Origin: Clostridia bacterium
GTDB lineage: Bacteria > Bacillota > Clostridia > TANB77 > CAG-465
Length of the DNA stretch: 64,000 nt
Reading direction: 5' to 3'
Assembly: GCA_030524345.1 (NCBI GenBank)
Contig: JAUNGP010000001.1
Span: forward strand, 130,191-194,190
Shown: positions 1-64,000 of the stretch, piece after piece
Layout of the letters: each line of letters starts with the position of its first letter
How positions within the stretch are numbered: position 1 is the first letter of the stretch
Made by a program: the position numbers and the translations under genes
The notes under the pieces: generated by a model
What the model saw: the letters and a program-made list of their open reading frames with translations, nothing else
Databases searched by the model: none
Told to the model about the DNA's origin: nothing

Positions 1-1234
1 CTATTAATAACTTATCATATAATTCTAGTATAAATGTAGTTGTAATACCAAGTTTTTCTTTTTCTTCTTTCGAAAGATTTTCAACAATACATACATTATC
101 ACTTTCTATAGAAACCTTTATAGGAACTTCTATATATTGAGTACCATAAACAAGCGTTACATAGCTATATCCTTTTTCTTCATTTCTTTGAATTGCAGTT
201 TTAGGAACAGCCATTCCACTCACTTTTTTCCAAACCACTTCAGTACTGATGGTCCTTAAATCCACTAATTCTTCAATTCCATTATTTAGTTGAAAAATAT
301 TGTAATTATATTCATTACCTTCTATCGATTTTACTAATTTTGCTGTAATACTATCAACATCTTTCTCTCCAAATTTTAAGGTATAGCTTTTACCAATTGT
401 AATATATTCGCTATTTTTATCTTTTTCTTCTTTAATTAATATATACGCCTGATAATTATCCACAATTTTAATACCAAAATTACTAGCATTATTTTCTTTA
501 TATTTAGAAATAATATCTTCTAATTTTTCTATATCAAAATTCAAAATATCCTCAACATTTACGAAGTTCTCCAAATTATCAATTTTATAAGTAGCAACAC
601 CAGATACAGGTGCTATAATATTATCTGTTTCTGCAGATAAACTATTTTTTTCTACTACTTCTCTCTCCTCAATTAATTCTCTAACTTTTGAACCTTCTGG
701 ACTACGTTCTCCTAGTATAATTACTTTCTTATAAGCAAGTTCATCAATTTTAGTCTTATACTCTTGCATCTTTATGTATGAAGTCTCTTTCCTTGCTTCT
801 TTTGCTAAATTAGTAATTTGAGCATCTATTGAAGAAACATCATTAGAGTAAGATGCTGGTAAATCAAGTATTAGGGATTGTATGCTTTTATCAAGCTCTT
901 CTATTGTTTTAAGATATTCATCATATCTTTCATTTTTATAAATTGCGATTGTTTCCCCTTTAGCAACTCTTTTGTTTTGTTCTACTATTGGTATAGCTAC
1001 TTCAGTATTATTTAATTCTAATACTTTTTCATTCTTTAAAACGATACCTACTGAGTCAGTTGTTTTTTCAATATATCCATTTACTACTGTATATGTTGTT
1101 TTTACATTCAAATATTTCCTATATATAAAAATACTAAGTAAAATAGCAAAAATCATTATAGTGACCAATATATTATGTTTATTTTCTCTTATACGTTGAA
1201 TCATAGTCTTTTTTTCTATGCTTTTTTCCTTCAT
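1..1234 (-). CDS. HlyD-like membrane-fusion/adaptor-type protein, C-terminus cut by window edge (absent from supplied ORF track)
   Basis: Read by eye on minus strand: AAGGAG-N9-ATG at 1234, open frame to position 1 with no stop. N-terminal TM helix (ILVTIMIFAILLSIFIY), long coiled-coil stretch, then beta-rich part with APVSGV-type motif. Confidence 0.5.
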   Translation of the reverse strand, partial: MKEKSIEKKTMIQRIRENKHNILVTIMIFAILLSIFIYRKYLNVKTTYTVVNGYIEKTTDSVGIVLKNEKVLELNNTEVAIPIVEQNKRVAKGETIAIYKNERYDEYLKTIEELDKSIQSLILDLPASYSNDVSSIDAQITNLAKEARKETSYIKMQEYKTKIDELAYKKVIILGERSPEGSKVRELIEEREVVEKNSLSAETDNIIAPVSGVATYKIDNLENFVNVEDILNFDIEKLEDIISKYKENNASNFGIKIVDNYQAYILIKEEKDKNSEYITIGKSYTLKFGEKDVDSITAKLVKSIEGNEYNYNIFQLNNGIEELVDLRTISTEVVWKKVSGMAVPKTAIQRNEEKGYSYVTLVYGTQYIEVPIKVSIESDNVCIVENLSKEEKEKLGITTTFILELYDKLLI

Positions 1235-1251
1235 AAGTTTATTTCTCCTTA

Positions 1252-2187
1252 TTAATAATTTGCTGATTCAATTATATCATTAACAAGTTCATTTGTATCT
1301 TTTTTACCATCAAGATAACAGACATCAAGCTTATTTTTAAACCATGTAATTTGTCTTTTAGCATATCTTCTTGTTTCTTGTTTTAACTTCAAAATACAGT
1401 TATCTAATGTATCTTCACCTTTAAAATACGGAAAAAACTCTTTATAACCTATTGCTTGCATACATGTATTATCTTTTCCCAAATTCATATGATATACTTT
1501 TAAAGCTTCCTCTACTACTCCATCTTTTATCATCATATCAACACGCTTATTAATTCTTTCATATAAATATTCTCTGTCATGATTAATATAATAAATTAAA
1601 AATTCATATTTAGAAGATTTCGATAAGATTCTTTCTTTTTCTTCTCTCATATGGGTAGATTTTAACTTATCTGAGTTTCTTACAAACTCAAGAGCTCGAA
1701 TAACTCTTTTTAAATTATTAGGATGTATTTCACTTGCAGATACTGGATCAATCTTTTTTAATAAATCATGTACATATTCATTTGAATTTTCCTTAGCAAG
1801 ATTTTCAAGATATTTTCTATATTCTATATCTACCTCTTCTTCATCAAAATTCATATCATCTACAATAGCACTAATATATAATCCGGTTCCACCACAAATG
1901 ATAACATTTTTATTCCTAGATAGAATTTCATTTATTTTATCATAGCATATACTTTTAAAATCTGCAACACTAAATTTATCAGTTATTTCACAAATATCTA
2001 TTAAGTGATGTTTTATCCCTTGCATTTCTTCTTTTGTAACCTTAGCAGTGCCAATATCCAATCCTTTATATATTTGCATAGAATCTGCTGAAATAATCTC
2101 TGCATCAATCCTTTTAGCAAGTTCAATGGAAAGTCCAGTCTTTCCAGAAGCTGTTGGCCCTACAATACATATAATTTTCTTTTTCAT
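1252..2187 (-). CDS. miaA: tRNA dimethylallyltransferase
   Basis: P-loop GPTASGKT at N-terminus; SADSMQIYKGLDIGTAK motif; mutS-mutL-miaA synteny. Confidence 0.95.
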   Translation of the reverse strand: MKKKIICIVGPTASGKTGLSIELAKRIDAEIISADSMQIYKGLDIGTAKVTKEEMQGIKHHLIDICEITDKFSVADFKSICYDKINEILSRNKNVIICGGTGLYISAIVDDMNFDEEEVDIEYRKYLENLAKENSNEYVHDLLKKIDPVSASEIHPNNLKRVIRALEFVRNSDKLKSTHMREEKERILSKSSKYEFLIYYINHDREYLYERINKRVDMMIKDGVVEEALKVYHMNLGKDNTCMQAIGYKEFFPYFKGEDTLDNCILKLKQETRRYAKRQITWFKNKLDVCYLDGKKDTNELVNDIIESANY

Positions 2188-2194
2188 CTACATT

Positions 2195-4189
2195 CTACTT
2201 CCTTAAAAATCTACGCTCTATTTCATACTTAGTAATTTCATAAGCAGTTGGCCTTCCATGTGGGCAAGTAAAAGGATTATCAAGTTTTACCATATCATCT
2301 ATCAACGATATTTGTTCTTCTCTATCTAGTTTCATATTTCCTTTAACAGCGGCTTTACATGCAAGCGTTGCAATAAATCTAAATTCTTTTTCTGATTTTT
2401 CAGTCTTGTAAGCGCCAAGAAGTTCATCAATAATATCTTTAAACATAGATTTATATTCAATATCATACCCTATATTAGGGACTCCTGATATTTTTATCGT
2501 AGTATCACCAAAATCTTCAATAATAAATCCACTCTTTTCAAACATTTCTAAATTAGCATCTACCACTTCTTTTTCTTTTGAAGTAAGTTCTACAAGAATA
2601 GGAATAAGAAGCAGTTGACTTTGTTTATCTTTAGAATAATACGCTCGCTTTATTTGCTCATATAACAATCTTTCATGAGCTGCATGTTGATCTATAATAT
2701 ACATTTTTTCTTTTATTTGAATGATGATATAAGTATCAAAAACTTGTCCTATATATTTATATAATAACTCATCTTTTGGTTTTTCCTCTAAAGTTACATT
2801 ATCTTCTGATGTATATTCTTCAATATTTTTCTCATGATCAAGAAAATTTGAAGTTTGAGATGTAGTATCATACAAATTTTCTTCCATAATTTCTTCCTTT
2901 AAATCAGTAACATCTGGTAGCTTATTCTCATTAAATTCCTCCGCTTTATTTTCATTCATATCGTACGGTACCGATTCAACTATATTTGAAGAATTTTTAG
3001 ATATAGATTCCATTTTTATATCTGATGAAATATTATGAGAAACTTTCTCATTTGCCCTATCGAAATCATATTTCTTTTTTGGTTCAATAAAATTATTCCT
3101 AATAACACCATTATTAATTAAATCTTTCGAAATTTGATCAACATTTCTTTCTACTACCTCTTGCTTTATATTTGTAAATGGGCTCATCTCTTTATTATTC
3201 CTTTCAAGTGAAGTCCTTACAGCATAATATATACAATCAAATACACGAGCTTCATCATCAAATTTCACTTCCAACTTAGCTGGGTGAACGTTTACATCAA
3301 TATGTGATGGATCTATCTGCATATTTAAGACAATAAAAGCAAATTTATTAATTGCAAATTTCTGTTCACACGCCTTATCTATTGCAGTATTGATTGTTTT
3401 ATCTTTTATATATCTTGAATTAATAAAAGTAAACTGGTGCATTCTAGTAGACCTAGAAATAGAAGGCAACCCAATCATTCCACTTACTTTGATATCATTT
3501 GATTCATATTCTATTGGTATTACATTTTGATAAATTTCTTTTCCAAACAAATCATATATAATTGATCTTAAATCATTATTTCCAGAAGTTTGTAAAATTG
3601 TTTTTCCATTATTAATATATTTAAAACTAACCGCAGGATTTGCAAGTGCAATTCTTATCATAACATCTTCTATATATCCAGCTTCTGTATAATCTTTCTT
3701 TAAAAATTTAAATCTTGCTGGGACATTAAAAAATACATCATTGATTTCAATTTTGGTTCCAGTAACAGCAGGCGCACTTTCGACCGATAAGATTTTACCT
3801 GCTTCTACTCGAACTTTCACTCCAACATCTTCGTTGATACTCTTAGTCGTAAGAGTTACTTTAGATATTGCAGCAATAGAGGCTAAAGCCTCACCTCTAA
3901 ATCCCATAGAAGTGATATGTGCTAAATCTTCTTCTTTTCTAATTTTACTTGTAGCATGCCTCTCAAATGCCATTTCTACATCATCTGCTGCAAAACCAAT
4001 TCCATTATCTGTTATTCTGATATAGCTGATACCACCTTTTCTGATTTCCACAGTAACTGCCGTGGCCTTAGCATCTATAGAGTTTTCCACAAGCTCTTTT
4101 ACAATCGATGATGGCCTATCCACAACTTCACCAGCTGCAATCTTATTTATAGTTTGTTCATCTAATAATACTATATTTCCCATACTCAC
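2195..4189 (-). CDS. mutL: DNA mismatch repair protein MutL
   Basis: GHKL ATPase N-terminus (IAAGEVVDRPSSIVKELVENSIDA, ITDNGIGF); C-terminal dimerisation domain (CPHGRPT). Confidence 0.95.
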   Translation of the reverse strand: MSMGNIVLLDEQTINKIAAGEVVDRPSSIVKELVENSIDAKATAVTVEIRKGGISYIRITDNGIGFAADDVEMAFERHATSKIRKEEDLAHITSMGFRGEALASIAAISKVTLTTKSINEDVGVKVRVEAGKILSVESAPAVTGTKIEINDVFFNVPARFKFLKKDYTEAGYIEDVMIRIALANPAVSFKYINNGKTILQTSGNNDLRSIIYDLFGKEIYQNVIPIEYESNDIKVSGMIGLPSISRSTRMHQFTFINSRYIKDKTINTAIDKACEQKFAINKFAFIVLNMQIDPSHIDVNVHPAKLEVKFDDEARVFDCIYYAVRTSLERNNKEMSPFTNIKQEVVERNVDQISKDLINNGVIRNNFIEPKKKYDFDRANEKVSHNISSDIKMESISKNSSNIVESVPYDMNENKAEEFNENKLPDVTDLKEEIMEENLYDTTSQTSNFLDHEKNIEEYTSEDNVTLEEKPKDELLYKYIGQVFDTYIIIQIKEKMYIIDQHAAHERLLYEQIKRAYYSKDKQSQLLLIPILVELTSKEKEVVDANLEMFEKSGFIIEDFGDTTIKISGVPNIGYDIEYKSMFKDIIDELLGAYKTEKSEKEFRFIATLACKAAVKGNMKLDREEQISLIDDMVKLDNPFTCPHGRPTAYEITKYEIERRFLRK

Positions 4190-4194
4190 ACTCC

Positions 4195-4821
4195 TTAAAT
4201 TCCATTTAATACTTTCAATACTTCTTCTACAGTTTCTTTTATATAATAATTCATATCCTGTTTTGTAATAAAATAAATAGGATTATCATTTGAAATGATA
4301 TTATTAGTACAATATTTTTGTAAAAATTTAAAATATACCTCATCATTTAAGTAAATACTTAAATCTCTCTTTAAATTTTTGATATCAATATTATACTTGT
4401 TAACCAGGTAACCTCCCATTTTTCGATAGTCCGAATATAATTCATCTGTAAACTTTTTATTATCTTTAAAGCATCCATTTTTTAAACAAATCACTAATTC
4501 GTCATTATTTTTTACTCTCTTGACATATTTGGAAATATATTTGTCAAACCAAATTTTATCTTCAATTAAGTGTGCTAAATATCCCCTTGTTTCTTCATTT
4601 TTCAAATCTTTTCTATTTTCCAATATAAATCTTTCAATATCTGGTAATTCTTTTACACCATTGTTATATATAACTTTTTTAATATAATGAGATTCATTCC
4701 TTTGTCCCGTCTTTAATTTTATAAAGTCTGGCATAACAGTCCCAAATAAAAATTTATTTGACAAATCTAATTTCTCTTTGACTATCTTTGAAACACAAAC
4801 ATGCATTAATAAAGAACCCAT
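4195..4821 (-). CDS. hypothetical protein, possibly zinc-dependent phospholipase C-like metal hydrolase fold
   Basis: 208-aa ORF between mutL and mutS. His near N-terminus, PDF motif and HLIEDKIW resemble the PLC/YdjM-type metal hydrolase pattern. Assignment is weak. Confidence 0.35.
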   Translation of the reverse strand: MGSLLMHVCVSKIVKEKLDLSNKFLFGTVMPDFIKLKTGQRNESHYIKKVIYNNGVKELPDIERFILENRKDLKNEETRGYLAHLIEDKIWFDKYISKYVKRVKNNDELVICLKNGCFKDNKKFTDELYSDYRKMGGYLVNKYNIDIKNLKRDLSIYLNDEVYFKFLQKYCTNNIISNDNPIYFITKQDMNYYIKETVEEVLKVLNGI

Positions 4822-4903
4822 ATTGCCTCCAAAACTAATTTATATAAATTATACTATCATTTTACTAATTTATCAATAAATATTTAAATTTAAAATCTAA
4901 AAA

Positions 4904-4930
4904 AGAAGACACATTATATAAATGTCTTCT
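4904..4930 (-). terminator. rho-independent terminator after mutS
   Basis: Minus strand GAAGACA-loop-TGTCTTC followed by a T-run, immediately 3' of the mutS stop. Confidence 0.6.
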
Positions 4931-4946
4931 TCTTTATTTTCTAGTC

Positions 4947-7547
4947 TTATTTTAGTTTTTCTTTCAATTTATATAAAATTTCTAATGCATCTTTTGGAGT
5001 TAATTCATCTAAATCAGTTTTTTCAAGAATTTTGGATATCTCAGCCATTTTATAATTAAACATATCTACCTGAATTTCCTCAGTTGTTATCTTTTTCTTC
5101 TTTTCTTGAATCGTTTTCTTAGCAAGATCTACATTTTCTAAATACTTTAATATTTGTTTTGCCCTTGTAATAACTGGCTTTGCCACCCCTGCAAGTTTTG
5201 CTACATATATTCCATAAGATTCATCTGCTCCACCAGGTTTAATTTTTCTTAAGAATATTACATCATCACCTTTTTCTTTTACTTCTACAGAGTAATTCTT
5301 AACTCCTTCTATTTTTTGTTCAAGCTCTATTAATTCATGATAATGTGTTGCAAATAAAGTTTTAGCTCCAATTTTTTCCAAATCTGTAACATATTCTACA
5401 GTAGCCCAAGCAATAGCAAGTCCATCGTATGTAGATGTTCCTCTACCAATTTCATCAAGTATAATTAAACTATTCTTTGTAGCATTATTTAAAATATTTG
5501 ATAATTCCTGCATTTCCACCATAAAAGTTGATTGGCCCATAGCTAAGTCATCCGATGCACCAATTCTTGTAAATATTCTATCCACAATAGAAAGTCTTGC
5601 ACTATCTGCTGGTACAAATGATCCAAGTTGCGCCATATAAGAAATGATTGCTACTTGCCTCATATAGGTAGACTTACCTGCCATATTAGGTCCCGTAATA
5701 ATTAAAAATCTATCTGTTGTATTATTTAAGATCGTATCATTAGGTATAAAGTCTTCATCCTTTAAGGCTTTTTCTACTACTGCATGCCTACCATTGACTA
5801 TATTAATTTCACCTGTTTCTATAATTTCAGGTTTTACATAGTTATTGTTGACTGCCACAGTTGCAAAAGAAGAAAGTACATCTAAAATAGATATTACATT
5901 TGCAGTTCTTTGAATTCTAATCACTTGATCTGCAACTTTTTTTCGAATGTCGCAGAAAATATCATATTCAACGTCTATCAGTTTTCCCTTTGCTCCCAAA
6001 AGTTTATCTTCAATTTCTTTTAATTCTTCTGTAATATATCTCTCTGCACCAGCAAGAGTCTGTTTTCGAATATATCTATCTTCTGGTACCAAATTCTTAT
6101 AAGAATTAGTAACTTCAATATAATATCCAAAAACTCTATTATATCCAACCCTTAGCCATTTTCCCTTTATTCCAGTTCTTTCTTTTTCCTTTGCTTCAAG
6201 TTCCATAAGCCAGTCTTGACCGTCCGTAGATGCTTTTCTATATTCATCTACCCTTTCGTCAAATCCAGACTTGATAATTCCACCTTCTTTGATATTAATT
6301 CCTACATCTTCAATAATGGATTTATCAATGAGATCATAAACATCTTCTAATACATCTAAATTATTATATAATTCAGTAAAATATCCATCATTACTTTGTT
6401 TTACAACTCGTGCTATTAAATTCTTTAACTCAGGAAGTCTTTTTAGTGAATTTTTCAATGAAATCATTTCTCTGGCATTAGCGCTTGAACCAACAATTTT
6501 GGCTATTAATCTTTCAATATCATATACAGTTTTTAAAGTATCTTGTAAATCATCTTTTAATATATTATCCTTCGTTAAAATTTCTACTGCATTCTGCCTT
6601 TTAATAATTTCGGATTTATCAAGTAATGGAGCTTCAAGCCAATGCCTTAATGCTCTTCCTCCCATTGCTGTTACTGTTTCATCTAAAACCCACAAAAGAC
6701 TACCCTTTTTTGTCTTTTCACGATTGGCTTCTAATATTTCCAAATTTTTTCTAGTACTAGTATCAAGTTGCATATATTTTTCAATCTCATATCTATTAAT
6801 ACAATTTAACTGGTTAATATTAGATTTTTGGGTATCTTCAACATAATTTAGTAATAATTTAGCTGCATTGACTTCTAAATCAGAAAATCTATCTTTTGAC
6901 TTCCTTAACATATTATCCAAAAATACATTATCACTCATATCCCCATAAGAACTGGTATAAATATCAAAATGTTTCTTTAAATCTTTTAAAAAGAAAGTAT
7001 TTACGGTGATCGAATCAGGTAAAACAATCTCAGAAGGTGAAATTCTTGATATTTCATTTATAATTTTGATATTAACATCAAATCCTCCAACACTAGATAC
7101 AAAGAACTCACCTGTTGAAACATCGCAAAAAGCAATCGCACATTCTCTTTTTTCATAAATAATAGAAGCAATATAATTATTTTTCTTCTCATCTAACATT
7201 GTAAGCTCTGTAATAGTTCCAGGTGTTACTATTTTTACCACATCTCGCTTCACAAGTCCTTTTGCTTCCTTAGGATCTTCTAATTGTTCACATATTGCTA
7301 CTTTATATCCCTTTTCAACTAGCTTAGGTATATATGTATTCACAGCATGGTATGGAATTCCACACATAGGAGCCCTTTCTTCTAATCCACAGTCTTTTCC
7401 AGTAAGTGTAAGTTCTAACTCTTTACTACATGTTTTTGCGTCATCAAAAAACATTTCATAAAAGTCTCCTAATCTATAAAATAATATACAATCATTGTAT
7501 TTTTCCTTAGTATCTAGATACATTTGCATCATCGGTGTAAGTGCCAT
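4947..7547 (-). CDS. mutS: DNA mismatch repair protein MutS
   Basis: MutS N-terminus (TPMMQMYLDTKEKY, GDFYEMFFDDA); Walker A GPNMAGKST; DEIGRGTSTYDG. Confidence 0.97.
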   Translation of the reverse strand: MALTPMMQMYLDTKEKYNDCILFYRLGDFYEMFFDDAKTCSKELELTLTGKDCGLEERAPMCGIPYHAVNTYIPKLVEKGYKVAICEQLEDPKEAKGLVKRDVVKIVTPGTITELTMLDEKKNNYIASIIYEKRECAIAFCDVSTGEFFVSSVGGFDVNIKIINEISRISPSEIVLPDSITVNTFFLKDLKKHFDIYTSSYGDMSDNVFLDNMLRKSKDRFSDLEVNAAKLLLNYVEDTQKSNINQLNCINRYEIEKYMQLDTSTRKNLEILEANREKTKKGSLLWVLDETVTAMGGRALRHWLEAPLLDKSEIIKRQNAVEILTKDNILKDDLQDTLKTVYDIERLIAKIVGSSANAREMISLKNSLKRLPELKNLIARVVKQSNDGYFTELYNNLDVLEDVYDLIDKSIIEDVGINIKEGGIIKSGFDERVDEYRKASTDGQDWLMELEAKEKERTGIKGKWLRVGYNRVFGYYIEVTNSYKNLVPEDRYIRKQTLAGAERYITEELKEIEDKLLGAKGKLIDVEYDIFCDIRKKVADQVIRIQRTANVISILDVLSSFATVAVNNNYVKPEIIETGEINIVNGRHAVVEKALKDEDFIPNDTILNNTTDRFLIITGPNMAGKSTYMRQVAIISYMAQLGSFVPADSARLSIVDRIFTRIGASDDLAMGQSTFMVEMQELSNILNNATKNSLIILDEIGRGTSTYDGLAIAWATVEYVTDLEKIGAKTLFATHYHELIELEQKIEGVKNYSVEVKEKGDDVIFLRKIKPGGADESYGIYVAKLAGVAKPVITRAKQILKYLENVDLAKKTIQEKKKKITTEEIQVDMFNYKMAEISKILEKTDLDELTPKDALEILYKLKEKLK

Positions 7548-7588
7548 CTTTTTCTCCCCCTCTATAACTTGACCTATTATACGACTTA

Positions 7589-7617
7589 ATTATACCAAAA
7601 AAGACATTAAATTACAA
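7589..7617 (-). promoter_or_regulatory. sigma-A type promoter for mutS
   Basis: Minus strand TTGTAA (7617-7612), 17-nt spacer, TATAAT (7594-7589), about 40 nt upstream of the mutS ATG. Confidence 0.5.
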
Positions 7618-7620
7618 GAA

Positions 7621-7644
7621 AAAAAAACACCACCAAATGGTGGT
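7621..7644 (-). terminator. rho-independent terminator after the zinc-ribbon gene
   Basis: Minus strand ACCACC-ATTT-GGTGGT followed by G and a run of seven T. Confidence 0.65.
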
Positions 7645-7650
7645 ATTAAA

Positions 7651-7809
7651 TTAATAACTTCTTGTGTTGTTTCTTGCTTTTTTAGCATCTCTACAAGCTT
7701 TACATCTTACTGGATCAGAGAATTGTTTTTCATGATAGAATTCTTGCTCTGAGACAGAAAAAGTAAATTCATTGCCACAATCTTTGCATACAATTATTTT
7801 ATCTTCCAT
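7651..7809 (-). CDS. small zinc-ribbon protein (52 aa), below ORF-track cutoff
   Basis: AAAGGAGGAAAAAAATG start. Translation MEDKIIVCKDCGNEFTFSVSEQEFYHEKQFSDPVRCKACRDAKKARNNTRSY has two CxxC pairs. Own terminator follows. Confidence 0.6.
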   Translation of the reverse strand: MEDKIIVCKDCGNEFTFSVSEQEFYHEKQFSDPVRCKACRDAKKARNNTRSY

Positions 7810-7950
7810 TTTTTTCCTCCTTTAAGAAATCTGTTAATATTGGACTAAACCTTCACACTTTAAAAATATACTTTCTTAAAGGAAATTATTTAAATCTTCT
7901 ATTTAACTGTATAAAGTATATCATCTTATTCTTTTATTTTCAAGGAAAAA

Positions 7951-8475
7951 TTATAAAATATTTAAATTCACTAAAATTATTCCTACTACTATGGCACATA
8001 TATCCGCAAGTATCCCTGCTATTAAAATTCCTCTTGTCTTTTTTATATTTACAGCACCCAGTAATATTGTAACTGTATAAAAAGTGGTTTCAGTTGCCCC
8101 CATAATAATGGATGCCATTTTTCCTGATACAGAATCTGGTCCGCTATTTTTAAATATTTCCATGACAATAGAAGTTGATGCTCCACCTGATAGAGGGCGC
8201 ATAATGCAAAGTGGAATAATATCATCTGGTATCTTAAAAAAAGTAAGAATCGGTTTTAGTGGATATAACAATATATTTAAAGCTCCTGTATCTTTCAATA
8301 CATACATTGCAATTGTAATGGCAAGTATATACGGAAATATAGAATAAACTATTTTCAGTCCCTCTAATGCTCCATCAACAAATAACTTAAATACATCTTT
8401 TTTATCCTTTAGGCCACAAATAATAATCAATATTATCATTAAGGGAACAATATACGACACACATCTATTTAACAT
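7951..8475 (-). CDS. spmB: spore maturation protein B (nucleoside-recognition/Gate domain membrane protein)
   Basis: 174-aa polytopic membrane protein directly after the spmA-like ORF, sharing one nt with it (both include 8475). Size and pairing are typical of spmA-spmB. Confidence 0.75.
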   Translation of the reverse strand: MLNRCVSYIVPLMIILIIICGLKDKKDVFKLFVDGALEGLKIVYSIFPYILAITIAMYVLKDTGALNILLYPLKPILTFFKIPDDIIPLCIMRPLSGGASTSIVMEIFKNSGPDSVSGKMASIIMGATETTFYTVTILLGAVNIKKTRGILIAGILADICAIVVGIILVNLNIL

Positions 8476-9050
8476 TATATCACCCTTTTATTTAAGATTT
8501 TAATAGCCACTATACCAACTATTAAAGAACATATGGTAACAATCCAAATTGGTACTATAATTGATGCAGGATTTTCAGAATTATATAATGCCCTTAATGC
8601 TATCATATTCGTTGGTATTATTTGTAAAGATGCGGTATTCAAAACAATAAATGTTGTCATATTATTATTTGGTATTTCTTTCCTTTTATTTAATTTTTGA
8701 AGTTCCTTTATTGACTTAATACCATTTATAGTTGCAGCATTTCCAACACCAATCATATTAGAAGTAATATTTAAACTCATATATTCTACTGCTTCATCGC
8801 TTAAATCATTTTTATCAAAAAATAAATATAATATTTTAGAAAATTTTCTAGCAAATATTTTTATTATTTTAGTTTCTGATAAAATTTTAAACATTCCACT
8901 CCAAAAGCACATCATACCAGCAAAGCTAATAACATTTTCAATACTTGCTTTACTTCCATCCATTACACTGTTTATAACTAAATCTACATTTCCTATAATG
9001 ATAGCTACCGTTATTCCAAATATTATAATAAATGACCATATTTTAGACAT
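8475..9050 (-). CDS. spmA: spore maturation protein A
   Basis: 191-aa polytopic membrane protein with a typical SpmA N-terminus (IWSFIIIFGI). First gene of the spmAB pair. Confidence 0.75.
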   Translation of the reverse strand: MSKIWSFIIIFGITVAIIIGNVDLVINSVMDGSKASIENVISFAGMMCFWSGMFKILSETKIIKIFARKFSKILYLFFDKNDLSDEAVEYMSLNITSNMIGVGNAATINGIKSIKELQKLNKRKEIPNNNMTTFIVLNTASLQIIPTNMIALRALYNSENPASIIVPIWIVTICSLIVGIVAIKILNKRVI

Positions 9051-9151
9051 ATTTCACCCCAAAAATAAGTATATTAAATTATATGGCTATTTACACATTT
9101 TAATAACAACTATTTTATATTTATATGATATAATCATATAGGAGGGATTTT

Positions 9152-9346
9152 ATGAAAGGTTACAGACTAAATCCAGACATTAACTTTGTTTATAAAATCA
9201 TTCAAGGAACAGAAAAAAAGGATGGACATTGTCCATGTAGAATAAAATTAGATGAAACTACGCTATGTCCTTGTGATGAATTTATAGAAAAAGGGATTTG
9301 TAAGTGTAAATTATTTATACCACTTGAAGAGAGAAATAATGATTAA
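9152..9346 (+). CDS. ferredoxin-thioredoxin reductase catalytic-subunit-like protein
   Basis: CPCR...CPC...CKCKLF cysteine pattern matches the FTR catalytic chain (CPC-CPC-CHC), with K in place of H. Confidence 0.65.
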   Translation: MKGYRLNPDINFVYKIIQGTEKKDGHCPCRIKLDETTLCPCDEFIEKGICKCKLFIPLEERNND

Positions 9347-9351
9347 CGACA

Positions 9352-9387
9352 AAAAGTATCTAAGATTATACATCCTTAGATACTTTT
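9352..9387. terminator. bidirectional hairpin terminator between convergent genes
   Basis: AAAAGTATCTAAG-loop-CTTAGATACTTTT, with A/T runs on both sides. Confidence 0.6.
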
Positions 9388-9405
9388 CTATTTTAGTAAA
9401 GAGTA

Positions 9406-10317
9406 TTAAAAGTAACTATTTTCATTACAGTTTAAAGTTTCCTTTAGTCCATCTTCCATATTCACTTTTGTTGGAACTATATATTTAGCACCTATTTTAT
9501 GTGATACTAAATTAGTGATTACTTTCATTGCTCTCGATCCATCAAACCATAATGGATTATCACTATTTTGTCTTATTCTATCCAAAGAAGTGATCAGTGC
9601 ATTTTGATCATATTCATCACTCATTTTTCTAGTTATCATATATTTTTGATTATCACAGCTATATAAAGTATTTTCTAACAATTCATAACCTGCATGATTG
9701 TACCAATATAAATGATCGCCACCAGCTAAAATTAAAATATCTGCTTTCATTTCCAAATTTCCAATCAAATCTTCAACATAATTAGAAACTTCATCAAAGG
9801 TACAATCTGGAATATCATTTTTTAAACTAGCAAACCTTTTGGTAATATCTACTACTCCAAAATTATAATATTTTTTCTCAATAACTTTTTTATGATCAAT
9901 AAGTAAAAGTTCTATAGAGCCTCCACCACCAATAAATACACAAATATGTCCATCATAATCTATATGATTATAACATCCCAATGCTGTAAAGATGGCCTCA
10001 TCTTCTTGAGATACAACTTTTATTTCTAGCTCAAACTCACTTTTTAATTTTTTATTAATTTGACTTAATTCTTCCGGTTTAATATTTCTAAATATACTAC
10101 ATCCATATATATGTATATTTTTTGTATATTCAAATCCTTTTTTAATGACTGCAAATAATTGATCCAAATCATTCTTATTGATTTTATTTTCAAGTTGATA
10201 ATTTTTCTTAAATTCTATTGTAGCATTATTTTCATATATTAATTTTCCATCCTCATAAATATGTGTTTTTGTATTATTACTTCCTATTTCAACAATTGCA
10301 AATACTCCATTATTCAT
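9406..10317 (-). CDS. Ppx/GppA-family (ASKHA fold) phosphatase-like protein
   Basis: EIGSNNTK phosphate-1 motif, SQEDEAIFTALG and FIGGGGSIEL motifs. Probable start is the ATG at 10317 behind GGTGGGGGAAG (track ORF extends to 10335). Confidence 0.55.
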   Translation of the reverse strand: MNNGVFAIVEIGSNNTKTHIYEDGKLIYENNATIEFKKNYQLENKINKNDLDQLFAVIKKGFEYTKNIHIYGCSIFRNIKPEELSQINKKLKSEFELEIKVVSQEDEAIFTALGCYNHIDYDGHICVFIGGGGSIELLLIDHKKVIEKKYYNFGVVDITKRFASLKNDIPDCTFDEVSNYVEDLIGNLEMKADILILAGGDHLYWYNHAGYELLENTLYSCDNQKYMITRKMSDEYDQNALITSLDRIRQNSDNPLWFDGSRAMKVITNLVSHKIGAKYIVPTKVNMEDGLKETLNCNENSYF

Positions 10318-10627
10318 AAACTTCCCCCACCACATCTGTAAAATACAAAACTTCTTTATTTAATGATTTAGCATATTCAATTTCACTACTTGTACTATTG
10401 CCAATATAACCATTTACATTCATAACTAATATAGCATCTGACAGTCTTATTTTTTCTTTATGCATTTTATCAATCATTAAAATCTCATCTTCCGTATAGG
10501 CATTTTTATCAGTTTTTGTTAGCTCATTTGGGGTTATCATACAATTTCCCTTTAATGTCATTTTCTCTGTTATTTCTGTCATCTCTTTTTTAAATTTATA
10601 ACTACCACATACAGTTATTATTTTCAT
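10310..10627 (-). CDS. hypothetical protein, possibly nucleoside 2-deoxyribosyltransferase-like fold
   Basis: 105-aa ORF starting MKIITVCGSYKF, with SDAILVMNVNGYIGNST. Its stop overlaps the downstream Ppx-like gene. Functional call is weak. Confidence 0.3.
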   Translation of the reverse strand: MKIITVCGSYKFKKEMTEITEKMTLKGNCMITPNELTKTDKNAYTEDEILMIDKMHKEKIRLSDAILVMNVNGYIGNSTSSEIEYAKSLNKEVLYFTDVVGEVYE

Positions 10628-10889
10628 TTCTACACACTCTCCTTTTTTGTGAATTACTATTGTTTTACTAGATTATATCAGACTGTTTTAAAAAAGTATA
10701 TGAATTAATTAATAAATTTAATTTAAAATAAAAAATCAAAAACTCTCCTATTTTTCGAAAGTGATGGCATATTGGAAGAATAAAAAAGTTTAAAGGAGTA
10801 AATTTCATAATTTCAAGAGAAAAAACTCTAAAGTATAAAAATTTTTTAACATAGGAAAAAATTAAAACTCTCAAACACATTTGAGAGTT

Positions 10890-10966
10890 TGGTGCACCAG
10901 GAGGAATTCGAATCCCCGACCTCTCGGTTCGTAGCCGAGTGCTCTATCCAGCTAAGCTACTGGTGC
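10890..10966 (-). tRNA. tRNA-Arg (anticodon ACG), CCA encoded
   Basis: Cloverleaf folded by hand: acceptor GCACCAG/CTGGTGC, anticodon stem CTCGG/CCGAG, loop CTACGAA, T-loop TTCGAAT. A hairpin terminator lies just downstream at about 10866-10887. Confidence 0.9.
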
Positions 10967-11239
10967 ATATAAAAAATATATATTTGAAGAGATTTTCAGA
11001 AGAAAAATTTTCATACACTCCACTGAAAACTCAAAATATCAATATTCATAACTGAAAGTAGTCTGGCTTATAACCTATCTATCTAACCAAGCTATAGCAA
11101 TCATTTCTCACCAATTATATAACAAACATACTAAAATGTCAAATCATAGCCATATCCTTTTTTATAAAAATTTAACTTACTTCAATTCTATCAATAATAT
11201 TAATTGAAAACTCGAGGAATTTCTTCCTCGAGTTATCCA

Positions 11240-12412
11240 TTATTTTAGAGAACCATCAGGTCCTGCATACCGACTTCCAATATACTCATTTTGAGCCATA
11301 TGTCCATCAGGATATAAATAATACTCCTTGCCATCAACCTTAATATAAGTATTTGCTAACATTTCGCCATTAGGATAATTAAAATAATACCATTTAGCAT
11401 TAATTGTTGCCCATCCTTTAACCATACGCCCATCAGGACACAAATAATAAATCTTACCATTATCCTGAATAAGTTGATTGGTTAACATAGCACCATTACT
11501 CCGATCACAGAAATACCAATCTGTCCCGTCCTGTATCCATCCGGTTTTCATGTATCCATTAGCAAAGTAATAATAAACATGATTTATCTTATGCCACCCT
11601 AATGTTATACTGTATCCATTAGCATCATAGTAACGCCATTTCGAGTCAGGACACAATTTCCAAGTGTTTCTTAAGGAATAATCGTAATTATAACTACTAC
11701 AATCATTATAATTACTACTTCCAGTATAAGGTGTATTCACCTGTAATGAATTATAGGATTCTACATATTCACCTTTAATTCTGTTATCCTCAAAAATGGG
11801 TTTAACTTTAAAATAATAAGTTCCCTTCTCAGTAAGATAAGAAGACAGATCAATTGAGGTATTGGTAATATTTTCAAATGTATATTTTTTATTATTTCCT
11901 TTATACAAAAGCAATGTATATGATTTGGCATTATCTATACCATCCCACTTTGCAATTGTATTATCCCAATAAATGTCTTCTAACTCAATTTTTCCACCAA
12001 TAGGGCCATAAGATAAGTTAACAACAGCTTGACTCGCGTTATAATCAGAAGACCTGTAGGTTACTCTTGATTTATCGCCTGTAAATTTCCAGGCATTTCT
12101 CCGATCAAGATTATTAAATACATATCCATCATCTGGCTCTATTTTTATTGCACATTTTACCGTATCATCTGGTTTTAAATCATCACTAAAATGATCATAC
12201 CACTCTTTTTCGCCAGAATCATACCACAATATTTCAGTAATATGACTATGAGAATCACCACTCACGCTAATTTCCGGTTCTTCACCTTCCTCATTTACAT
12301 TAAACTTAACTGTAACTTTTTTCACAGATTCAGCCGCAAATGCCGTAACATGCATACTGAACAGCAACATAAACGCCATCACCATAAATAATAAACTTCT
12401 CCGTCTTTTCAT
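11240..12412 (-). CDS. secreted protein with C-terminal cell-wall/choline-binding (CW_binding_1) repeats
   Basis: Signal peptide (RRRSLLFMVMAFMLLFSMHVTAFA). At least five GW..xxxWYYF/YYLxxDGxM repeats in the C-terminal third. Hairpin terminator at about 11207-11235. Confidence 0.8.
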   Translation of the reverse strand: MKRRRSLLFMVMAFMLLFSMHVTAFAAESVKKVTVKFNVNEEGEEPEISVSGDSHSHITEILWYDSGEKEWYDHFSDDLKPDDTVKCAIKIEPDDGYVFNNLDRRNAWKFTGDKSRVTYRSSDYNASQAVVNLSYGPIGGKIELEDIYWDNTIAKWDGIDNAKSYTLLLYKGNNKKYTFENITNTSIDLSSYLTEKGTYYFKVKPIFEDNRIKGEYVESYNSLQVNTPYTGSSNYNDCSSYNYDYSLRNTWKLCPDSKWRYYDANGYSITLGWHKINHVYYYFANGYMKTGWIQDGTDWYFCDRSNGAMLTNQLIQDNGKIYYLCPDGRMVKGWATINAKWYYFNYPNGEMLANTYIKVDGKEYYLYPDGHMAQNEYIGSRYAGPDGSLK

Positions 12413-12608
12413 ACACTTTCTCTCCTTCTACTATTAAGATTTTAGATTATAAAACATGATACACTTTAATGATATCATAGTTCTACATAAAAGTCAAATA
12501 TAATTGGCTTTTCTATGAGCATTTCACTATAATATTTTACATAATATTAGTAAGTGATCTTCAAGTAGATATAAAAAACTAATATTTATAAATTATTGTA
12601 TGATTCCA

Positions 12609-12637
12609 TTGAATTTAGACATTCTATATGTTATAAT
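12609..12637 (+). promoter_or_regulatory. sigma-A promoter for tRNA-Arg(CCT)
   Basis: TTGAAT (12609-12614), 17-nt spacer, TATAAT (12632-12637) preceded by an extended -10 TG. About 12 nt upstream of the tRNA 5' end. Confidence 0.55.
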
Positions 12638-12649
12638 AATCTTGTTATT

Positions 12650-12725
12650 GCTTCTGTAGCTCAGTGGATAGAGCAGCGACCTCCTAAGTCGTTGGTCGGA
12701 CGTTCGATTCGTCTCAGGAGCACCA
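12650..12725 (+). tRNA. tRNA-Arg (anticodon CCT), CCA encoded
   Basis: Acceptor GCTTCTG/CAGGAGC, D-arm GCTC-AGTGGATA-GAGC, anticodon loop CTCCTAA, T-loop TTCGATT. Confidence 0.9.
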
Positions 12726-12731
12726 AATAAA

Positions 12732-12769
12732 AACAACTTACGAACTAAAAAGTTTGTAAGTTGTTTTTT
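12732..12769 (+). terminator. rho-independent terminator after tRNA-Arg(CCT)
   Basis: AACAACTTAC-loop-GTAAGTTGTT followed by a T-run. Confidence 0.7.
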
Positions 12770-13010
12770 ATATATCAAACTAAAATGTTCTCTTTCCAGA
12801 AAGGAGGAGGATTTTTTTGCTTGAATTTGAAGTAATACAAAAATTAGAACCAAATACTGAACTATTAGAAATCTTAAAATCTTGATTTTCATATTGGAGA
12901 ATAACTTTGTTATCCATACCTACATGATATTCTTCTTTAGGTAGTAAGTTTGTGGTATTTTTAAAAAAGTATTCTAATGCCATATTGCCTAAATCTTCAT
13001 AACTAAAACT

Positions 13011-13667
13011 TTACTTATTATCTTTCGTTACTTCAATTTCTATTTTCCCATCTTCTGTTAAATTAATAACTTTTAAATTATAGTCTAATCCTTCTGCTTT
13101 TTTACTCCCTATTGAATCTCCTAATTCATAAATTCCATTGTATGATACTCCATTTACTACAAATGTATATGGAACAGAAATAGAGAAACTAATTGTTGTA
13201 CCTTCTGAATATTCTGGAACTTTCCATTTAACTTTTTCAGTTATTTCAAAGTAATCATTTGTATTTTTTATATTTATTTTAGTAAGAGAATTTATCCAAG
13301 TTTTTTCTCCCAAACTTATCTGTGTAACTTCATTAATATTTTCAATTTCTTGCTTTTCGTATTTTTCCCTATATTTTTCTTCAAATCCAAATAATCCTTG
13401 TCCAAGTGTTATTGGAAAATATTTATTATTCATTATAAAACCATATACTTCATTGTTTTCATCTTTAAATTTTATTGAGTATCCTCCAAAACTCGAACTC
13501 CATTCTATATCTACATATTCTAATTGTATTTTTGGAAAGTTCTTTTTTAAATAATTAGTTGCAGAAACTCTTGCTATTTGTTTAGGAATTATTCCACTAA
13601 TCCATAACCCAAAAATAGCGACCAAAATCAATATTATTGTTACTATAATTATCCTTTTTTTATTCAT
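13011..13667 (-). CDS. membrane-anchored hypothetical protein (YfjL/DUF3139-like N-terminal region)
   Basis: 218-aa ORF with one N-terminal TM helix (IIIVTIILILVAIFGLWISGII) and a beta-rich extracytoplasmic part. Confidence 0.5.
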   Translation of the reverse strand: MNKKRIIIVTIILILVAIFGLWISGIIPKQIARVSATNYLKKNFPKIQLEYVDIEWSSSFGGYSIKFKDENNEVYGFIMNNKYFPITLGQGLFGFEEKYREKYEKQEIENINEVTQISLGEKTWINSLTKINIKNTNDYFEITEKVKWKVPEYSEGTTISFSISVPYTFVVNGVSYNGIYELGDSIGSKKAEGLDYNLKVINLTEDGKIEIEVTKDNK

Positions 13668-13799
13668 AACTACCTCCTCGACAAATTACTATTTCTACTA
13701 GAGATTATAGCATGAAAAATGGATAATTTTCAATAGATTTTTATGCAAATATTTAATTAAGCTGTTACAATTTTATATTAAGTTATGTATAATAAATTC

Positions 13800-13897
13800 A
13801 CAATTTAGAAAGAGAATAAAAAGTTCGTAACCTGTAAGAATACCGCACCATTATTAAATACCAAGCTTATTTTCCTAAAGGGCTTGGTATTTTTTTA
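13800..13897 (+). ncRNA. candidate orphan small RNA (promoter plus terminator without ORF)
   Basis: Extended -10 TGTATAAT (13786-13793), then about 60 nt without a start codon, then hairpin ATACCAAGC-loop-GCTTGGTAT plus T7 (13858-13897). The next gene has its own promoter. Confidence 0.25.
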
Positions 13898-14041
13898 TTC
13901 TAATAATTTACTATTAGAATTTTGAATATTAGTATGAAAATATAAAAAGTAAGTTAGAAGAGTTTGCATAATGATTTAAATATGATATAATGCAAGAATA
14001 TTGTATATATTTTTTCTTATAATTATAGAAAGGAGTTTATT

Positions 14042-14626
14042 ATGGATTTAAATTTAGAACAAGAAGTATACTTGAAGACGCATTTACGGGATCTCAAAAA
14101 AATAGAAAGGATTGTGGAGGTTGCAATAAAATTTACAGAATTATTTAATCAGCAATTTGGCAAGAATATATCCAAGAATACGATTAAATTAGCAGCATAT
14201 GTTATGGAAATTGGTCAAAGTCATCCGAATATTTCATATATTTATGAAGAAAATTATAACTGGAAAGAACATAAAGATGCAATTTCTTTAAATGAGACAT
14301 TTGGTGAATATTCAGTACAAATGGCTGAAAGTCAAGGAATTTTTTTAACTGATGAAATTAAGGAAGCAATTATTGCAATTCCTAAAAGAAAATATCCTAA
14401 TAATATTGCACTTATTTTAAAGACTGCCTCAGTTTATGCTGCTATGGAACATGAAAGAATATATAGAGGAGAAAAAAAAGTAGCAGCTAAAAGTTTTTTG
14501 GAAATAGAAGAGGCTTTAAGGAATAATGGCATCACAGAAGAGATGATTGATTTAGCCAAAAAATTTTATACTTCAATGAATACAGTTTATTATATTGTAT
14601 TTACAGATGGAAATGATCCAAAGTAA
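14042..14626 (+). CDS. hypothetical protein
   Basis: 194-aa ORF with AGGAG RBS and its own extended -10 promoter (TGATATAAT near 13985). No motif recognised. Confidence 0.55.
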   Translation: MDLNLEQEVYLKTHLRDLKKIERIVEVAIKFTELFNQQFGKNISKNTIKLAAYVMEIGQSHPNISYIYEENYNWKEHKDAISLNETFGEYSVQMAESQGIFLTDEIKEAIIAIPKRKYPNNIALILKTASVYAAMEHERIYRGEKKVAAKSFLEIEEALRNNGITEEMIDLAKKFYTSMNTVYYIVFTDGNDPK

Positions 14627-14676
14627 AAGAAAATCCAATGGGTTAGTTATAACACCATTGGATTATTAATATTATT

Positions 14677-16467
14677 TTACATTCTTGGCCTCATCATTTT
14701 TTCTACATCAGCACTATTACCTATATTTGAAATAATAGAGGATACTGTAAATGTTGAGTATTGATTATCATTGATATTAATAGTATATGTTTTACCTGTT
14801 TCAAGTTTTGATGATGCAAAAACTACAGACTGATAACTTTTTGATGGTGTATATGATATTATCTCATTATTGTTAGAATCTATGATACTAAACTTTGATT
14901 TTGCATTTTGTGTACTTGAAATATTCAAATTTAAACAATTAACTGTTGAAGTATTGCTAATACATTGTGCCATTTGAGAACTGCCAACTGCAATCATTTC
15001 TCCTCCATTCATAACTAATTCATTTTCATAATCTAATGCACCATTTCCGCCATCGGATGGACCGTCAACGTAGATTATACCATCATTTATATAGATAGCA
15101 CCATTTGAATCAAGTCCATCGCCAGATGCATTGATATAAATTTTCCCACCATTAATTTCAAGTTTAATATTAGAATTATTACTAAAATTATTTTGTCCTG
15201 GTCTTCCCATGGTAGAAGAACTATCATTTCCGCCTGCAACATTTATACCATCATCTGAGGAAACAATATTAAATTCGCCATTATTTATTGTTATATTATT
15301 TGCTTCAATACCTTCATAAGATTTAGTAATATCAATTTTCCCACCATGAATTGTAACAGTGTCATCAGCATGAATTCCATCATCCCCTGATTCTATTTTT
15401 ATGTTTGGATTAGTAATTTCTATTGTTCCATTAGAATGTATTGAATCATCTGCTGAATTAATATTAATTTCACCACTCTTTATACTTATACTTTTTTGAG
15501 CTTTGATACCTTTGTAACTTCCTGTATCTTCTGTTGTATCTTCATTTTGAAAGTTTGAATTTCTTGGATTTATAAATTTACCTCTTACAAAAATATCAGT
15601 TGTAGTTCCTATTTTTGTAGAATTTTCACTTCCACCTCCTGATAAAATATTAATATTTCCATTCTCAATTAAAATATAATTCTCCGCTTGAATGCCATCA
15701 TGTTCAGAGGTTAAATTGAGTGTGCCATTTTCTATTTCAATATAACCTTTTTCAGTTTCTACTGAATTGGTTGATTTGATACAATCATTTTGAGCTTCAA
15801 TAGCAATGTTACCATCTTTTATTTTAATACTATCTTTTCCTTTTATTCCATTATTCATAGCTGTTACGGTATAAGTTCCTGATATAATCTTTAAATCATC
15901 TTTTGAAACAATACCATCTTGATATATGCCCTCAATATTTAAAGAACCATATCCGTTAAAAGTAAGGTCATCTTTTGCATAAATGGTTGCAGAAGCTTCT
16001 AAATCAGAATAGGTTAGAGAATCTTTTAAACTATTATTAGTATTCTCATCTAATGTTATAATCACTTTATCTGCATTCTTTACATATATAGCTGGTCCAT
16101 CCGTACTTTCAATTGTAACGTTTTTAAAGATAAGTCGTACTATTTCTTCTGTTTCTATATTTATACTTCCAGCTAAATGTCCTGTCAAAATATATATTCC
16201 ACTTGATTTTATTGTAGCCATATTTCCATTTACATTTACATTTGAACTATCTACATTTATACTATCTCCATTAAGTTCAATACTAATAGCAACGGACTCA
16301 TCATATGTAGGATCATTTTCATCATAATTTGAAAGTAGATCAAAGCCAGTGTTATTTTCACTTATATTCTTATTTTTTACTAAAGACACGCTAACAATAA
16401 CAGCAGTAATTAATAATACTATTATAATGATTACAACCACTACGTTTTTTTTATTTATTTTTTTCAT
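14677..16467 (-). CDS. membrane-anchored parallel beta-helix repeat protein (carbohydrate-binding-domain type, as found with VTC/DUF4956)
   Basis: N-terminal TM helix. Many repeats of the type DDGI/DGIxxxxxxxIxxGxxxI (for example SGDDGIHADDTVTIHGGKIDI, SSDDGINVAGG). Confidence 0.6.
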   Translation of the reverse strand: MKKINKKNVVVVIIIIVLLITAVIVSVSLVKNKNISENNTGFDLLSNYDENDPTYDESVAISIELNGDSINVDSSNVNVNGNMATIKSSGIYILTGHLAGSINIETEEIVRLIFKNVTIESTDGPAIYVKNADKVIITLDENTNNSLKDSLTYSDLEASATIYAKDDLTFNGYGSLNIEGIYQDGIVSKDDLKIISGTYTVTAMNNGIKGKDSIKIKDGNIAIEAQNDCIKSTNSVETEKGYIEIENGTLNLTSEHDGIQAENYILIENGNINILSGGGSENSTKIGTTTDIFVRGKFINPRNSNFQNEDTTEDTGSYKGIKAQKSISIKSGEININSADDSIHSNGTIEITNPNIKIESGDDGIHADDTVTIHGGKIDITKSYEGIEANNITINNGEFNIVSSDDGINVAGGNDSSSTMGRPGQNNFSNNSNIKLEINGGKIYINASGDGLDSNGAIYINDGIIYVDGPSDGGNGALDYENELVMNGGEMIAVGSSQMAQCISNTSTVNCLNLNISSTQNAKSKFSIIDSNNNEIISYTPSKSYQSVVFASSKLETGKTYTININDNQYSTFTVSSIISNIGNSADVEKMMRPRM

Positions 16468-17147
16468 TATAATTCCATCACTCCTTCTTGAGCATGCATA
16501 AGTGTAACATTTAAGTTCCCATTTCTTATTCTTATCTTATCTAAAAAATCTTTTTCATTTTTATCATTTTTTAATATTATATTATATGTTATTTCATACA
16601 TACTTCCCATATTAATAGTTTTTACTTTTTCAAGCATTGAATTTTTAGTATACTCTTCCATAATATCTTCAAAAACAGAAGTATAGTCCAATTCTTCAGG
16701 TATAACAATTTTCAATTTCTTTTCATTTCCTCTTTGTGCACCAAAATTAGTTTTATATAATAGGATTAAGATAAAAGAAATAATAAGTGTAATACCAATA
16801 GAAAAGACAATATACCCCATACCTATTGCAAGTCCAATCGCCATTGCAAAGAATACACTTACTATTTCCTTAGAATTTCCAGGTATACTCCTAAATCTAA
16901 CAAGTCCAAAAGCGCCTAATACAGCAACAGATGTCCCTAAATTTCCATTTACCATCATAATCACCACTTGCACTAAGGCTGGCAATATTGCAAGAGATAT
17001 TATAAAATTCTTTGTATACTTACTTGTATACATATGAACCAAAGCAATAATCATACCTAAAATCAATGATACTAACATACATATCATTAAATTTGTAATA
17101 CTAAGTGTACTTGTCACATTTTCTAAAATACTATCGAACATAAACAT
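16467..17147 (-). CDS. DUF4956-like polytopic membrane protein
   Basis: 226 aa with four or five TM helices and a soluble C-terminal domain. Shares one nt with the downstream gene. Sits after a VTC-domain gene, as in the conserved VTC-DUF4956 pairing. Confidence 0.55.
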   Translation of the reverse strand: MFMFDSILENVTSTLSITNLMICMLVSLILGMIIALVHMYTSKYTKNFIISLAILPALVQVVIMMVNGNLGTSVAVLGAFGLVRFRSIPGNSKEIVSVFFAMAIGLAIGMGYIVFSIGITLIISFILILLYKTNFGAQRGNEKKLKIVIPEELDYTSVFEDIMEEYTKNSMLEKVKTINMGSMYEITYNIILKNDKNEKDFLDKIRIRNGNLNVTLMHAQEGVMEL

Positions 17148-17156
17148 TCCCCCTAT

Positions 17157-17855
17157 TTACTTTTTACTATTAATTTTTTTATATATTTCTCCATACTTTG
17201 AAAAGGAAACCGGATATATCTTTAATTCATTTAAAATCTTAACAAACCATATTGGAATAGCACTACAAGATTTTATTTCCATAATTCTTATATCTTCTTC
17301 AAAAAAAAGTTCTCCTTCATCCCCATATGTTAAATCTAAATCATTTAATCTACTTCTAAGATTTTTATCAAAAGTAATTCTAATGTCTTCTGATTCTCTT
17401 AAATAATATGAATCTCTATCATATGCAACCATAATTTTAGGAACCAGTTGATATTTCTTAAAAGCATAATCTATTTCATTATATATTTGAAGATTTTCTA
17501 TATTATCTAGTTTTCCCTTTGCTATATATTTTTGAAAAGTTTTTAGCTTAACTGCTATCCTCCTCTTAGTGACAACACCAAGACATTTTCTTTTTAATTC
17601 TAAAAAAACTTTTGAGTTCTCATTTGGAATATCATAGCTTCTAATCCTAATCTTTTCTTTATATGTAGGCTTTTGAATAGATTTTATTGCCAATTCATAA
17701 GAATCTGTGTCATAATATATATTTAATATTTTACTATGTGGATATTCATTTTCCACCAGTTCAGATTCTATTCTTTTCATTAAAATATCATATATTTTAT
17801 CAGTTAACATATATTTTTCTTCTACTCTTTTAAATACTTTCTGATAGATAGCCAT
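17157..17855 (-). CDS. VTC-domain (CYTH-like triphosphate tunnel, polyphosphate-polymerase-like) protein
   Basis: 232 aa starting YQKVFKRVEEKYML. Alternating basic residues on beta strands (KEKIRIRSY, LELKRK, VTKRR) are typical of VTC/CYTH tunnels. Confidence 0.6.
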   Translation of the reverse strand: MAIYQKVFKRVEEKYMLTDKIYDILMKRIESELVENEYPHSKILNIYYDTDSYELAIKSIQKPTYKEKIRIRSYDIPNENSKVFLELKRKCLGVVTKRRIAVKLKTFQKYIAKGKLDNIENLQIYNEIDYAFKKYQLVPKIMVAYDRDSYYLRESEDIRITFDKNLRSRLNDLDLTYGDEGELFFEEDIRIMEIKSCSAIPIWFVKILNELKIYPVSFSKYGEIYKKINSKK

Positions 17856-18122
17856 TTTTCTCCCTTCTATGCTATTATAGTTTTACATAGGAAAATTATA
17901 TAATACAATCATTAAATGAATATTAAACATCTATATCTTAGAAAAAATTTTTTAAGTGTAAAAGAATTCTTATTATCTTTTTATATACGAAACACTTATT
18001 TTAATGAGCTGGAATACAAAAATAACAAAGAGATATCTTTCTAATACATCGCAATAAAATATCCTCTAATTTTATGTGAAAAATAAACCTAATCAACAAA
18101 GACAGGAATTATTTCATCCTGT

Positions 18123-18413
18123 CTATTTTTTATTAAACTTTTGTAATGCTTCTATGATTCTGGGAATATTTTTATATATTTCAAAATCTAAAATAAAATT
18201 TACCTCTTGAGAAGAAAATGATAAACTCGTATTATTTATAATTGAACTATATATCTTTAAAATAATATAGAAAAAGTTATTTTTTGATATGATTTCACTT
18301 TCTAAATCATCTGTATACTGATCTAAATTTAACATATTATAAATTTCATCACTTTTTATCCTTAGTGCATTATAGTCTTCTTCTTTTTTCATAACCACCC
18401 AATCCTCATACAT
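18123..18413 (-). CDS. hypothetical protein
   Basis: 96-aa ORF divergent from an XRE regulator gene. No motif recognised. Confidence 0.4.
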   Translation of the reverse strand: MYEDWVVMKKEEDYNALRIKSDEIYNMLNLDQYTDDLESEIISKNNFFYIILKIYSSIINNTSLSFSSQEVNFILDFEIYKNIPRIIEALQKFNKK

Positions 18414-18541
18414 ATTATACTTATTGTTTACATTTTTTGCATATTAAGCCATTATAAATAATTCAAAAATAATGTATCATAATAGTATTAATATTAATTA
18501 TTTACATATCATACTAATATATACGTTGAAAGGATATTTTT

Positions 18542-18889
18542 ATGAATTATTTATCATATTTTAAAAATGAAAATGAAATTAGGGAATGCATTTCAAAAAA
18601 TGTGCTAAAAATTAGAAAAGACAACAAATTAACTCAAGAACAATTAGCTGAAATGTTAGATGTTTCTGTCGAGCATATATCTAGAATTGAAAACTGCAAA
18701 TATACATGCTCAATTAGCTTTATATTCAGTTTATGTACTAAATTTAAAATGGATATTAATGACTTCTTCCATATTAAACAAAGCAACAGTAGCAATATTG
18801 TAGGGTTTTTGGATAGTCTATCATTAGAACAATATAAAGCTATTATAGATTTTTGTGACGAAGTAAAAAAATATTATAATTATAAATAA
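18542..18889 (+). CDS. XRE-family helix-turn-helix transcriptional regulator
   Basis: HTH_3 signature LTQEQLAEMLDVSVEHISRIENCKY. Confidence 0.8.
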   Translation: MNYLSYFKNENEIRECISKNVLKIRKDNKLTQEQLAEMLDVSVEHISRIENCKYTCSISFIFSLCTKFKMDINDFFHIKQSNSSNIVGFLDSLSLEQYKAIIDFCDEVKKYYNYK

Positions 18890-18952
18890 AATTTGTTGTT
18901 TTATTAAAATAATACCAAGAAATATTAATTTGTTCTATTTCTTGGTATTATT

Positions 18953-19408
18953 CTACATTTTACTTTTTACTTTTCTTAACTCTTTAAAAAAAGTACTTAT
19001 AATTTCTGAGCACTCATCACATTTTTCCATATATTCATAATCTACTTGATGCGTTGTCTGTATGTCAAATATATTAGCAATAGATCCTACACAACCATTT
19101 TTTGTATCTTTTGCACCCATATAAACTTTCTTTATCCTAGATTGTATAATTGCACCTGCGCACATTGAACATGGTTCTAAAGTAACATATAATTCTGATC
19201 CATCAAGTCTCCAGCTATTTAATTTTTTACATGCTTTCTCAATGCAAAGTATTTCTGCATGCGCTAAACTACTATTCTTTTTTTCTCTTAAATTATGTGC
19301 TTTAGCGATAATTTTTCCGTCTTTTACCAATACTGCACCCACTGGAACTTCTAATTTTTTATATGCTTTTTTAGCTTCTTTATATGCTTCTTTCATATAT
19401 TCATTCAT
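18953..19408 (-). CDS. tadA: tRNA adenosine(34) deaminase
   Basis: CDA zinc motifs HAEILCIEKA and LEPCSMCAGAI; size 151 aa. Confidence 0.9.
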   Translation of the reverse strand: MNEYMKEAYKEAKKAYKKLEVPVGAVLVKDGKIIAKAHNLREKKNSSLAHAEILCIEKACKKLNSWRLDGSELYVTLEPCSMCAGAIIQSRIKKVYMGAKDTKNGCVGSIANIFDIQTTHQVDYEYMEKCDECSEIISTFFKELRKVKSKM

Positions 19409-19411
19409 TTT

Positions 19412-20143
19412 TTATTTTCCTTCCTCATAAAAATAATTTTGTATTGCTATAAATATTCCCCATGCAATCTTATTTTGATATTCATCTGTATTCAATAACT
19501 GTGCCTCCTCCTCATTTGATAAAAATCCACATTCTACAATGACACTCGGAATTTTTACGTGTTCCATAATATATACATTAGATATTGGTAATACCTTTCT
19601 ATTATTATCATATTCAATATTATTATTAAGATACTCTTGAATATTTTCAGCAATAATTTTACTTTGAGCACTGCCATTTTGATAAAAAGTCTGCCATCCT
19701 CTATATTGACTAGAATCCGGATACTTATTCAAATGAATTGATACAAATATATCTGCTTCAGAATGATTTGCAATATCCACTCTATTTTTAATATCACTAA
19801 CCTTTTTACTTTTGATACTTTGACTATCTATGGAATAAATACCATTTTCATCACTTCTAGTAAGGATTACTTTAGCTCCACTTTGCTCAATTAGCTTCTG
19901 AAGCTTTAAAGCAATACTTAAATTGATGGCCTGTTCAGTTATTCCAAAAAACCCCTTAGCTCCTTCATCTGGTAAACCATGACCAGCATCTACGACAATT
20001 ATTTTATTTGATATTGGCATAGCATTTACCTGAAAAGCCTGGTTTTGCTTTTGTCGTATATTGATTATACCATATAATATCAAAGAAAAGCAAACGAAAA
20101 AAGATACCATCATTATTTGTTTTACTAATATATTTCTATTCAT
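19412..20143 (-). CDS. cwlD: N-acetylmuramoyl-L-alanine amidase, CwlD-like (germination-specific)
   Basis: N-terminal TM or signal anchor, Amidase_3 motifs (VVDAGHG, SIHLN, VECGFLSN). About 240 aa, as for CwlD. Confidence 0.8.
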   Translation of the reverse strand: MNRNILVKQIMMVSFFVCFSLILYGIINIRQKQNQAFQVNAMPISNKIIVVDAGHGLPDEGAKGFFGITEQAINLSIALKLQKLIEQSGAKVILTRSDENGIYSIDSQSIKSKKVSDIKNRVDIANHSEADIFVSIHLNKYPDSSQYRGWQTFYQNGSAQSKIIAENIQEYLNNNIEYDNNRKVLPISNVYIMEHVKIPSVIVECGFLSNEEEAQLLNTDEYQNKIAWGIFIAIQNYFYEEGK

Positions 20144-20227
20144 ACAATCACCTATTCCATTTATATGAATTAAATTTTCATATAATACGACAAAAGGTTA
20201 TGAGTTTTTCTCATAACCTTGTAACTT

Positions 20228-20593
20228 TTATAACCAACTATCCTCCTGAACAATGCTAATCCTCTCTTCTTCATCTATTACTTTTTCTACTGTAATATTG
20301 ATCAATTCTCTGATATCAAGCTCTGAACGACTTTCACAATTCCTTTCATAGAGTTTATCTAGTTTCTTAGTCCAATATCCAATTTCGCGTGCTGTAAATT
20401 TTAGATGCACACTTGTTGCATCATGGTTATCTGTAAGAGTTTCTATCCCTGTTACCTCAAAATAGTAATTCTTCTTATGATATTCAATTTTAAAAATATC
20501 TTTTAATTGATACATTGTATCAGAATAGAATATAATATCTATTCCACTTAATGTATATTTCACATCTCTAATTTTATTATCCAATATCCACAT
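20228..20593 (-). CDS. hypothetical protein (last gene downstream of the VirB4-like cluster)
   Basis: 121-aa ORF with GGAGGA RBS, followed by hairpin AAGGTTATGAG-TTTTT-CTCATAACCTT (about 20190-20220). Confidence 0.5.
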   Translation of the reverse strand: MWILDNKIRDVKYTLSGIDIIFYSDTMYQLKDIFKIEYHKKNYYFEVTGIETLTDNHDATSVHLKFTAREIGYWTKKLDKLYERNCESRSELDIRELINITVEKVIDEEERISIVQEDSWL

Positions 20594-20670
20594 AATTCAT
20601 ATCCTCCTATTTAAAAGTTCTTAAATAATATAAAATTTTTTTAGGATTATATCATGCGAATATTTCTATG

Positions 20671-21303
20671 TCAAATTGTTTTTAAAATAACAAGTACTAT
20701 GAGCCTTATAACTTTACTCCATAATAAATTAATTACAAATAGAGGCATTAAACACTTTATTTTAAATTGATAAATACTCATTATGAATTCCATATTTTTA
20801 TTATCAACTTTATCTTGTAAATATTCTTTTGCTATTTTGATAGAGCCTATAACAGCATCAAATTCTAAAATCATTCTTAAAATCGCTGAAATGATTACTA
20901 CCAATATATATAAATATATGTTGATATAACTAACTTTTTTCAAAAGCCATAATATGATATTAATACAAAAGATAATTAATTCAATATTTGATAAAATAAA
21001 ATTTAATTTTTGTAATATCTTTGATTGAACAGAGTGTCTAGCCTCATGTGCAATCAACACGATTCTCGAAGAATCTTTTATCACTTTTTCTCTATTTGAT
21101 AAATAAATAGTATCATTTAGATAAACATAATAGCTATTTTTGATATCAGAATCTAGTACAATCTTCGTTTTATGATTATCGAGTTTTTCTAAAATTTCAT
21201 GAGTGACTTCTTCGTTAATAGGCAATTTACGAATCTGCTCATTTATTTTTTGAGATAATACTGAATTTTTATTAAAAGAACTGAATTTTTCTTTTACTTT
21301 CAT
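20671..21303 (-). CDS. membrane protein with HExxH zinc-metallopeptidase-like motif
   Basis: LIAHEARHSVQS motif followed by three hydrophobic helices. Starts immediately after the stop of the upstream YlbF-like gene. Confidence 0.45.
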   Translation of the reverse strand: MKVKEKFSSFNKNSVLSQKINEQIRKLPINEEVTHEILEKLDNHKTKIVLDSDIKNSYYVYLNDTIYLSNREKVIKDSSRIVLIAHEARHSVQSKILQKLNFILSNIELIIFCINIILWLLKKVSYINIYLYILVVIISAILRMILEFDAVIGSIKIAKEYLQDKVDNKNMEFIMSIYQFKIKCLMPLFVINLLWSKVIRLIVLVILKTI

Positions 21304-21642
21304 TTAGAATTCTGCTATATCCTTTATTCCATTTGCAATTATTTTCTGCATATCAGCTAGTAATACATTGATTCTAATCTCAGATTCTAATAATTGCCTA
21401 CAAGCTTCATTTTTAGTAAGTTCAGCATACAAGTCTTGCATCTGCTGTAATTCATTTTCAGGAATTTCTTTTCCTTCTAGATATTTCATATGATGTTCTT
21501 GCTGTTTCGTCTTAAATTTCTTTAATTTTTCATAAGTTACATCATCTTTTTTTATTTCTTCTTTTAAGCTTAAAAATGTTTTATACTCATTTGTTTCTTT
21601 TAAGGCTTTAATTAACTCATGTATCTTATCATGAAAATTCAT
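21304..21642 (-). CDS. YlbF/YmcA-family (Com_YlbF-like) regulatory protein
   Basis: About 112-aa all-helical protein (MNFHDKIHELIKALKETNEYKTFLSLKEEI...). The ATG at 21642 is preferred over the track start at 21681. Confidence 0.5.
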   Translation of the reverse strand: MNFHDKIHELIKALKETNEYKTFLSLKEEIKKDDVTYEKLKKFKTKQQEHHMKYLEGKEIPENELQQMQDLYAELTKNEACRQLLESEIRINVLLADMQKIIANGIKDIAEF

Positions 21643-21719
21643 ATCATCACATCCTTTAAAGAATATTATATAACAAAACAATGTAAAAGCAAATAACTTT
21701 TTTTATTTTTATAAATCTT

Positions 21720-22469
21720 CTATATACTACTACATATTTGCATTTGTAATTCAGAGAGTTTATCTTTTTTATTGTTAATAAGTTGTGTCATATTTTGTAT
21801 GACATTGTTTTGATTCATGCACTCACTATCAAAATTTATATTACTTTTCTTTTTATTTAAGACATTAGCAATATGATTAATTGATTCTAAGTCAAATTTA
21901 TCATATGCTTGATACCATTCATTGCATGCATTTTTGAAATCATCAATTTTTTTCACACACTTTGTTAATCCCGCATTAATTTTATTTAAAAATTCATTAC
22001 TCATTATAAAGTCTTTTACCTTATCAAAGAAATCCTTTATATATACTGAATATACATTTTCACCAAGATACTTTTTCGATATAATTTCTATACTTGCATT
22101 AATTCCTTCTCTTAGTCCTCCAGAAACTGCTATATCTTTTATTTTAGATATGTCTTTTAATATTTCTTTAGGAAGTGATAAAACTTCTAAACCCTCTCTA
22201 ATACTACTATTTACAGCAGTTTTTAAAATCTCTTTGACATCTTTTGTTTTCAGTGAATCCTTAACATCTATTAATATATCTTTAATATGATTATTGATAG
22301 GCATTCCCCTTATAACATAATTTGCACCTTTATCAATAACATTTTCCACAATATTTGCGAATTCATTTCTATTTTTTACTAAATCTAAATCTATTTTGGA
22401 ATCTAAATCCAAATTTTTATCTACTTTATTATATGTACTAAGTTCTATTATATTTTCCAATATTATCAA
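21720..22469 (-). CDS. hypothetical helical protein of the VirB4-like operon
   Basis: 249-aa ORF overlapping the upstream ATPase gene by 4 nt (translational coupling). No TM segment and no motif recognised. Confidence 0.55.
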   Translation of the reverse strand: MIILENIIELSTYNKVDKNLDLDSKIDLDLVKNRNEFANIVENVIDKGANYVIRGMPINNHIKDILIDVKDSLKTKDVKEILKTAVNSSIREGLEVLSLPKEILKDISKIKDIAVSGGLREGINASIEIISKKYLGENVYSVYIKDFFDKVKDFIMSNEFLNKINAGLTKCVKKIDDFKNACNEWYQAYDKFDLESINHIANVLNKKKSNINFDSECMNQNNVIQNMTQLINNKKDKLSELQMQICSSI

Positions 22470-23608
22470 ATCCTTTCTAAACTTTCTTTCAGTCTTTTAT
22501 ATTTTTCCAGATACGTATTTAACTTACTTTTTATATGAAACATTTTAGATATTTCTTCAAACTCATAATCTAATGCAAATTCTGATATTGCTCCATTAAT
22601 ATAACTTTCAATATTTTTTCCATAATAAATTTTTCCAACAATTTTATATTCAGATAGCAAAGATTTCATTTGAGAAATCTCTAATGATCCCATTTTTATT
22701 TCATTTACAATAATAGATAGATTTTTATTGCCCAATTTTTCTAAATAATTTAAACTTCTTCTTACACTTAAGTAATTAGGTTTTACAATAAAAAAAATAT
22801 CTGTTACTCTCTCTAACCAAAATTTAGTGTATTCGTCAAATAAATCAGAAGATAAATCAATTATCAAATATTGATAATTCTTTAATAAAAATTTATATAA
22901 GCAATCTATCTTTTTCTTACTAAATTTTAAATTTTTACATGGCTTATTAATAACATAAGTTACACCTAATTTTTTTATTAGAAAATTACTAATGCCACTA
23001 TTATCATTTTGAATATATTGATGAAATGCCTTATTGTTACTATCTAAATTATTTAATATATCAATACTTGGATTTTCCATATTCATATCTAGTAATACTA
23101 CATTTTCACCTATATTTTTTACTAGATCTTTTGCAAGAAGAGTACTAGTCAAGGATTTTCCTACACTGCTTGTCCCACATATTCCAATGACCCTTCTTTT
23201 TTTATCATTTATATCAATATGATCAATATTTCTATATACTATACTTTGTGGATTATCAATATAATGTGTTAATATTTCAAAATCTATTGTATTTCCCTCA
23301 ATTATATTAAATACTTCATTTGCAAAAAGGAACTCCTTATATTCTTGGGTTAATTTATCTACAATATATACAATTTTAGACTTTTCACTTGCAAGTCTTA
23401 ACTGTTTTATATATAGCTTCTTATCTATATTTCCTTGTAATGTGTCTTTTGTAATCACAATAAAAGCCTCTTTTTTACTACTTAAAAATTCAATCACATT
23501 CTCCATACAATTAATGTCATGAATATATACCCTATTTTTATATCTTCTATCTAATCTTAACTTTATTTCTTTATTACCTATTGCCAATAATATTTTAATA
23601 ACTATCAC
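22466..23608 (-). CDS. TadZ/CpaE-like ParA/MinD-family ATPase with N-terminal pseudo-receiver domain
   Basis: Deviant Walker A IGICGTSSVGKSLTS at about residue 142, Walker B-like YLIIDLSSD. The N-terminal approx 120 aa are receiver-like but lack the acidic pocket (KILLAIGNKE). Confidence 0.65.
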   Translation of the reverse strand: MIVIKILLAIGNKEIKLRLDRRYKNRVYIHDINCMENVIEFLSSKKEAFIVITKDTLQGNIDKKLYIKQLRLASEKSKIVYIVDKLTQEYKEFLFANEVFNIIEGNTIDFEILTHYIDNPQSIVYRNIDHIDINDKKRRVIGICGTSSVGKSLTSTLLAKDLVKNIGENVVLLDMNMENPSIDILNNLDSNNKAFHQYIQNDNSGISNFLIKKLGVTYVINKPCKNLKFSKKKIDCLYKFLLKNYQYLIIDLSSDLFDEYTKFWLERVTDIFFIVKPNYLSVRRSLNYLEKLGNKNLSIIVNEIKMGSLEISQMKSLLSEYKIVGKIYYGKNIESYINGAISEFALDYEFEEISKMFHIKSKLNTYLEKYKRLKESLERI

Positions 23609-25346
23609 CTTCTATTAAATTTCTTTCATATTCACTAGCTTTAATATTAAGTGTCGTAATATTATTCTTAAAACTAATGACTGCCTCTCCTTTATCTAAT
23701 TTCATTAGTTCATTAATTTCAACACTATTGATAACACCAAGTTTTTTTAATATTTCACTTCCCAAATAATCAACCTTAAAAAACATTTTAAAGCAACAAT
23801 TATTTAAAATACTTTTCCCATAATTTCCATTTTCAAATGCAAAAAAATCCGTAATATCTTGAGTAATTGTAACGATACCTGCATTATTTTTCCTTATCGT
23901 TTTAAATAGCATGAATATAACACTTGAAATATTTTCATCACTAGTATTATTTACATATCTCCATACTTCATCTATATAAATTATTGTTTTATTTTTATTA
24001 GAATGATTCTTTAAATAGGATGCCATCTTCTCTAGTATGAATTTTATAACTAAATTATTAATATTTCTGGTATCAAATAAAATAAGTTTATTATGAATAT
24101 CCACATTTGTATATGTAGAAAAGCACTTTAATTTTGTTGTAAATACTTGTCTTAGTTTAATTGTTAACTCTTCTGGCATTTCATAATTTAAAATATCTGT
24201 AAGAATGGGAAAATCATTTGTATCTTTAATAACCTTATCTATATATATGCTATTTTTATCGCTAATCTTATATAATGATCGTATATCAAAGGTAATATTT
24301 TTACTTTTATATGCATTTATGATTGCACTATGTAAATAGCTTATATCTTCATCACTTTCTATATTAATTATTTTCTTCAATATTTCTAATACTTCATTGA
24401 TTTTTTGTTTTACTACATTACTTCCAAATCTATTGATGTCTAAATCAAAAATTTGCATGATATTAATATAAGTATTTTCACTCAAAGAAAATACTTCTCC
24501 ATTAATCATTTTGATAAAATGATTATATTCTCCTTCAGGATCAAATATATATTGTACTTTGGAATTCATATATTCTTTAAATATCATAAGTTTTGTAAAA
24601 AAAGATTTACCCGAGCCACTACTTCCAAATATACACATATTAGAATTAAAATATTTATTACTAAAAATATCTATATTAAACAGTTTATTATCATTTTTTG
24701 TCATCCCAAATATAATGCCATTCTCATCAAAAACATTTTTCGTATAAAATGGGAAAAAGTTAGTAACGCAAGATGTTGTCATACTTCTATAATTCGTTTT
24801 TAGTATTCTATTTTTATTATCATTTAATGGAAGATTTAAAAGATAAGCATCTAAATGCCTAAAATTACTTATAATTGAAACAATCTGTTTAGAAAAAAGT
24901 TTTGTTTGAAATGATTTTAAAATTTGTAATAGCTCTGACTTATCGATAGAATAAAATGTTATAATAAAAGAAAGATTATATATTTCTTCATTGTTAATTT
25001 GGATCTCTCGCCTTAAATTCTTAGCATCATCTTTTGATTTGTTTAAAATATCAATATCTACCTGATTTTTACTTATAGTATTAATTTCTGCTGAAGAAGA
25101 GGAAATATAATAAGTCAACTCTTTAAGAAATTTCATAATGTCTTGTTTTTGAAGGAACATGGATATATCATATGAAAAATTTTTAGGAATTGTCTCTATT
25201 AAATCTAAAAAAAATGATTTTTTAGGATATTCTTTTATAATTAAACTTGATATATATTTATTATCAACTTTAATATATTTAAAATCAATATTTTCAATAT
25301 ATGATGGTAAAATATTTAAATTATCTTGTTCATCTATATTAAACAT
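23595..25346 (-). CDS. VirB4-family (Firmicute conjugation ATPase-like) protein, C-terminal three quarters including the ATPase domain
   Basis: Walker A CIFGSSGSGKSFFTK, FDPEGEY, Walker B IIYIDEVWRY, GIVTITQDITDF. These lie in the order and spacing of Gram-positive VirB4/Orf16-type ATPases. Confidence 0.8.
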   Translation of the reverse strand: MFNIDEQDNLNILPSYIENIDFKYIKVDNKYISSLIIKEYPKKSFFLDLIETIPKNFSYDISMFLQKQDIMKFLKELTYYISSSSAEINTISKNQVDIDILNKSKDDAKNLRREIQINNEEIYNLSFIITFYSIDKSELLQILKSFQTKLFSKQIVSIISNFRHLDAYLLNLPLNDNKNRILKTNYRSMTTSCVTNFFPFYTKNVFDENGIIFGMTKNDNKLFNIDIFSNKYFNSNMCIFGSSGSGKSFFTKLMIFKEYMNSKVQYIFDPEGEYNHFIKMINGEVFSLSENTYINIMQIFDLDINRFGSNVVKQKINEVLEILKKIINIESDEDISYLHSAIINAYKSKNITFDIRSLYKISDKNSIYIDKVIKDTNDFPILTDILNYEMPEELTIKLRQVFTTKLKCFSTYTNVDIHNKLILFDTRNINNLVIKFILEKMASYLKNHSNKNKTIIYIDEVWRYVNNTSDENISSVIFMLFKTIRKNNAGIVTITQDITDFFAFENGNYGKSILNNCCFKMFFKVDYLGSEILKKLGVINSVEINELMKLDKGEAVISFKNNITTLNIKASEYERNLIEGDSY

Positions 25347-25861
25347 TCTTTATGAAAGCTTTCATATAATAGTTTTTCAATATTTTGCTTTCCAATTAAT
25401 CTATTTACCACACATCCAAGTTTATTTAATTTTTGAAAAGTTAAATCAATTTCCTCTATATTCATATTTTTTTGCTCCATACTTAATATAACATAGTATT
25501 TTGTGATATATATTTTTTCATTATTTAATTTTTCTTTTATATCAATCAAATAGTCACTTAAAAACTTCTTAAATTTCTCGTTATTCTGTGTTAAAATGCT
25601 TTCTTTTAGGTTTGTAATATAATTTTCAACATTCATTTTTCTATTTTGTATATAAATTTGTATATCCAAATTCATTTCTCTTAAAAATTCGTTATATACC
25701 ATATATATGCTATTTTGTACTTCTATAGAAAAATCAAGTAATGTAACTGGTATCACTTCATAAATATATTTCTTATAAAACTTATTATCACTTTTTGTTA
25801 AAATATATTCATCATTAATATTATTGATTTTATAAATTTCTTTGATATCTTTAAATTTCAG
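25334..25861 (-). CDS. VirB4-family N-terminal domain fragment (separate ORF, 13-nt overlap with the ATPase ORF)
   Basis: Track ORF 25334-25756 starts at GTG. The frame stays open upstream to a CTG at 25861 placed 9 nt after GGAGGG. The sequence (KFKDIKEIYKINNINDEYILTKSDNKFYKKYIYEV...) is colinear with the VirB4 N-terminus. Confidence 0.55.
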   Translation of the reverse strand: MKFKDIKEIYKINNINDEYILTKSDNKFYKKYIYEVIPVTLLDFSIEVQNSIYMVYNEFLREMNLDIQIYIQNRKMNVENYITNLKESILTQNNEKFKKFLSDYLIDIKEKLNNEKIYITKYYVILSMEQKNMNIEEIDLTFQKLNKLGCVVNRLIGKQNIEKLLYESFHKECLI

Positions 25862-25909
25862 TGTATTTTTCCCTCCAATCTTTCTTAAAGATACAAAATT
25901 CCCAAAAAT

Positions 25910-25995
25910 AGATTATCATTTTATTTTTCATAAGTCAATAGTTATGTAATATATTTTCGTCGCAAGTTTCGACAAATAGTTGTTTTTTTGTCGTA
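25910..25995 (-). promoter_or_regulatory. promoter of the VirB4-like operon with upstream Spo0A-box-like sites (shared divergent control region)
   Basis: Minus strand: TTGACT (25938-25933), 17 nt, TAATCT (25915-25910) with TG extension. Upstream are TGTCGAA (complement of 25968-25974) and CGACGAA (complement of 25956-25962). On the plus strand TGTCGTA lies at 25989-25995. Confidence 0.5.
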
Positions 25996-26015
25996 TTTTG
26001 AAATATATTTTTCTA

Positions 26016-26044
26016 TTCACAATAATGAATGTATTGCATATAAT
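26016..26044 (+). promoter_or_regulatory. sigma-A promoter of the divergent small-protein operon
   Basis: TTCACA (26016-26021), 17-nt spacer, TATAAT (26039-26044), 25 nt upstream of the ATG at 26070. Confidence 0.5.
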
Positions 26045-26069
26045 TTAAATATAAGAAGGAGATGATTAT

Positions 26070-26243
26070 ATGAATAATGATTCTAAAGAAATGAATACAA
26101 TGCTAAATTCAAAACTTATAGAATTACTATCTACAATTGATAAAAATAAAATCGAACAAGTAACAAAGATGGTTCAAAATATGTCTAGTGAAGATTTAAA
26201 CAATTTAGTTAGAATGCTTGGAAAAAATTCAAATAATAAATAA
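26070..26243 (+). CDS. small hypothetical protein (57 aa), below ORF-track cutoff
   Basis: AGGAGATGATTATATG start. Translation MNNDSKEMNTMLNSKLIELLSTIDKNKIEQVTKMVQNMSSEDLNNLVRMLGKNSNNK. First gene of the plus-strand operon. Confidence 0.5.
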   Translation: MNNDSKEMNTMLNSKLIELLSTIDKNKIEQVTKMVQNMSSEDLNNLVRMLGKNSNNK

Positions 26244-26248
26244 AAATT

Positions 26249-26701
26249 ATGAATAATGAAAATAACAATGTAGAAAATTCATCTACAGACAATTCAAAAG
26301 CATTATCTGATTTAATTCAAAGTATCCAAGCAAAAATGGAACCTGAAGAAATAAAAAGTATACAGGAAGAGCCAAAAGAAGAAAACAATAATTTAAATTC
26401 GATTCTAAGTAATTTAGATATTTCTTCTCTTTTAAGTGCGTTTGGCAATAATACAAGTGAAAATAGTAATAATAGTAATAATAACCATAGTTTTTCTGGA
26501 ATAGATCCAAATTTATTATTCAAAATTCAAAAAATCATGTCATCAATGTCAAAGGAAGATCCTAAAAAAAATTTACTGCTTTCCTTAAAGCCATTTCTTA
26601 GGAAATCTAGACAAGACAAAATTAATGAATACATATCTATGCTTACAATTGTTAATGCAATAGAAGTTTTTAGTGATAAAGGTAGTGATAAAAATGTTTA
26701 A
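26249..26701 (+). CDS. hypothetical protein with low-complexity N/S/E-rich N-terminus and conserved-looking C-terminal helix region
   Basis: 150-aa ORF. The C-terminal part (IDPNLLFKIQKIMSSMSKEDPKKNLLLSLKPFLRKSRQDKINEYISMLTIVNAIEVF) resembles a small protein family common in Clostridia, from memory only. Confidence 0.5.
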   Translation: MNNENNNVENSSTDNSKALSDLIQSIQAKMEPEEIKSIQEEPKEENNNLNSILSNLDISSLLSAFGNNTSENSNNSNNNHSFSGIDPNLLFKIQKIMSSMSKEDPKKNLLLSLKPFLRKSRQDKINEYISMLTIVNAIEVFSDKGSDKNV

Positions 26702-27119
26702 TGAAAATCCATATTATAGAAATTATCGTTATAGTAACTATTATCGATATAATAACAGTTTTATTCCTACCTACTATCCTAATAAAGATTATAAAGTAGA
26801 AAGTGAAAAACATTCAGATTCTTCTATACAAAATCCTGCTGAAGAAAATCAAGAGACATATGTAAAAAAAGAAGAAAAAAAAGAATAAGTTCCAAAAAAT
26901 GATTTTGATTCTTCTTCTAAAAAACAATTTCGATTAGGACCTTTTTCAATCAATGACAATTCTATAAATCTCTTTGGATTTAATATTGCAATAGATGATC
27001 TTATCATAATAGGTCTTATTCTCTTACTACTCTTTCAATCAGAAACAGACTATATCATAATTATTATTCTTGGTCTAATATTATTAAATATTGATTTTAG
27101 CAGTTTAAATCTTTTTTAG
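26695..27119 (+). pseudogene. small Y/N-rich protein gene with hydrophobic C-terminus, interrupted by one in-frame TAA (26886-26888)
   Basis: ATG at 26695 overlaps the upstream stop. The frame stops at TAA 26886-26888 and continues open, in the same frame and with no start codon, for 76 more codons to TAG 27117-27119 (…FRLGPFSINDNSINLFGFNIAIDDLIIIGLILLLLFQSETDYIIIIILGLILL…). Confidence 0.45.
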
Positions 27120-27258
27120 TATCCTTTAAACTGCTATAATATTTGACTAGCAATTTATCTATTTCAACACTTGTTTTATATATTACCTCATAAGGTTCAT
27201 TATCCTGAATTTGTTTTTCTAACTTTAATTTTAATTTATCTATATCATCTAACAACAT
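27097..27258 (-). CDS. Spo0E-family aspartyl-phosphate phosphatase-like small protein (53 aa), below ORF-track cutoff
   Basis: AAGGAAGTTGATTATATG start. Translation MLLDDIDKLKLKLEKQIQDNEPYEVIYKTSVEIDKLLVKYYSSLKDTKKDLNC. The helix-hairpin and the S-x-E-I/L-D-K-L-I/L-x-x-Y pattern resemble Spo0E/YisI/YnzD. Confidence 0.55.
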   Translation of the reverse strand: MLLDDIDKLKLKLEKQIQDNEPYEVIYKTSVEIDKLLVKYYSSLKDTKKDLNC

Positions 27259-27283
27259 ATAATCAACTTCCTTTTATACTAAA

Positions 27284-27353
27284 CTTATACCATCTTTGTA
27301 TAAGGTTGTCAATATTTGTAATATATAATTCGATCGCAAATTTCGACAAAATG
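27284..27353 (-). promoter_or_regulatory. promoter of the spo0E-like gene with Spo0A-box-like sites, paralogous to the VirB4-operon promoter
   Basis: Minus strand TTGACA (27312-27307), 17 nt, TATAAG (27289-27284). Upstream is TGTCGAA (complement of 27342-27348) and a second GCGATCGAA element. Confidence 0.5.
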
Positions 27354-27434
27354 CCCTCAACACTAGTATATGACTATTATACACTAACATAAAAAATTAT
27401 ATACATTCGTATTCATTATATGCTGTTTTTCTAT

Positions 27435-28748
27435 TTATTTCGATATCACTCTGGATACTACCATAAATTTATCATCAAGTAAGTTTAAAAATTCTTTTAT
27501 ATCTTTTACACTGATTTCATTTAAAGATTTAATATCCTGATAAATAGGAGTATCATCTAATATTGATTCTATGATTCTTCTATAACTAATATTTAAATTA
27601 TCGGCAGATGAAACAATACTACCTATTTTTTTTCTTTTGATAAGTTCAAATAATTCTTCATCAATATCCAAATTTTTTATTTCATTTATATACTTAATAA
27701 TGTCTTTCTCCAATTCATTTATTTTAGTCGTATAAGAACTTATTATGATATGTGAAAAATATTTACTTCCTTCATAATCAAAAGAAATTGGTTCTACAAT
27801 TTTTCCATCATTATACTCCTTCTCAAAAAACGGAGTTAGTTTTGAAAAAAACATATCGGATATCATATTACATATGACTTCTCTTTTTAATATTTCTTCT
27901 TTTGTTACCACATCCAATTTATAGCCAATACAAAGCTGTGGCATATGTATATCCATTTTTTGTTCTATTCTCTTCTCACATATTTGTCTATCTTCCAATT
28001 CAATATACTTTTCTATTTGGCTCTTTTCTGCTAAATTATCATAATCTTTCTCATATTTTTTAATATTATTCTCAATTCTTTGAACAGTTTTTTCTACATC
28101 CACATCACCAACTACTAGAAAAAACATATTTTGAGGGCTATAGAAAGTATTATAGCAAGTATATAACAACTCTTTGGTTATATGAGATATAGAATCTATT
28201 GTTCCTGCGATATCGATTCTGATAGGATGTGTTTTATACATTGCTCTAAGAGCATTAAAATATACCATAAAACCAGGATCATCATCATACATGCTAATTT
28301 CCTGACCAATAATTCCTTGCTCTTTTTCAACATTCTCGTCAGTAAAATAAGGTTCCTTTATGAGCTTAACTAACATATCTATCGAGTCATTAAATTTTTC
28401 TATTGTTTCAAAATAATATACTGTATGATCAAAAGAAGTATAAGCATTGGAAGATACACCCATCTTAGAAAATAAATCTAGAGCATTAGCTCCCTCTTTC
28501 TCAAATAATTTATGTTCTAAAAAATGAGCTATTCCATCTGGAACTTTAATTCTTTTATTAGTCTTTATATCAACAAATTCATTCATTAATGATCCATATT
28601 TAGTTCCATACATTCCTATTTTTTTACTAAATCCATCTTTTTTACATATATAAACAGTTAAACCATTTTTTAGTTTCGTAACATATGTTTTTTCTCCAAG
28701 TTCTAAAGACTCCTGTATTTCAAATTTATACATTAATTTCACCTCCAA
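27435..28748 (-). CDS. M16-family zinc peptidase (insulinase-like, active subunit, YmfH-like)
   Basis: HFLEHKLFE inverted zinc motif (HxxEH); about 430 aa; paired with a second M16 gene. Confidence 0.8.
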   Translation of the reverse strand: MEVKLMYKFEIQESLELGEKTYVTKLKNGLTVYICKKDGFSKKIGMYGTKYGSLMNEFVDIKTNKRIKVPDGIAHFLEHKLFEKEGANALDLFSKMGVSSNAYTSFDHTVYYFETIEKFNDSIDMLVKLIKEPYFTDENVEKEQGIIGQEISMYDDDPGFMVYFNALRAMYKTHPIRIDIAGTIDSISHITKELLYTCYNTFYSPQNMFFLVVGDVDVEKTVQRIENNIKKYEKDYDNLAEKSQIEKYIELEDRQICEKRIEQKMDIHMPQLCIGYKLDVVTKEEILKREVICNMISDMFFSKLTPFFEKEYNDGKIVEPISFDYEGSKYFSHIIISSYTTKINELEKDIIKYINEIKNLDIDEELFELIKRKKIGSIVSSADNLNISYRRIIESILDDTPIYQDIKSLNEISVKDIKEFLNLLDDKFMVVSRVISK

Positions 28749-29988
28749 GTAAAAATATTTTTTCAGGTTCTACTCTTTGAGCAACATCAACTACATCTTG
28801 CATTGTCACCTTTCTAATTTTTTCTCTCATATCTTCAATCGTCATATTCTCTTTTCCAAAAGAAATTGTATTTGACATTTTCATCTTAGAAATAGCTATT
28901 TTAGAGTCATTCCACTCTAATAAATCAGCCAATAAACTCTCTTTTGCAGATTCAAATTCTACATCCGTTATATTTCCTTGCTTCATATCTTCTACTTGCT
29001 TTAATATCAAATTCTTCGCCTTTTCATAATTTTCAAGTTGTATTCCAGCATAAATAACAAATATGGGCTTAAATCTATAATATCTTGATCTTACTGTATA
29101 AGCTAAAGATTCTTTTTCTCTAACATTTTGAAATAGTTTAGATGATGGTGTCCCTCCAAGTATTGTATTATATACATTAAATGCAAAATATTCCTCTATT
29201 TTAAAATCCTTTATTCTCATTCCAAGTGATAAAACACTTTGTGCTGTATCTTGAGTTTCTTTGATTTCTTCAATTCTATTAAATATATGATTTGTACATA
29301 CATCATAATTTAAGTTCTTTAATAAAATATCATGATTTAATTTTTCAGCAAACACGCTTTTTACTTCATCCTCTAGATTATCATATCCATCCAAATTTCC
29401 TGATAATAACACGACAACACATGATTGATTGATAACTTCATGATATCTTTTATATAATGCCTCAGCAGTTATTTGTTCAATAATGTCTTCATCTCCATAT
29501 AAATTAAAGCCAAACGCTTCGTCTGGACATAAAATTTCTTCCATTCTTTGTACAGAATATCTTAGTTTATCATCTTTTCTTGTTTTTATAATATCTAAGA
29601 TTGCTAGTTTTTCCCTTAAAACAATACTCTCATCAAACTTTCCATTCACTAAATATGGATGATAAATAATATCATATAAAAAATGAATACAATCTTTTGA
29701 CACATCAATATTTTTAGGTAAGAATTTCTTATTAACAAACTCTATTCTAAATTCGATATTATATAGATCTCCTAACTTTTCAATATTTACATTAAAATCT
29801 GCTCCATAGAGACTATATAAATGTCTCTCTATTTCTTTTTGAGATCGATATTTATCACACGCCTTACCTAGTACTGATCCAAGTACTGAATTTTGTGAAT
29901 TCTCTACTCTATTTACAGGCATTATAAAGTTATAAGATAAATATACACTCTTAAACTTTTCATCATTAATCTTATAAATATTTGACAT
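28726..29988 (-). CDS. M16-family peptidase-like protein (non-catalytic partner, YmfF-like)
   Basis: 420 aa with M16 fold-like sequence but no HxxEH motif. Overlaps the downstream M16 gene by 23 nt. Confidence 0.7.
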   Translation of the reverse strand: MSNIYKINDEKFKSVYLSYNFIMPVNRVENSQNSVLGSVLGKACDKYRSQKEIERHLYSLYGADFNVNIEKLGDLYNIEFRIEFVNKKFLPKNIDVSKDCIHFLYDIIYHPYLVNGKFDESIVLREKLAILDIIKTRKDDKLRYSVQRMEEILCPDEAFGFNLYGDEDIIEQITAEALYKRYHEVINQSCVVVLLSGNLDGYDNLEDEVKSVFAEKLNHDILLKNLNYDVCTNHIFNRIEEIKETQDTAQSVLSLGMRIKDFKIEEYFAFNVYNTILGGTPSSKLFQNVREKESLAYTVRSRYYRFKPIFVIYAGIQLENYEKAKNLILKQVEDMKQGNITDVEFESAKESLLADLLEWNDSKIAISKMKMSNTISFGKENMTIEDMREKIRKVTMQDVVDVAQRVEPEKIFLLGGEINV

Positions 29989-30101
29989 TTCATACCTCCT
30001 AATACAATCAATTATTTTAAAGCAATCTAATTATATCATCTAATAAATTATCTGTAAATATTTTTTTCTTTAATTTACCGGCTTTTCATCTACAAAATTC
30101 G

Positions 30102-30131
30102 TAAAAAAATAACCAAGTTAAACTTGGTTAT
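30102..30131 (-). terminator. rho-independent terminator after the yqeY-like gene
   Basis: ATAACCAAG-loop-CTTGGTTAT followed by T7 on the minus strand. Confidence 0.7.
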
Positions 30132-30134
30132 CAT

Positions 30135-30575
30135 TTATTGATTGAGCTTTTCTTTTACTATCTCACTAACTACTTTTCCATCAGCTTTTCCAGCAATTTT
30201 AGCTCTCAAATCTTGCATTACTTTTCCCATATCTCGTGGTGAAGTAGCACCAACATTTTTGATTGCCCCATCAACTAATTGATGTATTTCTTCTACTGTT
30301 AATTGCTTTGGTAAATATTTACTTAATATTTCAATTTCTTTATTTAAGTCCGCTATAATATCATCTCTTCCCGCTTTTTCATAATCACCAATGGAATCTT
30401 TTCTTTTTTTAACTTCTTTTGCAACTATTCCTACAATCTCTTCATCACTAAGTTCTTTTTGTGTATCCTTTTCTACTTGAAGAATTGCTGATCTAAGTAG
30501 AGTAATTGTATTTTTCCTAATAATATCTTTATCTCTCATCGCTTCTTTTAATTCTTGTAATAATTCCTCTTTCAT
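30135..30575 (-). CDS. yqeY: GatB/YqeY domain protein
   Basis: 146 aa; MKEELLQELKEAMRDKD...LPKQLTVEEI...GKADGKVVSEIVKEKL is typical of YqeY. Confidence 0.85.
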   Translation of the reverse strand: MKEELLQELKEAMRDKDIIRKNTITLLRSAILQVEKDTQKELSDEEIVGIVAKEVKKRKDSIGDYEKAGRDDIIADLNKEIEILSKYLPKQLTVEEIHQLVDGAIKNVGATSPRDMGKVMQDLRAKIAGKADGKVVSEIVKEKLNQ

Positions 30576-30590
30576 TCTTATTCATTCCTT

Positions 30591-31709
30591 TCACTCATTT
30601 TCTTTTTTATTTTCTACTTCTTGTGTAAAATTTTTATTTACAGTATCATCAACTTTTGGATGCTCTTTTTGATGTTTAATACTAATAAGCCCAAATATAA
30701 TGAAACAAACTGACATAAGTATTAAAATAATAAGTTTCCAAAAATCTGCAGATATTATTGACACTGCTATAATACATAGCATACTTGTTATCGTATAAAG
30801 TATAAGAACGGCTTGTCTTTGTGAAAATCCTCTTTTTATCAATCTATGGTGAATATGCGCACCATCTGGTTTCAGTGGAGGTTGGCCTTTTAAAATTCTT
30901 CTAATCATAGCAAATAATGTATCAAATATTGGAACCCCAAGCACAAGAACTGGCGCTACAATAGCAAGCATAGTGTATCCTTTGGCAAACCCTAAAATAG
31001 AAACAATGGACATTGTAAAACCTAAAAAGTTTGAACTACAATCTCCCATAAAAGTTTTTGCTGGATTAAAATTATAAGGTAAAAAGCCCAGTGTTGCGCC
31101 AACTAAGGCTGCTGTAATAATAATTGCTTCTAAACTTGCTGAAGTTGCTATAAATACAATTAAAAGTGCTGTTGCAGCGATAGAGCAAATTCCTGCTGCA
31201 AGTCCATCTAATCCATCTATTAGATTCATTGCATTAGTAATAGATATTACCCAAATCATTGTGAGTAAAAAGTCTACCCATTCTGATAAATTTATAGTAT
31301 CAATATTAAAAAATGGAACATTAATTACTGAAATTCTTATCCCAAAATAATATACTGTGATGCCTGCAGCCAGTTGAAAAAAGAATTTATATTTTGGCCT
31401 TAAGTTCCAAATATCATCTATCAGTCCCATGACAAATATAATCAGTCCACCTATCACAAATCCTAAAAATTTTCTATTTAGAGCGATAGAAGGGATGTTT
31501 CTTGTGATAAGATAATAAATCGTGAGCCCTAACAAAGTTGAAATAACAATTGCAATCCCACCACATCTTGGCATGGGTTTAGAATGTACTCGTCTACTAT
31601 CTTTAGGAATATCAACAAGATTATATTTTTTGCACATTTGGATCACTATTGGTGTAAGTATTAAACAACAAATACAAGTTATAATTGATATCGTATATAC
31701 TATTGCCAT
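30591..31709 (-). CDS. tagO: MraY/WecA-family undecaprenyl-phosphate N-acetylhexosamine-1-phosphate transferase (TagO-like)
   Basis: Polytopic membrane protein with NAMNLIDGLDGLAAG and GDCSSNFLGF motifs. Confidence 0.8.
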   Translation of the reverse strand: MAIVYTISIITCICCLILTPIVIQMCKKYNLVDIPKDSRRVHSKPMPRCGGIAIVISTLLGLTIYYLITRNIPSIALNRKFLGFVIGGLIIFVMGLIDDIWNLRPKYKFFFQLAAGITVYYFGIRISVINVPFFNIDTINLSEWVDFLLTMIWVISITNAMNLIDGLDGLAAGICSIAATALLIVFIATSASLEAIIITAALVGATLGFLPYNFNPAKTFMGDCSSNFLGFTMSIVSILGFAKGYTMLAIVAPVLVLGVPIFDTLFAMIRRILKGQPPLKPDGAHIHHRLIKRGFSQRQAVLILYTITSMLCIIAVSIISADFWKLIILILMSVCFIIFGLISIKHQKEHPKVDDTVNKNFTQEVENKKENE

Positions 31710-31711
31710 AC

Positions 31712-32179
31712 TTATCTACCATCCTTTAAATATATATTTTCTAGTTCTTTTATTTTTTTCAGTCTTCTTTCATGTCTGCCACCATCATAAAAATGATTAA
31801 TAAAAGAATCTACAATAGATATTACATTATCAGTTCTCTCAGAATTTTTTAATCTTGCGCCTAAGCATAAAACATTTGCATTGTTATCTTTTCTTGCCAT
31901 TTCAGCCATATATTCGTTTGTACAAGTGGCAGCTCTGATTCCTCTTATTTTATTACTTGCAATAGAGATTCCTATACCTGTTCCACAAATAGCAATTCCT
32001 AAATTATTATTTTTTTCCAAAACTTTTGTACAAATGATTCTTGCAATATCTGGATAATCATCTCCTTCTTGATTTTCAAAATTAGTAACATCTGCATATT
32101 CTATTTTGTTCTCATAAAGATATGATATAATTTTCTTCTTTAATTCAATACCAGTATGATCTGAACCAATAATTATCAT
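31712..32179 (-). CDS. rpiB: ribose-5-phosphate isomerase B
   Basis: MIIIGSDHTGIELKK N-terminus and ICGTGIGISIASNK. The ATG at 32179 behind AAAGGAAG is preferred to the track start at 32209. Confidence 0.88.
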   Translation of the reverse strand: MIIIGSDHTGIELKKKIISYLYENKIEYADVTNFENQEGDDYPDIARIICTKVLEKNNNLGIAICGTGIGISIASNKIRGIRAATCTNEYMAEMARKDNNANVLCLGARLKNSERTDNVISIVDSFINHFYDGGRHERRLKKIKELENIYLKDGR

Positions 32180-32195
32180 AAGTTTTTCACTTCCT

Positions 32196-32651
32196 TTAAA
32201 ATTTTTCAAGTAACTTATCCACGTAATGAACTATTTCTTCTGCGCATCTTTCATATTCATCCAAGCCATATCCCCATGGATCTTTAGTATCTATATCTGA
32301 AGTATTTTGATTAATATACTCTTTTAATGTATATACTTTTTCTTTGATATCAGGAAAAATATACAAAATAGCTTGTTTGTGTTGCAGAGTCATACAAATA
32401 ATCAAATCATAATCTTTTATATTTACATCATAAATATTGGTTGCTCTATGACATTGAAGAGAAACACCATATTTTTCCATAACAGTGATTGCATGACTTG
32501 TAGATTTCTCTCCATTATTTGCATATATTCCACAAGAATCAATTAAATAATTATTTTGTACTCCTAAGTCTTTTACTCTTTTTTGCATATAATGATGTGC
32601 CATAGCACTTCTACAAATATTTCCAGTGCAAACAAACAGTATTTTTTTCAT
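32196..32651 (-). CDS. low-molecular-weight protein phosphatase (Tyr/Arg phosphatase, YwlE-like)
   Basis: Active-site loop ILFVCTGNICRSAMA; DP motif near the C-terminus (DTKDPWG). Confidence 0.88.
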   Translation of the reverse strand: MKKILFVCTGNICRSAMAHHYMQKRVKDLGVQNNYLIDSCGIYANNGEKSTSHAITVMEKYGVSLQCHRATNIYDVNIKDYDLIICMTLQHKQAILYIFPDIKEKVYTLKEYINQNTSDIDTKDPWGYGLDEYERCAEEIVHYVDKLLEKF

Positions 32652-32716
32652 CGTATAATAAACTCCTTCATTATGTGTATAATATTATCATATTTAAATA
32701 TTAAAGTCAATTCAAT

Positions 32717-33445
32717 TTATAGTTTTGTAATCATTGCAGATAGTAATATACCAAGTATAAAAGAAAAAGAAAGCAAGTGTGAATTTGTATTTTCTCCATC
32801 AGTTGGAATAAATGTTTTTGTAACTATATATAACATTGCTCCAGAACTAACTGACAAAGAAAGACTTGTATATAAATCAGATATACTGCCAAAAAAGATT
32901 CCTATAAAGATTCCAATCCCTGAAAAAATTCCAACTATAAAACTATTTTTGACTAAATCATATTTACTTTTACCACTATCTAAATTGGCCACTCCGACTA
33001 TCATTCCTTCTGGAATATCATGTAGAAACATAGCTAAAAATATCGTAATTCCTAATGAAAACGAATATTCTAAACTTGCACCTACTGCTATTCCTTCGAT
33101 AATATTGTGAAAAGCCATGGAAAAGATAATAAGTATTAACTTATGAAATTTATTGTTTTTACTTCTTTTTAAAATGACTAAATCTATAAAAAAAATGAAA
33201 AAAGTTCCTAATATAATTCCTAATAAAGTAATCATGATTCCTGATATCTGTATACTCTCTGGTATCATGCTAATACATACAATTCCTACCATGATTCCTG
33301 AAACAAATTCATATAAACAATTAATTCTATTTACACTCTTTATTTTGATAAAAAATGGTATTGCACCTCCTATTAAACTACTGAAAATTCCAAGAACACT
33401 CATAAATAAAGCATTGAAAAACATAAAAACACCTCTTAAACACAT
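32717..33445 (-). CDS. ZIP-family divalent metal (zinc) transporter
   Basis: Polytopic. HNIIEGIAVGASL and LHDIPEGMIVG signature helices. Confidence 0.8.
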   Translation of the reverse strand: MCLRGVFMFFNALFMSVLGIFSSLIGGAIPFFIKIKSVNRINCLYEFVSGIMVGIVCISMIPESIQISGIMITLLGIILGTFFIFFIDLVILKRSKNNKFHKLILIIFSMAFHNIIEGIAVGASLEYSFSLGITIFLAMFLHDIPEGMIVGVANLDSGKSKYDLVKNSFIVGIFSGIGIFIGIFFGSISDLYTSLSLSVSSGAMLYIVTKTFIPTDGENTNSHLLSFSFILGILLSAMITKL

Positions 33446-33470
33446 TCATATGTTTAAAAGGTGTCTTATA

Positions 33471-34289
33471 TCACTTTGCTTTAGTCATTTTTGCACAGAT
33501 TTTTGTTCCTCTTTTCTGACCAGTAAAATTGAGCTTCTTTATCTTTTTATCACTAATCTTTAATTCAATTCTCTTTATCTCATCTATATCTTCAATTTCT
33601 GGTAAATCTTTAAAATCGAATAATACATTCATCTTTCCAAAACTATTTAATATATCGATGTTAAAACATGAATGAATCAGTGGGTTAGAAATAAATATAC
33701 CAGTTTTACTATTACTGATTGCAAGATTAAAAGAAGCAATTAACAATGGGTATTCATCAAGCATGATTGGTCCAAAGTTACTCTTATTGATGCCTGTAGA
33801 CCCAGTAGAAGTAGAAACAAACATATTTGAGACTGACATTTCCTGTGAAAAGCCATTATCAGTACTAATTCTAAGATCAATACGCGAAAGATTATTTCCA
33901 AGAAACGTTACTTCATTTGTAGCATAAAGCGTTAATACTTCTTTTCTCTTATAAAAATGAAATTTGGCCTCTAATAAATTTATATATTCAATATTTAAAT
34001 CCTCCTCTGAGGTTTCAACCAAATATCTAATTAATTCCTCAATCTGAGTATTTGAAATATCCAATAAATATCCCAGATTTCCAAAATTGATGCCCACACA
34101 AAGAATATCTGAACTATAGCCAATTTGTTTACATGCATCTAAAAATGTTCCGTCTCCTCCAAGAATTAAAACAAAATCCGGATCTTTTTCTACTCTTACA
34201 AAGCCTGCTTGTTCAAATTGATAGACTATATAATCTACAACTTTTTTGGTCCGCTCATAATCGTTATTCACTACAATAAATTTTTGCAT
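33471..34289 (-). CDS. nadK: NAD kinase
   Basis: DFVLILGGDGTFL motif. The ATG at 34289 behind AAGGAGG is preferred to the track start at 34343. Confidence 0.85.
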   Translation of the reverse strand: MQKFIVVNNDYERTKKVVDYIVYQFEQAGFVRVEKDPDFVLILGGDGTFLDACKQIGYSSDILCVGINFGNLGYLLDISNTQIEELIRYLVETSEEDLNIEYINLLEAKFHFYKRKEVLTLYATNEVTFLGNNLSRIDLRISTDNGFSQEMSVSNMFVSTSTGSTGINKSNFGPIMLDEYPLLIASFNLAISNSKTGIFISNPLIHSCFNIDILNSFGKMNVLFDFKDLPEIEDIDEIKRIELKISDKKIKKLNFTGQKRGTKICAKMTKAK

Positions 34290-34432
34290 ATTGCGCCTCC
34301 TTAAATTATTAATTTGGTAAATTTTTTCTATATATTTTACCATAAATTTCTCAAAAAAACAAGAATATACAACATTGTATGTTACTTTTTCAAATTTTAT
34401 GTTATAATAAATAGAAATAAAGGAGGTATATC

Positions 34433-34966
34433 ATGAAAGAATTATTAAAGAAATTTGCAAAATCTTCACTTGTCATTTCACTAGCTCTGATCATCCTTGC
34501 ATTATTTCTAATATTTAAACCAACAGAATCATTAAACTTCATAGTTATAGTTGTTGGTATTATATTAGCGATTGTAGGCTTAATACATACAATCTCCTAT
34601 TTTTCGGCTTCAAAAGAATTTAAATCTTTAAGCTTTGAACTAATCCAAGGAATTGTACTAATCTCTGTAGGTATTATATTTATTATTAAACCTAATCTTA
34701 TCAACGAATTTTTAGCTAGTTTAGTTGGTGCATGGATCATCATACAAAGTATTATACGTTTTCAATTTGCTTTTAATTTAAAAGCTATTGAAAATAAAAA
34801 CTGGTCATTAATGCTTATATTATCAATTGTAACTTTTATACTTGGAATCATTATTATATTTAATCCATTTGCAACACTTGTTGCAGTCACAACAATATCT
34901 GGTGTAATGTTACTGATATCTGAAATTATTAATGTTCTTGAATCTATATCACTATTAAGATTATAG
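34433..34966 (+). CDS. HdeD/DUF308-family membrane protein
   Basis: 177 aa with six regularly spaced TM helices and AGGAGG RBS. Hairpin terminator at about 34968-35008. Confidence 0.55.
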   Translation: MKELLKKFAKSSLVISLALIILALFLIFKPTESLNFIVIVVGIILAIVGLIHTISYFSASKEFKSLSFELIQGIVLISVGIIFIIKPNLINEFLASLVGAWIIIQSIIRFQFAFNLKAIENKNWSLMLILSIVTFILGIIIIFNPFATLVAVTTISGVMLLISEIINVLESISLLRL

Positions 34967-34987
34967 AAAGGAATGATCTTCTGGTTA

Positions 34988-35300
34988 TACCAAAAGATCA
35001 TTCTTTGTTATATTTATATGTTCCTGCGTTTCAATTTGTTTTTTATTTAATTGCTTTTCTTCATATAATTCATTATTATGCTTCATCACTAAAATTCTTT
35101 TAACAGACTCATTGATTCTTTCCTCTATTATCATATCATGATCAATTCAATTTTCTATTACATCAATCATTAGACATTAAAATAATATCTATTCCAGCAT
35201 TAATTGCATAGCTACATATTTCTTTTTCAGTATAATTATCTGATATTACTTTACAACTATTTCAATAATGATTTTTAACATCTGTACATATTTTAAGAAA
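34988..35300 (-). pseudogene. remnant of the C-terminal end of a GH3 beta-N-acetylhexosaminidase-like gene
   Basis: Minus-strand reading gives VISDNYTEKEICSYAINAGIDIILMSND, then after a frameshift IDVIEN(TGA)IDHDMIIEERINESVKRILVMKHNNELYEEK. This matches the AG-D-LLM and ERI-ESV-RIL-K motifs of GH3 enzymes. No N-terminal catalytic part remains. Confidence 0.45.
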
Positions 35301-35334
35301 AAGACAATAGACCTTAAGATCTATTGTCCTGATT

Positions 35335-35424
35335 TGGCGGAGAAGGAGGGGTTCGAACCCTCGCGCCCCGATTGAGACCTAACAGTTTAGCAAACTGTCC
35401 CCTTCACCACTTGGGTACTTCTCC
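35335..35424 (-). tRNA. tRNA-Ser (anticodon GCT), CCA encoded
   Basis: Acceptor GGAGAAG/CTTCTCC, anticodon loop TTGCTAA, long variable arm, T-loop TTCGAAC. Hairpin plus T-run downstream at about 35300-35330. Confidence 0.9.
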
Positions 35425-35532
35425 ATAACTGTTTTCAATTATAATATATTTTTTTTTACATGTCAAGTAATTTTTCCAATTTAAAGAATAATATAATATA
35501 AAAAGCGCTCTATCAAAGCGCTTTTCATTATT

Positions 35533-35621
35533 TGGCGGAAGAGGTAGGATTCGAACCCACGGTACCTTTCGATATCACCAGTTTTCAAGACTGGCTCCTT
35601 AAACCACTCGGACACTCTTCC
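35533..35621 (-). tRNA. tRNA-Ser (anticodon TGA), CCA encoded
   Basis: Acceptor GGAAGAG/CTCTTCC, anticodon loop CTTGAAA, long variable arm, T-loop TTCGAAT. Hairpin AAAAGCGCT-loop-AGCGCTTTT at about 35503-35527. Confidence 0.9.
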
Positions 35622-35729
35622 ATATATGGTACGCTTATTATTATATCATTTTTTTTAAGTTTGTCAATATATGTTTTTAAATTTTAATAAAAAAAGAAGA
35701 GAATATTGATTCTCTCCTGTGTTTTAAGG

Positions 35730-36191
35730 TTAAAGCAGATCTAATGCTCTGCTAATGAGATCCTGATATGGAACCCATTCGATTGCAGCCTCCTTCTTGT
35801 CATAACTACTCTGACAATTAAAATCTGCTTGCGGTATCAAAGCTTTTCCTCCTTTCGGTCTTTGTTCAAAACTAAGTGCACATCCGTGTGAAGTAAGTAG
35901 TTTACATTTTCCACCCCAAGACGGATCTATAACTTTGCCATTGACATTCATCACTCTAATAAACATGGTTATATATAACGCCATATCTTCAGAGATTTCG
36001 GCCCGAGGATCTCCTTCCCACCAATCTACAGAAAAATATCCAGTTTTTAATAATTTAAGAATGGACATCACATTAGGCTCTTCTCCCCGAAATACGTCTT
36101 CTGGCGATAGATGACACCCCATGCTTTTACAGCAACGTCCTCCACAAATACTGCAAATAGACTTGTTCTCATTATTTTTCATTTTCTCCAT
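35730..36191 (-). CDS. cysteine-cluster protein (YkgJ/UPF0153-like zinc/iron-chelating domain)
   Basis: CSICGGRCCKSMGCH near the N-terminus plus later Cys residues. Visibly higher G+C than neighbouring DNA. Confidence 0.4.
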   Translation of the reverse strand: MEKMKNNENKSICSICGGRCCKSMGCHLSPEDVFRGEEPNVMSILKLLKTGYFSVDWWEGDPRAEISEDMALYITMFIRVMNVNGKVIDPSWGGKCKLLTSHGCALSFEQRPKGGKALIPQADFNCQSSYDKKEAAIEWVPYQDLISRALDLL

Positions 36192-36350
36192 AATTCATTC
36201 CCTCCATTATTGAGAATTATACAATTATTCTATAATTATTATAAAAGTTATTTTACATAAAGTAAAATATGTCTTTTTGATACCACATATAACTCTGAAT
36301 TATATCAATAAAAAGCACTGTTTCTCATACTTAAAACAATGCTTTTTATA

Positions 36351-37229
36351 TTACATTTTTATATTAAATCTGTTAAGGAGATTTTCTAGACCTTCTTCAT
36401 CATCATACTCAATTACAAGTCTTTGATGTTTTTTATCAGTATCAAGTTTTACTTTATAGCCAAAATAATCCTTTAGCTTTTCTTCTAATTTCTGATAATA
36501 TATAGTTCTAGGTGGTTTTTTATCAGCTTTTCTTTTATAGTTATCATCGCCATATATTAATTTTTCTACTTCTCTAACAGTTAACTTTTTCTCAATAATC
36601 TTTTCGGCGATTTTTAATTGTTTCTCTTCATCTTCTATTGCAAGCAAAGCCCTTGCTTGTCCTTCTACCAATTTTCCTTGCAATACATAATCTAATATCT
36701 TATCTGGTAACTTTAAAAGTCTCATGATATTGGATACTGTTGGTAAACTCTTCCCTGTAATTTTTGCAACTTCTGTTTGACTATATCCATCAATGTCCAT
36801 AAGTTCTTTAATTGCTTTAGCAACTTCTACAATATTTAAATCTTCTCTTTGAATATTTTCAATCAACGCCACTTGTTTTTTCTTGGAATCTGTATAATCT
36901 TTTATGATTGCTGGTATATATTTTAATCCTGCATCTTTTGCAGCTCTCCAACGTCTTTCGCCTGCAACGATAGTATATCCATCTTCATTTTTTACTACCA
37001 AAATTGGTTGAATGACTCCATTTTCTTTTATAGAGCGAGTAAGTTCGGCTAGTTTTTCTTTATCAAATATCTTCCTTGGTTGATTTAACATTGGCTCTAC
37101 TTCGGTTATATTAAGTTCTACTACTTTATCTAATTCTTTTCCCTTTTTCTCTTTTTTGGTAACTTTCTCTATTTCCTCAGTATCTTCACCAAAAAAAGCG
37201 TTCAAACCTCTGCCTAATCCTTTTTGCAT
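36351..37229 (-). CDS. spo0J: chromosome partitioning protein ParB/Spo0J
   Basis: GLGRGLNAFF N-terminus, ParB box IQPILV...GERRWRAA, HTH QTEVAKITGKSLPTVSN. Confidence 0.93.
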   Translation of the reverse strand: MQKGLGRGLNAFFGEDTEEIEKVTKKEKKGKELDKVVELNITEVEPMLNQPRKIFDKEKLAELTRSIKENGVIQPILVVKNEDGYTIVAGERRWRAAKDAGLKYIPAIIKDYTDSKKKQVALIENIQREDLNIVEVAKAIKELMDIDGYSQTEVAKITGKSLPTVSNIMRLLKLPDKILDYVLQGKLVEGQARALLAIEDEEKQLKIAEKIIEKKLTVREVEKLIYGDDNYKRKADKKPPRTIYYQKLEEKLKDYFGYKVKLDTDKKHQRLVIEYDDEEGLENLLNRFNIKM

Positions 37230-37232
37230 ACA

Positions 37233-38003
37233 CTATTCCCCTTTCTCATTTAAAGTTATAAGCTCTTTTGCAAGCTTCTTGTATGTTTCTGCACCTTTTG
37301 AATCAGGATCATATAAACTAATTGGTAACCCATGACTTGGTGCCTCACTGAGCCTTATATTTCTTGGAATAATTGTCTGAAAAACCTTATTTCCAAAATA
37401 TTTTTCTACTTCCCTAGCAACTTGAGTGGACAAGTTAGTACGTGCATCAAACATGGTAAGTACTACTCCCTCAATTACAAGTTCCTTATTTAGATGCTTT
37501 TGAACAAGTTTAATTGTATTAATTAGTTGTCCCAATCCTTCTAAAGCATAATATTCACATTGTATTGGTACTAACACACTATCAGATGCAGTAAATGCAT
37601 TTAATGTAATAAGTCCAAGAGAAGGAGGACAATCTATCAATATGTAATCATATGCATCTCTAATCTCGTCTATTGCATTTTTCAGTCTTGTTTCCCTTGA
37701 TACCATTGATACTAGTTCAATTTCTGCTCCTGCTAAATTTATATTTGATGGACAAACATCCAATTTTTTTACTACAGTTGGTTGAAGAGTACTTTTAATC
37801 TGAACATCATCAACTAACACATTATATATTGATGTATCATCATGTGCCTCTACTCCAAGTCCACTGGTTGCACTTCCTTGTGGATCTATATCTATTAATA
37901 ATACTTTCTTTCCTTTTTGGGCAATACAGGCACTTAGATTAACTGCTGTAGTTGTTTTTCCGACTCCACCTTTTTGATTTGCTATTGATATTACCTTTGC
38001 CAT
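37233..38003 (-). CDS. soj: chromosome partitioning ATPase ParA/Soj
   Basis: Deviant Walker A IANQKGGVGKTTTAVNLS. 256 aa, immediately upstream of parB. Confidence 0.93.
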   Translation of the reverse strand: MAKVISIANQKGGVGKTTTAVNLSACIAQKGKKVLLIDIDPQGSATSGLGVEAHDDTSIYNVLVDDVQIKSTLQPTVVKKLDVCPSNINLAGAEIELVSMVSRETRLKNAIDEIRDAYDYILIDCPPSLGLITLNAFTASDSVLVPIQCEYYALEGLGQLINTIKLVQKHLNKELVIEGVVLTMFDARTNLSTQVAREVEKYFGNKVFQTIIPRNIRLSEAPSHGLPISLYDPDSKGAETYKKLAKELITLNEKGE

Positions 38004-38128
38004 AATGTCACCTCACCTTCATTATATTACATTTCTTTCAAAAAAAAAAAGAGTAAAAACAAAATTATTTTGTTTTCACTATTTTTATTATCAACTCTTT
38101 TTATTATCATTTTTGGGCAAAACTTTTA

Positions 38129-38773
38129 TTAAAGTAATTCCTCAAGTAGTAAATATTCCCTAAAATATTCCAAAATAGCTGCTTTCAAATGTCTATCTTC
38201 TATCTTTGGAATCATCTTAATTGCTTCTTCAAAGTGCTCAATAACATACTTTGCACCAATAACTTCATGAACATATGATAAATCCGTATCATGAATTTCT
38301 TCTATCCGCTCAATAAGACTTAATATTTCTTCAACTTTGGCAACCTCTTCATGATTTTCAATATAATTTTCAAGTTTAATACTCCGTTCAAATACCTTTA
38401 ACTGCTCCAAAATATCGCTTGACATAAATGTTTTACTATGATTTCTTAGTCTTTCTATCATATTTTCAACATCTGAAGCTAATCTTTCATCATAATTTTC
38501 TAATACTAATTTTACAGCTTCTCTAATATTTTTAAAGAAAGATTCCTCAAGATCGCATTCCTCCATTCCTTTAAAGACTCCATCTCCTTCAAAATATCTA
38601 CATAGTATTTTTCCATTAATTACATAAGCATTCGATAAATAAAAATACACTTGTTTATCGATTTCTCTTGCAGACACTATAGAATACTTTTTCTCATATT
38701 CTGTGATCTCTTTTAAAATCCGCTTAACAATTACCCTCATTTCTTCCCTTATCTTATCTTCTTCTAAGATCAT
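38129..38773 (-). CDS. hypothetical acidic helical protein
   Basis: 214-aa ORF with AAAGGAGG RBS, preceded by the repeated hairpin module. No motif recognised. Confidence 0.5.
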   Translation of the reverse strand: MILEEDKIREEMRVIVKRILKEITEYEKKYSIVSAREIDKQVYFYLSNAYVINGKILCRYFEGDGVFKGMEECDLEESFFKNIREAVKLVLENYDERLASDVENMIERLRNHSKTFMSSDILEQLKVFERSIKLENYIENHEEVAKVEEILSLIERIEEIHDTDLSYVHEVIGAKYVIEHFEEAIKMIPKIEDRHLKAAILEYFREYLLLEELL

Positions 38774-38794
38774 ATCATTTTCCTCCTTTTATTA

Positions 38795-38847
38795 TAAAAA
38801 AGACATACTGTTTTATAGTTGAAACTATTATAACACACATGTCAATT
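38795..38847 (-). repeat. terminator-promoter hairpin module, copy 1
   Basis: Minus strand TTGACATGTGTGTTATAATAGTTTCAACTATAAAACAGTATGTCTTTTTT. The arms pair, a T-run follows, and the RBS comes about 10 nt later. About 90 percent identical to copy 2. Confidence 0.7.
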
Positions 38848-39442
38848 AAATTTTAAGATCAAATACTATATGGTGAACTAATTCTATTTTCTCAGCTAAA
38901 TCATTATCTACTTCCTCATTTAAAATAACGATATCAAAATCATCCTCATCATATATAATAGATGCTTCTTCTCTAAATGTGAAGTATTCTTCAGAAATAT
39001 GATCTCTTAATAATACTCTCTTCTTTCTAATTTCTATATTTGCCTTGATTAACACTTTCAAATTACAAATGGAAAATATTTCAGGTGCTTTCGGTATCAT
39101 AGCCCAGTCAACAACTGCAATCTTTTTATTACTCTTTTCTATTATTTCAAAAAATAGTTTTTTTATAGTAGGATAAGAGATATCAATTAATTTTTCCATC
39201 TCTTCTTTACTACTAAATACTATTTTTCCTAATCCTTTTCTGTTTAAAGTTCCATCTTCATTTAATATTCCTGTTCCCCAAATTTGGATTGCTTGCTGAA
39301 TCACCGTTTTTTGTTCCATAGATTTGTGTTCAATTTCATCCATATCAATATAAATTGCATCATTTGCAAAAGAAATTGCTAAGTCTCTAGAGAACTTAGA
39401 TTTACCGCTGCCAGACTTACCACTTACTGAAATAATATACAT
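38846..39442 (-). CDS. coaE: dephospho-CoA kinase-like P-loop kinase
   Basis: P-loop SVSGKSGSGKSKF. ILNEDGTLNRKGLGKIVFSSKEEMEKL resembles the CoaE lid region. The ATG at 39442 behind AAAGGAGG is preferred to the track start at 39472. Confidence 0.55.
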   Translation of the reverse strand: MYIISVSGKSGSGKSKFSRDLAISFANDAIYIDMDEIEHKSMEQKTVIQQAIQIWGTGILNEDGTLNRKGLGKIVFSSKEEMEKLIDISYPTIKKLFFEIIEKSNKKIAVVDWAMIPKAPEIFSICNLKVLIKANIEIRKKRVLLRDHISEEYFTFREEASIIYDEDDFDIVILNEEVDNDLAEKIELVHHIVFDLKI

Positions 39443-39460
39443 TTTTCTACCTCCTTTAAT

Positions 39461-39513
39461 AAAAAAAGACATACTGTTTTATAGTTGAAACTATTATAAC
39501 ATGTATGTCAATT
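39461..39513 (-). repeat. terminator-promoter hairpin module, copy 2
   Basis: Minus strand TTGACATACATGTTATAATAGTTTCAACTATAAAACAGTATGTCTTTTTTT, lying between rsmG and the coaE-like gene. Confidence 0.7.
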
Positions 39514-39516
39514 GAT

Positions 39517-40260
39517 TTATAGCGGATTTTTTTTAATTTGACCATTATTTCTAGGATATTTATTATCTGTTTTTTTATATTTTTGTATCTCTAAAATAGT
39601 CCTTGTATATTCTTCATCATATACCTGATATCTATATACAAATGTGTGATTGATTTTACAACTTAAAATATCTAAAGCTCTTTTACTATTTTTTATTTCA
39701 GTTTCTACATTATCCCCCTTCATAATCAAACATTTTCCATTCAATTTAATATATGGTACTTCATATTCTAGTAAAACTGGAAGACTGGCTACAGCTCTTG
39801 ACACAACGATATCATATTTTTCTCTATAATCTATTTTTTTAGCACTTTCTTCAGCTCTTCCATGTACCAATGTTACATTTTCCAATTCTAACTTGTTAAT
39901 AACTTCATCTAAAAACTGAATTCTTTTATTTAATGCATCAAGCAACGTTATATTCATTTTTCCATCAAAATATATTGCAATCACAATTCCAGGAAACCCA
40001 GCGCCAGTCCCAACATCAATTACTTTATCTTCTGCACCAATATATTTTACAAGCTCTAAACAGTCTATAAAATGCTTCATAATTATTTCATATTCATCAA
40101 CAATCGCCGTAAGGTTAATTTTCTTATTCCACGTTAGTAATAAATCTTTATATAATTCAAATTTTTCAATCATTTTGGGAGTAAGTATAATATTCCTTTC
40201 TTTTGATTCTTTTTCTAATACTTTTCTAAAGTCAAATTCTTTATTCAAATTTATTTTCAT
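39517..40260 (-). CDS. rsmG: 16S rRNA (guanine527-N7)-methyltransferase
   Basis: SAM motif VIDVGTGAGFPGI; position after mnmG. Confidence 0.92.
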   Translation of the reverse strand: MKINLNKEFDFRKVLEKESKERNIILTPKMIEKFELYKDLLLTWNKKINLTAIVDEYEIIMKHFIDCLELVKYIGAEDKVIDVGTGAGFPGIVIAIYFDGKMNITLLDALNKRIQFLDEVINKLELENVTLVHGRAEESAKKIDYREKYDIVVSRAVASLPVLLEYEVPYIKLNGKCLIMKGDNVETEIKNSKRALDILSCKINHTFVYRYQVYDEEYTRTILEIQKYKKTDNKYPRNNGQIKKNPL

Positions 40261-40271
40261 ATGAAAACCCC

Positions 40272-42164
<1,893 letters not shown>

Positions 42165-42172
42165 AAACTTCC

Positions 42173-43549
42173 CTACTTTCCTACACAAAATTTTTCAAAT
42201 ATCTTATCTATAATATCTTGCGAAACATTTGATCCAATTATTTCACCCAATGTATTTGCAACTTTTTTTATATATATTGATACAATATCTATTGGTTGTC
42301 CATTATTAATTTCATTTCTTGCTTCCTCAAGATAATTTAAAGCTTTTTTTAGTAAATCTTTATGTCTTGAATTTGTGATAATAAGTTCATGTTCAAAATC
42401 AAAATCATTTTGATGAAATATCTTTACAATAGCATTTTTTAATTTATCTATTCCCCTATCTTCTTGAATTGATATTTCTATTGTTTCTTCCACTCCAATT
42501 TGTTTTAATTCATTCAAAATGGCGTCAAAATTTGATTTTTTTATTTTATCCATCTTATTTATCACTGTAATGTATTTTATTCCCTTATTTTGAATTTTAG
42601 AAAGGATTTCTATGTCATCTTTATCTATCTTCTCTTCAGCATTAAGCATATAAATTACAAAATCAACTTCATCCAACATACTTAAGCTTTTTTCAACACC
42701 TATTTTCTCTATGATATCGTTTGTATCCCTAATTCCAGCAGTATCAGAAATATTAAAAACAATATCATCAATATTGATTGTTTCCTCAACAATATCCCTA
42801 GTAGTTCCTGGGATATCAGTAACAATAGCCTTATTATAATTTGCAAGTTTATTTAAAAGAGAAGATTTGCCAACATTCGGCTTACCAAGAATCGCCACAT
42901 TTACTCCTTCTTTTATAATTCTTCCATGCTCATAAGTTTTTAAAATATCATTTATTTCATCACGTTTCTTATCAATTAAATGAATAACATTACGATTCTT
43001 TACTTCATCATAATCATATTCAGGATAATCAACACTAACTTCGATATGTGCTAACAGTTCAATTAATTCCTCTCTTAGTTCTCTCACTTTTTTAGATAAA
43101 TTTCCTTCCATATTTTTAGATGCAATTCTAGACTCTGTTTTCGTCTTAGCATTAATCAAATTAATGACAGCTTCTGCCTGAGAAAGGTCCATTTTTCCAT
43201 TTAAAAATGCTCTTTTAGAAAACTCACCTGGCTCAGCTAAAATGGCTCCAGATTCTAATACTAATTCTAATATTTCTTTTGTTATCTCATTACCGCCATG
43301 ACAATTTATTTCGCAAACATCTTCACCAGTATAAGATTTAGGTGATTTAAAATATGATACAAGAACGTGATCTAATACTTCATGATCTTTCATTATTTTT
43401 CCATAAACAATATGATTTGGTTCAATCTTGTATGAAGTTTTAAATATTTTATTTATTATATTTAAGCTATCTTTACCACTAATTCTTATAATACTAATAC
43501 CACTATTTGAAAGTGCAGTAGCAATAGCAGCAATCGTATGTGTTAACAT
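42173..43549 (-). CDS. mnmE: tRNA modification GTPase MnmE (TrmE)
   Basis: G-domain [18 protein letters not shown]; C-terminal CVGK. Confidence 0.95.
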
Positions 43550-43605
43550 AACAATTCTTCCTTTCTATACAAAAGTCAGCAAATTAATATGCTGACTTTC
43601 ACTAT

Positions 43606-44259
43606 TTATGAATATTTCTTTTTAATAACAACTCTTCTTCTTGGTTCTTCTCCAATGCTTTCTGTTTCAACATCCTTTCTATTTGCAAGCTCAGTATGAA
43701 TGATAAGTCTTTCATAAGCAGACATTGGTTCAAGTTTTATTGGTCTTCTAAATCTTATCACATTATCTGCCATCTTATTTGCAAGTCTTTTTAATTTTTC
43801 TTCTTTCTTTTTCTTATAATCATTAATTTCAACAAAAACTTTTGCATATTCTTCGTCTTCTCTTTGTAGCATTGAATTTAGTAAAGATTGAAAAGATTCA
43901 ATTGTTTTTCCTTTATAACCAATTAAATGAGCAACATTATCACCATTTATTGTAAGTAATAACTGATTATTTCTTTTCTCTATAGTATATTCAAAGTCTT
44001 CCTTAGTTATTTTAAACATATTACTTAAAATTTCTTCTAATTTTGCTTTTGTTGCGTTTGCTTGCTCATCACTTATTTTTTTATCAACCGTAAGTCTTAC
44101 TCTAGCCATCTTAGCTGAAAGAATTCCTAAAACTCCACCAGATGATGGTTCTTCTAGAACTTCTATTTTAACATCATCTCTAGAAACTTTTAATTCTTCT
44201 AGCCCTTTTCTGATAGCCTCTTCTACTGTCTTTCCTATCTGTTCAGTTACTTTTTTCAT
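43606..44259 (-). CDS. jag: Jag/KhpB RNA-binding protein (KH plus R3H domains)
   Basis: Jag_N, then KH and R3H (SAYERLIIHTEL) regions. Directly downstream of yidC. Confidence 0.88.
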   Translation of the reverse strand: MKKVTEQIGKTVEEAIRKGLEELKVSRDDVKIEVLEEPSSGGVLGILSAKMARVRLTVDKKISDEQANATKAKLEEILSNMFKITKEDFEYTIEKRNNQLLLTINGDNVAHLIGYKGKTIESFQSLLNSMLQREDEEYAKVFVEINDYKKKKEEKLKRLANKMADNVIRFRRPIKLEPMSAYERLIIHTELANRKDVETESIGEEPRRRVVIKKKYS

Positions 44260-45108
44260 TTACTTTCCTCCTTTACCAAGCTTTAATACTTCTTCTTTCT
44301 TATTATTTCCTTTTTTCAATATTACCTTATTTATAAATTCTTGTTGAATAACACCTAAAATATTACTAAACAAATAATATATACCAAGTGTTATTGGCCA
44401 AGTATAAGCAATGAAAGCATTCAATAAGGGTAACATTATATTCATTGATTTTTGCATTTCTTGTTGATCTTCTGTCATCTGTGTTGAATTTTTTTGCAAT
44501 TTAGTTTGTAATAAAGAAAATAGGAATGAAAGAATTGGTACAAGTAAAGTTAATTTACTAACCTTTTTTGCTTCATCCTTACTAAATGAATTTGAAGGAA
44601 TGTCTCCTAAATTAACATTACCAAATAATTTCATATTAATAATGCCTTGTTCTTGTGCAATTACTATTTCATTTGCTTTGACTTCATTTTCATCTACTTC
44701 TTCTTTACCTAAGTAGTCTTTTGTATATTGTACAATTTCTTCATGTGGTGTTTGAGTAATATATGTAAGAGGCTGTCTTACAATAAAAAACATCGCAATG
44801 ATAATTGGAAATTGTATCAATAATGGTAAACATCCACCTAGAGGATTTATTTTATATTCACTATATAATTTTGTAAGCTCTTCTGCCATTTTTTGTTGAT
44901 CATTTTTATATTTTTCTCTTATTTTTTGATCAAGTGGAGTTACCTCTTGTAATTTCTTTGTCAATTTAATTTGTCCTAGTGTAAGCGGTAATAATATAAG
45001 CTTAGTAAGTAATGTAAATATTAAAATAGATAGTAAATAATTTTGATTTACTAAATTATATATTACTCTAATTATCATACCTAGAAAGCTAGCAATAGCT
45101 TGTATCAT
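44260..45108 (-). CDS. yidC: membrane protein insertase YidC/SpoIIIJ
   Basis: 60-kDa-IMP family motifs (NPLGGCLPLLIQFPI), five TM helices, basic C-terminus. Confidence 0.9.
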   Translation of the reverse strand: MIQAIASFLGMIIRVIYNLVNQNYLLSILIFTLLTKLILLPLTLGQIKLTKKLQEVTPLDQKIREKYKNDQQKMAEELTKLYSEYKINPLGGCLPLLIQFPIIIAMFFIVRQPLTYITQTPHEEIVQYTKDYLGKEEVDENEVKANEIVIAQEQGIINMKLFGNVNLGDIPSNSFSKDEAKKVSKLTLLVPILSFLFSLLQTKLQKNSTQMTEDQQEMQKSMNIMLPLLNAFIAYTWPITLGIYYLFSNILGVIQQEFINKVILKKGNNKKEEVLKLGKGGK

Positions 45109-45121
45109 CTATATCCTCCAA

Positions 45122-45376
45122 TCATTTTAAGTAGTCCACTCCACCTTTAGAGAATGGATTACATTTTAGTATTCTTTTAATACCCAAAATATTCCCTTTT
45201 ATTATACCATATTTGTCAACTGCTTGCCTTGTGTATTCAGAACATGTTGGATAAAATATACATCTATGTTCTCCAAACATTGGTGAAATAAGCTTTTGAT
45301 ATAATCTGATTAATAAAATTTCAATATTTTTGGGTATATTAATTATAAATTTAACAATGCCTTTTAATTTATTCAT
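45122..45376 (-). CDS. yidD: membrane protein insertion efficiency factor YidD
   Basis: CIFYPTCSEY motif; 84 aa. Confidence 0.9.
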   Translation of the reverse strand: MNKLKGIVKFIINIPKNIEILLIRLYQKLISPMFGEHRCIFYPTCSEYTRQAVDKYGIIKGNILGIKRILKCNPFSKGGVDYLK

Positions 45377-45716
45377 ATAATTTTAATTCCTTAAAACAAT
45401 TGATAATATCATTTTCAACTAAACTATAATTAATATTATCAAAAACTACACTTTTCTTATAAACAACAATAATATTATAGTTCTTTTTCAGCTGATTTTC
45501 TTGCAATTTATATACTTCTCTTGCCCATCTTTTCATTTTATTTCTATGAACACTTTTTCCATTTTTTTTAGAAACACAAACTGCAAAAAAGTTTCTCATA
45601 TTTTCATTTTTTGTTTTACAAATATGTACCACTAGTACATCACCTTTAGAATACTCTCCTTTTTTAAATACATATTTAAACACATAATTTTTTTTTATTC
45701 GTAAAGTAAATTTCAT
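45369..45716 (-). CDS. rnpA: ribonuclease P protein component
   Basis: Basic protein with the RNR-like motif KKNGKSVHRNKMKRWARE. The ATG at 45716 is preferred to the track start at 45767. Confidence 0.88.
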   Translation of the reverse strand: MKFTLRIKKNYVFKYVFKKGEYSKGDVLVVHICKTKNENMRNFFAVCVSKKNGKSVHRNKMKRWAREVYKLQENQLKKNYNIIVVYKKSVVFDNINYSLVENDIINCFKELKLYE

Positions 45717-45785
45717 ATCTTTTTTCCTCAATTTAAACATAAAAGTGGATATGACAAACATACCCACTCCTTTTTCAAGTAGTAA

Positions 45786-45920
45786 TTAAGCACATAGTAC
45801 TTTTCTTCCTTTTAATCTTCTGCTCTTTAATACTTTTCTTCCAGATGCAGTTTGCATTCTTTTTCTAAATCCATGAACTTTTTGTCTTTGTCTTGTTTTT
45901 GGTTGATATGTTCTTTTCAT
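45786..45920 (-). CDS. rpmH: 50S ribosomal protein L34 (44 aa), below ORF-track cutoff
   Basis: Translation [44 protein letters not shown]; position upstream of rnpA. Confidence 0.95.
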
Positions 45921-46115
45921 TGCTACACCCCCTAAATAATCGTATATTTATATAAACTAAATCACTAAATGTAAAATATTATGTATATTTTATAACATTT
46001 ATTCTTTATAATCCAAAGTGTATTCATTATATAATATTTTTTTGTGTTTGTCAAATAATTTTACTAGATTTAAAAAAAATGTTGAAATTGAAACTTGTCT
46101 TCCCTGATATTTTTT

Positions 46116-46353
46116 AAAAGTTATCCACAGGTAGGTGTGGATAACTTTTTTATGTAATTTCATTTTGCGCATAAAAATTTTATTTGATAAAAAATAGCTG
46201 AAGTATTGTATTTTTCAGCATTTTATGATATATTAGAAGTGGAAAAATTTTCACATGTTTCACAACAATCCACAGAATTTATGTAAAATTTATTCTTCAG
46301 TTATACTAATTTATGAAAAAGTTATCCACACCTGTGGATAACTCTGTGGATAA
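46116..46353. other. oriC part 1: DnaA-box cluster upstream of dnaA
   Basis: Perfect TTATCCACA at 46121 and 46322. Perfect TGTGGATAA at 46136, 46333 and 46345. One degenerate box near 46266. Confidence 0.85.
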
Positions 46354-46392
46354 CTTTTTAAAACATGTGTTTACGAAGGGTGGTTTTTAATA

Positions 46393-47778
46393 GTGGAAAA
46401 CTTTATGGAAATATGGTCTCAAGCCTTGGAAATACTACAAGATGAGATATCTCCAGTTGGATACAAAACTTATGTTGATGTCATGATTCCAAGACTCGTA
46501 GATGAAAATACTTTATGCTTTTTATCGCCTTCAAATTATCATATTGATATTTGTAAAAAAAGATATTTAGATCTAATACAAAATACATTAACATTTTTAA
46601 CAAAGAAATCATATAATATAATTTTTGAAGCAAAGGAAATTATACCAGAAACATCTCAAAATGATGTAGAAACAGTAGAAGTAAAAGAAAACCTATATCA
46701 GGAAGACAAGCCAACGCCAATCATTAATACAAGTAATGATAATTTATCTGAAGTAGAGGGATTAAATCCTAAATATACATTTGAAAATTTTATAGTAGGT
46801 TCAAATAATAGATTCGCACATGCAGCTTCTGTTGCAGTTTATGAAAATCCTGGAAAAAAATATAATCCGTTATTTATTTATGGGGGAGTAGGACTTGGTA
46901 AAACTCACTTGATGCAAGCAATTGGTAATGCTATGTATAAAGCAAATCCAAATATTAGAATACTTTATTGTACTGGAGAATTGTTTGCAAATGAGCTAGT
47001 TTCTGCAATAATGACTGATAAAAATGAATCTTTTAGAAAAAAGTACAGAAATATAGATTTATTACTAATAGATGATATACAATTTTTAGCTGGAAAAGAA
47101 AAATGTCAAGAAGAGTTTTTCCACACTTTTAATACTTTATTTGAAAGTGGTAAGCAAATAGTACTTACATCCGAAAAACCTCCTAAAGAAATAGCTCTAT
47201 TAGAAGATAGATTAAAAACTAGATTTGAAATGGGACTGTCTGTTGATATTCAAACACCAGACTATGAAACACGTTTAGCAATTTTAAGACGAAAAGCGGA
47301 AAAGGAAAGATATGTAATAAATGATGATATATTAGTCAAAATTGCAACAAGAGTAAAATCTAACATTAGAGAGCTAGAAGGTGTTTTTAATAAACTCGTT
47401 GCATATACCTCATTTACAAATAACGAACTTACTGATGCAGTAGTTGAAAATACTATAGAATCAATACTTGTAAAGAATACTAAAGTTTTAACAAGTAAAT
47501 TAATAATGCAAGTAGTTTGTAAATTCTTTAATATAAAAGTTAGTGACATAGTAAGTGATAAAAGATCTAATAGTGTAGCTTTTCCAAGACAAATTGCAAT
47601 GTATTTATGTAGGGAAGTAGCAAACCTATCTTTTCCGGCAATAGGAAGAGATTTTGGAGGAAGGGATCATTCAACCGTATTACATGCTTATTCTAAAATT
47701 AAAGATGAATATGATAAGAATACGGAAACACACGATTTAATAGAAGATATTAAAAAAGAATTATCAATAGAAGACTAA
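46393..47778 (+). CDS. dnaA: chromosomal replication initiator protein DnaA
   Basis: AAA+ Walker A GGVGLGKTHL, LLIDDIQF, and the C-terminal DnaA signature (DHSTVLHA). GTG start at 46393, or possibly the ATG at 46405. Confidence 0.97.
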   Translation: MENFMEIWSQALEILQDEISPVGYKTYVDVMIPRLVDENTLCFLSPSNYHIDICKKRYLDLIQNTLTFLTKKSYNIIFEAKEIIPETSQNDVETVEVKENLYQEDKPTPIINTSNDNLSEVEGLNPKYTFENFIVGSNNRFAHAASVAVYENPGKKYNPLFIYGGVGLGKTHLMQAIGNAMYKANPNIRILYCTGELFANELVSAIMTDKNESFRKKYRNIDLLLIDDIQFLAGKEKCQEEFFHTFNTLFESGKQIVLTSEKPPKEIALLEDRLKTRFEMGLSVDIQTPDYETRLAILRRKAEKERYVINDDILVKIATRVKSNIRELEGVFNKLVAYTSFTNNELTDAVVENTIESILVKNTKVLTSKLIMQVVCKFFNIKVSDIVSDKRSNSVAFPRQIAMYLCREVANLSFPAIGRDFGGRDHSTVLHAYSKIKDEYDKNTETHDLIEDIKKELSIED

Positions 47779-47832
47779 TGTTTTATTTTCTGTGAAAAGT
47801 TATTGAAAAAAAAACGGGAAAGTGGCTAAAAT

Positions 47833-47864
47833 AGTGAATTACAAATAATTATTTCACTTTTTTT
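47833..47864 (+). terminator. rho-independent terminator after dnaA
   Basis: AGTGAA-loop-TTCACT followed by T7. Confidence 0.6.
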
Positions 47865-47898
47865 ACAATAATATTTCAAAAGCATTACGTTTAAAAAG

Positions 47899-48292
47899 TT
47901 ATCCACAGTTACCTGTGGATAACCCTGTGGATAACATGTGGATAACTTTGTGGATAAAAAGTTATCCACAGTTTTTTTTTTGCCTGTGGATAACTGGCAA
48001 AGTTATCCACAGACTTATCCACAGGGGTTTTTATAGTAATATCAAGGGTTTTGGATAGTTATCCACAGTTTCCACAGCCCCTACTACTACTACTAAATTA
48101 TATATATATAATATATAATAACATATATGCTAATATACGCGTGCGCGCGCGTAATACAAAAATTTTTTTACTAAAACTGTGGATAACTTTTTTTGAAAAA
48201 AAATAAAATATTAGTATTTTAATAAAAAAATGTTATATTATTTACAATAAAAAACAGAAGGAGTTATCCACATGGGGTGTGGATAACTCCTT
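47899..48292. other. oriC part 2: DnaA-box cluster between dnaA and dnaN
   Basis: Thirteen perfect 9-mers. TTATCCACA at 47899, 47962, 48003, 48015, 48059 and 48264. TGTGGATAA at 47914, 47926, 47937, 47949, 47985, 48178 and 48278. Confidence 0.9.
48059..48136 (+). other. oriC core unwinding module: DnaA box pair, GC cluster, DnaA-trios, AT-rich tract
   Basis: TTATCCACA (48059-48067), TTTCCACA (48069-48076), GCCCC (48077-48081), then CTA repeated five times (48081-48095; complementary strand 3'-GAT-5'). A TA-alternating tract follows to about 48136. Confidence 0.75.
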
Positions 48293-48588
48293 CTTATATT
48301 TTTACAAAAAGTTGATATATTAAATTTTTAATCAATTTTTATTTACCATAAAAAAATAAATATCAATAAAATATAGAAAAACTTGTGAAAATTTAATTCT
48401 TTTTTTACTTGATTTTATAAATTATTTTTATTATAATAAAATCAGCTTTAAAAATTGTTGTAAGTTGTAAAATATAAAAAAATAAAATTATTATATATAT
48501 AAATATACAATAATAAGGAAATTATAAAATATTTTATATTAATTTGTTAATTTTATTTTTTATATTTAACTTAGATGGAGGAAATAAA

Positions 48589-49707
48589 ATGAATATAAAA
48601 TGTGATTTAAAAGAATTAATAAATGGACTAAATATTGTTTCAAAAACTACGAGTTCAAAAACTACAATGCCAATATTAGAAGGAGTTTTGATAGAAGCAT
48701 ATCAAAATACTTTAAAATTAATTACAAATGATTTAGAAATTGGTTCTGAACATTTTTTTGAATGTAATGTATTAGAAGAAGGAAAAACAGTTGTTGATAT
48801 CAAGATGCTAAATGAAATTGTTAGAAAAATTGAAGATGAGACCGTAGAAATATCTGTTACTGATAATGTTTTTACATTAAAATCTATAAACGGTATTTTT
48901 AAATTAGCTGTAATGAACCCTAATGAATATCCTAAGTTACCTGTTTTTGATGTGGATAATACTGTGGAATTAGAACAAAGAGTATTTAAAGATATGATTA
49001 AGAGAACATTATTTTCTGTTAGTAATGATGAAAATAGACCAATATATAATGGTGCACTAGTTAAAGTAGAAGATAACATATTGACAATAGTAGCAATAGA
49101 TGGATTTAGGTTATCTTTAAGAAAATCTTTAAGTGAAAAAAATATTAATAATTTTAAAGCAATCATACCTGGTAAGGTCCTATCTGAGTTATTAAAAATA
49201 TTATCTGATTCTGAAGATGAATTTGTAAAGATAGGGGTCAATAAAAATCAAGCTTTATTCGAAATGGGAAATAGTATTATTATTAGTCGAATTATTGAAG
49301 GTGAATTTTTAAATTATAATACTATTATACCTGAAACAAGTGAAACTAGAGTAAGGGTAAAAACTAAAAGTTTGTTAGATTCTTTTGAGCGAGTAGCTTT
49401 ATTTGCAAAAGAAAATAAAGAAAAAGATAAAAAATCTCCTGTAAAAATGAATATTGGTATAGATGGAATTGTACTTAGTTGTGTCAGTGAGACTGGAGAT
49501 GCTAAAGAAGTGATAACAGCTTTAGTAGAGGGAAAAGAGATTGAGATTGGCTTTAATCCTAGATATGTGATTGAAGCGTTAAAGGTAATTGATGATCCTG
49601 AAGTATATGTTGAATTTAACTCAAGCATTTCACCTGTTTTGATAAAACCAATTGTATCTAATGAATTTATATATGTTGTATTACCTATAAAGTTAAGACA
49701 AGATTAA
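48589..49707 (+). CDS. dnaN: DNA polymerase III beta sliding clamp
   Basis: MNIKCDLKELINGLNIVSK..., about 372 aa with three-domain clamp pattern. The ATG at 48589 behind GGAGGA is preferred to the track start at 48544. Confidence 0.95.
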   Translation: MNIKCDLKELINGLNIVSKTTSSKTTMPILEGVLIEAYQNTLKLITNDLEIGSEHFFECNVLEEGKTVVDIKMLNEIVRKIEDETVEISVTDNVFTLKSINGIFKLAVMNPNEYPKLPVFDVDNTVELEQRVFKDMIKRTLFSVSNDENRPIYNGALVKVEDNILTIVAIDGFRLSLRKSLSEKNINNFKAIIPGKVLSELLKILSDSEDEFVKIGVNKNQALFEMGNSIIISRIIEGEFLNYNTIIPETSETRVRVKTKSLLDSFERVALFAKENKEKDKKSPVKMNIGIDGIVLSCVSETGDAKEVITALVEGKEIEIGFNPRYVIEALKVIDDPEVYVEFNSSISPVLIKPIVSNEFIYVVLPIKLRQD

Positions 49708-49751
49708 AATAAAAAGCATGAAAATATATAAATTTTCATGCTTTGTTTCTT

Positions 49752-50030
49752 CTAAAAAAAGTAATATTTAAGCCTATTGATTTTTCGATGATTAAAAAGA
49801 TCATCAAAAATTAATGAGATACAAATAGCTAAATATAGTAATAGAAGAGGTATTGTTAAACAGAATACGTAGATAAGAGGGAATTTTACTATTATATGGA
49901 TATTTAGACTCATGATAGTTTTCCCAAAATAAATTGCAGGCAGTAAGAAAAAAAGTAAGATATTTAATGGTAAAAGTCTTACTACTAAATTAAAACTAGA
50001 CTTATTTTTTGTCTTTTTCTGGATGTTCAG
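49752..50030 (-). CDS. candidate small membrane protein between dnaN and recF (head-on to replication), start codon uncertain
   Basis: Minus strand GGAGGG (50042-50037) followed 6 nt later by CTG, then a 92-codon open frame with two hydrophobic helices. An in-frame ATG at 49913 would give 53 aa. Not in the ORF track. Confidence 0.3.
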   Translation of the reverse strand: MNIQKKTKNKSSFNLVVRLLPLNILLFFLLPAIYFGKTIMSLNIHIIVKFPLIYVFCLTIPLLLLYLAICISLIFDDLFNHRKINRLKYYFF

Positions 50031-50107
50031 AATGATCCCTCCTATAAAGTAAATTTAGGCAAATTATAACATATCAAATTTTATTCGTCAAATAGAGAGG
50101 TTTATTG

Positions 50108-51178
50108 ATGTATATAGATAAAGTGGAATTAGAAAATTTTAGAAATTATAGTAGTCAAAAAATAGATTTTATTAATGGAATTAACCTGTTTGTGGGCAAT
50201 AATGCTCAAGGAAAAACTAATATAATAGAGTCTATATATGTCTCTGCGTTTGGAAAATCATATAGGACGATCAAAGATAATGAACTTATTAATTTTGATT
50301 CGGATTTTTGTAGAGTAAAGTTACTATATTCTAAAAATGGTTTAAATAACAATAATGAAGTATATATAGAAGAAAGTAAAAAAGTAATCAAAAATAATGG
50401 ATTGAAAGTAAATAAAATTTCTGATTTTGTAGGTGAGATATTAATTGTTATATTCTCTCCAGATAGCTTAGATATTGTAAAAGGATCTCCAGGTAAAAGA
50501 AGAAATTTTATAGACATGATTTGTTGTCAACTTTCTAAATCATATTTAATATCTCATCAAGAATACATGAAATGTTTAAAATTAAAAAATTCGATGTTAA
50601 AGAAGGATATCATTGATAAAGAATATATCCTTATTTTACATGAGAAAATGAGTGTTTATATAAAAAAAATAGTTGAGTTTAGAAAATATGTCATTGATAG
50701 ATTATTAGAAAAAGCTAAGGTAATTGAAAATAAAATCACAAATGGAAAAGAAAGTATAGACATAATATATACAACTGATTTTCTTAATATGAATGAAGAA
50801 GAAATTATTAATTATTTAAATAAATATTTATTTATAGATGAAATGAGAAAATCATCTATCAAAGGAATTCAAAGAGATGATATTATTATTAACATTAATG
50901 ATTTAGAAGTCAGTAAATTTGGTTCTCAAGGACAAAATAGAACTGCTCTTTTAACATTAAAACTTGCAGATTTTGAGGTTTTGATGGAGGAAAAACAGGA
51001 AGTTCCAATTCTGTTACTAGATGATATTATGTCTGAACTAGATAAGGATAGAATTTCTTTTTTACTAAAATATATAGAAAATTATCAAAGTATTATAACA
51101 ACAACTGATGATACTTTTGTTAAAGATATACGAAATATAAAAATTTCAAAAGTTTCAAATGGGGGACTTGAAATTTAA
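50108..51178 (+). CDS. recF: DNA replication and repair protein RecF
   Basis: Walker A GNNAQGKTNIIESI, signature FGSQGQNRT, Walker B LLLDDIMSELD. Confidence 0.93.
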   Translation: MYIDKVELENFRNYSSQKIDFINGINLFVGNNAQGKTNIIESIYVSAFGKSYRTIKDNELINFDSDFCRVKLLYSKNGLNNNNEVYIEESKKVIKNNGLKVNKISDFVGEILIVIFSPDSLDIVKGSPGKRRNFIDMICCQLSKSYLISHQEYMKCLKLKNSMLKKDIIDKEYILILHEKMSVYIKKIVEFRKYVIDRLLEKAKVIENKITNGKESIDIIYTTDFLNMNEEEIINYLNKYLFIDEMRKSSIKGIQRDDIIININDLEVSKFGSQGQNRTALLTLKLADFEVLMEEKQEVPILLLDDIMSELDKDRISFLLKYIENYQSIITTTDDTFVKDIRNIKISKVSNGGLEI

Positions 51179-51221
51179 TATGAAAGTATGATATAAGTAT
51201 ATAGTACAATAATGAAATTGA

Positions 51222-53153
<1,932 letters not shown>

Positions 53154-53215
53154 TATGTTTGAAGTGTATGTTAATATTTTTTAATATACACTTTTTACTT
53201 TTTTTATGGAAATAG

Positions 53216-53244
53216 TTGACAAAATAAAAATAATTATGTATAAT
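53216..53244 (+). promoter_or_regulatory. consensus sigma-A promoter of the infC-rpmI-rplT operon
   Basis: TTGACA (53216-53221), 17-nt spacer, TATAAT (53239-53244) with a TG extension. Confidence 0.7.
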
Positions 53245-53249
53245 ATAGT

Positions 53250-53375
53250 ACGTAAGTAGAGGAAATCTTCTCACCTTACGAGTTTTGTCTTAGTAAGGTT
53301 ATACATTAAAATATTTATTTAAGAGTATTAGTATGTATTATGAGAGGATTGCCCGTTACAAGAGCAATCTTTTTT
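53250..53375 (+). promoter_or_regulatory. infC operon leader (L20-leader-like) with attenuator terminator
   Basis: About 125-nt untranslated leader with stem CGTAAG...CTTACG and a terminal hairpin GATTGC-loop-GCAATC plus T6 (53346-53375), just before the infC RBS. B. subtilis controls this operon by L20-dependent termination. Confidence 0.5.
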
Positions 53376-53388
53376 ATATAGTTTTTTT

Positions 53389-53913
53389 GTGGAGGTGTTT
53401 AATATAAAACAAGATTTTTTAGTAAATGAAGAAATTAAATTTTCTGAAGTACAAGTAATTAATGTTGACGGCCAAAAATTGGGAAAAATGTCAATAAGAA
53501 AAGCAATAGAAATTGCTGAAGAGAACAATATGGATTTAGTTCTTGTTTCACCAAATTCTGATAATCCTGTTTGTAAAATTTTAGATTATAGTAAATATAA
53601 ATTTGAAATGGCTAAAAAAGCTAAAGAAGCTAAGAAAAAACAAAAGGTTGTTGAAATTAAAGAAATAAGATTATCTCCAAATATTGATAAACATGATTTA
53701 GAAGTAAAGGCGAAAAATGCAAATAAATTTTTAGAAGCTGGTAATAAAGTAAAAGTTTCTATGAGATTTAGAGGTAGAGAGCTAAACTTTGTAAATCAAG
53801 GAAAAGAAATCATGAATGTGTTTCAAAATATGCTTGAAAATTCACAAGTAGATAAAGAAGCAAAAATAGAAGGAAAAAATTTAACTATGTTTTTATCACC
53901 AAAGCAAAAATAG
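53389..53913 (+). CDS. infC: translation initiation factor IF-3
   Basis: VNEEIKFSEVQVINVDGQKLG N-domain and C-domain KEIRLSPNIDKHDL. Track start is GTG 53389, but that GTG lies inside GGAGGTG. The real start is probably the non-canonical ATA at 53404. Confidence 0.93.
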   Translation: MEVFNIKQDFLVNEEIKFSEVQVINVDGQKLGKMSIRKAIEIAEENNMDLVLVSPNSDNPVCKILDYSKYKFEMAKKAKEAKKKQKVVEIKEIRLSPNIDKHDLEVKAKNANKFLEAGNKVKVSMRFRGRELNFVNQGKEIMNVFQNMLENSQVDKEAKIEGKNLTMFLSPKQK

Positions 53914-53938
53914 TAGTGTTTAGGGAGGAGAGATTATT

Positions 53939-54136
53939 ATGCCAAAAATGAAAACACACAGTTCATCTAAAAAAAGATTATCAGTTACAGGAACTGGTAA
54001 AGTTAAAAAGAATGTCGCAAATAGAGCTCATAAATTAACAGGAAAGAGTTCAAAGAGAAAAATGTCTCTAAAACAATCAGCTTATGTTGATAGTGCAAAT
54101 CAAAAAGCAGTAAAGAAATTATTACCATATAAATAG
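53939..54136 (+). CDS. rpmI: 50S ribosomal protein L35
   Basis: MPKMKTHSSSKKRLSVTGTGKVKK. Confidence 0.95.
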   Translation: MPKMKTHSSSKKRLSVTGTGKVKKNVANRAHKLTGKSSKRKMSLKQSAYVDSANQKAVKKLLPYK

Positions 54137-54166
54137 TAATTACATTAAGGAAGGGGAGAATTAAAA

Positions 54167-54514
54167 ATGGCAAGAGTAAAGGGTGCTGTTACAACAAGAG
54201 CAAGACATAAAAAAGTTCTTAAAAGAGCAAAAGGATATTTTGGTGCAAAATCAATAAGATTTAGAATGGCTAATCAAGCTGTTATGAAATCTTTAAAATA
54301 TGCATATGTTGGAAGAAAACAAAACAAGAGAAATTTTAGAAAATTATGGATAGCAAGAATTAATGCAGCAGCAAGAATGAATGGAACAACTTATAGTAAG
54401 TTTATGTCAGATCTTAAAAAAGCAAATATAAATATAAATAGAAAAATGTTAGCTGAAATGGCTGTAAATGATATGAATGGATTTAAAGCTTTAGTAGAAA
54501 AAGTTCAAAAATAA
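54167..54514 (+). CDS. rplT: 50S ribosomal protein L20
   Basis: [26 protein letters not shown]. Confidence 0.95.
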
Positions 54515-54532
54515 TAAATTAGGAGGTACTTT

Positions 54533-55090
54533 ATGATTTTAGCAGGTGATTTTAGAAATGGTGTTACCTTTGAAATGGATAACTCAGTATATAGAGTTGT
54601 AGAATTTCAACATGTAAAACCTGGAAAGGGTGCTGCTTTTGTTAGAACTACTTTGAAGAATGTTATAACTGGAAAAAATATTGAAAAAACATTTAATCCA
54701 TCTGAAAAAGTAGAAGAAGCACAAATCACAATTCAAGAAATGCAATACTTATATAATGATGGTAATATGTATACTTTTATGGATACTACATCATATGAAC
54801 AAGTTGAATTAAGCAAAGAACAAATATCAGATACATTACCATACTTAAAAGATAATATGAATGTAAAAGTATTATCATATAAAGGAAATGTATTTGGAGT
54901 AGAACCTCCTACATTTGTAGAATTAGAGGTAACTTATACTGAGCCTGGAATAAAGGGAAGTACAGCAACTGGTACAACAAAACCTTGTACAGTTGAAACT
55001 GGTGCTCAATTTAATGTTCCAATTTTTGTTGAAATTGGTGACAAAATAAGAATTGATACAAGAACAGGTTCATATATGGAAAGAGTATAA
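54533..55090 (+). CDS. efp: elongation factor P
   Basis: [38 protein letters not shown], including the conserved KPGKG loop. Confidence 0.95.
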
Positions 55091-55095
55091 TAAAA

Positions 55096-55132
55096 AATAA
55101 TGATAGGTTTTATATGCTTATCATTATTTTTT
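55096..55132 (+). terminator. rho-independent terminator after efp
   Basis: AATAATGATAGG-loop-CTTATCATTATT followed by a T-run. Confidence 0.7.
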
Positions 55133-55266
55133 ATTATATTTTAGAAGGTTTTAATTATATAATTAATTTCATTCAATATAAAATATAATGTTTGACATTT
55201 TATGTAAAATAATATATAATAACTATACTAAAAAATAAATCTATACAAAATTGTAAAGGAGAAAAA

Positions 55267-55881
55267 ATGATTATTAAAGTAAAATCAGATGAATTGAAAA
55301 CAGATGAAATTATGGGAACGCTAATTTCTAAGAAGAAAGGAAAGTATGTTTTTAGAATTGAATCAACTTTGTTATATGATATTATTGTATATTTACATGA
55401 AATTGGTATAATGAAGTTAAAAGTAGAAATTGAGGAAGAGGATAATTTAAAAGAACAGAAGCATCCTATTGTATTAAAAGAAAAACCAACTTGTATGGAG
55501 TATTATGAATTTATTTTAAGAGACTATATACCTATTTTAGAAAAAGAAAAGGATTTAGATAAGTTTTTTAATTTAATTGGCTTTGTAGATAAATGTGATA
55601 TTTACAAAAATATGTATGAAAGGCTTTGTCAAATTACAGCTGAAGAAGAAAAAGTATGGGCAAAACATAATTTTGGTAATAAAACGGGACTATATTACAA
55701 TTCATATCGTGAATTATATGGAGATAAGAAAGAAACAGATTATGAAGAAATTATGAAAAGCAGTTTAAAGAATTGGCTTCTTAGGTATTATCCAGATTAT
55801 AGGACATATTTTAGAAATGGTTTATCTTATATAAGCTTTTTAAGATTTTTACTTAAGCATACTGATAGGAAATATTTTTAA
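55267..55881 (+). CDS. hypothetical protein (stand-alone transcription unit)
   Basis: 204-aa ORF with consensus promoter TTGACA-17-TATAAT (55192-55220), AGGAGA RBS and a terminator hairpin at about 55907-55955. No motif recognised. Confidence 0.55.
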   Translation: MIIKVKSDELKTDEIMGTLISKKKGKYVFRIESTLLYDIIVYLHEIGIMKLKVEIEEEDNLKEQKHPIVLKEKPTCMEYYEFILRDYIPILEKEKDLDKFFNLIGFVDKCDIYKNMYERLCQITAEEEKVWAKHNFGNKTGLYYNSYRELYGDKKETDYEEIMKSSLKNWLLRYYPDYRTYFRNGLSYISFLRFLLKHTDRKYF

Positions 55882-56028
55882 TATAGTTTGATGATATCTA
55901 ATTATGAAGTGCACCCCAAATGTTAGGCAAAACTCTAATATTTGGAGGTGCATTTTTAATGAGTAATACTTGAAATTACATAAATATGATGTTAAAATAT
56001 TATAGTAAAAATTAATAGGAGAAAAAAG

Positions 56029-57399
56029 ATGAGATTTGTAAATAGTTATGAAACAAAAATAAAGAAATTAGTACAAGAAAAAAGCTTAACATATAGTATA
56101 GATACTATGGGATGTCAAATGAATGAAAATGATTCTTCTAAGTATATGGGAATATTAGAGTCTATGGGATTTAGAAAAACTACCAGCGATAAGGCAAATT
56201 TAATATTATTTAATACTTGTTGCGTTAGAGAAAATGCTGAGAATACATTATTTGGAAGACTTGGTTTTTTAAAGAAAAGAAAATTAAATGAGGAAAATGT
56301 GTATATAGTGGTTGTTGGATGTATGACTCAGCAAAGACATATTCTAGAAAAAATAAAAGAATCATATAAATTTGTTGATATTGTACTTGGAACAGGTAGT
56401 ATGAGTTTGTTTCCTGAAAAATTATATAATGTTTTATTTTCAAATAAAAAAGAAATTGAATATATAGAAGCTGGAAATGAAATTGAAGAAGATATCCCTA
56501 TTATTTATGAAGATAAGTATAAAGCAAGCGTAAGTATAATTTATGGTTGTAATAATTTTTGTTCTTATTGTATAGTCCCTTATGTTAGAGGAAGGGAACG
56601 TAGTAGAAGACCAGAGGATATTTTAAAAGATATAGAAAAGTTAGCTAAAAATGGATATAAGGAGATAATGCTTTTAGGGCAAAATGTAAATTCTTACGGA
56701 AATGATTTTAAAGATAGATATACTTTTCCAGATTTATTAAAAGATATAGAAAAGATAGATGGAATTGAAATAATAAGGTTTATGTCTCCACATCCAAAAG
56801 ATTTTAAAGATGATTTGATAGAAGTAATAAGAAACTCTAAGAAAATTGCTAGACAAATTCATTTACCACTTCAGTCTGGAAGCACTAAAATATTAAAAGA
56901 AATGAATAGAAAATATACAAAAGAAGAATATTTAACTCTAGCTAAAAAATTAAAGGCTGCTGATCCAGAAATTTCTCTGTCTACTGATATAATTGTAGGT
57001 TTTCCAGGAGAATCTGAAAAAGATTTTGAAGATACTTTAGATGTGGTTTCACAAATTAAATTTGATCAAATATATATGTTTATTTATTCAAAAAGAGAAG
57101 GAACAAAAGCTGCCAAAATGGAAGATTTTATTACAAATTCTCAAAAGGTAGAAAGACTTGAACGATTAAAGAGATTATATGAGAATGAATTACCTTTATT
57201 GAATAAAAAAATGATAGGTAGATGCTATAAGGTTTTAGTTGAGGGAAAAAGTAAGAATAATGATGAATTTTATACAGGACGAACAAGTCAAAATAAAGTG
57301 GTAATTTTTAAAGCGGATGAGAAGAGAATAGGTAAAATAGTAAATGTAAAAATAGATAGTGAACATTTATGGTATTTAAAAGGTACTATAGAAGAATAG
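56029..57399 (+). CDS. miaB: tRNA-2-methylthio-N6-dimethylallyladenosine synthase
   Basis: UPF0004 N-domain (TMGCQMNENDS), radical-SAM CNNFCSYC, C-terminal TRAM domain. Confidence 0.9.
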   Translation: MRFVNSYETKIKKLVQEKSLTYSIDTMGCQMNENDSSKYMGILESMGFRKTTSDKANLILFNTCCVRENAENTLFGRLGFLKKRKLNEENVYIVVVGCMTQQRHILEKIKESYKFVDIVLGTGSMSLFPEKLYNVLFSNKKEIEYIEAGNEIEEDIPIIYEDKYKASVSIIYGCNNFCSYCIVPYVRGRERSRRPEDILKDIEKLAKNGYKEIMLLGQNVNSYGNDFKDRYTFPDLLKDIEKIDGIEIIRFMSPHPKDFKDDLIEVIRNSKKIARQIHLPLQSGSTKILKEMNRKYTKEEYLTLAKKLKAADPEISLSTDIIVGFPGESEKDFEDTLDVVSQIKFDQIYMFIYSKREGTKAAKMEDFITNSQKVERLERLKRLYENELPLLNKKMIGRCYKVLVEGKSKNNDEFYTGRTSQNKVVIFKADEKRIGKIVNVKIDSEHLWYLKGTIEE

Positions 57400-57485
57400 A
57401 TGGTTTTACTATCTATTTTTTGTAATAAATAATTTTTTTTTAAATATACTTTAATAAACAAAAGAATAAGAGAAAGGAGCTATAT

Positions 57486-58517
57486 ATGGCAAATAATGTA
57501 GCTGCAAGAAGGCTTAGAAAAAGTATGTTAAAAGAAATTAATAATGAGTATAACAATCCATTTCCTAATTTGAATAACAGCTATTATCCTACTGTTTGTG
57601 AAAATGAAGGGGAAAAGGAAAATAAAGAAAAATTTAGAATAAAGTTTAAGACAAGAATGATGATAAAAGTTTTTTTAGCTGTTTTAATAGTTTTTGTTTG
57701 TTTAATTGGTAAATTGGTTATTCCGGATAAATTAAAAGGTAATCAATATATCAGTAGAATTATTTTTGAGTACAATAAGGATTATTCAAGACAATATTTA
57801 TTAGAAAAAATGGAAAAATTTGTAGGAGAAGTATATCCTAATATGAGAAATATAATACCTGAAGACATTGCTATTAAAATAAAAGAAAAATATGATTATG
57901 TGAAACCAAAAATTTTAGAGTTTCAGTTAAAAGAAAAAATATATGCGTGGATTTATCCTGGTCAGACAATTGAGACCTTAAGTAAAACAATTGATATTAA
58001 TAATCAAAAAGATGAAGAAATTAAGGAAATCTTTAATGGGATTGGTGGAGGAGAACCGATTGAAATTAAAAATGAATCAAGTGCAGTTAGTATGATGCAA
58101 GACGATATTGGTACCATCCTTAGTAAAAATATTAGTATAATAGCTCCTGTTACTGGGACAATTACATCTGAATATGGAGCGCGTGATGAAATATTTGAAG
58201 GAGTCAATTCTTATCATACAGGGCTAGATATTGCTAATCAATTAGGAACTAAAATTATGAGTGCCACTGATGGTATTGTTTATAAAACACAAGCAATGGA
58301 TAAATATTATGGAAATAATATTGAAATAGAAAAAGATGGAGTTATTTTTAAATATGCACATTTAAGTGAAATAAAAGTTAATGAGGGAGATGAAATAAAA
58401 CAAGGTGATATTATTGGACTTATGGGAAGTACAGGAATGTCTACTGGATCCCATCTTCATTTTGAGATAATAATTGATTCAAGAACTGTAGATCCACAAA
58501 AATTAGTTAATTTTTAA
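57486..58517 (+). CDS. membrane-anchored M23 (LytM-type) peptidase, SpoIVFA-like by position
   Basis: One TM helix (MMIKVFLAVLIVFVCLIGKLV). M23 motifs YHTGLD and GSTGMSTGSHLHFE are intact. Directly upstream of an M50 site-2 protease gene. Confidence 0.7.
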   Translation: MANNVAARRLRKSMLKEINNEYNNPFPNLNNSYYPTVCENEGEKENKEKFRIKFKTRMMIKVFLAVLIVFVCLIGKLVIPDKLKGNQYISRIIFEYNKDYSRQYLLEKMEKFVGEVYPNMRNIIPEDIAIKIKEKYDYVKPKILEFQLKEKIYAWIYPGQTIETLSKTIDINNQKDEEIKEIFNGIGGGEPIEIKNESSAVSMMQDDIGTILSKNISIIAPVTGTITSEYGARDEIFEGVNSYHTGLDIANQLGTKIMSATDGIVYKTQAMDKYYGNNIEIEKDGVIFKYAHLSEIKVNEGDEIKQGDIIGLMGSTGMSTGSHLHFEIIIDSRTVDPQKLVNF

Positions 58518-58532
58518 TATAGAGGTGAGAAT

Positions 58533-59129
58533 ATGAAATTTAGAACTCCGTTTTTTTATGTAGAAGTTGAGTATCTATTTTTGATATTCTCTTTTATTTG
58601 CATTTTTTCTGAAAAAATGAGAGACTACTTTGCATATTTTTATATGTGTTATTTATTTATCCTATTTCATGAATTATCTCATATTTTTGTAGCCTCATTA
58701 TTTGGAAAAAAAATGGAGAAATTAAAATTAACTTTATCAGGAGTTAATGTAAAATTTGAAAGAGAAAAATATATTTTGAAAAGTGAGAATGAATATTTTC
58801 ATAATATGTTAATATATTTTGCTGGGCCTTTATCTAATATCATACTTGCTATGATATTTCATAGCAATATAATGATTTATGAGATAAATATTTGTCTGGG
58901 AATGATAAATTTGTTACCCATATATCCACTTGATGGATATAACATTTTAAAAAATGTGTTAGGAAATAATTATAAAAATATATATTTAGATATTATAGGA
59001 AATATAACTTTAATAGTTCTTTTTTTAATTTCTATATATCAAATTCTTTTTTTGAAAAGTATAAGTATTTTGATTTTTAGCGTATATATTTTCTTAATAA
59101 AAATGTTTGCAAAATATGCCTCAAAATAG
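58533..59129 (+). CDS. M50-family site-2 metalloprotease, SpoIVFB-like but short (no CBS domain)
   Basis: HELSH zinc motif within a TM helix and NLLPIYPLDGYNIL motif. Only 198 aa. Confidence 0.7.
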   Translation: MKFRTPFFYVEVEYLFLIFSFICIFSEKMRDYFAYFYMCYLFILFHELSHIFVASLFGKKMEKLKLTLSGVNVKFEREKYILKSENEYFHNMLIYFAGPLSNIILAMIFHSNIMIYEINICLGMINLLPIYPLDGYNILKNVLGNNYKNIYLDIIGNITLIVLFLISIYQILFLKSISILIFSVYIFLIKMFAKYASK

Positions 59130-59267
59130 CGAAAAATTAAGCAAAAACGCATGTTAAAAAATTGTTTCAGTTAAATGACAAAAATATTACAAATTTTAAA
59201 TAAAATACTTGATTTTTTTAGTAAAAGATAGTATCATATAAATAGCTCAAATTTGGAGGTGTGAAAT

Positions 59268-60548
59268 GTGGCTATAGGTGATATCATAGTTGGACTAGAT
59301 ATTGGAGTATCTAAAGTCAGTTGCGTAATTGGCCAAGTCAACAAATTTAGTGAAATTGAAGTTATAGGATATGGTTTATCTAGTAACTCAGGTGTAAAAA
59401 AAGGCCAAATTATTGATCCAAAGATAGTATCACAATCTGTAAAGGATGCAGTAAATTCCGCAGAGCAAATTTCAGAGCTGTCAGTAAATTCTGCCTATGT
59501 TAATATAAAAGGTATGAATGTAAGAATAGAAAAAGTTGTTATGGAGTCAGAAGTAGCACGACCTGATGATGGTATGACAATAAATGATATATATAATTTA
59601 TTTGCAAAAATTCAGCTTACTACTGAACTTGCAATAGATGAGCAAATAATCGATATACTACCATATGAATATATAGTTAATGGTAGAGTTTACAAAGAGG
59701 AGCCGATAGGTGCTTTTTGTAAAACATTTGCTATGGAGGTTGAAGTTGTAATTGCTAAAGGCGATTACATAGAAGGAGTACAAAAGACTTTAAAATATGC
59801 GGGTATAAAAATTGATGGATTAATATTAGAAACTTTAGCAACATCTAATATTGTATTAATGCCAGAAGAAAAGGAAGCAGGTGTTCTTTTAGTTGATATT
59901 GGTGGAGGACATACTGATGTATCTGTATATAAAAATTCAAGAATAGAGTTTTATACAACAATCCCAGTAGGAGGAGATCATATAACAAATGATATTGCTC
60001 TTACTTTTAATATTAGTACTGATGAAGCTGAGAAATTAAAAAGACAGTATAATCTTGCAATAATGGCAATGATAACCAATAATCATGAGATTAAGCTTTC
60101 TAGTAAAAATATAGATCAACAAAATAATGTAATAAAATGTAGTGATGTAGTTCAAGTAATTGAAGCTAGAGTAAAAGAGATATATCAAATAATTAAAAAG
60201 ATGACTATAGAAAATAATTTAAATGGAAAAATTGAAAGTATGGTTTTAACAGGACAAGGAATTAGTAATATAGTGGGAGCAGAAGAACTTGCAATGCTTA
60301 CTTTAAAGATAGATCAAGTAAGAGTCTGTAGTCCAAAACTGATAAATATCATAAAACCGCAACATACAACAGTCTTTGGAATGGTAAGATATATAGCAAG
60401 CTTAGGTCTTAGTAAACATGTAAATAGTGATGTAGAAATAATAACTGATCCAAATCTGAAAGAAAAGATATTGGATGGACTAAATAATTTTAAAAATAAA
60501 ATTTTTGGATTTAATAAGAGATTGAAAAAAATAGATGATGAAGAATAA
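59268..60548 (+). CDS. ftsA: cell division protein FtsA
   Basis: Actin-fold motifs GLDIGVSKVSCVIG and LVDIGGGHTDVSV. GTG start behind GGAGGTG. Confidence 0.9.
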   Translation: MAIGDIIVGLDIGVSKVSCVIGQVNKFSEIEVIGYGLSSNSGVKKGQIIDPKIVSQSVKDAVNSAEQISELSVNSAYVNIKGMNVRIEKVVMESEVARPDDGMTINDIYNLFAKIQLTTELAIDEQIIDILPYEYIVNGRVYKEEPIGAFCKTFAMEVEVVIAKGDYIEGVQKTLKYAGIKIDGLILETLATSNIVLMPEEKEAGVLLVDIGGGHTDVSVYKNSRIEFYTTIPVGGDHITNDIALTFNISTDEAEKLKRQYNLAIMAMITNNHEIKLSSKNIDQQNNVIKCSDVVQVIEARVKEIYQIIKKMTIENNLNGKIESMVLTGQGISNIVGAEELAMLTLKIDQVRVCSPKLINIIKPQHTTVFGMVRYIASLGLSKHVNSDVEIITDPNLKEKILDGLNNFKNKIFGFNKRLKKIDDEE

Positions 60549-60569
60549 AGTTTTTTTGAGGGGGAGTAA

Positions 60570-61740
60570 ATGATGGAAAACGAAATGCAAGCAGGAATGG
60601 CTACGATTAAAGTAGTAGGCGTTGGAGGAGCAGGTAATAACCGGAGTTAATAGGATGGTAGAAGCTGGAATAAAAAGTGTAGAATTCATTGCTGTAAACA
60701 CTGATAGGCAAGCATTAAATATGTCTAAGGCAGGCCGAAAAATACAAATTGGTGAAAAATTAACAAGAGGATTAGGTGCTGGTGCAAATCCCGAAGTAGG
60801 AAAATGTAGTGCTGAAGAATCAAAAGCAGAGCTTGCAGAAGCGTTAAAGGGTGCTGACATGGTATTTGTAACTGCAGGAATGGGAGGCGGAACTGGAACA
60901 GGTGCTGCTCCTATAGTTGCAGAAGTTTCTAAAGAAATGGGAGTACTTACAGTAGCTGTTGTAACAAAACCTTTTCCTTTTGAAGGAAAAAGAAGAATGT
61001 TACAAGCTGATGCTGGTATTGAAGAATTAAAACAATGTGTAGATACATTGATTGTGATACCAAATGAAAAATTATTACAAGTTGTTGAAAAACAAACTAC
61101 AATAACAGAAGCTTTTAGAATGTCTGATGATGTTTTAAAACAAGGTGTTCAGGGAATATCTGATCTTATTACAATTCCTGGTCTTGTAAATCTTGATTTT
61201 GCTGATGTAAAAACTATCATGTTAGATGCTGGTATTGCACATATAGGAATAGGTAGGGCATCTGGAGAACATAGATCACAAGAAGCTGCAAGACAAGCGA
61301 TTCATAGCCCATTACTTGAAACTTCTATTGAAGGTGCTGGCGGTGTATTAATTAATGTAACTGGTGGTAGAGATTTAGGATTATTAGAAATCAATGAAGC
61401 AGCTGAATTGGTACAAAAGTCAGTTGATCCTGAAGCTAATATTATATTTGGAGCTGTAATTGATGAAAATATTGAAAACGAGATTGTAATAACTGTTATA
61501 GCAACAGGATTTTCTAAAACTGCTTTTCAAGATTTAAAACTGGATAATATTGTTGGGGAAGCATTAAAAAACGCTACAAATAACAGTAATATATCTGGAA
61601 CTTCTACTACAATGGCAGATTTAGGTTTATCAACTTCAAATACTACAAGAACAACAATTTCTTCAACATCAAACCAAAATGAATATAAAATGGTTGATTT
61701 AGATATACCTCCATTCTTAAGGAGAAATAAAGGAGAATAA
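60570..61740 (+). pseudogene. ftsZ: cell division GTPase FtsZ, reading frame broken by an apparent 1-nt insertion near 60641-60643
   Basis: Frame 1 from ATG 60570 (RBS GAGGGGGAG) gives [24 protein letters not shown], then RS-stop (TAA 60648-60650). Frame 2 continues [21 protein letters not shown]...[10 protein letters not shown] to 61740. The track ORF 60622-61740 lacks the first glycine loop. Confidence 0.85.
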
Positions 61741-61748
61741 AAATATTA

Positions 61749-61784
61749 ATAGAATGCAATAACTTACTTTGCATTCTATTTTTT
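61749..61784 (+). terminator. rho-independent terminator after ftsZ
   Basis: ATAGAATGCAA-loop-TTGCATTCTAT followed by T5. Confidence 0.7.
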
Positions 61785-61809
61785 GACATATATGTTATAA
61801 TGGTTTCAA
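61783..61809 (+). repeat. third copy of the 27-nt promoter-like core of the hairpin module
   Basis: TTGACATATATGTTATAATGGTTTCAA versus TTGACATACATGTTATAATAGTTTCAA at 39511-39485 (minus), about 25 of 27 identical. Lies 40 nt upstream of the 61850 ORF. Confidence 0.6.
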
Positions 61810-61849
61810 AATAATTCTCAATCAATTAATAGTTTAAGGAGGAATTTCT

Positions 61850-62131
61850 ATGAATGATTATTTAGAGAAATTTTTAAGACAAGCAATTATGAATCAAATC
61901 AAATTAGAAAGGCAAGAAGAGCAATTAGAATTTGAATTTTGGCTTGCGGGAACGCAAATATTGATGCACAATTATAATGGGAAAGCATATATTAGTTGTT
62001 GGAACGATGAAAAAGGTAAGTACGTTGATGCTATTGTTGGATGGAAGGAAATCGATAATCAGGTTGGATTTCAAATATCCTATGATGAATATACATCTAA
62101 ACAAGATTTAGGAATTTATCATTGGATGTAA
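61850..62131 (+). CDS. hypothetical protein between ftsZ and spoIIGA
   Basis: 93-aa ORF with AAGGAGGA RBS. No motif recognised. Confidence 0.5.
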   Translation: MNDYLEKFLRQAIMNQIKLERQEEQLEFEFWLAGTQILMHNYNGKAYISCWNDEKGKYVDAIVGWKEIDNQVGFQISYDEYTSKQDLGIYHWM

Positions 62132-62205
62132 TAAAATAACATTTCTCTGTCAAAGTTTTACAAAAAAAATAACCCAAAATTATTATAATAAGTCTAGGTG
62201 ATTAT

Positions 62206-63018
62206 ATGAAAATCTACCTAGACTATATTTTTTTAGAAAATTTAGTAGTGAATTTAATAGTAATTGAAGAGCTAACAGTTTTTGTAAAAGATAGACTTAA
62301 ATTGATAAAGAAGATACTAATATCAGCAATGATATCATTATATACTACTGTTATATATATTTATTCAGATTCTTGGATAAGTTCTAATATTGTAAAAATA
62401 TTGGTAATCAGTATTGCAATTTATTTGCTATATAAACCAAGAAAAATAAATTATTATATAAAATTAATTATAGTATATTATTTAATATCTTTTCTTTATG
62501 TAGGGACTGTTATTTCTATAGCACTCCTTTTTAAAATTTCGCTTGAAAATATGATCTTTAAATTGTTGTTATACTTGATTTCAGGAATCATTTTAAATAT
62601 TTTTACAAAATACATTTGGAAAATATTTAAAAGTAATATTAAGTCAAATGATCTAATATATATAATGTATATTGGTAATCAAAAAATAAAAAGTTTTGTA
62701 GATACTGGTAGTAATGTTAAAGATAATATAACAGGCTTAGATGTAATATTTATCAACTGTAAATATTATGAAGAAATAAAAAAAAGTAACATTTTAAACA
62801 AAGAAACATATATTGATATACAAACTGTAGCTGGAAAGCAAAAGGTGAAAGGATATATAGTAGAAAATATAGATTTTTTTCAAAATAATAAACGTGTAGC
62901 AAAAATAAAAAAAATAGTAATATCATTTACATTGCAAGAAATGGAAAACGCAGAAAAATATAGTGCACTGATTGGTTACAATACATATATTGAGAATTTA
63001 AAGGGGGTTACTATATGA
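62206..63018 (+). CDS. spoIIGA: sigma-E processing peptidase SpoIIGA
   Basis: [21 protein letters not shown]-terminus, five TM helices, aspartic protease motif [14 protein letters not shown] overlap with sigE. Confidence 0.85.
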
Positions 63019-63722
63019 TAGTTGGTAAAATAAAAGATATATATTTGACCATGTTAAAATTTTTTGGAGTAGATGAGAATACAATATTTTATATAGCAGG
63101 TGCAGATACATTGCCTGCACCACTTACGCAAGATGAAGAACAAGAATTGTTAGAAAAACTTATGAAAAAAGATGTAGAAGCTAAGAATATTTTAATAGAG
63201 AGAAATTTAAGACTTGTTGTATATATAGCTAAAAAATTTGAAAATTCAGGAATTAATATAGAAGATTTAATTTCTATAGGAACCATTGGATTAATGAAAG
63301 CTATTAATAGTTACGATTTAGAAAAAAATATAAAACTTGCAACTTATGCTTCTAGATGTATAGAAAATGAAATATTGATGTTCTTAAGGAAAAATAACAG
63401 GATCAAAACGGAAATTTCAATCGATGAACCAATCAATATTGATAGTGAAGGAAATGATTTATCACTTGGAGATATATTAGGAACAGATAATGATAGTATC
63501 TTTAAATCTATAGAAGATGATGATAATAAAAAAATATTATGTGAGGCAATTCAAAATTTAAATAATAGAGAAAAAACGATTATGCAACTAAGATATGGAT
63601 TTGATGGAATAGAAGAACTTACTCAAAAAGAAGTAGCAGATAAATTAGGAATTTCGCAATCATATATTTCTAGAATAGAGAAAAAAGTGATCAATGGTCT
63701 TAAAAAAGATTTTTTTAAATAA
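63015..63722 (+). CDS. sigE: RNA polymerase sporulation sigma factor SigE (pro-sigma-E)
   Basis: Pro-sequence followed by [17 protein letters not shown], region 2 ([27 protein letters not shown]) and region 4 ([23 protein letters not shown]). Confidence 0.93.
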
Positions 63723-63727
63723 TAATA

Positions 63728-63760
63728 CCTGAGAGGATATTTCCCCTCAGGATATTTTTT
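63728..63760 (+). terminator. rho-independent terminator after sigE
   Basis: CCTGAGAGG-loop-CCCCTCAGG followed by ATATTTTTT. Confidence 0.6.
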
Positions 63761-64000
63761 AAATAATATTAAAGTCAACCTTGCAAAGCTTTGACATGCC
63801 TTTATCATAAAGTGTATTTATATCTATGATGATATCATTTTTTGTATTAAACACTATGAAGTACCTCTTTTCTCAAAAAGTTATTTCATTCATCTGCTTT
63901 TAATTTTTCTTTAAGAAAGCATTAATGTGTTTATTAAAAGTCTCTGGTAAATAGAAAGGACGATGCATCATCGATCTATATTCCCTTATTACATACCATT

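Follow-up and report, generated by a model that had tools for sequence, protein, structure and literature searches.

We identified a gene module, built around a split VirB4-family ATPase, that is found at fixed sites of the core genome in over 30 species-level relatives. In the window, the 64-kb stretch of DNA analyzed here, it consists of four overlapping genes on the minus strand (21720-25861), which encode the two VirB4 parts, a TadZ-like ATPase and an all-helical protein, p249. In the clade of the window the module lies between yfmF/yfmH and cwlD, and in about 20 more distant species, hereafter the gyrB clade, between gyrB and gyrA. We favor, with only a little more than even confidence, the reading that a conjugation/Tad machine gave rise to this ATPase module, which was domesticated and came under activation by Spo0A~P, a reading of function that names no substrate. 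The module would then be a reused machine keeping only the motor parts of DNA transfer, and apparently of an undescribed kind: a full-text literature search aimed at it found no description, in agreement with an earlier sequence-only reading that had called a VirB4-TadZ pair under sporulation control undescribed. The genes are as follows.

25334-25861, minus strand: VirB4N, N-terminal part of the split VirB4 ATPase, 175 aa; CTG start, stop overlapping the VirB4C start
23595-25346, minus strand: VirB4C, rest of the VirB4 N-domain plus the ATPase domain, 583 aa (motifs, profile and PDB matches)
22466-23608, minus strand: TadZ-like ATPase, pseudo-receiver plus ParA/MinD, 380 aa from GTG (alternative start ATT 23597-23599; Pfam CbiA, structure)
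21720-22469, minus strand: p249, all-helical partner, 249 aa (AF2, conservation)
21304-21681, minus strand: YlbF/YmcA-family protein, start probably ATG 21642 (Pfam Com_YlbF, 1e-21)
20671-21303, minus strand: p210, membrane protein with HExxH, putative metalloprotease (alignment and hydropathy)
20228-20593, minus strand: p121, a separate gene with its own promoter
26070-27119, plus strand: divergent three-gene unit of p57 (26070-26243), p150 (26249-26701) and a Tyr-rich tail-anchored protein (26673-27119)
27097-27258, minus strand: Spo0E-like small protein, 53 aa (Pfam SpoOE-like)

The split VirB4 ATPase and its partners

The sequence-only reading had located the open reading frames and motifs correctly, including the 121-aa frame, but had extended the operon from VirB4N down to that frame. 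Tight overlap was found for four genes, VirB4N to p249, whereas p121 has its own promoter, a perfect sigma-A TTGACA-17-TATAAT (20646-20674). p121 is also poorly conserved, with a homolog only in locus L001, and probably does not belong to the module. What is conserved is not the seven-gene string but a core of VirB4N, VirB4C and p249, to which the TadZ-like gene may or may not be added. Hydropathy gave no transmembrane segment for any of the four core proteins.

VirB4C carries the motifs GSSGSGKS, FDPEGEY, IIYIDEVW and ITQD. It matched Pfam P-loop_TraG/AAA_10/DUF87, the VirB4 C-terminal domain in the PDB (4AG5, 9e-23), and the NCBIfam models VirB4_plasma (4e-50) and conju_CD1110 (3e-46), the NCBIfam VirB4 scores all being far under the curated cut-offs. 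VirB4N, whose CTG start lies 9 nt after GGAGGG, was found in 31/31 loci clustered. Joining the two proteins gave a colinear alignment with positions 103 to 893 of VirB4_plasma and raised the score from 170.4 to 187.6 bits; VirB4N aligned with the N-terminal end of a canonical VirB4 of 849 aa (E 2e-6), and in one orthologous locus the two halves are fused (P0230, 726 aa). These three observations indicate that the upstream frame is the VirB4 N-domain and that the two frames together have the VirB4 architecture, as had been proposed.

About 50 representatives of the VirB4C family (50% clustering), 540 to 610 aa long, scored above 200 bits at approximately 29 to 47% identity, canonical VirB4 proteins of 770 to 1000 aa reached only 24 to 28%, and plasmid and phage matches were all at or below 27%. 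By these comparisons, the VirB4C homologs appear to form a distinct family. Walker A, Walker B, the region of R485 (arginine finger) and the QD motif were invariant across 31 family representatives at 29 to 46% identity, pointing to purifying selection on the family.

The TadZ-like gene overlaps both neighboring genes. Its AlphaFold model (pLDDT 84.8) had 3FKQ as top and sole full-length Foldseek match (E 5.7e-9), a two-domain Eubacterium rectale protein that we take to be the published TadZ structure. The model thus supports a TadZ/CpaE layout, with ParA/MinD behind a pseudo-receiver, as read earlier from the sequence.

p249 had no Pfam, NCBIfam or PADLOC match and only a marginal PHROG match, to a family of unknown function (E 0.0057); its AF2 model (pLDDT 87) had no structural match in the PDB or BFVD. 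Of the 31 loci clustered, 26 encode it, and the p249 proteins of the window clade and the gyrB clade are homologous (hhalign 98.9%, E 2e-17). Downstream, the YlbF/YmcA gene is a conserved neighbor in the window clade and L036. p210, with an invariant HExxH, transmembrane segments and a weak DUF6782 match, is one in the window clade only. The earlier descriptions of these two products as a YlbF-like protein and an HEARH membrane protein both held.

Predicted Spo0A boxes in two promoters

Upstream of VirB4N and of the Spo0E-like gene, we found the following elements.

25955-25975, minus strand: predicted tandem Spo0A-box element, TGTCGAA plus a degenerate second box
25910-25938, minus strand: VirB4N sigma-A-type promoter, -35 TTGACT (25933-25938), 17-nt spacer, TG-extended -10 TAATCT (25910-25915)
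27284-27350, minus strand: Spo0E-like gene promoter, TGTCGAA (27342-27348), TTGCGATCGAA, 16 nt, -35 TTGACA (27307-27312), 17 nt, TATAAG

TGTCGAA is the core 0A box for Spo0A of B. subtilis and C. difficile, and published work documents both the 0A-box consensus and its value for prediction in Clostridia (PMC3485338). In the VirB4N promoter, which was read from the sequence in the window and whose architecture was aligned across loci, a perfect TGTCGAA lies at 25968-25974 and the degenerate second box, TGCGACGAAA, begins 10 nt downstream. TTGTCGAAA occurs twice in the 64 kb, versus 0.32 occurrences expected. The tandem element is kept 5' of VirB4N in L001, L002, L005, L030 and most gyrB-clade loci, and tandem boxes were present in at least 13 independent lineages covering both genomic contexts. 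These TGTCGAA-type boxes precede a TTGACA -35 by 9 nt in the gyrB clade and by 19 nt in the window clade, box positions that are thus one helical turn apart. Only 41 copies of TGTCGAA occur in 1.11 million strand-positions of collected sequence, and about half of them are these promoter sites. The 0A-box promoter was missing 5' of VirB4N in L003, L004, L006, L021, L033, L036 and L038 and in some gyrB-clade loci, for example L017, L018 and L029. Overall, the Spo0A-box-like sites noted earlier in the operon promoter, now seen to lie in phase with the -35, belong to a predicted 0A-box promoter that is conserved, and Spo0A would be expected to bind them.

The element of the VirB4 promoter recurs in the promoter of the Spo0E-like gene, an arrangement also found in L033 and L036. 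The gene itself adjoins the module in the window clade, L036 and L038, and 7 of 8 orthologs matched Pfam SpoOE-like (best E 5e-7; window copy, 18.4 bits). The divergent p57/p150/Tyr-rich unit is kept with the module in the same three settings and is absent from the gyrB clade; in the window, its Tyr-rich gene is broken by an in-frame TAA (26886-26888).

The host is a sporulating organism. spoIIGA-sigE is present within the window, the best match of the window cwlD was the CwlD model (213.9 bits, just missing the cut-off of 221.55), and at the orthologous locus L030 the flanking genes include sleB and spmAB. No spo0A gene was found within the 64-kb window. The organisms carrying the module are uncultured, and the window host is described as a spore-forming gut Clostridium.

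Chromosomal position and relatives of the module

dnaA starts at 46393 and is followed by dnaN, recF and gyrB, and the GC skew switches at approximately 46 kb. The module lies about 20 kb from dnaA, confirming its origin-proximal position. The sequence-only reading had likened its base composition to that of the host core genome; at 22.1% GC versus an ORF mean of 27.8 ± 3.4%, the module is somewhat more AT-rich than its surroundings.

A tblastn search of the 64 kb gave no match for any of the following: relaxase, coupling protein, VirB6/VirB3-like protein, pilin, T2SSE/T2SSF, integrase. In the more than 30 syntenic loci we saw neither a relaxase nor a T4CP, VirB6 or integrase, and no convincing repeats flank the module. 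The sequence-only reading, which had seen neither other conjugation genes nor flanking repeats, was right on both counts. Sister lineages additionally encode a VirB11/TadA-type ATPase and a TadB-like membrane protein, their T2SSE and then T2SSF genes coming after the TadZ-like gene. This pair has been lost in the window lineage and is missing from the whole gyrB clade, where many loci have no TadZ-like gene either.

Fuller gene sets were found in deeper relatives (about 30% identity), in the larger T4SS/Tad-hybrid clusters L035, L037 and L040, and deeper family members adjoin a coupling protein or a PrgI-like gene. Such clusters are the likely source of the module; the VirB4-TadZ pairing was inherited from them and did not arise in the window locus. 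In a neighbor-joining tree, the cluster-embedded L037 and L040 fell inside the family and the stem was very short, so that a single domestication is not proven. Synteny placed the orthologs at fixed core positions in two contexts and outside ICEs, only distant homologs of about 30% identity residing in T4SS-like clusters. This supports a domesticated rather than a decayed module and is consistent with the domesticated translocation or assembly machine that the sequence-only reading had raised.

Proposed function, alternatives and known systems

We propose that the module descends vertically from a T4SS/Tad-pilus hybrid gene set, as a remnant now fixed in the chromosome that would have retained only cytoplasmic energizing parts: the translationally coupled VirB4N and VirB4C, a TadZ-type positioning ATPase and the lineage-specific p249. 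Phosphorylated Spo0A would directly activate its sigma-A promoter, so that the module would be made at the stationary-phase transition or at the onset of sporulation. VirB4N and VirB4C would form the usual hexameric ATPase, whose ATP hydrolysis would power the assembly or translocation of a substrate, with p249 as a putative adaptor or cargo. TadZ/CpaE and VirC1-type ParA proteins position their machines, and the TadZ-like protein may likewise set the VirB4 motor at the pole or the asymmetric septum. Since the window has lost the TadA-type ATPase and the TadB-like platform, the motor would have to rely on membrane partners encoded at unlinked sites, or else work in the cytoplasm. As no channel, pilin or substrate is identifiable and the core has no transmembrane segments, "translocation" is used here as an analogy and not as a finding.

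The same parts under the same Spo0A control could instead serve a stationary-phase surface or transport job, such as DNA uptake or release or filament assembly, rather than sporulation as such, with pilins and membrane proteins encoded elsewhere and Spo0A acting only as a general transition-state regulator. The VirB11/TadA-type ATPase and T2SSF-like platform retained in tad order by relatives, the RcpC-like and pilin-like genes of L037, the conserved neighboring gene of the YlbF competence-regulator family and the precedent of T4SSs domesticated for DNA uptake fit this alternative. We consider it unlikely, although it deserves weight, given that no pilin, prepilin peptidase, channel or DNA-binding component lies beside the module at any core-genome locus, that the window and the whole gyrB clade lack the TadA/TadB pair, and that the neighbors are the sporulation genes Spo0E-like, cwlD, sleB and spmAB. 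Less probable still is a module that captures or anchors oriC at the pole during sporulation, as Bacillus RacA-type systems do, by means of a ParA protein and a VirB4 motor of the FtsK/HerA superfamily. This would explain why the module is origin-proximal in two arrangements (between gyrB and gyrA in some 20 species; in the window, roughly 20 kb away from dnaA), and the ParA-family partner, the predicted Spo0A-type control and the solubility of all core proteins agree with it. However, one ancestral insertion plus rearrangement also explains the position, no DNA-binding domain was found in any component (Pfam, NCBIfam), the TadZ-like gene is dispensed with at many gyrB-clade loci, and VirB4 proteins are, to our knowledge, not known as chromosome motors.

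Two further readings seem to us very improbable, to the same degree. A leftover of an integrated conjugative element, inert and in decay, would account for the AT-richness, for the loss of the Tad ATPase and platform in the window, for the ICE or plasmid VirB4 proteins as nearest canonical relatives and for the coupling-protein or PrgI-like neighbors of deeper family members. Against it stand frames that remain intact at unchanged core positions across more than 30 species with identities as low as about 30%, the invariant catalytic residues, the conserved regulatory element, and the lack of an integrase and of att-like repeats. Generic PADLOC matches, to mad8 (4e-18) and HerA models, hint at an anti-phage defense system on a HerA/VirB4-like ATPase, but no partner has an effector domain (nuclease, Sir2 or TIR), the position is core-genome and fixed rather than in a variable island, and the promoter is of the sporulation type.

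The favored domesticated module can be set against several known systems. Gram-positive conjugative VirB4 proteins (CD1110/Mbov_0397 in NCBIfam; PrgJ, TcpF, ConE and Tn916 Orf16 type) share with the window protein the domain order, once VirB4N and VirB4C are joined, and the ATPase motifs, including Walker A and Walker B; the window protein also matches the solved domain 4AG5 and aligns with the 849-aa canonical VirB4, which comes from an ICE-like contig. Identity is, however, only 24 to 30%, with scores far below curated cut-offs; the window family is usually split into two frames, comes without a coupling protein, relaxase, VirB3/VirB6/VirB8-like protein or cell-wall hydrolase, and is fixed in the core chromosome under a predicted Spo0A-type promoter. 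The hybrid clusters L037 and L040, from other Clostridia contigs, have split VirB4N/VirB4C genes directly followed by a TadZ-like gene, as in the window (the L037 VirB4C is 30% identical). Unlike the window, they also encode a coupling-protein fragment, a PrgI-like protein, polytopic membrane proteins, an RcpC-like protein, a second ParA, a T2SSE ATPase and pilin-like small proteins. p249, common to both domesticated contexts, is absent from these clusters, and no TGTCGAA box was found in L040.

With TadZ/CpaE of Tad (type IVc) pili, represented by 3FKQ, the window protein shares an atypical receiver and a ParA/MinD fold, and the sister-lineage order TadZ-like-T2SSE-T2SSF matches the named tad order, tadZ-tadA-tadB. 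By tblastn, though, the window has no TadA, TadB/C, Flp pilin, prepilin peptidase or RcpC, and its TadZ-like protein has no Pfam TadZ_N match and a Walker A, GTSSVGKS, missing the signature lysine of deviant Walker A motifs. Domesticated T4SSs exist in H. pylori ComB (DNA uptake) and archaeal Ced/Ted (DNA import), which, like the module, keep a VirB4-family ATPase outside a conjugative element for a host function; they retain channel and pilus components, whereas the module retains none in the window. The SpoIIIA-SpoIIQ sporulation channel, whose ATPase SpoIIIAA is of the T2SSE family and thus of a different family from VirB4, includes eight membrane components and is controlled by sigma-E rather than, as predicted here, by Spo0A; its likeness to the module is that a secretion-system ATPase has been recruited to the sporulation program.

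Layout of the module and its surroundings

The window has a GC content of about 27%, its skew changes sign near 46 kb, and dnaA (46393) is followed by dnaN, recF and gyrB. About 20 kb from dnaA, on the minus strand, lie four mutually overlapping ORFs, which encode the two halves of a VirB4 ATPase (VirB4N and VirB4C), a TadZ-like ATPase and the 249-aa protein p249.

Features of the module, of its neighbours and of the sporulation genes in the window
25334-25861, minus strand: VirB4N, 175 aa from a CTG codon 9 nt past GGAGGG
23595-25346, minus strand: VirB4C, 583 aa
22466-23608, minus strand: TadZ-like ATPase, 380 aa
21720-22469, minus strand: p249, 249 aa
38-nt gap downstream of p249: YlbF-family gene (Pfam, 1e-21)
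20671-21303, minus strand: p210, 210-aa membrane protein with an invariant HExxH...E motif and ~3 transmembrane segments
20646-20674: perfect extended sigma-A promoter of the 121-aa ORF p121 (TTGACA-17-TATAAT), inside the end of p210
20194-20220: hairpin with an 11-bp stem, between p121 and cwlD
past p121: cwlD, then tadA (the TadA/CpaF ATPase itself is absent from the window)
27097-27258, minus strand: Spo0E-like gene, 53 aa, downstream of yfmH
27284-27350, minus strand: Spo0E-like promoter with tandem 0A boxes (TGTCGAA at 27342-27348), spaced from the TTGACA -35 as in the VirB4 operon
62206-63018: spoIIGA, then sigE (63015-63722)

The sequence-only reading had counted p121 in the operon, from which its own promoter removes it; since a hairpin also precedes cwlD, we regard p121 as an independent small transcription unit. 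In the window clade, where the module lies between yfmF/yfmH and cwlD, p210 always adjoins the YlbF-family gene and cwlD, and it is a candidate sporulation-linked membrane metalloprotease. The cwlD product is a spore-cortex amidase and not a dedicated conjugation cell-wall hydrolase. The same reading had described the base composition as host-like, which held in part: at 22.1% GC the module has a higher AT content than the surrounding ORFs (mean 27.8 ± 3.4% GC), yet it stays inside the range of the window's genes.

In the window, gyrB is followed by infC and efp (51237-55090), gyrA is not next to it, and no gyrA-sized ORF is present. Since a clade of distant relatives carries the module exactly between gyrB and gyrA, a rearrangement at the gyrB junction may have moved it. 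The M16-family pair adjoining the module (27435-29988) encodes YfmH/YfmF-family proteins, a family associated with the 5-aminopentanol modification of EF-P; efp (54533-55090) is found across the origin from them. At 16467-17855 on the minus strand, two overlapping genes encode a VTC-domain protein and a DUF4956 membrane protein. In the divergent unit, the gene for a Tyr/Asn-rich tail-anchored protein (26673-27119, plus strand) contains an in-frame TAA at 26886-26888, which may mean that the gene is split or a pseudogene, or that the sequence contains an error; the orthologues in three numbered loci of relatives (L001, L002 and L030) are intact, at 147-167 aa.

A split VirB4 ATPase and its partners

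VirB4C matched the NCBIfam models VirB4_plasma (4e-50) and conju_CD1110 (3e-46), both from model position 191 or later, as well as Pfam P-loop_TraG, AAA_10 and DUF87, and it resembled 4AG5, the solved VirB4 C-terminal domain (9e-23). Walker A, Walker B and an arginine finger are present in its FtsK/HerA-type P-loop domain, and the catalytic motifs were invariant across 31 representatives. The VirB4-specific N-terminal domain is supplied by the separate ORF VirB4N. VirB4N alone gave no match in the family searches; joined to VirB4C, it extended the colinear alignment to model positions 103-893, with a gain of 17 bits. It also aligned to residues ~28-141 of a canonical 849-aa VirB4 (tblastn, E = 2e-6), and in one syntenic relative both halves form a single 726-aa protein (P0230). 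On the basis of these three observations, we conclude that VirB4N is the missing N-terminal part of VirB4, so that the VirB4 architecture proposed earlier for the two ORFs is upheld. For the N halves of two more distant loci, L037 and L041, the precomputed Pfam family listed is TraC-like. Since all family scores fell far under the curated NCBIfam cut-offs (187.6 versus 590 for VirB4_plasma and 161 versus 325 for CD1110), the pair represents a divergent VirB4 subfamily. Interpretation of the split as a frameshift pseudogene was rejected: more than 100 homologues are equally short, and the split recurs in many lineages beside the fused form.

In about half of the lineages in L001-L032, VirB4N begins with a near-cognate codon (ATT, ATA or CTG; CTG at 25859-25861 in the window), and gene callers therefore truncate or miss it (69 aa in L030), a point of practical importance for gene calling. 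IF3, which discriminates against near-cognate start codons, is encoded in the window by infC at 53389-53913.

The 380-aa protein is a ParA/MinD-type P-loop protein whose gene may start at ATT (23597-23599). Its AlphaFold model (pLDDT 84.8) displays an N-terminal five-stranded alpha/beta domain, and the best and sole full-length Foldseek match was 3FKQ (E = 5.7e-9), a two-domain Eubacterium rectale protein that we take to be the published TadZ structure; MinD, FlhG and ParA structures cover only the C-terminal 220 residues. This modelled fold argues for the two-domain TadZ/CpaE layout that had been read from the sequence. In locus L009 of the gyrB clade (2617-4774), VirB4C is separated from the TadZ-like gene by two inserted genes, whose products, on inspection by eye, resemble a MurT-like Mur ligase and a GatD-like amidotransferase of peptidoglycan amidation.

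p249 is confidently predicted to be all-helical (pLDDT 87). Searches of Pfam, NCBIfam, PADLOC, the PDB (sequence and Foldseek) and BFVD yielded no relative by sequence or by fold; PHROGs returned only a marginal match to a family of unknown function, and hhalign against T2SSF-like and L037 proteins gave nothing usable. The p249 proteins of the window clade and the gyrB clade are homologous (hhalign, 98.9%). No transmembrane segment was found in any of the four core proteins.

Conservation in relatives and Spo0A boxes at the promoter

The short VirB4C proteins recovered by word-indexed and exhaustive searches form a family of ~50 clusters at 50% identity, with lengths of 540-610 aa and identities of 29-47%. 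Canonical VirB4 proteins of 770-1000 aa surfaced only below ~200 bits, at 24-28% identity, and all plasmid (643) and phage (26) matches had 27% identity or less. In a synteny set of 29 species genomes and several metagenome contigs, all-against-all clustering of ORFs recovered VirB4N and VirB4C in 31/31 loci, p249 in 26/31 and the TadZ-like gene in 17/31, to which reading of the sequences added at least three more TadZ-like genes.

The order in the window clade is yfmF-yfmH, the Spo0E-like gene, a divergent three-gene unit, VirB4N-VirB4C-TadZ, p249, ylbF, p210, cwlD and tadA, followed in L030 by sleB and spmAB. About 20 more distant species (~35% identity) carry VirB4N-VirB4C-(TadZ)-p249 between gyrB and gyrA of the dnaA-dnaN-recF-gyrB-gyrA cluster. 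Several sister lineages have a VirB11/TadA-type ATPase and a T2SSF-like membrane protein between TadZ and p249, and a CapA-like gene after p249; the TadA/CpaF ATPase and TadB/TadC platform were found in L003-L006, L021, L033 and L036. The VirB11/TadA-type ATPase and the T2SSF-like protein have been lost from the window, L001, L002 and L030. Compared across Clostridia, the neighbourhood thus occupies fixed core positions in two contexts, and the marks of a mobile-element location (integrase, att repeats, variable presence) were not found.

The minus strand upstream of VirB4N reads TTTGTCGAAACTTGCGACGAAA, 17 nt, TTGACT, 17 nt, TAATCT, placing a perfect TGTCGAA and a second box upstream of the -35. 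TGTCGAA is the core of the Spo0A box (0A box), and the consensus box predicts Spo0A binding in C. difficile (PMC3485338). Two copies of TTGTCGAAA are present in the window versus 0.32 expected, the second of them at the promoter of the Spo0E-like gene. The two-box element precedes a TTGACA -35 in L001, L002, L005 and L030, and recurs in the gyrB clade at a position displaced by precisely one helical turn (L007, L008, L011, the L013 group, L019, L022, L025 and L027; TGTCGAATTTTGACGAA in L019), with near-matches in L015, L016 and L028. TGTCGAA occurred only 41 times in 1.11 million strand-positions scanned, roughly half of them being these promoter sites. The Spo0A-box-like sites noticed earlier at the operon promoter were thus retained in at least 13 lineages and in both genomic contexts, not in all: boxes were missing upstream of VirB4N in L003, L004, L006, L021, L033 and L036, so that loci keeping TadA/TadB are mostly without them, in L038 (a short contig ending inside the gene after VirB4C) and in some gyrB-clade loci, and L040 yielded no perfect 0A box.

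The Spo0E-like gene may provide Spo0A-driven negative feedback on Spo0A~P; its Pfam family model was matched by 7/8 orthologues (best E = 5e-7), and its promoter retains boxes in L033 and L036. The 64-kb window does not contain spo0A; its spoIIGA-sigE, cwlD and Spo0E-like genes make the host a putative sporulator. In the spoIIGA promoter (62140-62206), a TGTCAAA box directly adjoins a TTTACA -35, which is separated from TATAAT by an unusually long spacer of 21 nt. As an internal control, this promoter offers only this one-mismatch box in place of a perfect one, which is suggestive, not decisive. In its box abutting the -35 and its long spacer, it resembles the Spo0A-dependent spoIIG promoter of B. 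subtilis. That the module promoter is of the Spo0A-activated type is a well-supported prediction from its sequence, and it is likewise well supported that the neighbouring Spo0E-like, YlbF-family and cwlD genes modulate or depend on Spo0A.

Function and relation to known systems

We searched the 64 kb by tblastn with relaxase, MobC, coupling proteins, T4SS pilin, PrgI-like and polytopic proteins, T2SSE, T2SSF and CapA, and the hits were confined to the module's own genes, to soj and to an M23 peptidase domain of a generic kind (27% identity, ~58215-58514). No relaxase or coupling protein (VirD4/TcpA/FtsK-like) was found in the window or the syntenic loci. Nothing in the window was homologous to the channel parts of L035 or L037 (VirB6-like polytopic, VirB3/PrgI-like, VirB8-like), and the TadB/TadC platform is likewise absent from it. 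Flp pilin, prepilin peptidase and RcpC/CpaB were not recognised in the window or syntenic loci, where very small pilin genes could escape detection. Candidate pilins of 77 aa in L036 turned out to be a C-terminal fragment of a T2SSE gene with a frameshift and a remnant of CapA, and att-like flanking repeats were AT-rich chance matches, one arm lying inside cwlD. The claim that the module stands without other conjugation genes or flanking repeats thus withstood these searches.

At ~30% identity, the family extends into contigs with fuller gene sets. L035 is ICE-like, with a canonical VirB4, relaxase, MobC, coupling protein, T4SS pilin and M23 peptidase. The gene order in L037 (1-12946) runs from polytopic proteins through a PrgI-like protein, the split VirB4N/C, a TadZ-like and an RcpC-like protein to a second ParA, a T2SSE ATPase, a further two polytopic proteins and a pair of pilin-like small proteins; Pfam support for these assignments is weak. 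L040 (1-7523) has a coupling-protein fragment upstream of the split VirB4 and TadZ-like genes. The L037 and L040 clusters, uncharacterised so far, look like a T4SS/Tad hybrid machine and merit separate study. Since these fuller clusters already show both the N/C split and the pairing of VirB4 with TadZ, the two features are older than the chromosomal module; p249 occurs in chromosomal modules only and is missing from L037. Family monophyly in a neighbour-joining tree (near-zero stem, no bootstrap) was not relied on, and the resolution of this tree is too weak for counting domestication events.

It is well supported that the VirB4/TadZ/p249 module is domesticated and vertically inherited, with intact ATPase sites. 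Its conservation speaks against the rival explanation of an inert remnant. A defence system was rejected on the grounds of genomic context and the lack of an effector; for HerA-type anti-phage defence, PADLOC returned only generic mad8 and HerA P-loop matches. The two origin-proximal contexts suggest a role in origin handling, and a stationary-phase Tad- or T4SS-like surface or DNA function using unlinked partners is a further rival.

We consider that there is a substantial chance of a new kind of sporulation-linked machine. In our main reading, the VirB4 halves would form a hexamer positioned by the TadZ-like protein, p249 might serve as adaptor or cargo, and ATP hydrolysis could power assembly or translocation at the start of sporulation. 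A more specific proposal, which we put forward tentatively and consider rather unlikely in its full form, is an unrecognised sporulation-onset machine in a large clade of uncultured small-genome gut Clostridia, in which a T4SS-derived VirB4 and the new-fold p249, positioned by the TadZ-like protein and activated directly by Spo0A~P, would carry out a step at the pole or asymmetric septum (e.g., origin capture or septal translocation) where Bacillus-type factors are lacking.

No description of the module emerged from full-text literature searches directed at it, in agreement with the earlier view that the system is undescribed; the single paper co-mentioning VirB4 and sporulation dealt with a conjugative transposon. 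Databases offer few names for the proteins, namely "hypothetical," "DUF87 domain-containing protein," "type IV secretory pathway VirB4 component" and "MinD-like ATPase." To our knowledge, VirB4 is the sole universal ATPase of type IV secretion and is normally held to be meaningless without a channel. A VirB4 clade long kept without any channel, on the core chromosome of many gut Clostridia, with a new partner protein and a textbook-like Spo0A-target promoter, would stand as a clear example of a conjugation motor exapted for a developmental programme. The module would enlarge the Spo0A regulon predicted for the gut microbiota of humans and mice, and its four-gene operon, cis element and invariant catalytic residues offer handles on what sporulation onset requires in Clostridia without the Bacillus factors.

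Compared with a conjugative Gram-positive T4SS, the module is devoid of coupling protein, relaxase, channel parts, cell-wall hydrolase and mobile location. With the Tad/Flp (type IVc) pilus it shares the TadZ/CpaE ATPase, without TadA, TadB/TadC, Flp pilin, prepilin peptidase or RcpC/CpaB. The module satisfies the definition of neither system, and its parts come from known families.

Follow-up and report, generated by a model that had tools for sequence, protein, structure and literature searches.

The 0A-box promoters of B. subtilis and C. difficile, among them those of abrB, spoIIG, spoIIE, spo0A, and sigH, are built around a TGTCGAA core. At promoters of the spoIIG type, the 0A sites overlap a defective -35 element; at those of the abrB type, they lie downstream of the transcription start. 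The locus described here lies in a 64-kb stretch of DNA from an uncultured, spore-forming Clostridia bacterium of the gut, all of which was analyzed (the window). It has the same core, and in its relatives there are likewise several sites with a phase of about 10 bp; the genes controlled would again belong to the sporulation-initiation circuit. Unlike in the known 0A promoters, however, the perfect box is fused here to an invariant, nonstandard TTGCGA, in a site predicted from sequence, and unlike in the spoIIG and abrB types, the element stands upstream of a near-consensus -35, at a constant distance of 21 nt.

This 15-nt element, TGTCGAAAYTTGCGA, begins with a perfect Spo0A core and is present in two copies on the minus strand, 1.4 kb apart (Table 1). 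Its occurrence at two promoters, its fixed position across dozens of related genomes, and its recurrence in gut prophages make a genuine regulatory role very likely. We infer that both copies serve as upstream operators for one factor, probably phosphorylated Spo0A.

Table 1. Features of the locus, in window coordinates.
Feature	Position	Strand	Details
Composite element, copy 1	25960-25974	minus	TGTCGAAACTTGCGA; 0A core TGTCGAA 25968-25974, TTGCGA 25960-25965
Copy 1 extended to 17 nt	25960-25976	minus	TTTGTCGAAACTTGCGA
Composite element, copy 2	27334-27348	minus	TGTCGAAATTTGCGA; 0A core 27342-27348
Copy 2 extended to 17 nt	27334-27350	minus	TTTGTCGAAATTTGCGA
Predicted sigma-A-type promoter, VirB4-like operon	25910-25938	minus	TTGACT 25933-25938, 17-nt spacer, TGaTAATCT 25910-25918
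Predicted sigma-A-type promoter, Spo0E-like gene	27284-27312	minus	TTGACA 27307-27312, 17-nt spacer, TGgTATAAG 27284-27292
Predicted divergent promoter, small-protein operon	26016-26044	plus	TTCACA-17-TATAAT; top-scoring site of promoter scan
First gene of copy 1 operon, ~175 aa	25334-25861	minus	Corresponds to N-terminal domain of VirB4
VirB4/TraG-P-loop-like ATPase, 583 aa	23595-25346	minus	Overlaps end of first gene
ParA/MinD/CpaE-like P-loop protein, 380 aa	22466-23608	minus	Next in operon after ATPase
Unknown protein, 249 aa	21720-22469		After ParA/MinD/CpaE-like gene
YlbF-like gene	21304-21681		After gene for 249-aa protein
Small-protein operon, three ORFs (57, 150, and 71 aa)	26070-26888	plus	No match in family searches
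Spo0E-like protein, 53 aa	27097-27258	minus	Pfam SpoOE-like (PF09388), E=0.0022
spoIIGA-sigE operon with Spo0A-type promoter	62148-63722	plus	TGTCAAA 62148-62154, -35-like TTTACA 62157-62162, 21-nt spacer, TATAAT 62184-62189

A conserved element at two predicted promoters

An earlier note on this DNA described two matching minus-strand stretches, near-identical over some 70 nt. Both are where it placed them, and a perfect 0A core (TGTCGAA, the optimal form of TGNCGAA) does precede a predicted sigma-A-type promoter in each. The likeness lies mostly in the first 45 nt or so; over the full 70 nt, the gapped identity of the two promoter regions is 71%. A repeat search gave no direct repeat in the region longer than this pair (43 nt), and exactly 21 nt separate the element from the TTGAC of the -35 box in both copies. 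The 64 kb contain the 17-mer TTTGTCGAAAYTTGCGA at exactly two places. Allowing as many as 3 mismatches gives 3 matches, against 0.38 expected, and none of 100 shuffles had that many. A plain search for TGTCGAA is close to noise, since its 3 matches in the window, against 2.4 expected, are not significant. A search for exact 14-mers of the element on both strands found no published mention.

The second box of the earlier note, CGACGAA or ATCGAA at +12 or +13, did not hold up, as this stretch varies among orthologues (TGAA, CGAA, CCGA, and TCGA). The conserved second element is instead TTGCGA, which begins 9 to 10 nt after the first box and, in the window, matches the 0A box at no more than 5 of 7 positions in either orientation. 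The ATATATTACA block said to be shared is indeed present in both window copies; beyond the window, only the nearest relatives have it in common. On the opposite strand, the element reads as an imperfect palindrome, GTCGAAA-N-TTGCGAC, symmetric at 6 of the 7 base pairs around its center. The invariant TTGCGA departs from a canonical 0A box, and the palindrome would also suit another dimeric helix-turn-helix protein; both points speak against Spo0A. The palindrome was also considered as a terminator, but a scan listed no terminator-like site, and a hairpin with a 7-bp stem closed by a 1-nt loop is impossible. A riboswitch or small RNA was dropped as well, since the only Rfam matches in the window are tRNAs and three phage loci gave none.

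The -35 boxes match TTGACA at 5 of 6 (TTGACT) and 6 of 6 positions, and both predicted promoters combine a 17-nt spacer with a TGn motif; the orthologue consensus for the Spo0E-like gene is TTGACA-N17-TGGTATAAA. A near-consensus -35 with an extended -10 has no obvious need of an activator, a point against the assignment to Spo0A. Both minus-strand promoters were omitted by a simple promoter scan because their -10 hexamers, TAATCT and TATAAG, fail its rule. The divergent plus-strand promoter is kept in orthologues as TCACAA...TGCATATAAT, and its distance to the element differs from genome to genome. In mouse gut metatranscriptome contigs of a relative (72% identical), the intergenic DNA is also covered, at flat depth, and no start site stands out; none of the public sequencing runs searched for the window itself contains it.

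The earlier note had suggested looking for the motif upstream of orthologues. Allowing up to 2 mismatches, 864 kb of orthologous loci hold 67 copies, where shuffles predict 0.2; all 67 are on the gene strand and only at the two expected positions, with TTGAC 20 to 21 nt downstream in 66 of them. Numbers so far above expectation, confined to two promoter positions and in a constant register, indicate neither chance nor the dispersed, promoter-unrelated repeat that the earlier note had allowed for. In 33 related loci, copy 1 has an orthologue in the corresponding position, and copy 2 is found in at least 39, always preceding a Spo0E-like gene of about 50 codons. Protein identity in these loci is only 40 to 50% and the spacers drift, and yet element positions 1 to 8 and 10 to 14 are unchanged in 70 to 72 of 72 orthologous sites. 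All bases of the box (T1, G2, T3, C4, G5, A6, and A7) are among them; Spo0A contacts G2, C4, and G5 of the 0A box (PMC3485338). On the chromosome, about 50 genomes keep the element at a constant, origin-near locus with prophage-free surroundings. Judged by this conservation, it is under strong purifying selection across the whole clade.

More distant lineages have a different arrangement. Upstream of the Spo0E-like gene, they carry TGTCGAA-AAA-TAGCGAA-ACT-TGCGG, and upstream of the operon, TGTCGAA-N3-TGTC(A/T)TA-N9-TTGACA; these are tandem boxes with 10-bp spacing, one helical turn nearer the -35. A metagenome scan also found the element before an operon for a secreted protein and a signal peptidase, which we read as TasA/SipW-like, as well as beside spoIIR and at promoters in other Firmicutes-like contigs.

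Downstream genes and the sporulation setting

The gene layout agrees with the earlier description of copy 1 as standing before a VirB4-like operon and facing a divergent small-protein operon. The ATPase at the head of the VirB4-like operon is split into two genes. The first likely starts at a CTG (25861), 9 nt after GGAGGG (25871-25876), and when its product is joined to the ATPase, the match to VirB4 models extends toward their N terminus. Even so joined, the two do not reach the VirB4 equivalog cutoffs (186.8 versus 590; 162.5 versus 325), and no gene for a coupling protein, relaxase, or channel was found in the operon. The split protein is VirB4-like in fold and P-loop and is not filed as a conjugation ATPase. 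Homologues of the small-protein operon exist in related loci (e.g., L083).

Copy 2 was said to drive a Spo0E-like phosphatase gene, and its orthologues favor that assignment. The window protein, at 18.4 bits, is below the Pfam SpoOE-like cutoff of 23; 32 of 37 orthologues match the family at E≤0.01, the best at 1.5e-6. The Spo0E family signature is an S-Q-E-L-D-type motif with a conserved Asp; the protein here has T29-S30-V-E-I33-D34, in which T, S, I, and D are the same in all 37 sequences (T-S-x-x-I-D). A single-sequence AlphaFold model is a helical hairpin (pLDDT, 94.5; helices 3-18 and 23-52). This fold is generic, and in a fold search the Bacillus anthracis phosphatase 2C0S came only at rank 23 (E=4.7; 28% identity); a PDB profile search returned no Spo0E entry.

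The sporulation setting proposed for the locus is apparent from the window, which encodes SpoIIGA and sigma-E, SpmA/B-like proteins, an M50 protease, and an amidase. The long-spacer spoIIG promoter is kept in 8 related loci, with a -35-like hexamer and a 21- to 22-nt spacer. None of these spoIIG promoters has the composite element; they support a working Spo0A in the clade, not the assignment of the element to it. That spoIIG, the canonical Spo0A target of the clade, does without the composite in fact counts against that assignment. So does the result for spo0A itself, for which tblastn with the B. subtilis protein gave no match over the whole window or across the orthologous loci L001 to L079; we infer its presence in the genome from the other sporulation genes in the window.

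Gut prophages and the probable binding factor

Over 90 contigs of gut prophages also carry the exact 15-mer, with 10 nt between it and a downstream -35-like hexamer, at a promoter in the lysogeny region. The adjacent repressor is of three different types and the motif is unchanged. The next promoter of the module carries a LexA-type box, from which it would seem that the module reads global regulators of the host. One phage group has tandem TGTCGAA-like boxes with 10-bp spacing, and GTCGCAA-C-TTGCGAC, a perfect palindrome, occurs as one variant. Of the 80 contigs in one family, 74 encode a stand-alone Spo0A_C domain (PF08769, E=7e-34); the protein, of 126 to 128 aa, has a recognition helix that is conserved, and the domain can be aligned over its full length with Spo0A DNA-binding domains of solved structure. 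Most motif-bearing groups have no Spo0A_C gene within the flanks read. Two scans with the phage protein returned one near-identical family only; a further scan, from an alignment headed by B. subtilis Spo0A, returned 60 diverse viral Spo0A_C contigs, and since only one more of these has the composite, the phage link is limited to a few lineages and is not general. Truncated spo0A genes are documented in phages of the human gut (Schwartz et al. 2023, mBio, PMC10294663).

Several indirect lines of evidence point to Spo0A: the invariant TGTCGAA core that matches the 0A box, the 10-bp-phased tandem boxes of distant lineages, shifted by one helical turn, the spoIIGA-sigE operon behind a classic Spo0A-type promoter in the window, and the 15-mer upstream of prophage promoters, with one family encoding a stand-alone Spo0A domain. 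We imagine that a Spo0A dimer would place one protomer on the perfect box and that TTGCGA, after 2 to 3 further bases, would seat the second. Relative to the inferred start of the sigma-A promoter, which has an extended -10, the site would span about -71 to -57 and keep to one helical face throughout. With rising Spo0A~P, both promoters would respond together, and class I-like activation from upstream seems likelier than repression. The copy 2 promoter would then supply a Spo0E-family phosphatase that drains Spo0A~P, a direct negative feedback, and the copy 1 promoter would drive the chromosomal operon headed by the split ATPase; the divergent small-protein operon may be influenced too. Because the boxes are perfect, we propose early, low-threshold targets, whereas spoIIG, with its degenerate boxes, would be a late one. 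The interpretation in the earlier note survives in part, and the observation on which it was built stands.

One can also envision an operator for another dimeric regulator, e.g., an Xre-type helix-turn-helix protein reading GTCGAAA-N-TTGCGAC, with the match to the 0A core incidental. The near symmetry around the center would suit it, as would the perfect palindrome of the phage variant (L238), the divergent Xre-type repressor genes that adjoin the site in two metagenome contigs (L085 and L093), and a TTGCGA as invariant as the 0A core. We nonetheless consider this unlikely. A symmetric dimer should accept symmetric variants, but the asymmetry is strict, with A6 and G12 in 72 of 72 sites; in distant lineages, the right half is replaced by direct TGTC repeats with 10-bp spacing; the phage site stays identical beside three types of repressor; no DNA-binding protein conserved in the locus was found; and a fixed helical phase upstream of the -35 is unusual for a simple repressor. 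To our knowledge, the 15-mer matches none of the consensuses for cre, CodY, Rex, LexA, CtsR, parS, and TnrA/GlnR.

Binding by a stand-alone Spo0A_C-type protein, phage derived or a chromosomal paralogue, in place of canonical phosphorylated Spo0A, would mean that the chromosomal promoters answer to prophage state or to the paralogue rather than to the phosphorelay of sporulation. Such a protein, recognition helix included, is indeed encoded by the phage family that has the exact 15-mer, and truncated phage spo0A genes are on record (PMC10294663), but this seems quite improbable when the chromosomal element sits at a fixed, origin-near locus in about 50 genomes with no prophage close by, most motif-bearing phage groups have no Spo0A_C gene in the flanks read, and the gene was not found in the window or the orthologous loci. 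It is harder still to believe that the similarity is left over from a local promoter-cassette duplication, or that the upstream element is structural or UP-like, and that no dedicated regulator acts on it. In favor of this, both copies in the window and its closest relatives do have spacer bases such as ATATATTACA in common; across the clade, however, conservation is confined to the 15-mer and the promoter hexamers, the 15-mer is also found at unrelated genes and in phages, and the invariant positions are G+C rich within intergenic DNA of 23 to 27% G+C, unlike a UP element.

Returning to phosphorylated Spo0A as the factor, its binding would make the composite a highly specific operator for predicting early Spo0A targets in uncultured, low-G+C gut Clostridia. 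An uncharacterized, clade-wide split VirB4-like operon and a minimal Spo0E phosphatase would be tied to the sporulation decision, the truncated spo0A genes of human-gut phages would gain a first candidate DNA target, and the idea that prophages read or rewrite the sporulation state of the host would become directly testable. More tentatively, TGTCGAAAYTTGCGA(Y)CGAAA may possibly be a previously unrecognized high-affinity composite operator for Spo0A-type DNA-binding domains, wiring two modules to sporulation entry in uncultured gut Clostridia. One would be the conserved, origin-proximal operon for the split VirB4-like ATPase and the CpaE-like protein together with the minimal Spo0E feedback phosphatase, and the other the induction module of a large gut prophage group, in which some prophages would come with a constitutive Spo0A domain of their own for the shared site.

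Comparison with known circuits and phages

In B. subtilis, AbrB represses spo0E and Spo0A~P represses abrB. The circuit proposed here would likewise raise a Spo0E-family phosphatase as Spo0A~P rises, but through a direct link that leaves out AbrB. The phosphatase also differs from B. subtilis Spo0E in being minimal (49 to 63 aa), the window protein falling short of the Pfam cutoff.

Sites for class I activators, such as those for CRP at -61.5 or -71.5, lie upstream in strict register with the -35. The element resembles them in this respect, with alternatives one turn apart (21 versus 10 to 11 nt). Spo0A belongs to a different protein family from CRP, and the likeness is architectural only, with no contact to the alpha-CTD implied.

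Meijer, Salas, and co-workers reportedly found that host Spo0A controls the early promoters of phage phi29 through 0A boxes. Here too, phage promoters with 0A boxes suggest that phage development may read the sporulation state of the host. The phages and hosts are other ones, however, the site lies upstream of the -35 beside a LexA-boxed promoter, and some of these gut phages carry a Spo0A DNA-binding domain of their own. In that, they recall the stand-alone Spo0A effector domains in human-gut phages of Schwartz et al. 2023 (PMC10294663); that report deals with the genes, whereas the element described here would be a candidate DNA target in the same phages, common to them and to chromosomal promoters.

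An element shared by two promoters

The sequence TTTGTCGAAAYTTGCGA occurs exactly twice in the window, both times on the minus strand, the copies lying 1374 bp apart, and the pair is the region's longest direct repeat. With up to three mismatches, this 17-mer had 3 matches in the window against 0.38 expected, a number reached in 0 of 100 shuffles; the bare 0A core (TGTCGAA) had 3 matches against 2.4 expected, which is not significant. The paired element reported in the earlier note at 25910-27353 is borne out, each copy standing before -35 and -10 boxes. The near-identity claimed over some 70 nt is only partly so: the likeness is confined to the first ~45 nt, and over 70 nt it amounts to 71% with gaps.

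Conservation upstream of orthologues was compared among 79 fetched loci encoding relatives of the window ATPase, with motifs counted in L001-L070 (864 kb). There, TGTCGAAACTTGCGA with up to two mismatches was matched 67 times, versus 0.2 in Markov shuffles, always on the gene strand (67/67) and always (67/67) at one of two positions, before the operon's first gene or before the Spo0E-like gene ~1.3 kb further upstream; TTGAC follows 20-21 nt downstream in 66 of the 67. Element positions 1-8 and 10-14 are identical in 70-72 of 72 sites, a count that is partly circular because the sites were chosen by similarity, and a gene-anchored comparison gives the same picture. Variation is found at position 9 and everywhere beyond position 15. 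The second box proposed earlier (CGACGAA or ATCGAA) falls in this variable part and is not conserved among orthologues, and the proposed ATATATTACA block is common to the nearest relatives only, not clade-wide. The element is a cis-regulatory site whose conservation is deep and whose helical register with the two promoters is fixed, an observation far stronger than could be known from the sequence alone.

In at least 13 Spo0E-like promoters, in L010-L024 and other loci, TTGACA occurs a second time (as TTTTTTGACAAC), downstream of the element and 13 nt upstream of the real -35; this extra hexamer is one base off a reversed 0A box (TTCGACA). In the window, the -35 of the divergent small-protein promoter is preceded, 20 nt upstream, by a near-0A box, TGTCGTA (25989-25995, plus strand).

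Features of the window and of phage loci
Feature	Position	Strand	Remarks
Copy 1 element	25960-25976	-	
Copy 1 -35	25933-25938	-	TTGACT, 21 nt after element
Copy 1 -10	25910-25918	-	TGaTAATCT, TGn-extended, 17-nt spacer
Copy 2 element	27334-27350	-	
Copy 2 -35	27307-27312	-	TTGACA, 21 nt after element
Copy 2 -10	27284-27292	-	TGgTATAAG, TGn-extended, 17-nt spacer
Spo0E-like ORF	27097-27258	-	53 aa, behind copy 2; weak Pfam SpoOE-like match
Copy 1 operon, gene 1	likeliest start CTG 25861	-	~175-aa ORF, 9 nt after GGAGGG
Gene 2		-	VirB4/TraG-P-loop ATPase, 583 aa, overlaps gene 1
Gene 3			ParA/CpaE-like, 380 aa
Gene 4			249 aa, unknown kind
Gene 5			YlbF-like
Small-protein operon	26070-26888	+	three ORFs, between the copies
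Its own promoter	26016-26044	+	
spoIIGA (PF03419) and sigma-E-type sigma factor	62206-63722		
SpmA/B-like ORFs			sporulation gene set
M50 protease			sporulation gene set
Amidase_3			sporulation gene set
Phage Spo0A_C gene	L184 1343-1723	-	after AntA-type antirepressor, early operon
Phage Spo0A_C gene	L183 9468-9854	+	as above; also L235-L314

Genes behind the two copies

The window (27% G+C) covers the replication-origin region, with a dnaA-sized ORF at 46393, and it is closest to MAGs of uncultured gut Clostridia, among them Clostridium sp. CAG:465, CAG:1219 and CAG:921. No spo0A gene was found in the window or in the clade's orthologous loci. Between ftsZ and spoIIGA lies a 93-aa ORF (61851-62132, plus strand) with its own promoter-like sequence (region 61760-62132); counterparts stand at the same place in the related loci L475 (93 aa) and L479 (126 aa) and are absent from other relatives' gene calls.

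The earlier placement of copy 2 before a Spo0E-like gene holds: PF09388 is matched by 32 of 37 orthologues, T-S-x-x-I-D is invariant among them, and the structure model is a confident helical hairpin. The small protein is predicted to be Spo0E-like at the family level.

Copy 1 likewise precedes the VirB4-like operon, with the ATPase genes directly after its promoter. Because joining the first ORF to the ATPase extends the VirB4-model match towards the model N-terminus (coverage 103-893 of 894 and 40-731 of 752), the two form a split VirB4-like ATPase. The joined protein scores far under curated VirB4 cut-offs, and no partner T4SS genes were found in its operon. The two genes overlap (23595-25861, minus strand; ~5450-7750 in L001-L079) and belong to a chromosomal, origin-proximal operon with the ParA/CpaE-like partner, an arrangement kept across the clade. 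In many genomes a strong GGAGGG is followed, 7-9 nt on, by an apparent non-canonical start of the first gene, CTG, ATT or ATA (25859-25876, minus strand, in the window; L027, L030, L035, L103, L104, L115); in others the start is ATG. L001, a relative from the mouse gut, has two length polymorphisms within its small-protein operon, at 4833 and 4923 (run X20): a 24-nt ATTAGT-repeat insertion and a 9-nt deletion.

Sites in metagenomes and prophages

When metagenomes were scanned for the element together with its -35, 36 contigs matched, the majority being the same two genes. Other matches were a secreted-protein and signal-peptidase operon, a gene adjoining spoIIR, a ruvC leader and five genuine promoters on higher-G+C Firmicutes-like contigs. 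The secreted-protein operon, on two low-G+C contigs (L089 7201-8378, minus strand; L102 1874-2666, plus strand), has the same element and promoter before ~200-aa secreted proteins, which have no Pfam match, and a signal peptidase, which matches Peptidase_S24/S26. We take it to be TasA/SipW-like, and it is a possible further regulon member. On L114, the element precedes a gene for a 148-aa protein without family match (473-1021, plus strand), divergent from spoIIR (PF09551; 1-397, minus strand).

The exact 15-mer is also present in at least 119 IMG/VR contigs. Of these, ~90 belong to three conserved prophage contexts, in all of which a -35-like hexamer follows the 15-mer after 10 nt; an additional TGTCGAA lies 10 bp upstream in one of the three. 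On one side of the promoter are tail-fibre or lysis genes, on the other a CI-like repressor gene, whose 3' end is the nearer. Convergent to that gene, the module runs from the 15-mer and promoter P1 through a short conserved RNA, TTGTCCGAnAGGnCACTTCAAGTTCTGG, to promoter P2, whose TTGAC and TATAAT flank a LexA-type box (CGAACAnAnGTTC); a small ORF comes next and then a terminator (L116, L120, L131, L183, L218 and ~90 more IMG/VR loci, L116-L234). The motif as operator of the adjacent repressor is ruled out, since repressor types vary among phages with identical motifs.

A stand-alone Spo0A_C protein of 126-128 aa (PF08769, E=7e-34) is encoded in 14 of the 15-mer contigs, 1.9-3.5 kb downstream on the same strand, and in 74 of 80 members of the phage family; its entire length aligns with 1FC3 and 1LQ1, solved structures of Spo0A DNA-binding domains. 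Spo0A_C relatives are encoded in 314 stretches of IMG/VR viral contigs (297 in another scan), and the composite, 0A core plus TTGCGA half, was found in only one more of 60 diverse viral contigs with Spo0A_C. The phage link is lineage-limited. Truncated spo0A genes in gut phages have already been published, and the portions of that article used here describe no DNA target (PMC10294663).

The factor that may read the element

Spo0A is the best available explanation for the element and a reasonably probable one, on sequence logic and context. A long spacer with a -35-like hexamer is a hallmark of the Spo0A-dependent spoIIG promoter, and the clade's spoIIG promoters retain this hexamer and a 21-22-nt spacer, with a TG(T/C)CAAA box just upstream in close relatives. 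The element's core is an exact 0A box, of which Spo0A contacts G2, C4 and G5 (PMC3485338). Counting against Spo0A, the composite is not in the clade's spoIIG promoters, its TTGCGA half is non-canonical as a 0A box, and the clade DNA examined yielded no spo0A gene. One can also read the element as an imperfect palindrome, GTCGAAA-N-TTGCGAC, which would fit some dimeric regulator other than Spo0A; we keep this alternative alive, although the strictly kept asymmetry (A6 and G12 in 72/72 sites) argues against a symmetric homodimer. We class the element as a candidate extended composite 0A-type operator. Promoters this near to consensus have no obvious need for an activator, so whether the factor activates or represses is guesswork. 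The element gains interest because gut prophages share the same site and because the split VirB4-like operon under its predicted control is uncharacterised.

More distant lineages also speak for Spo0A: their Spo0E promoter has TGTCGAA-AAA-TAGCGAA-ACT-TGCGGTCGA and their operon promoter TGTCGAA-N3-TGTC(A/T)TA-N9-TTGACA, with boxes one helical turn nearer the -35 than those of the window's own clade. These boxes are direct repeats at 10-bp spacing, like the direct 0A repeats of abrB.
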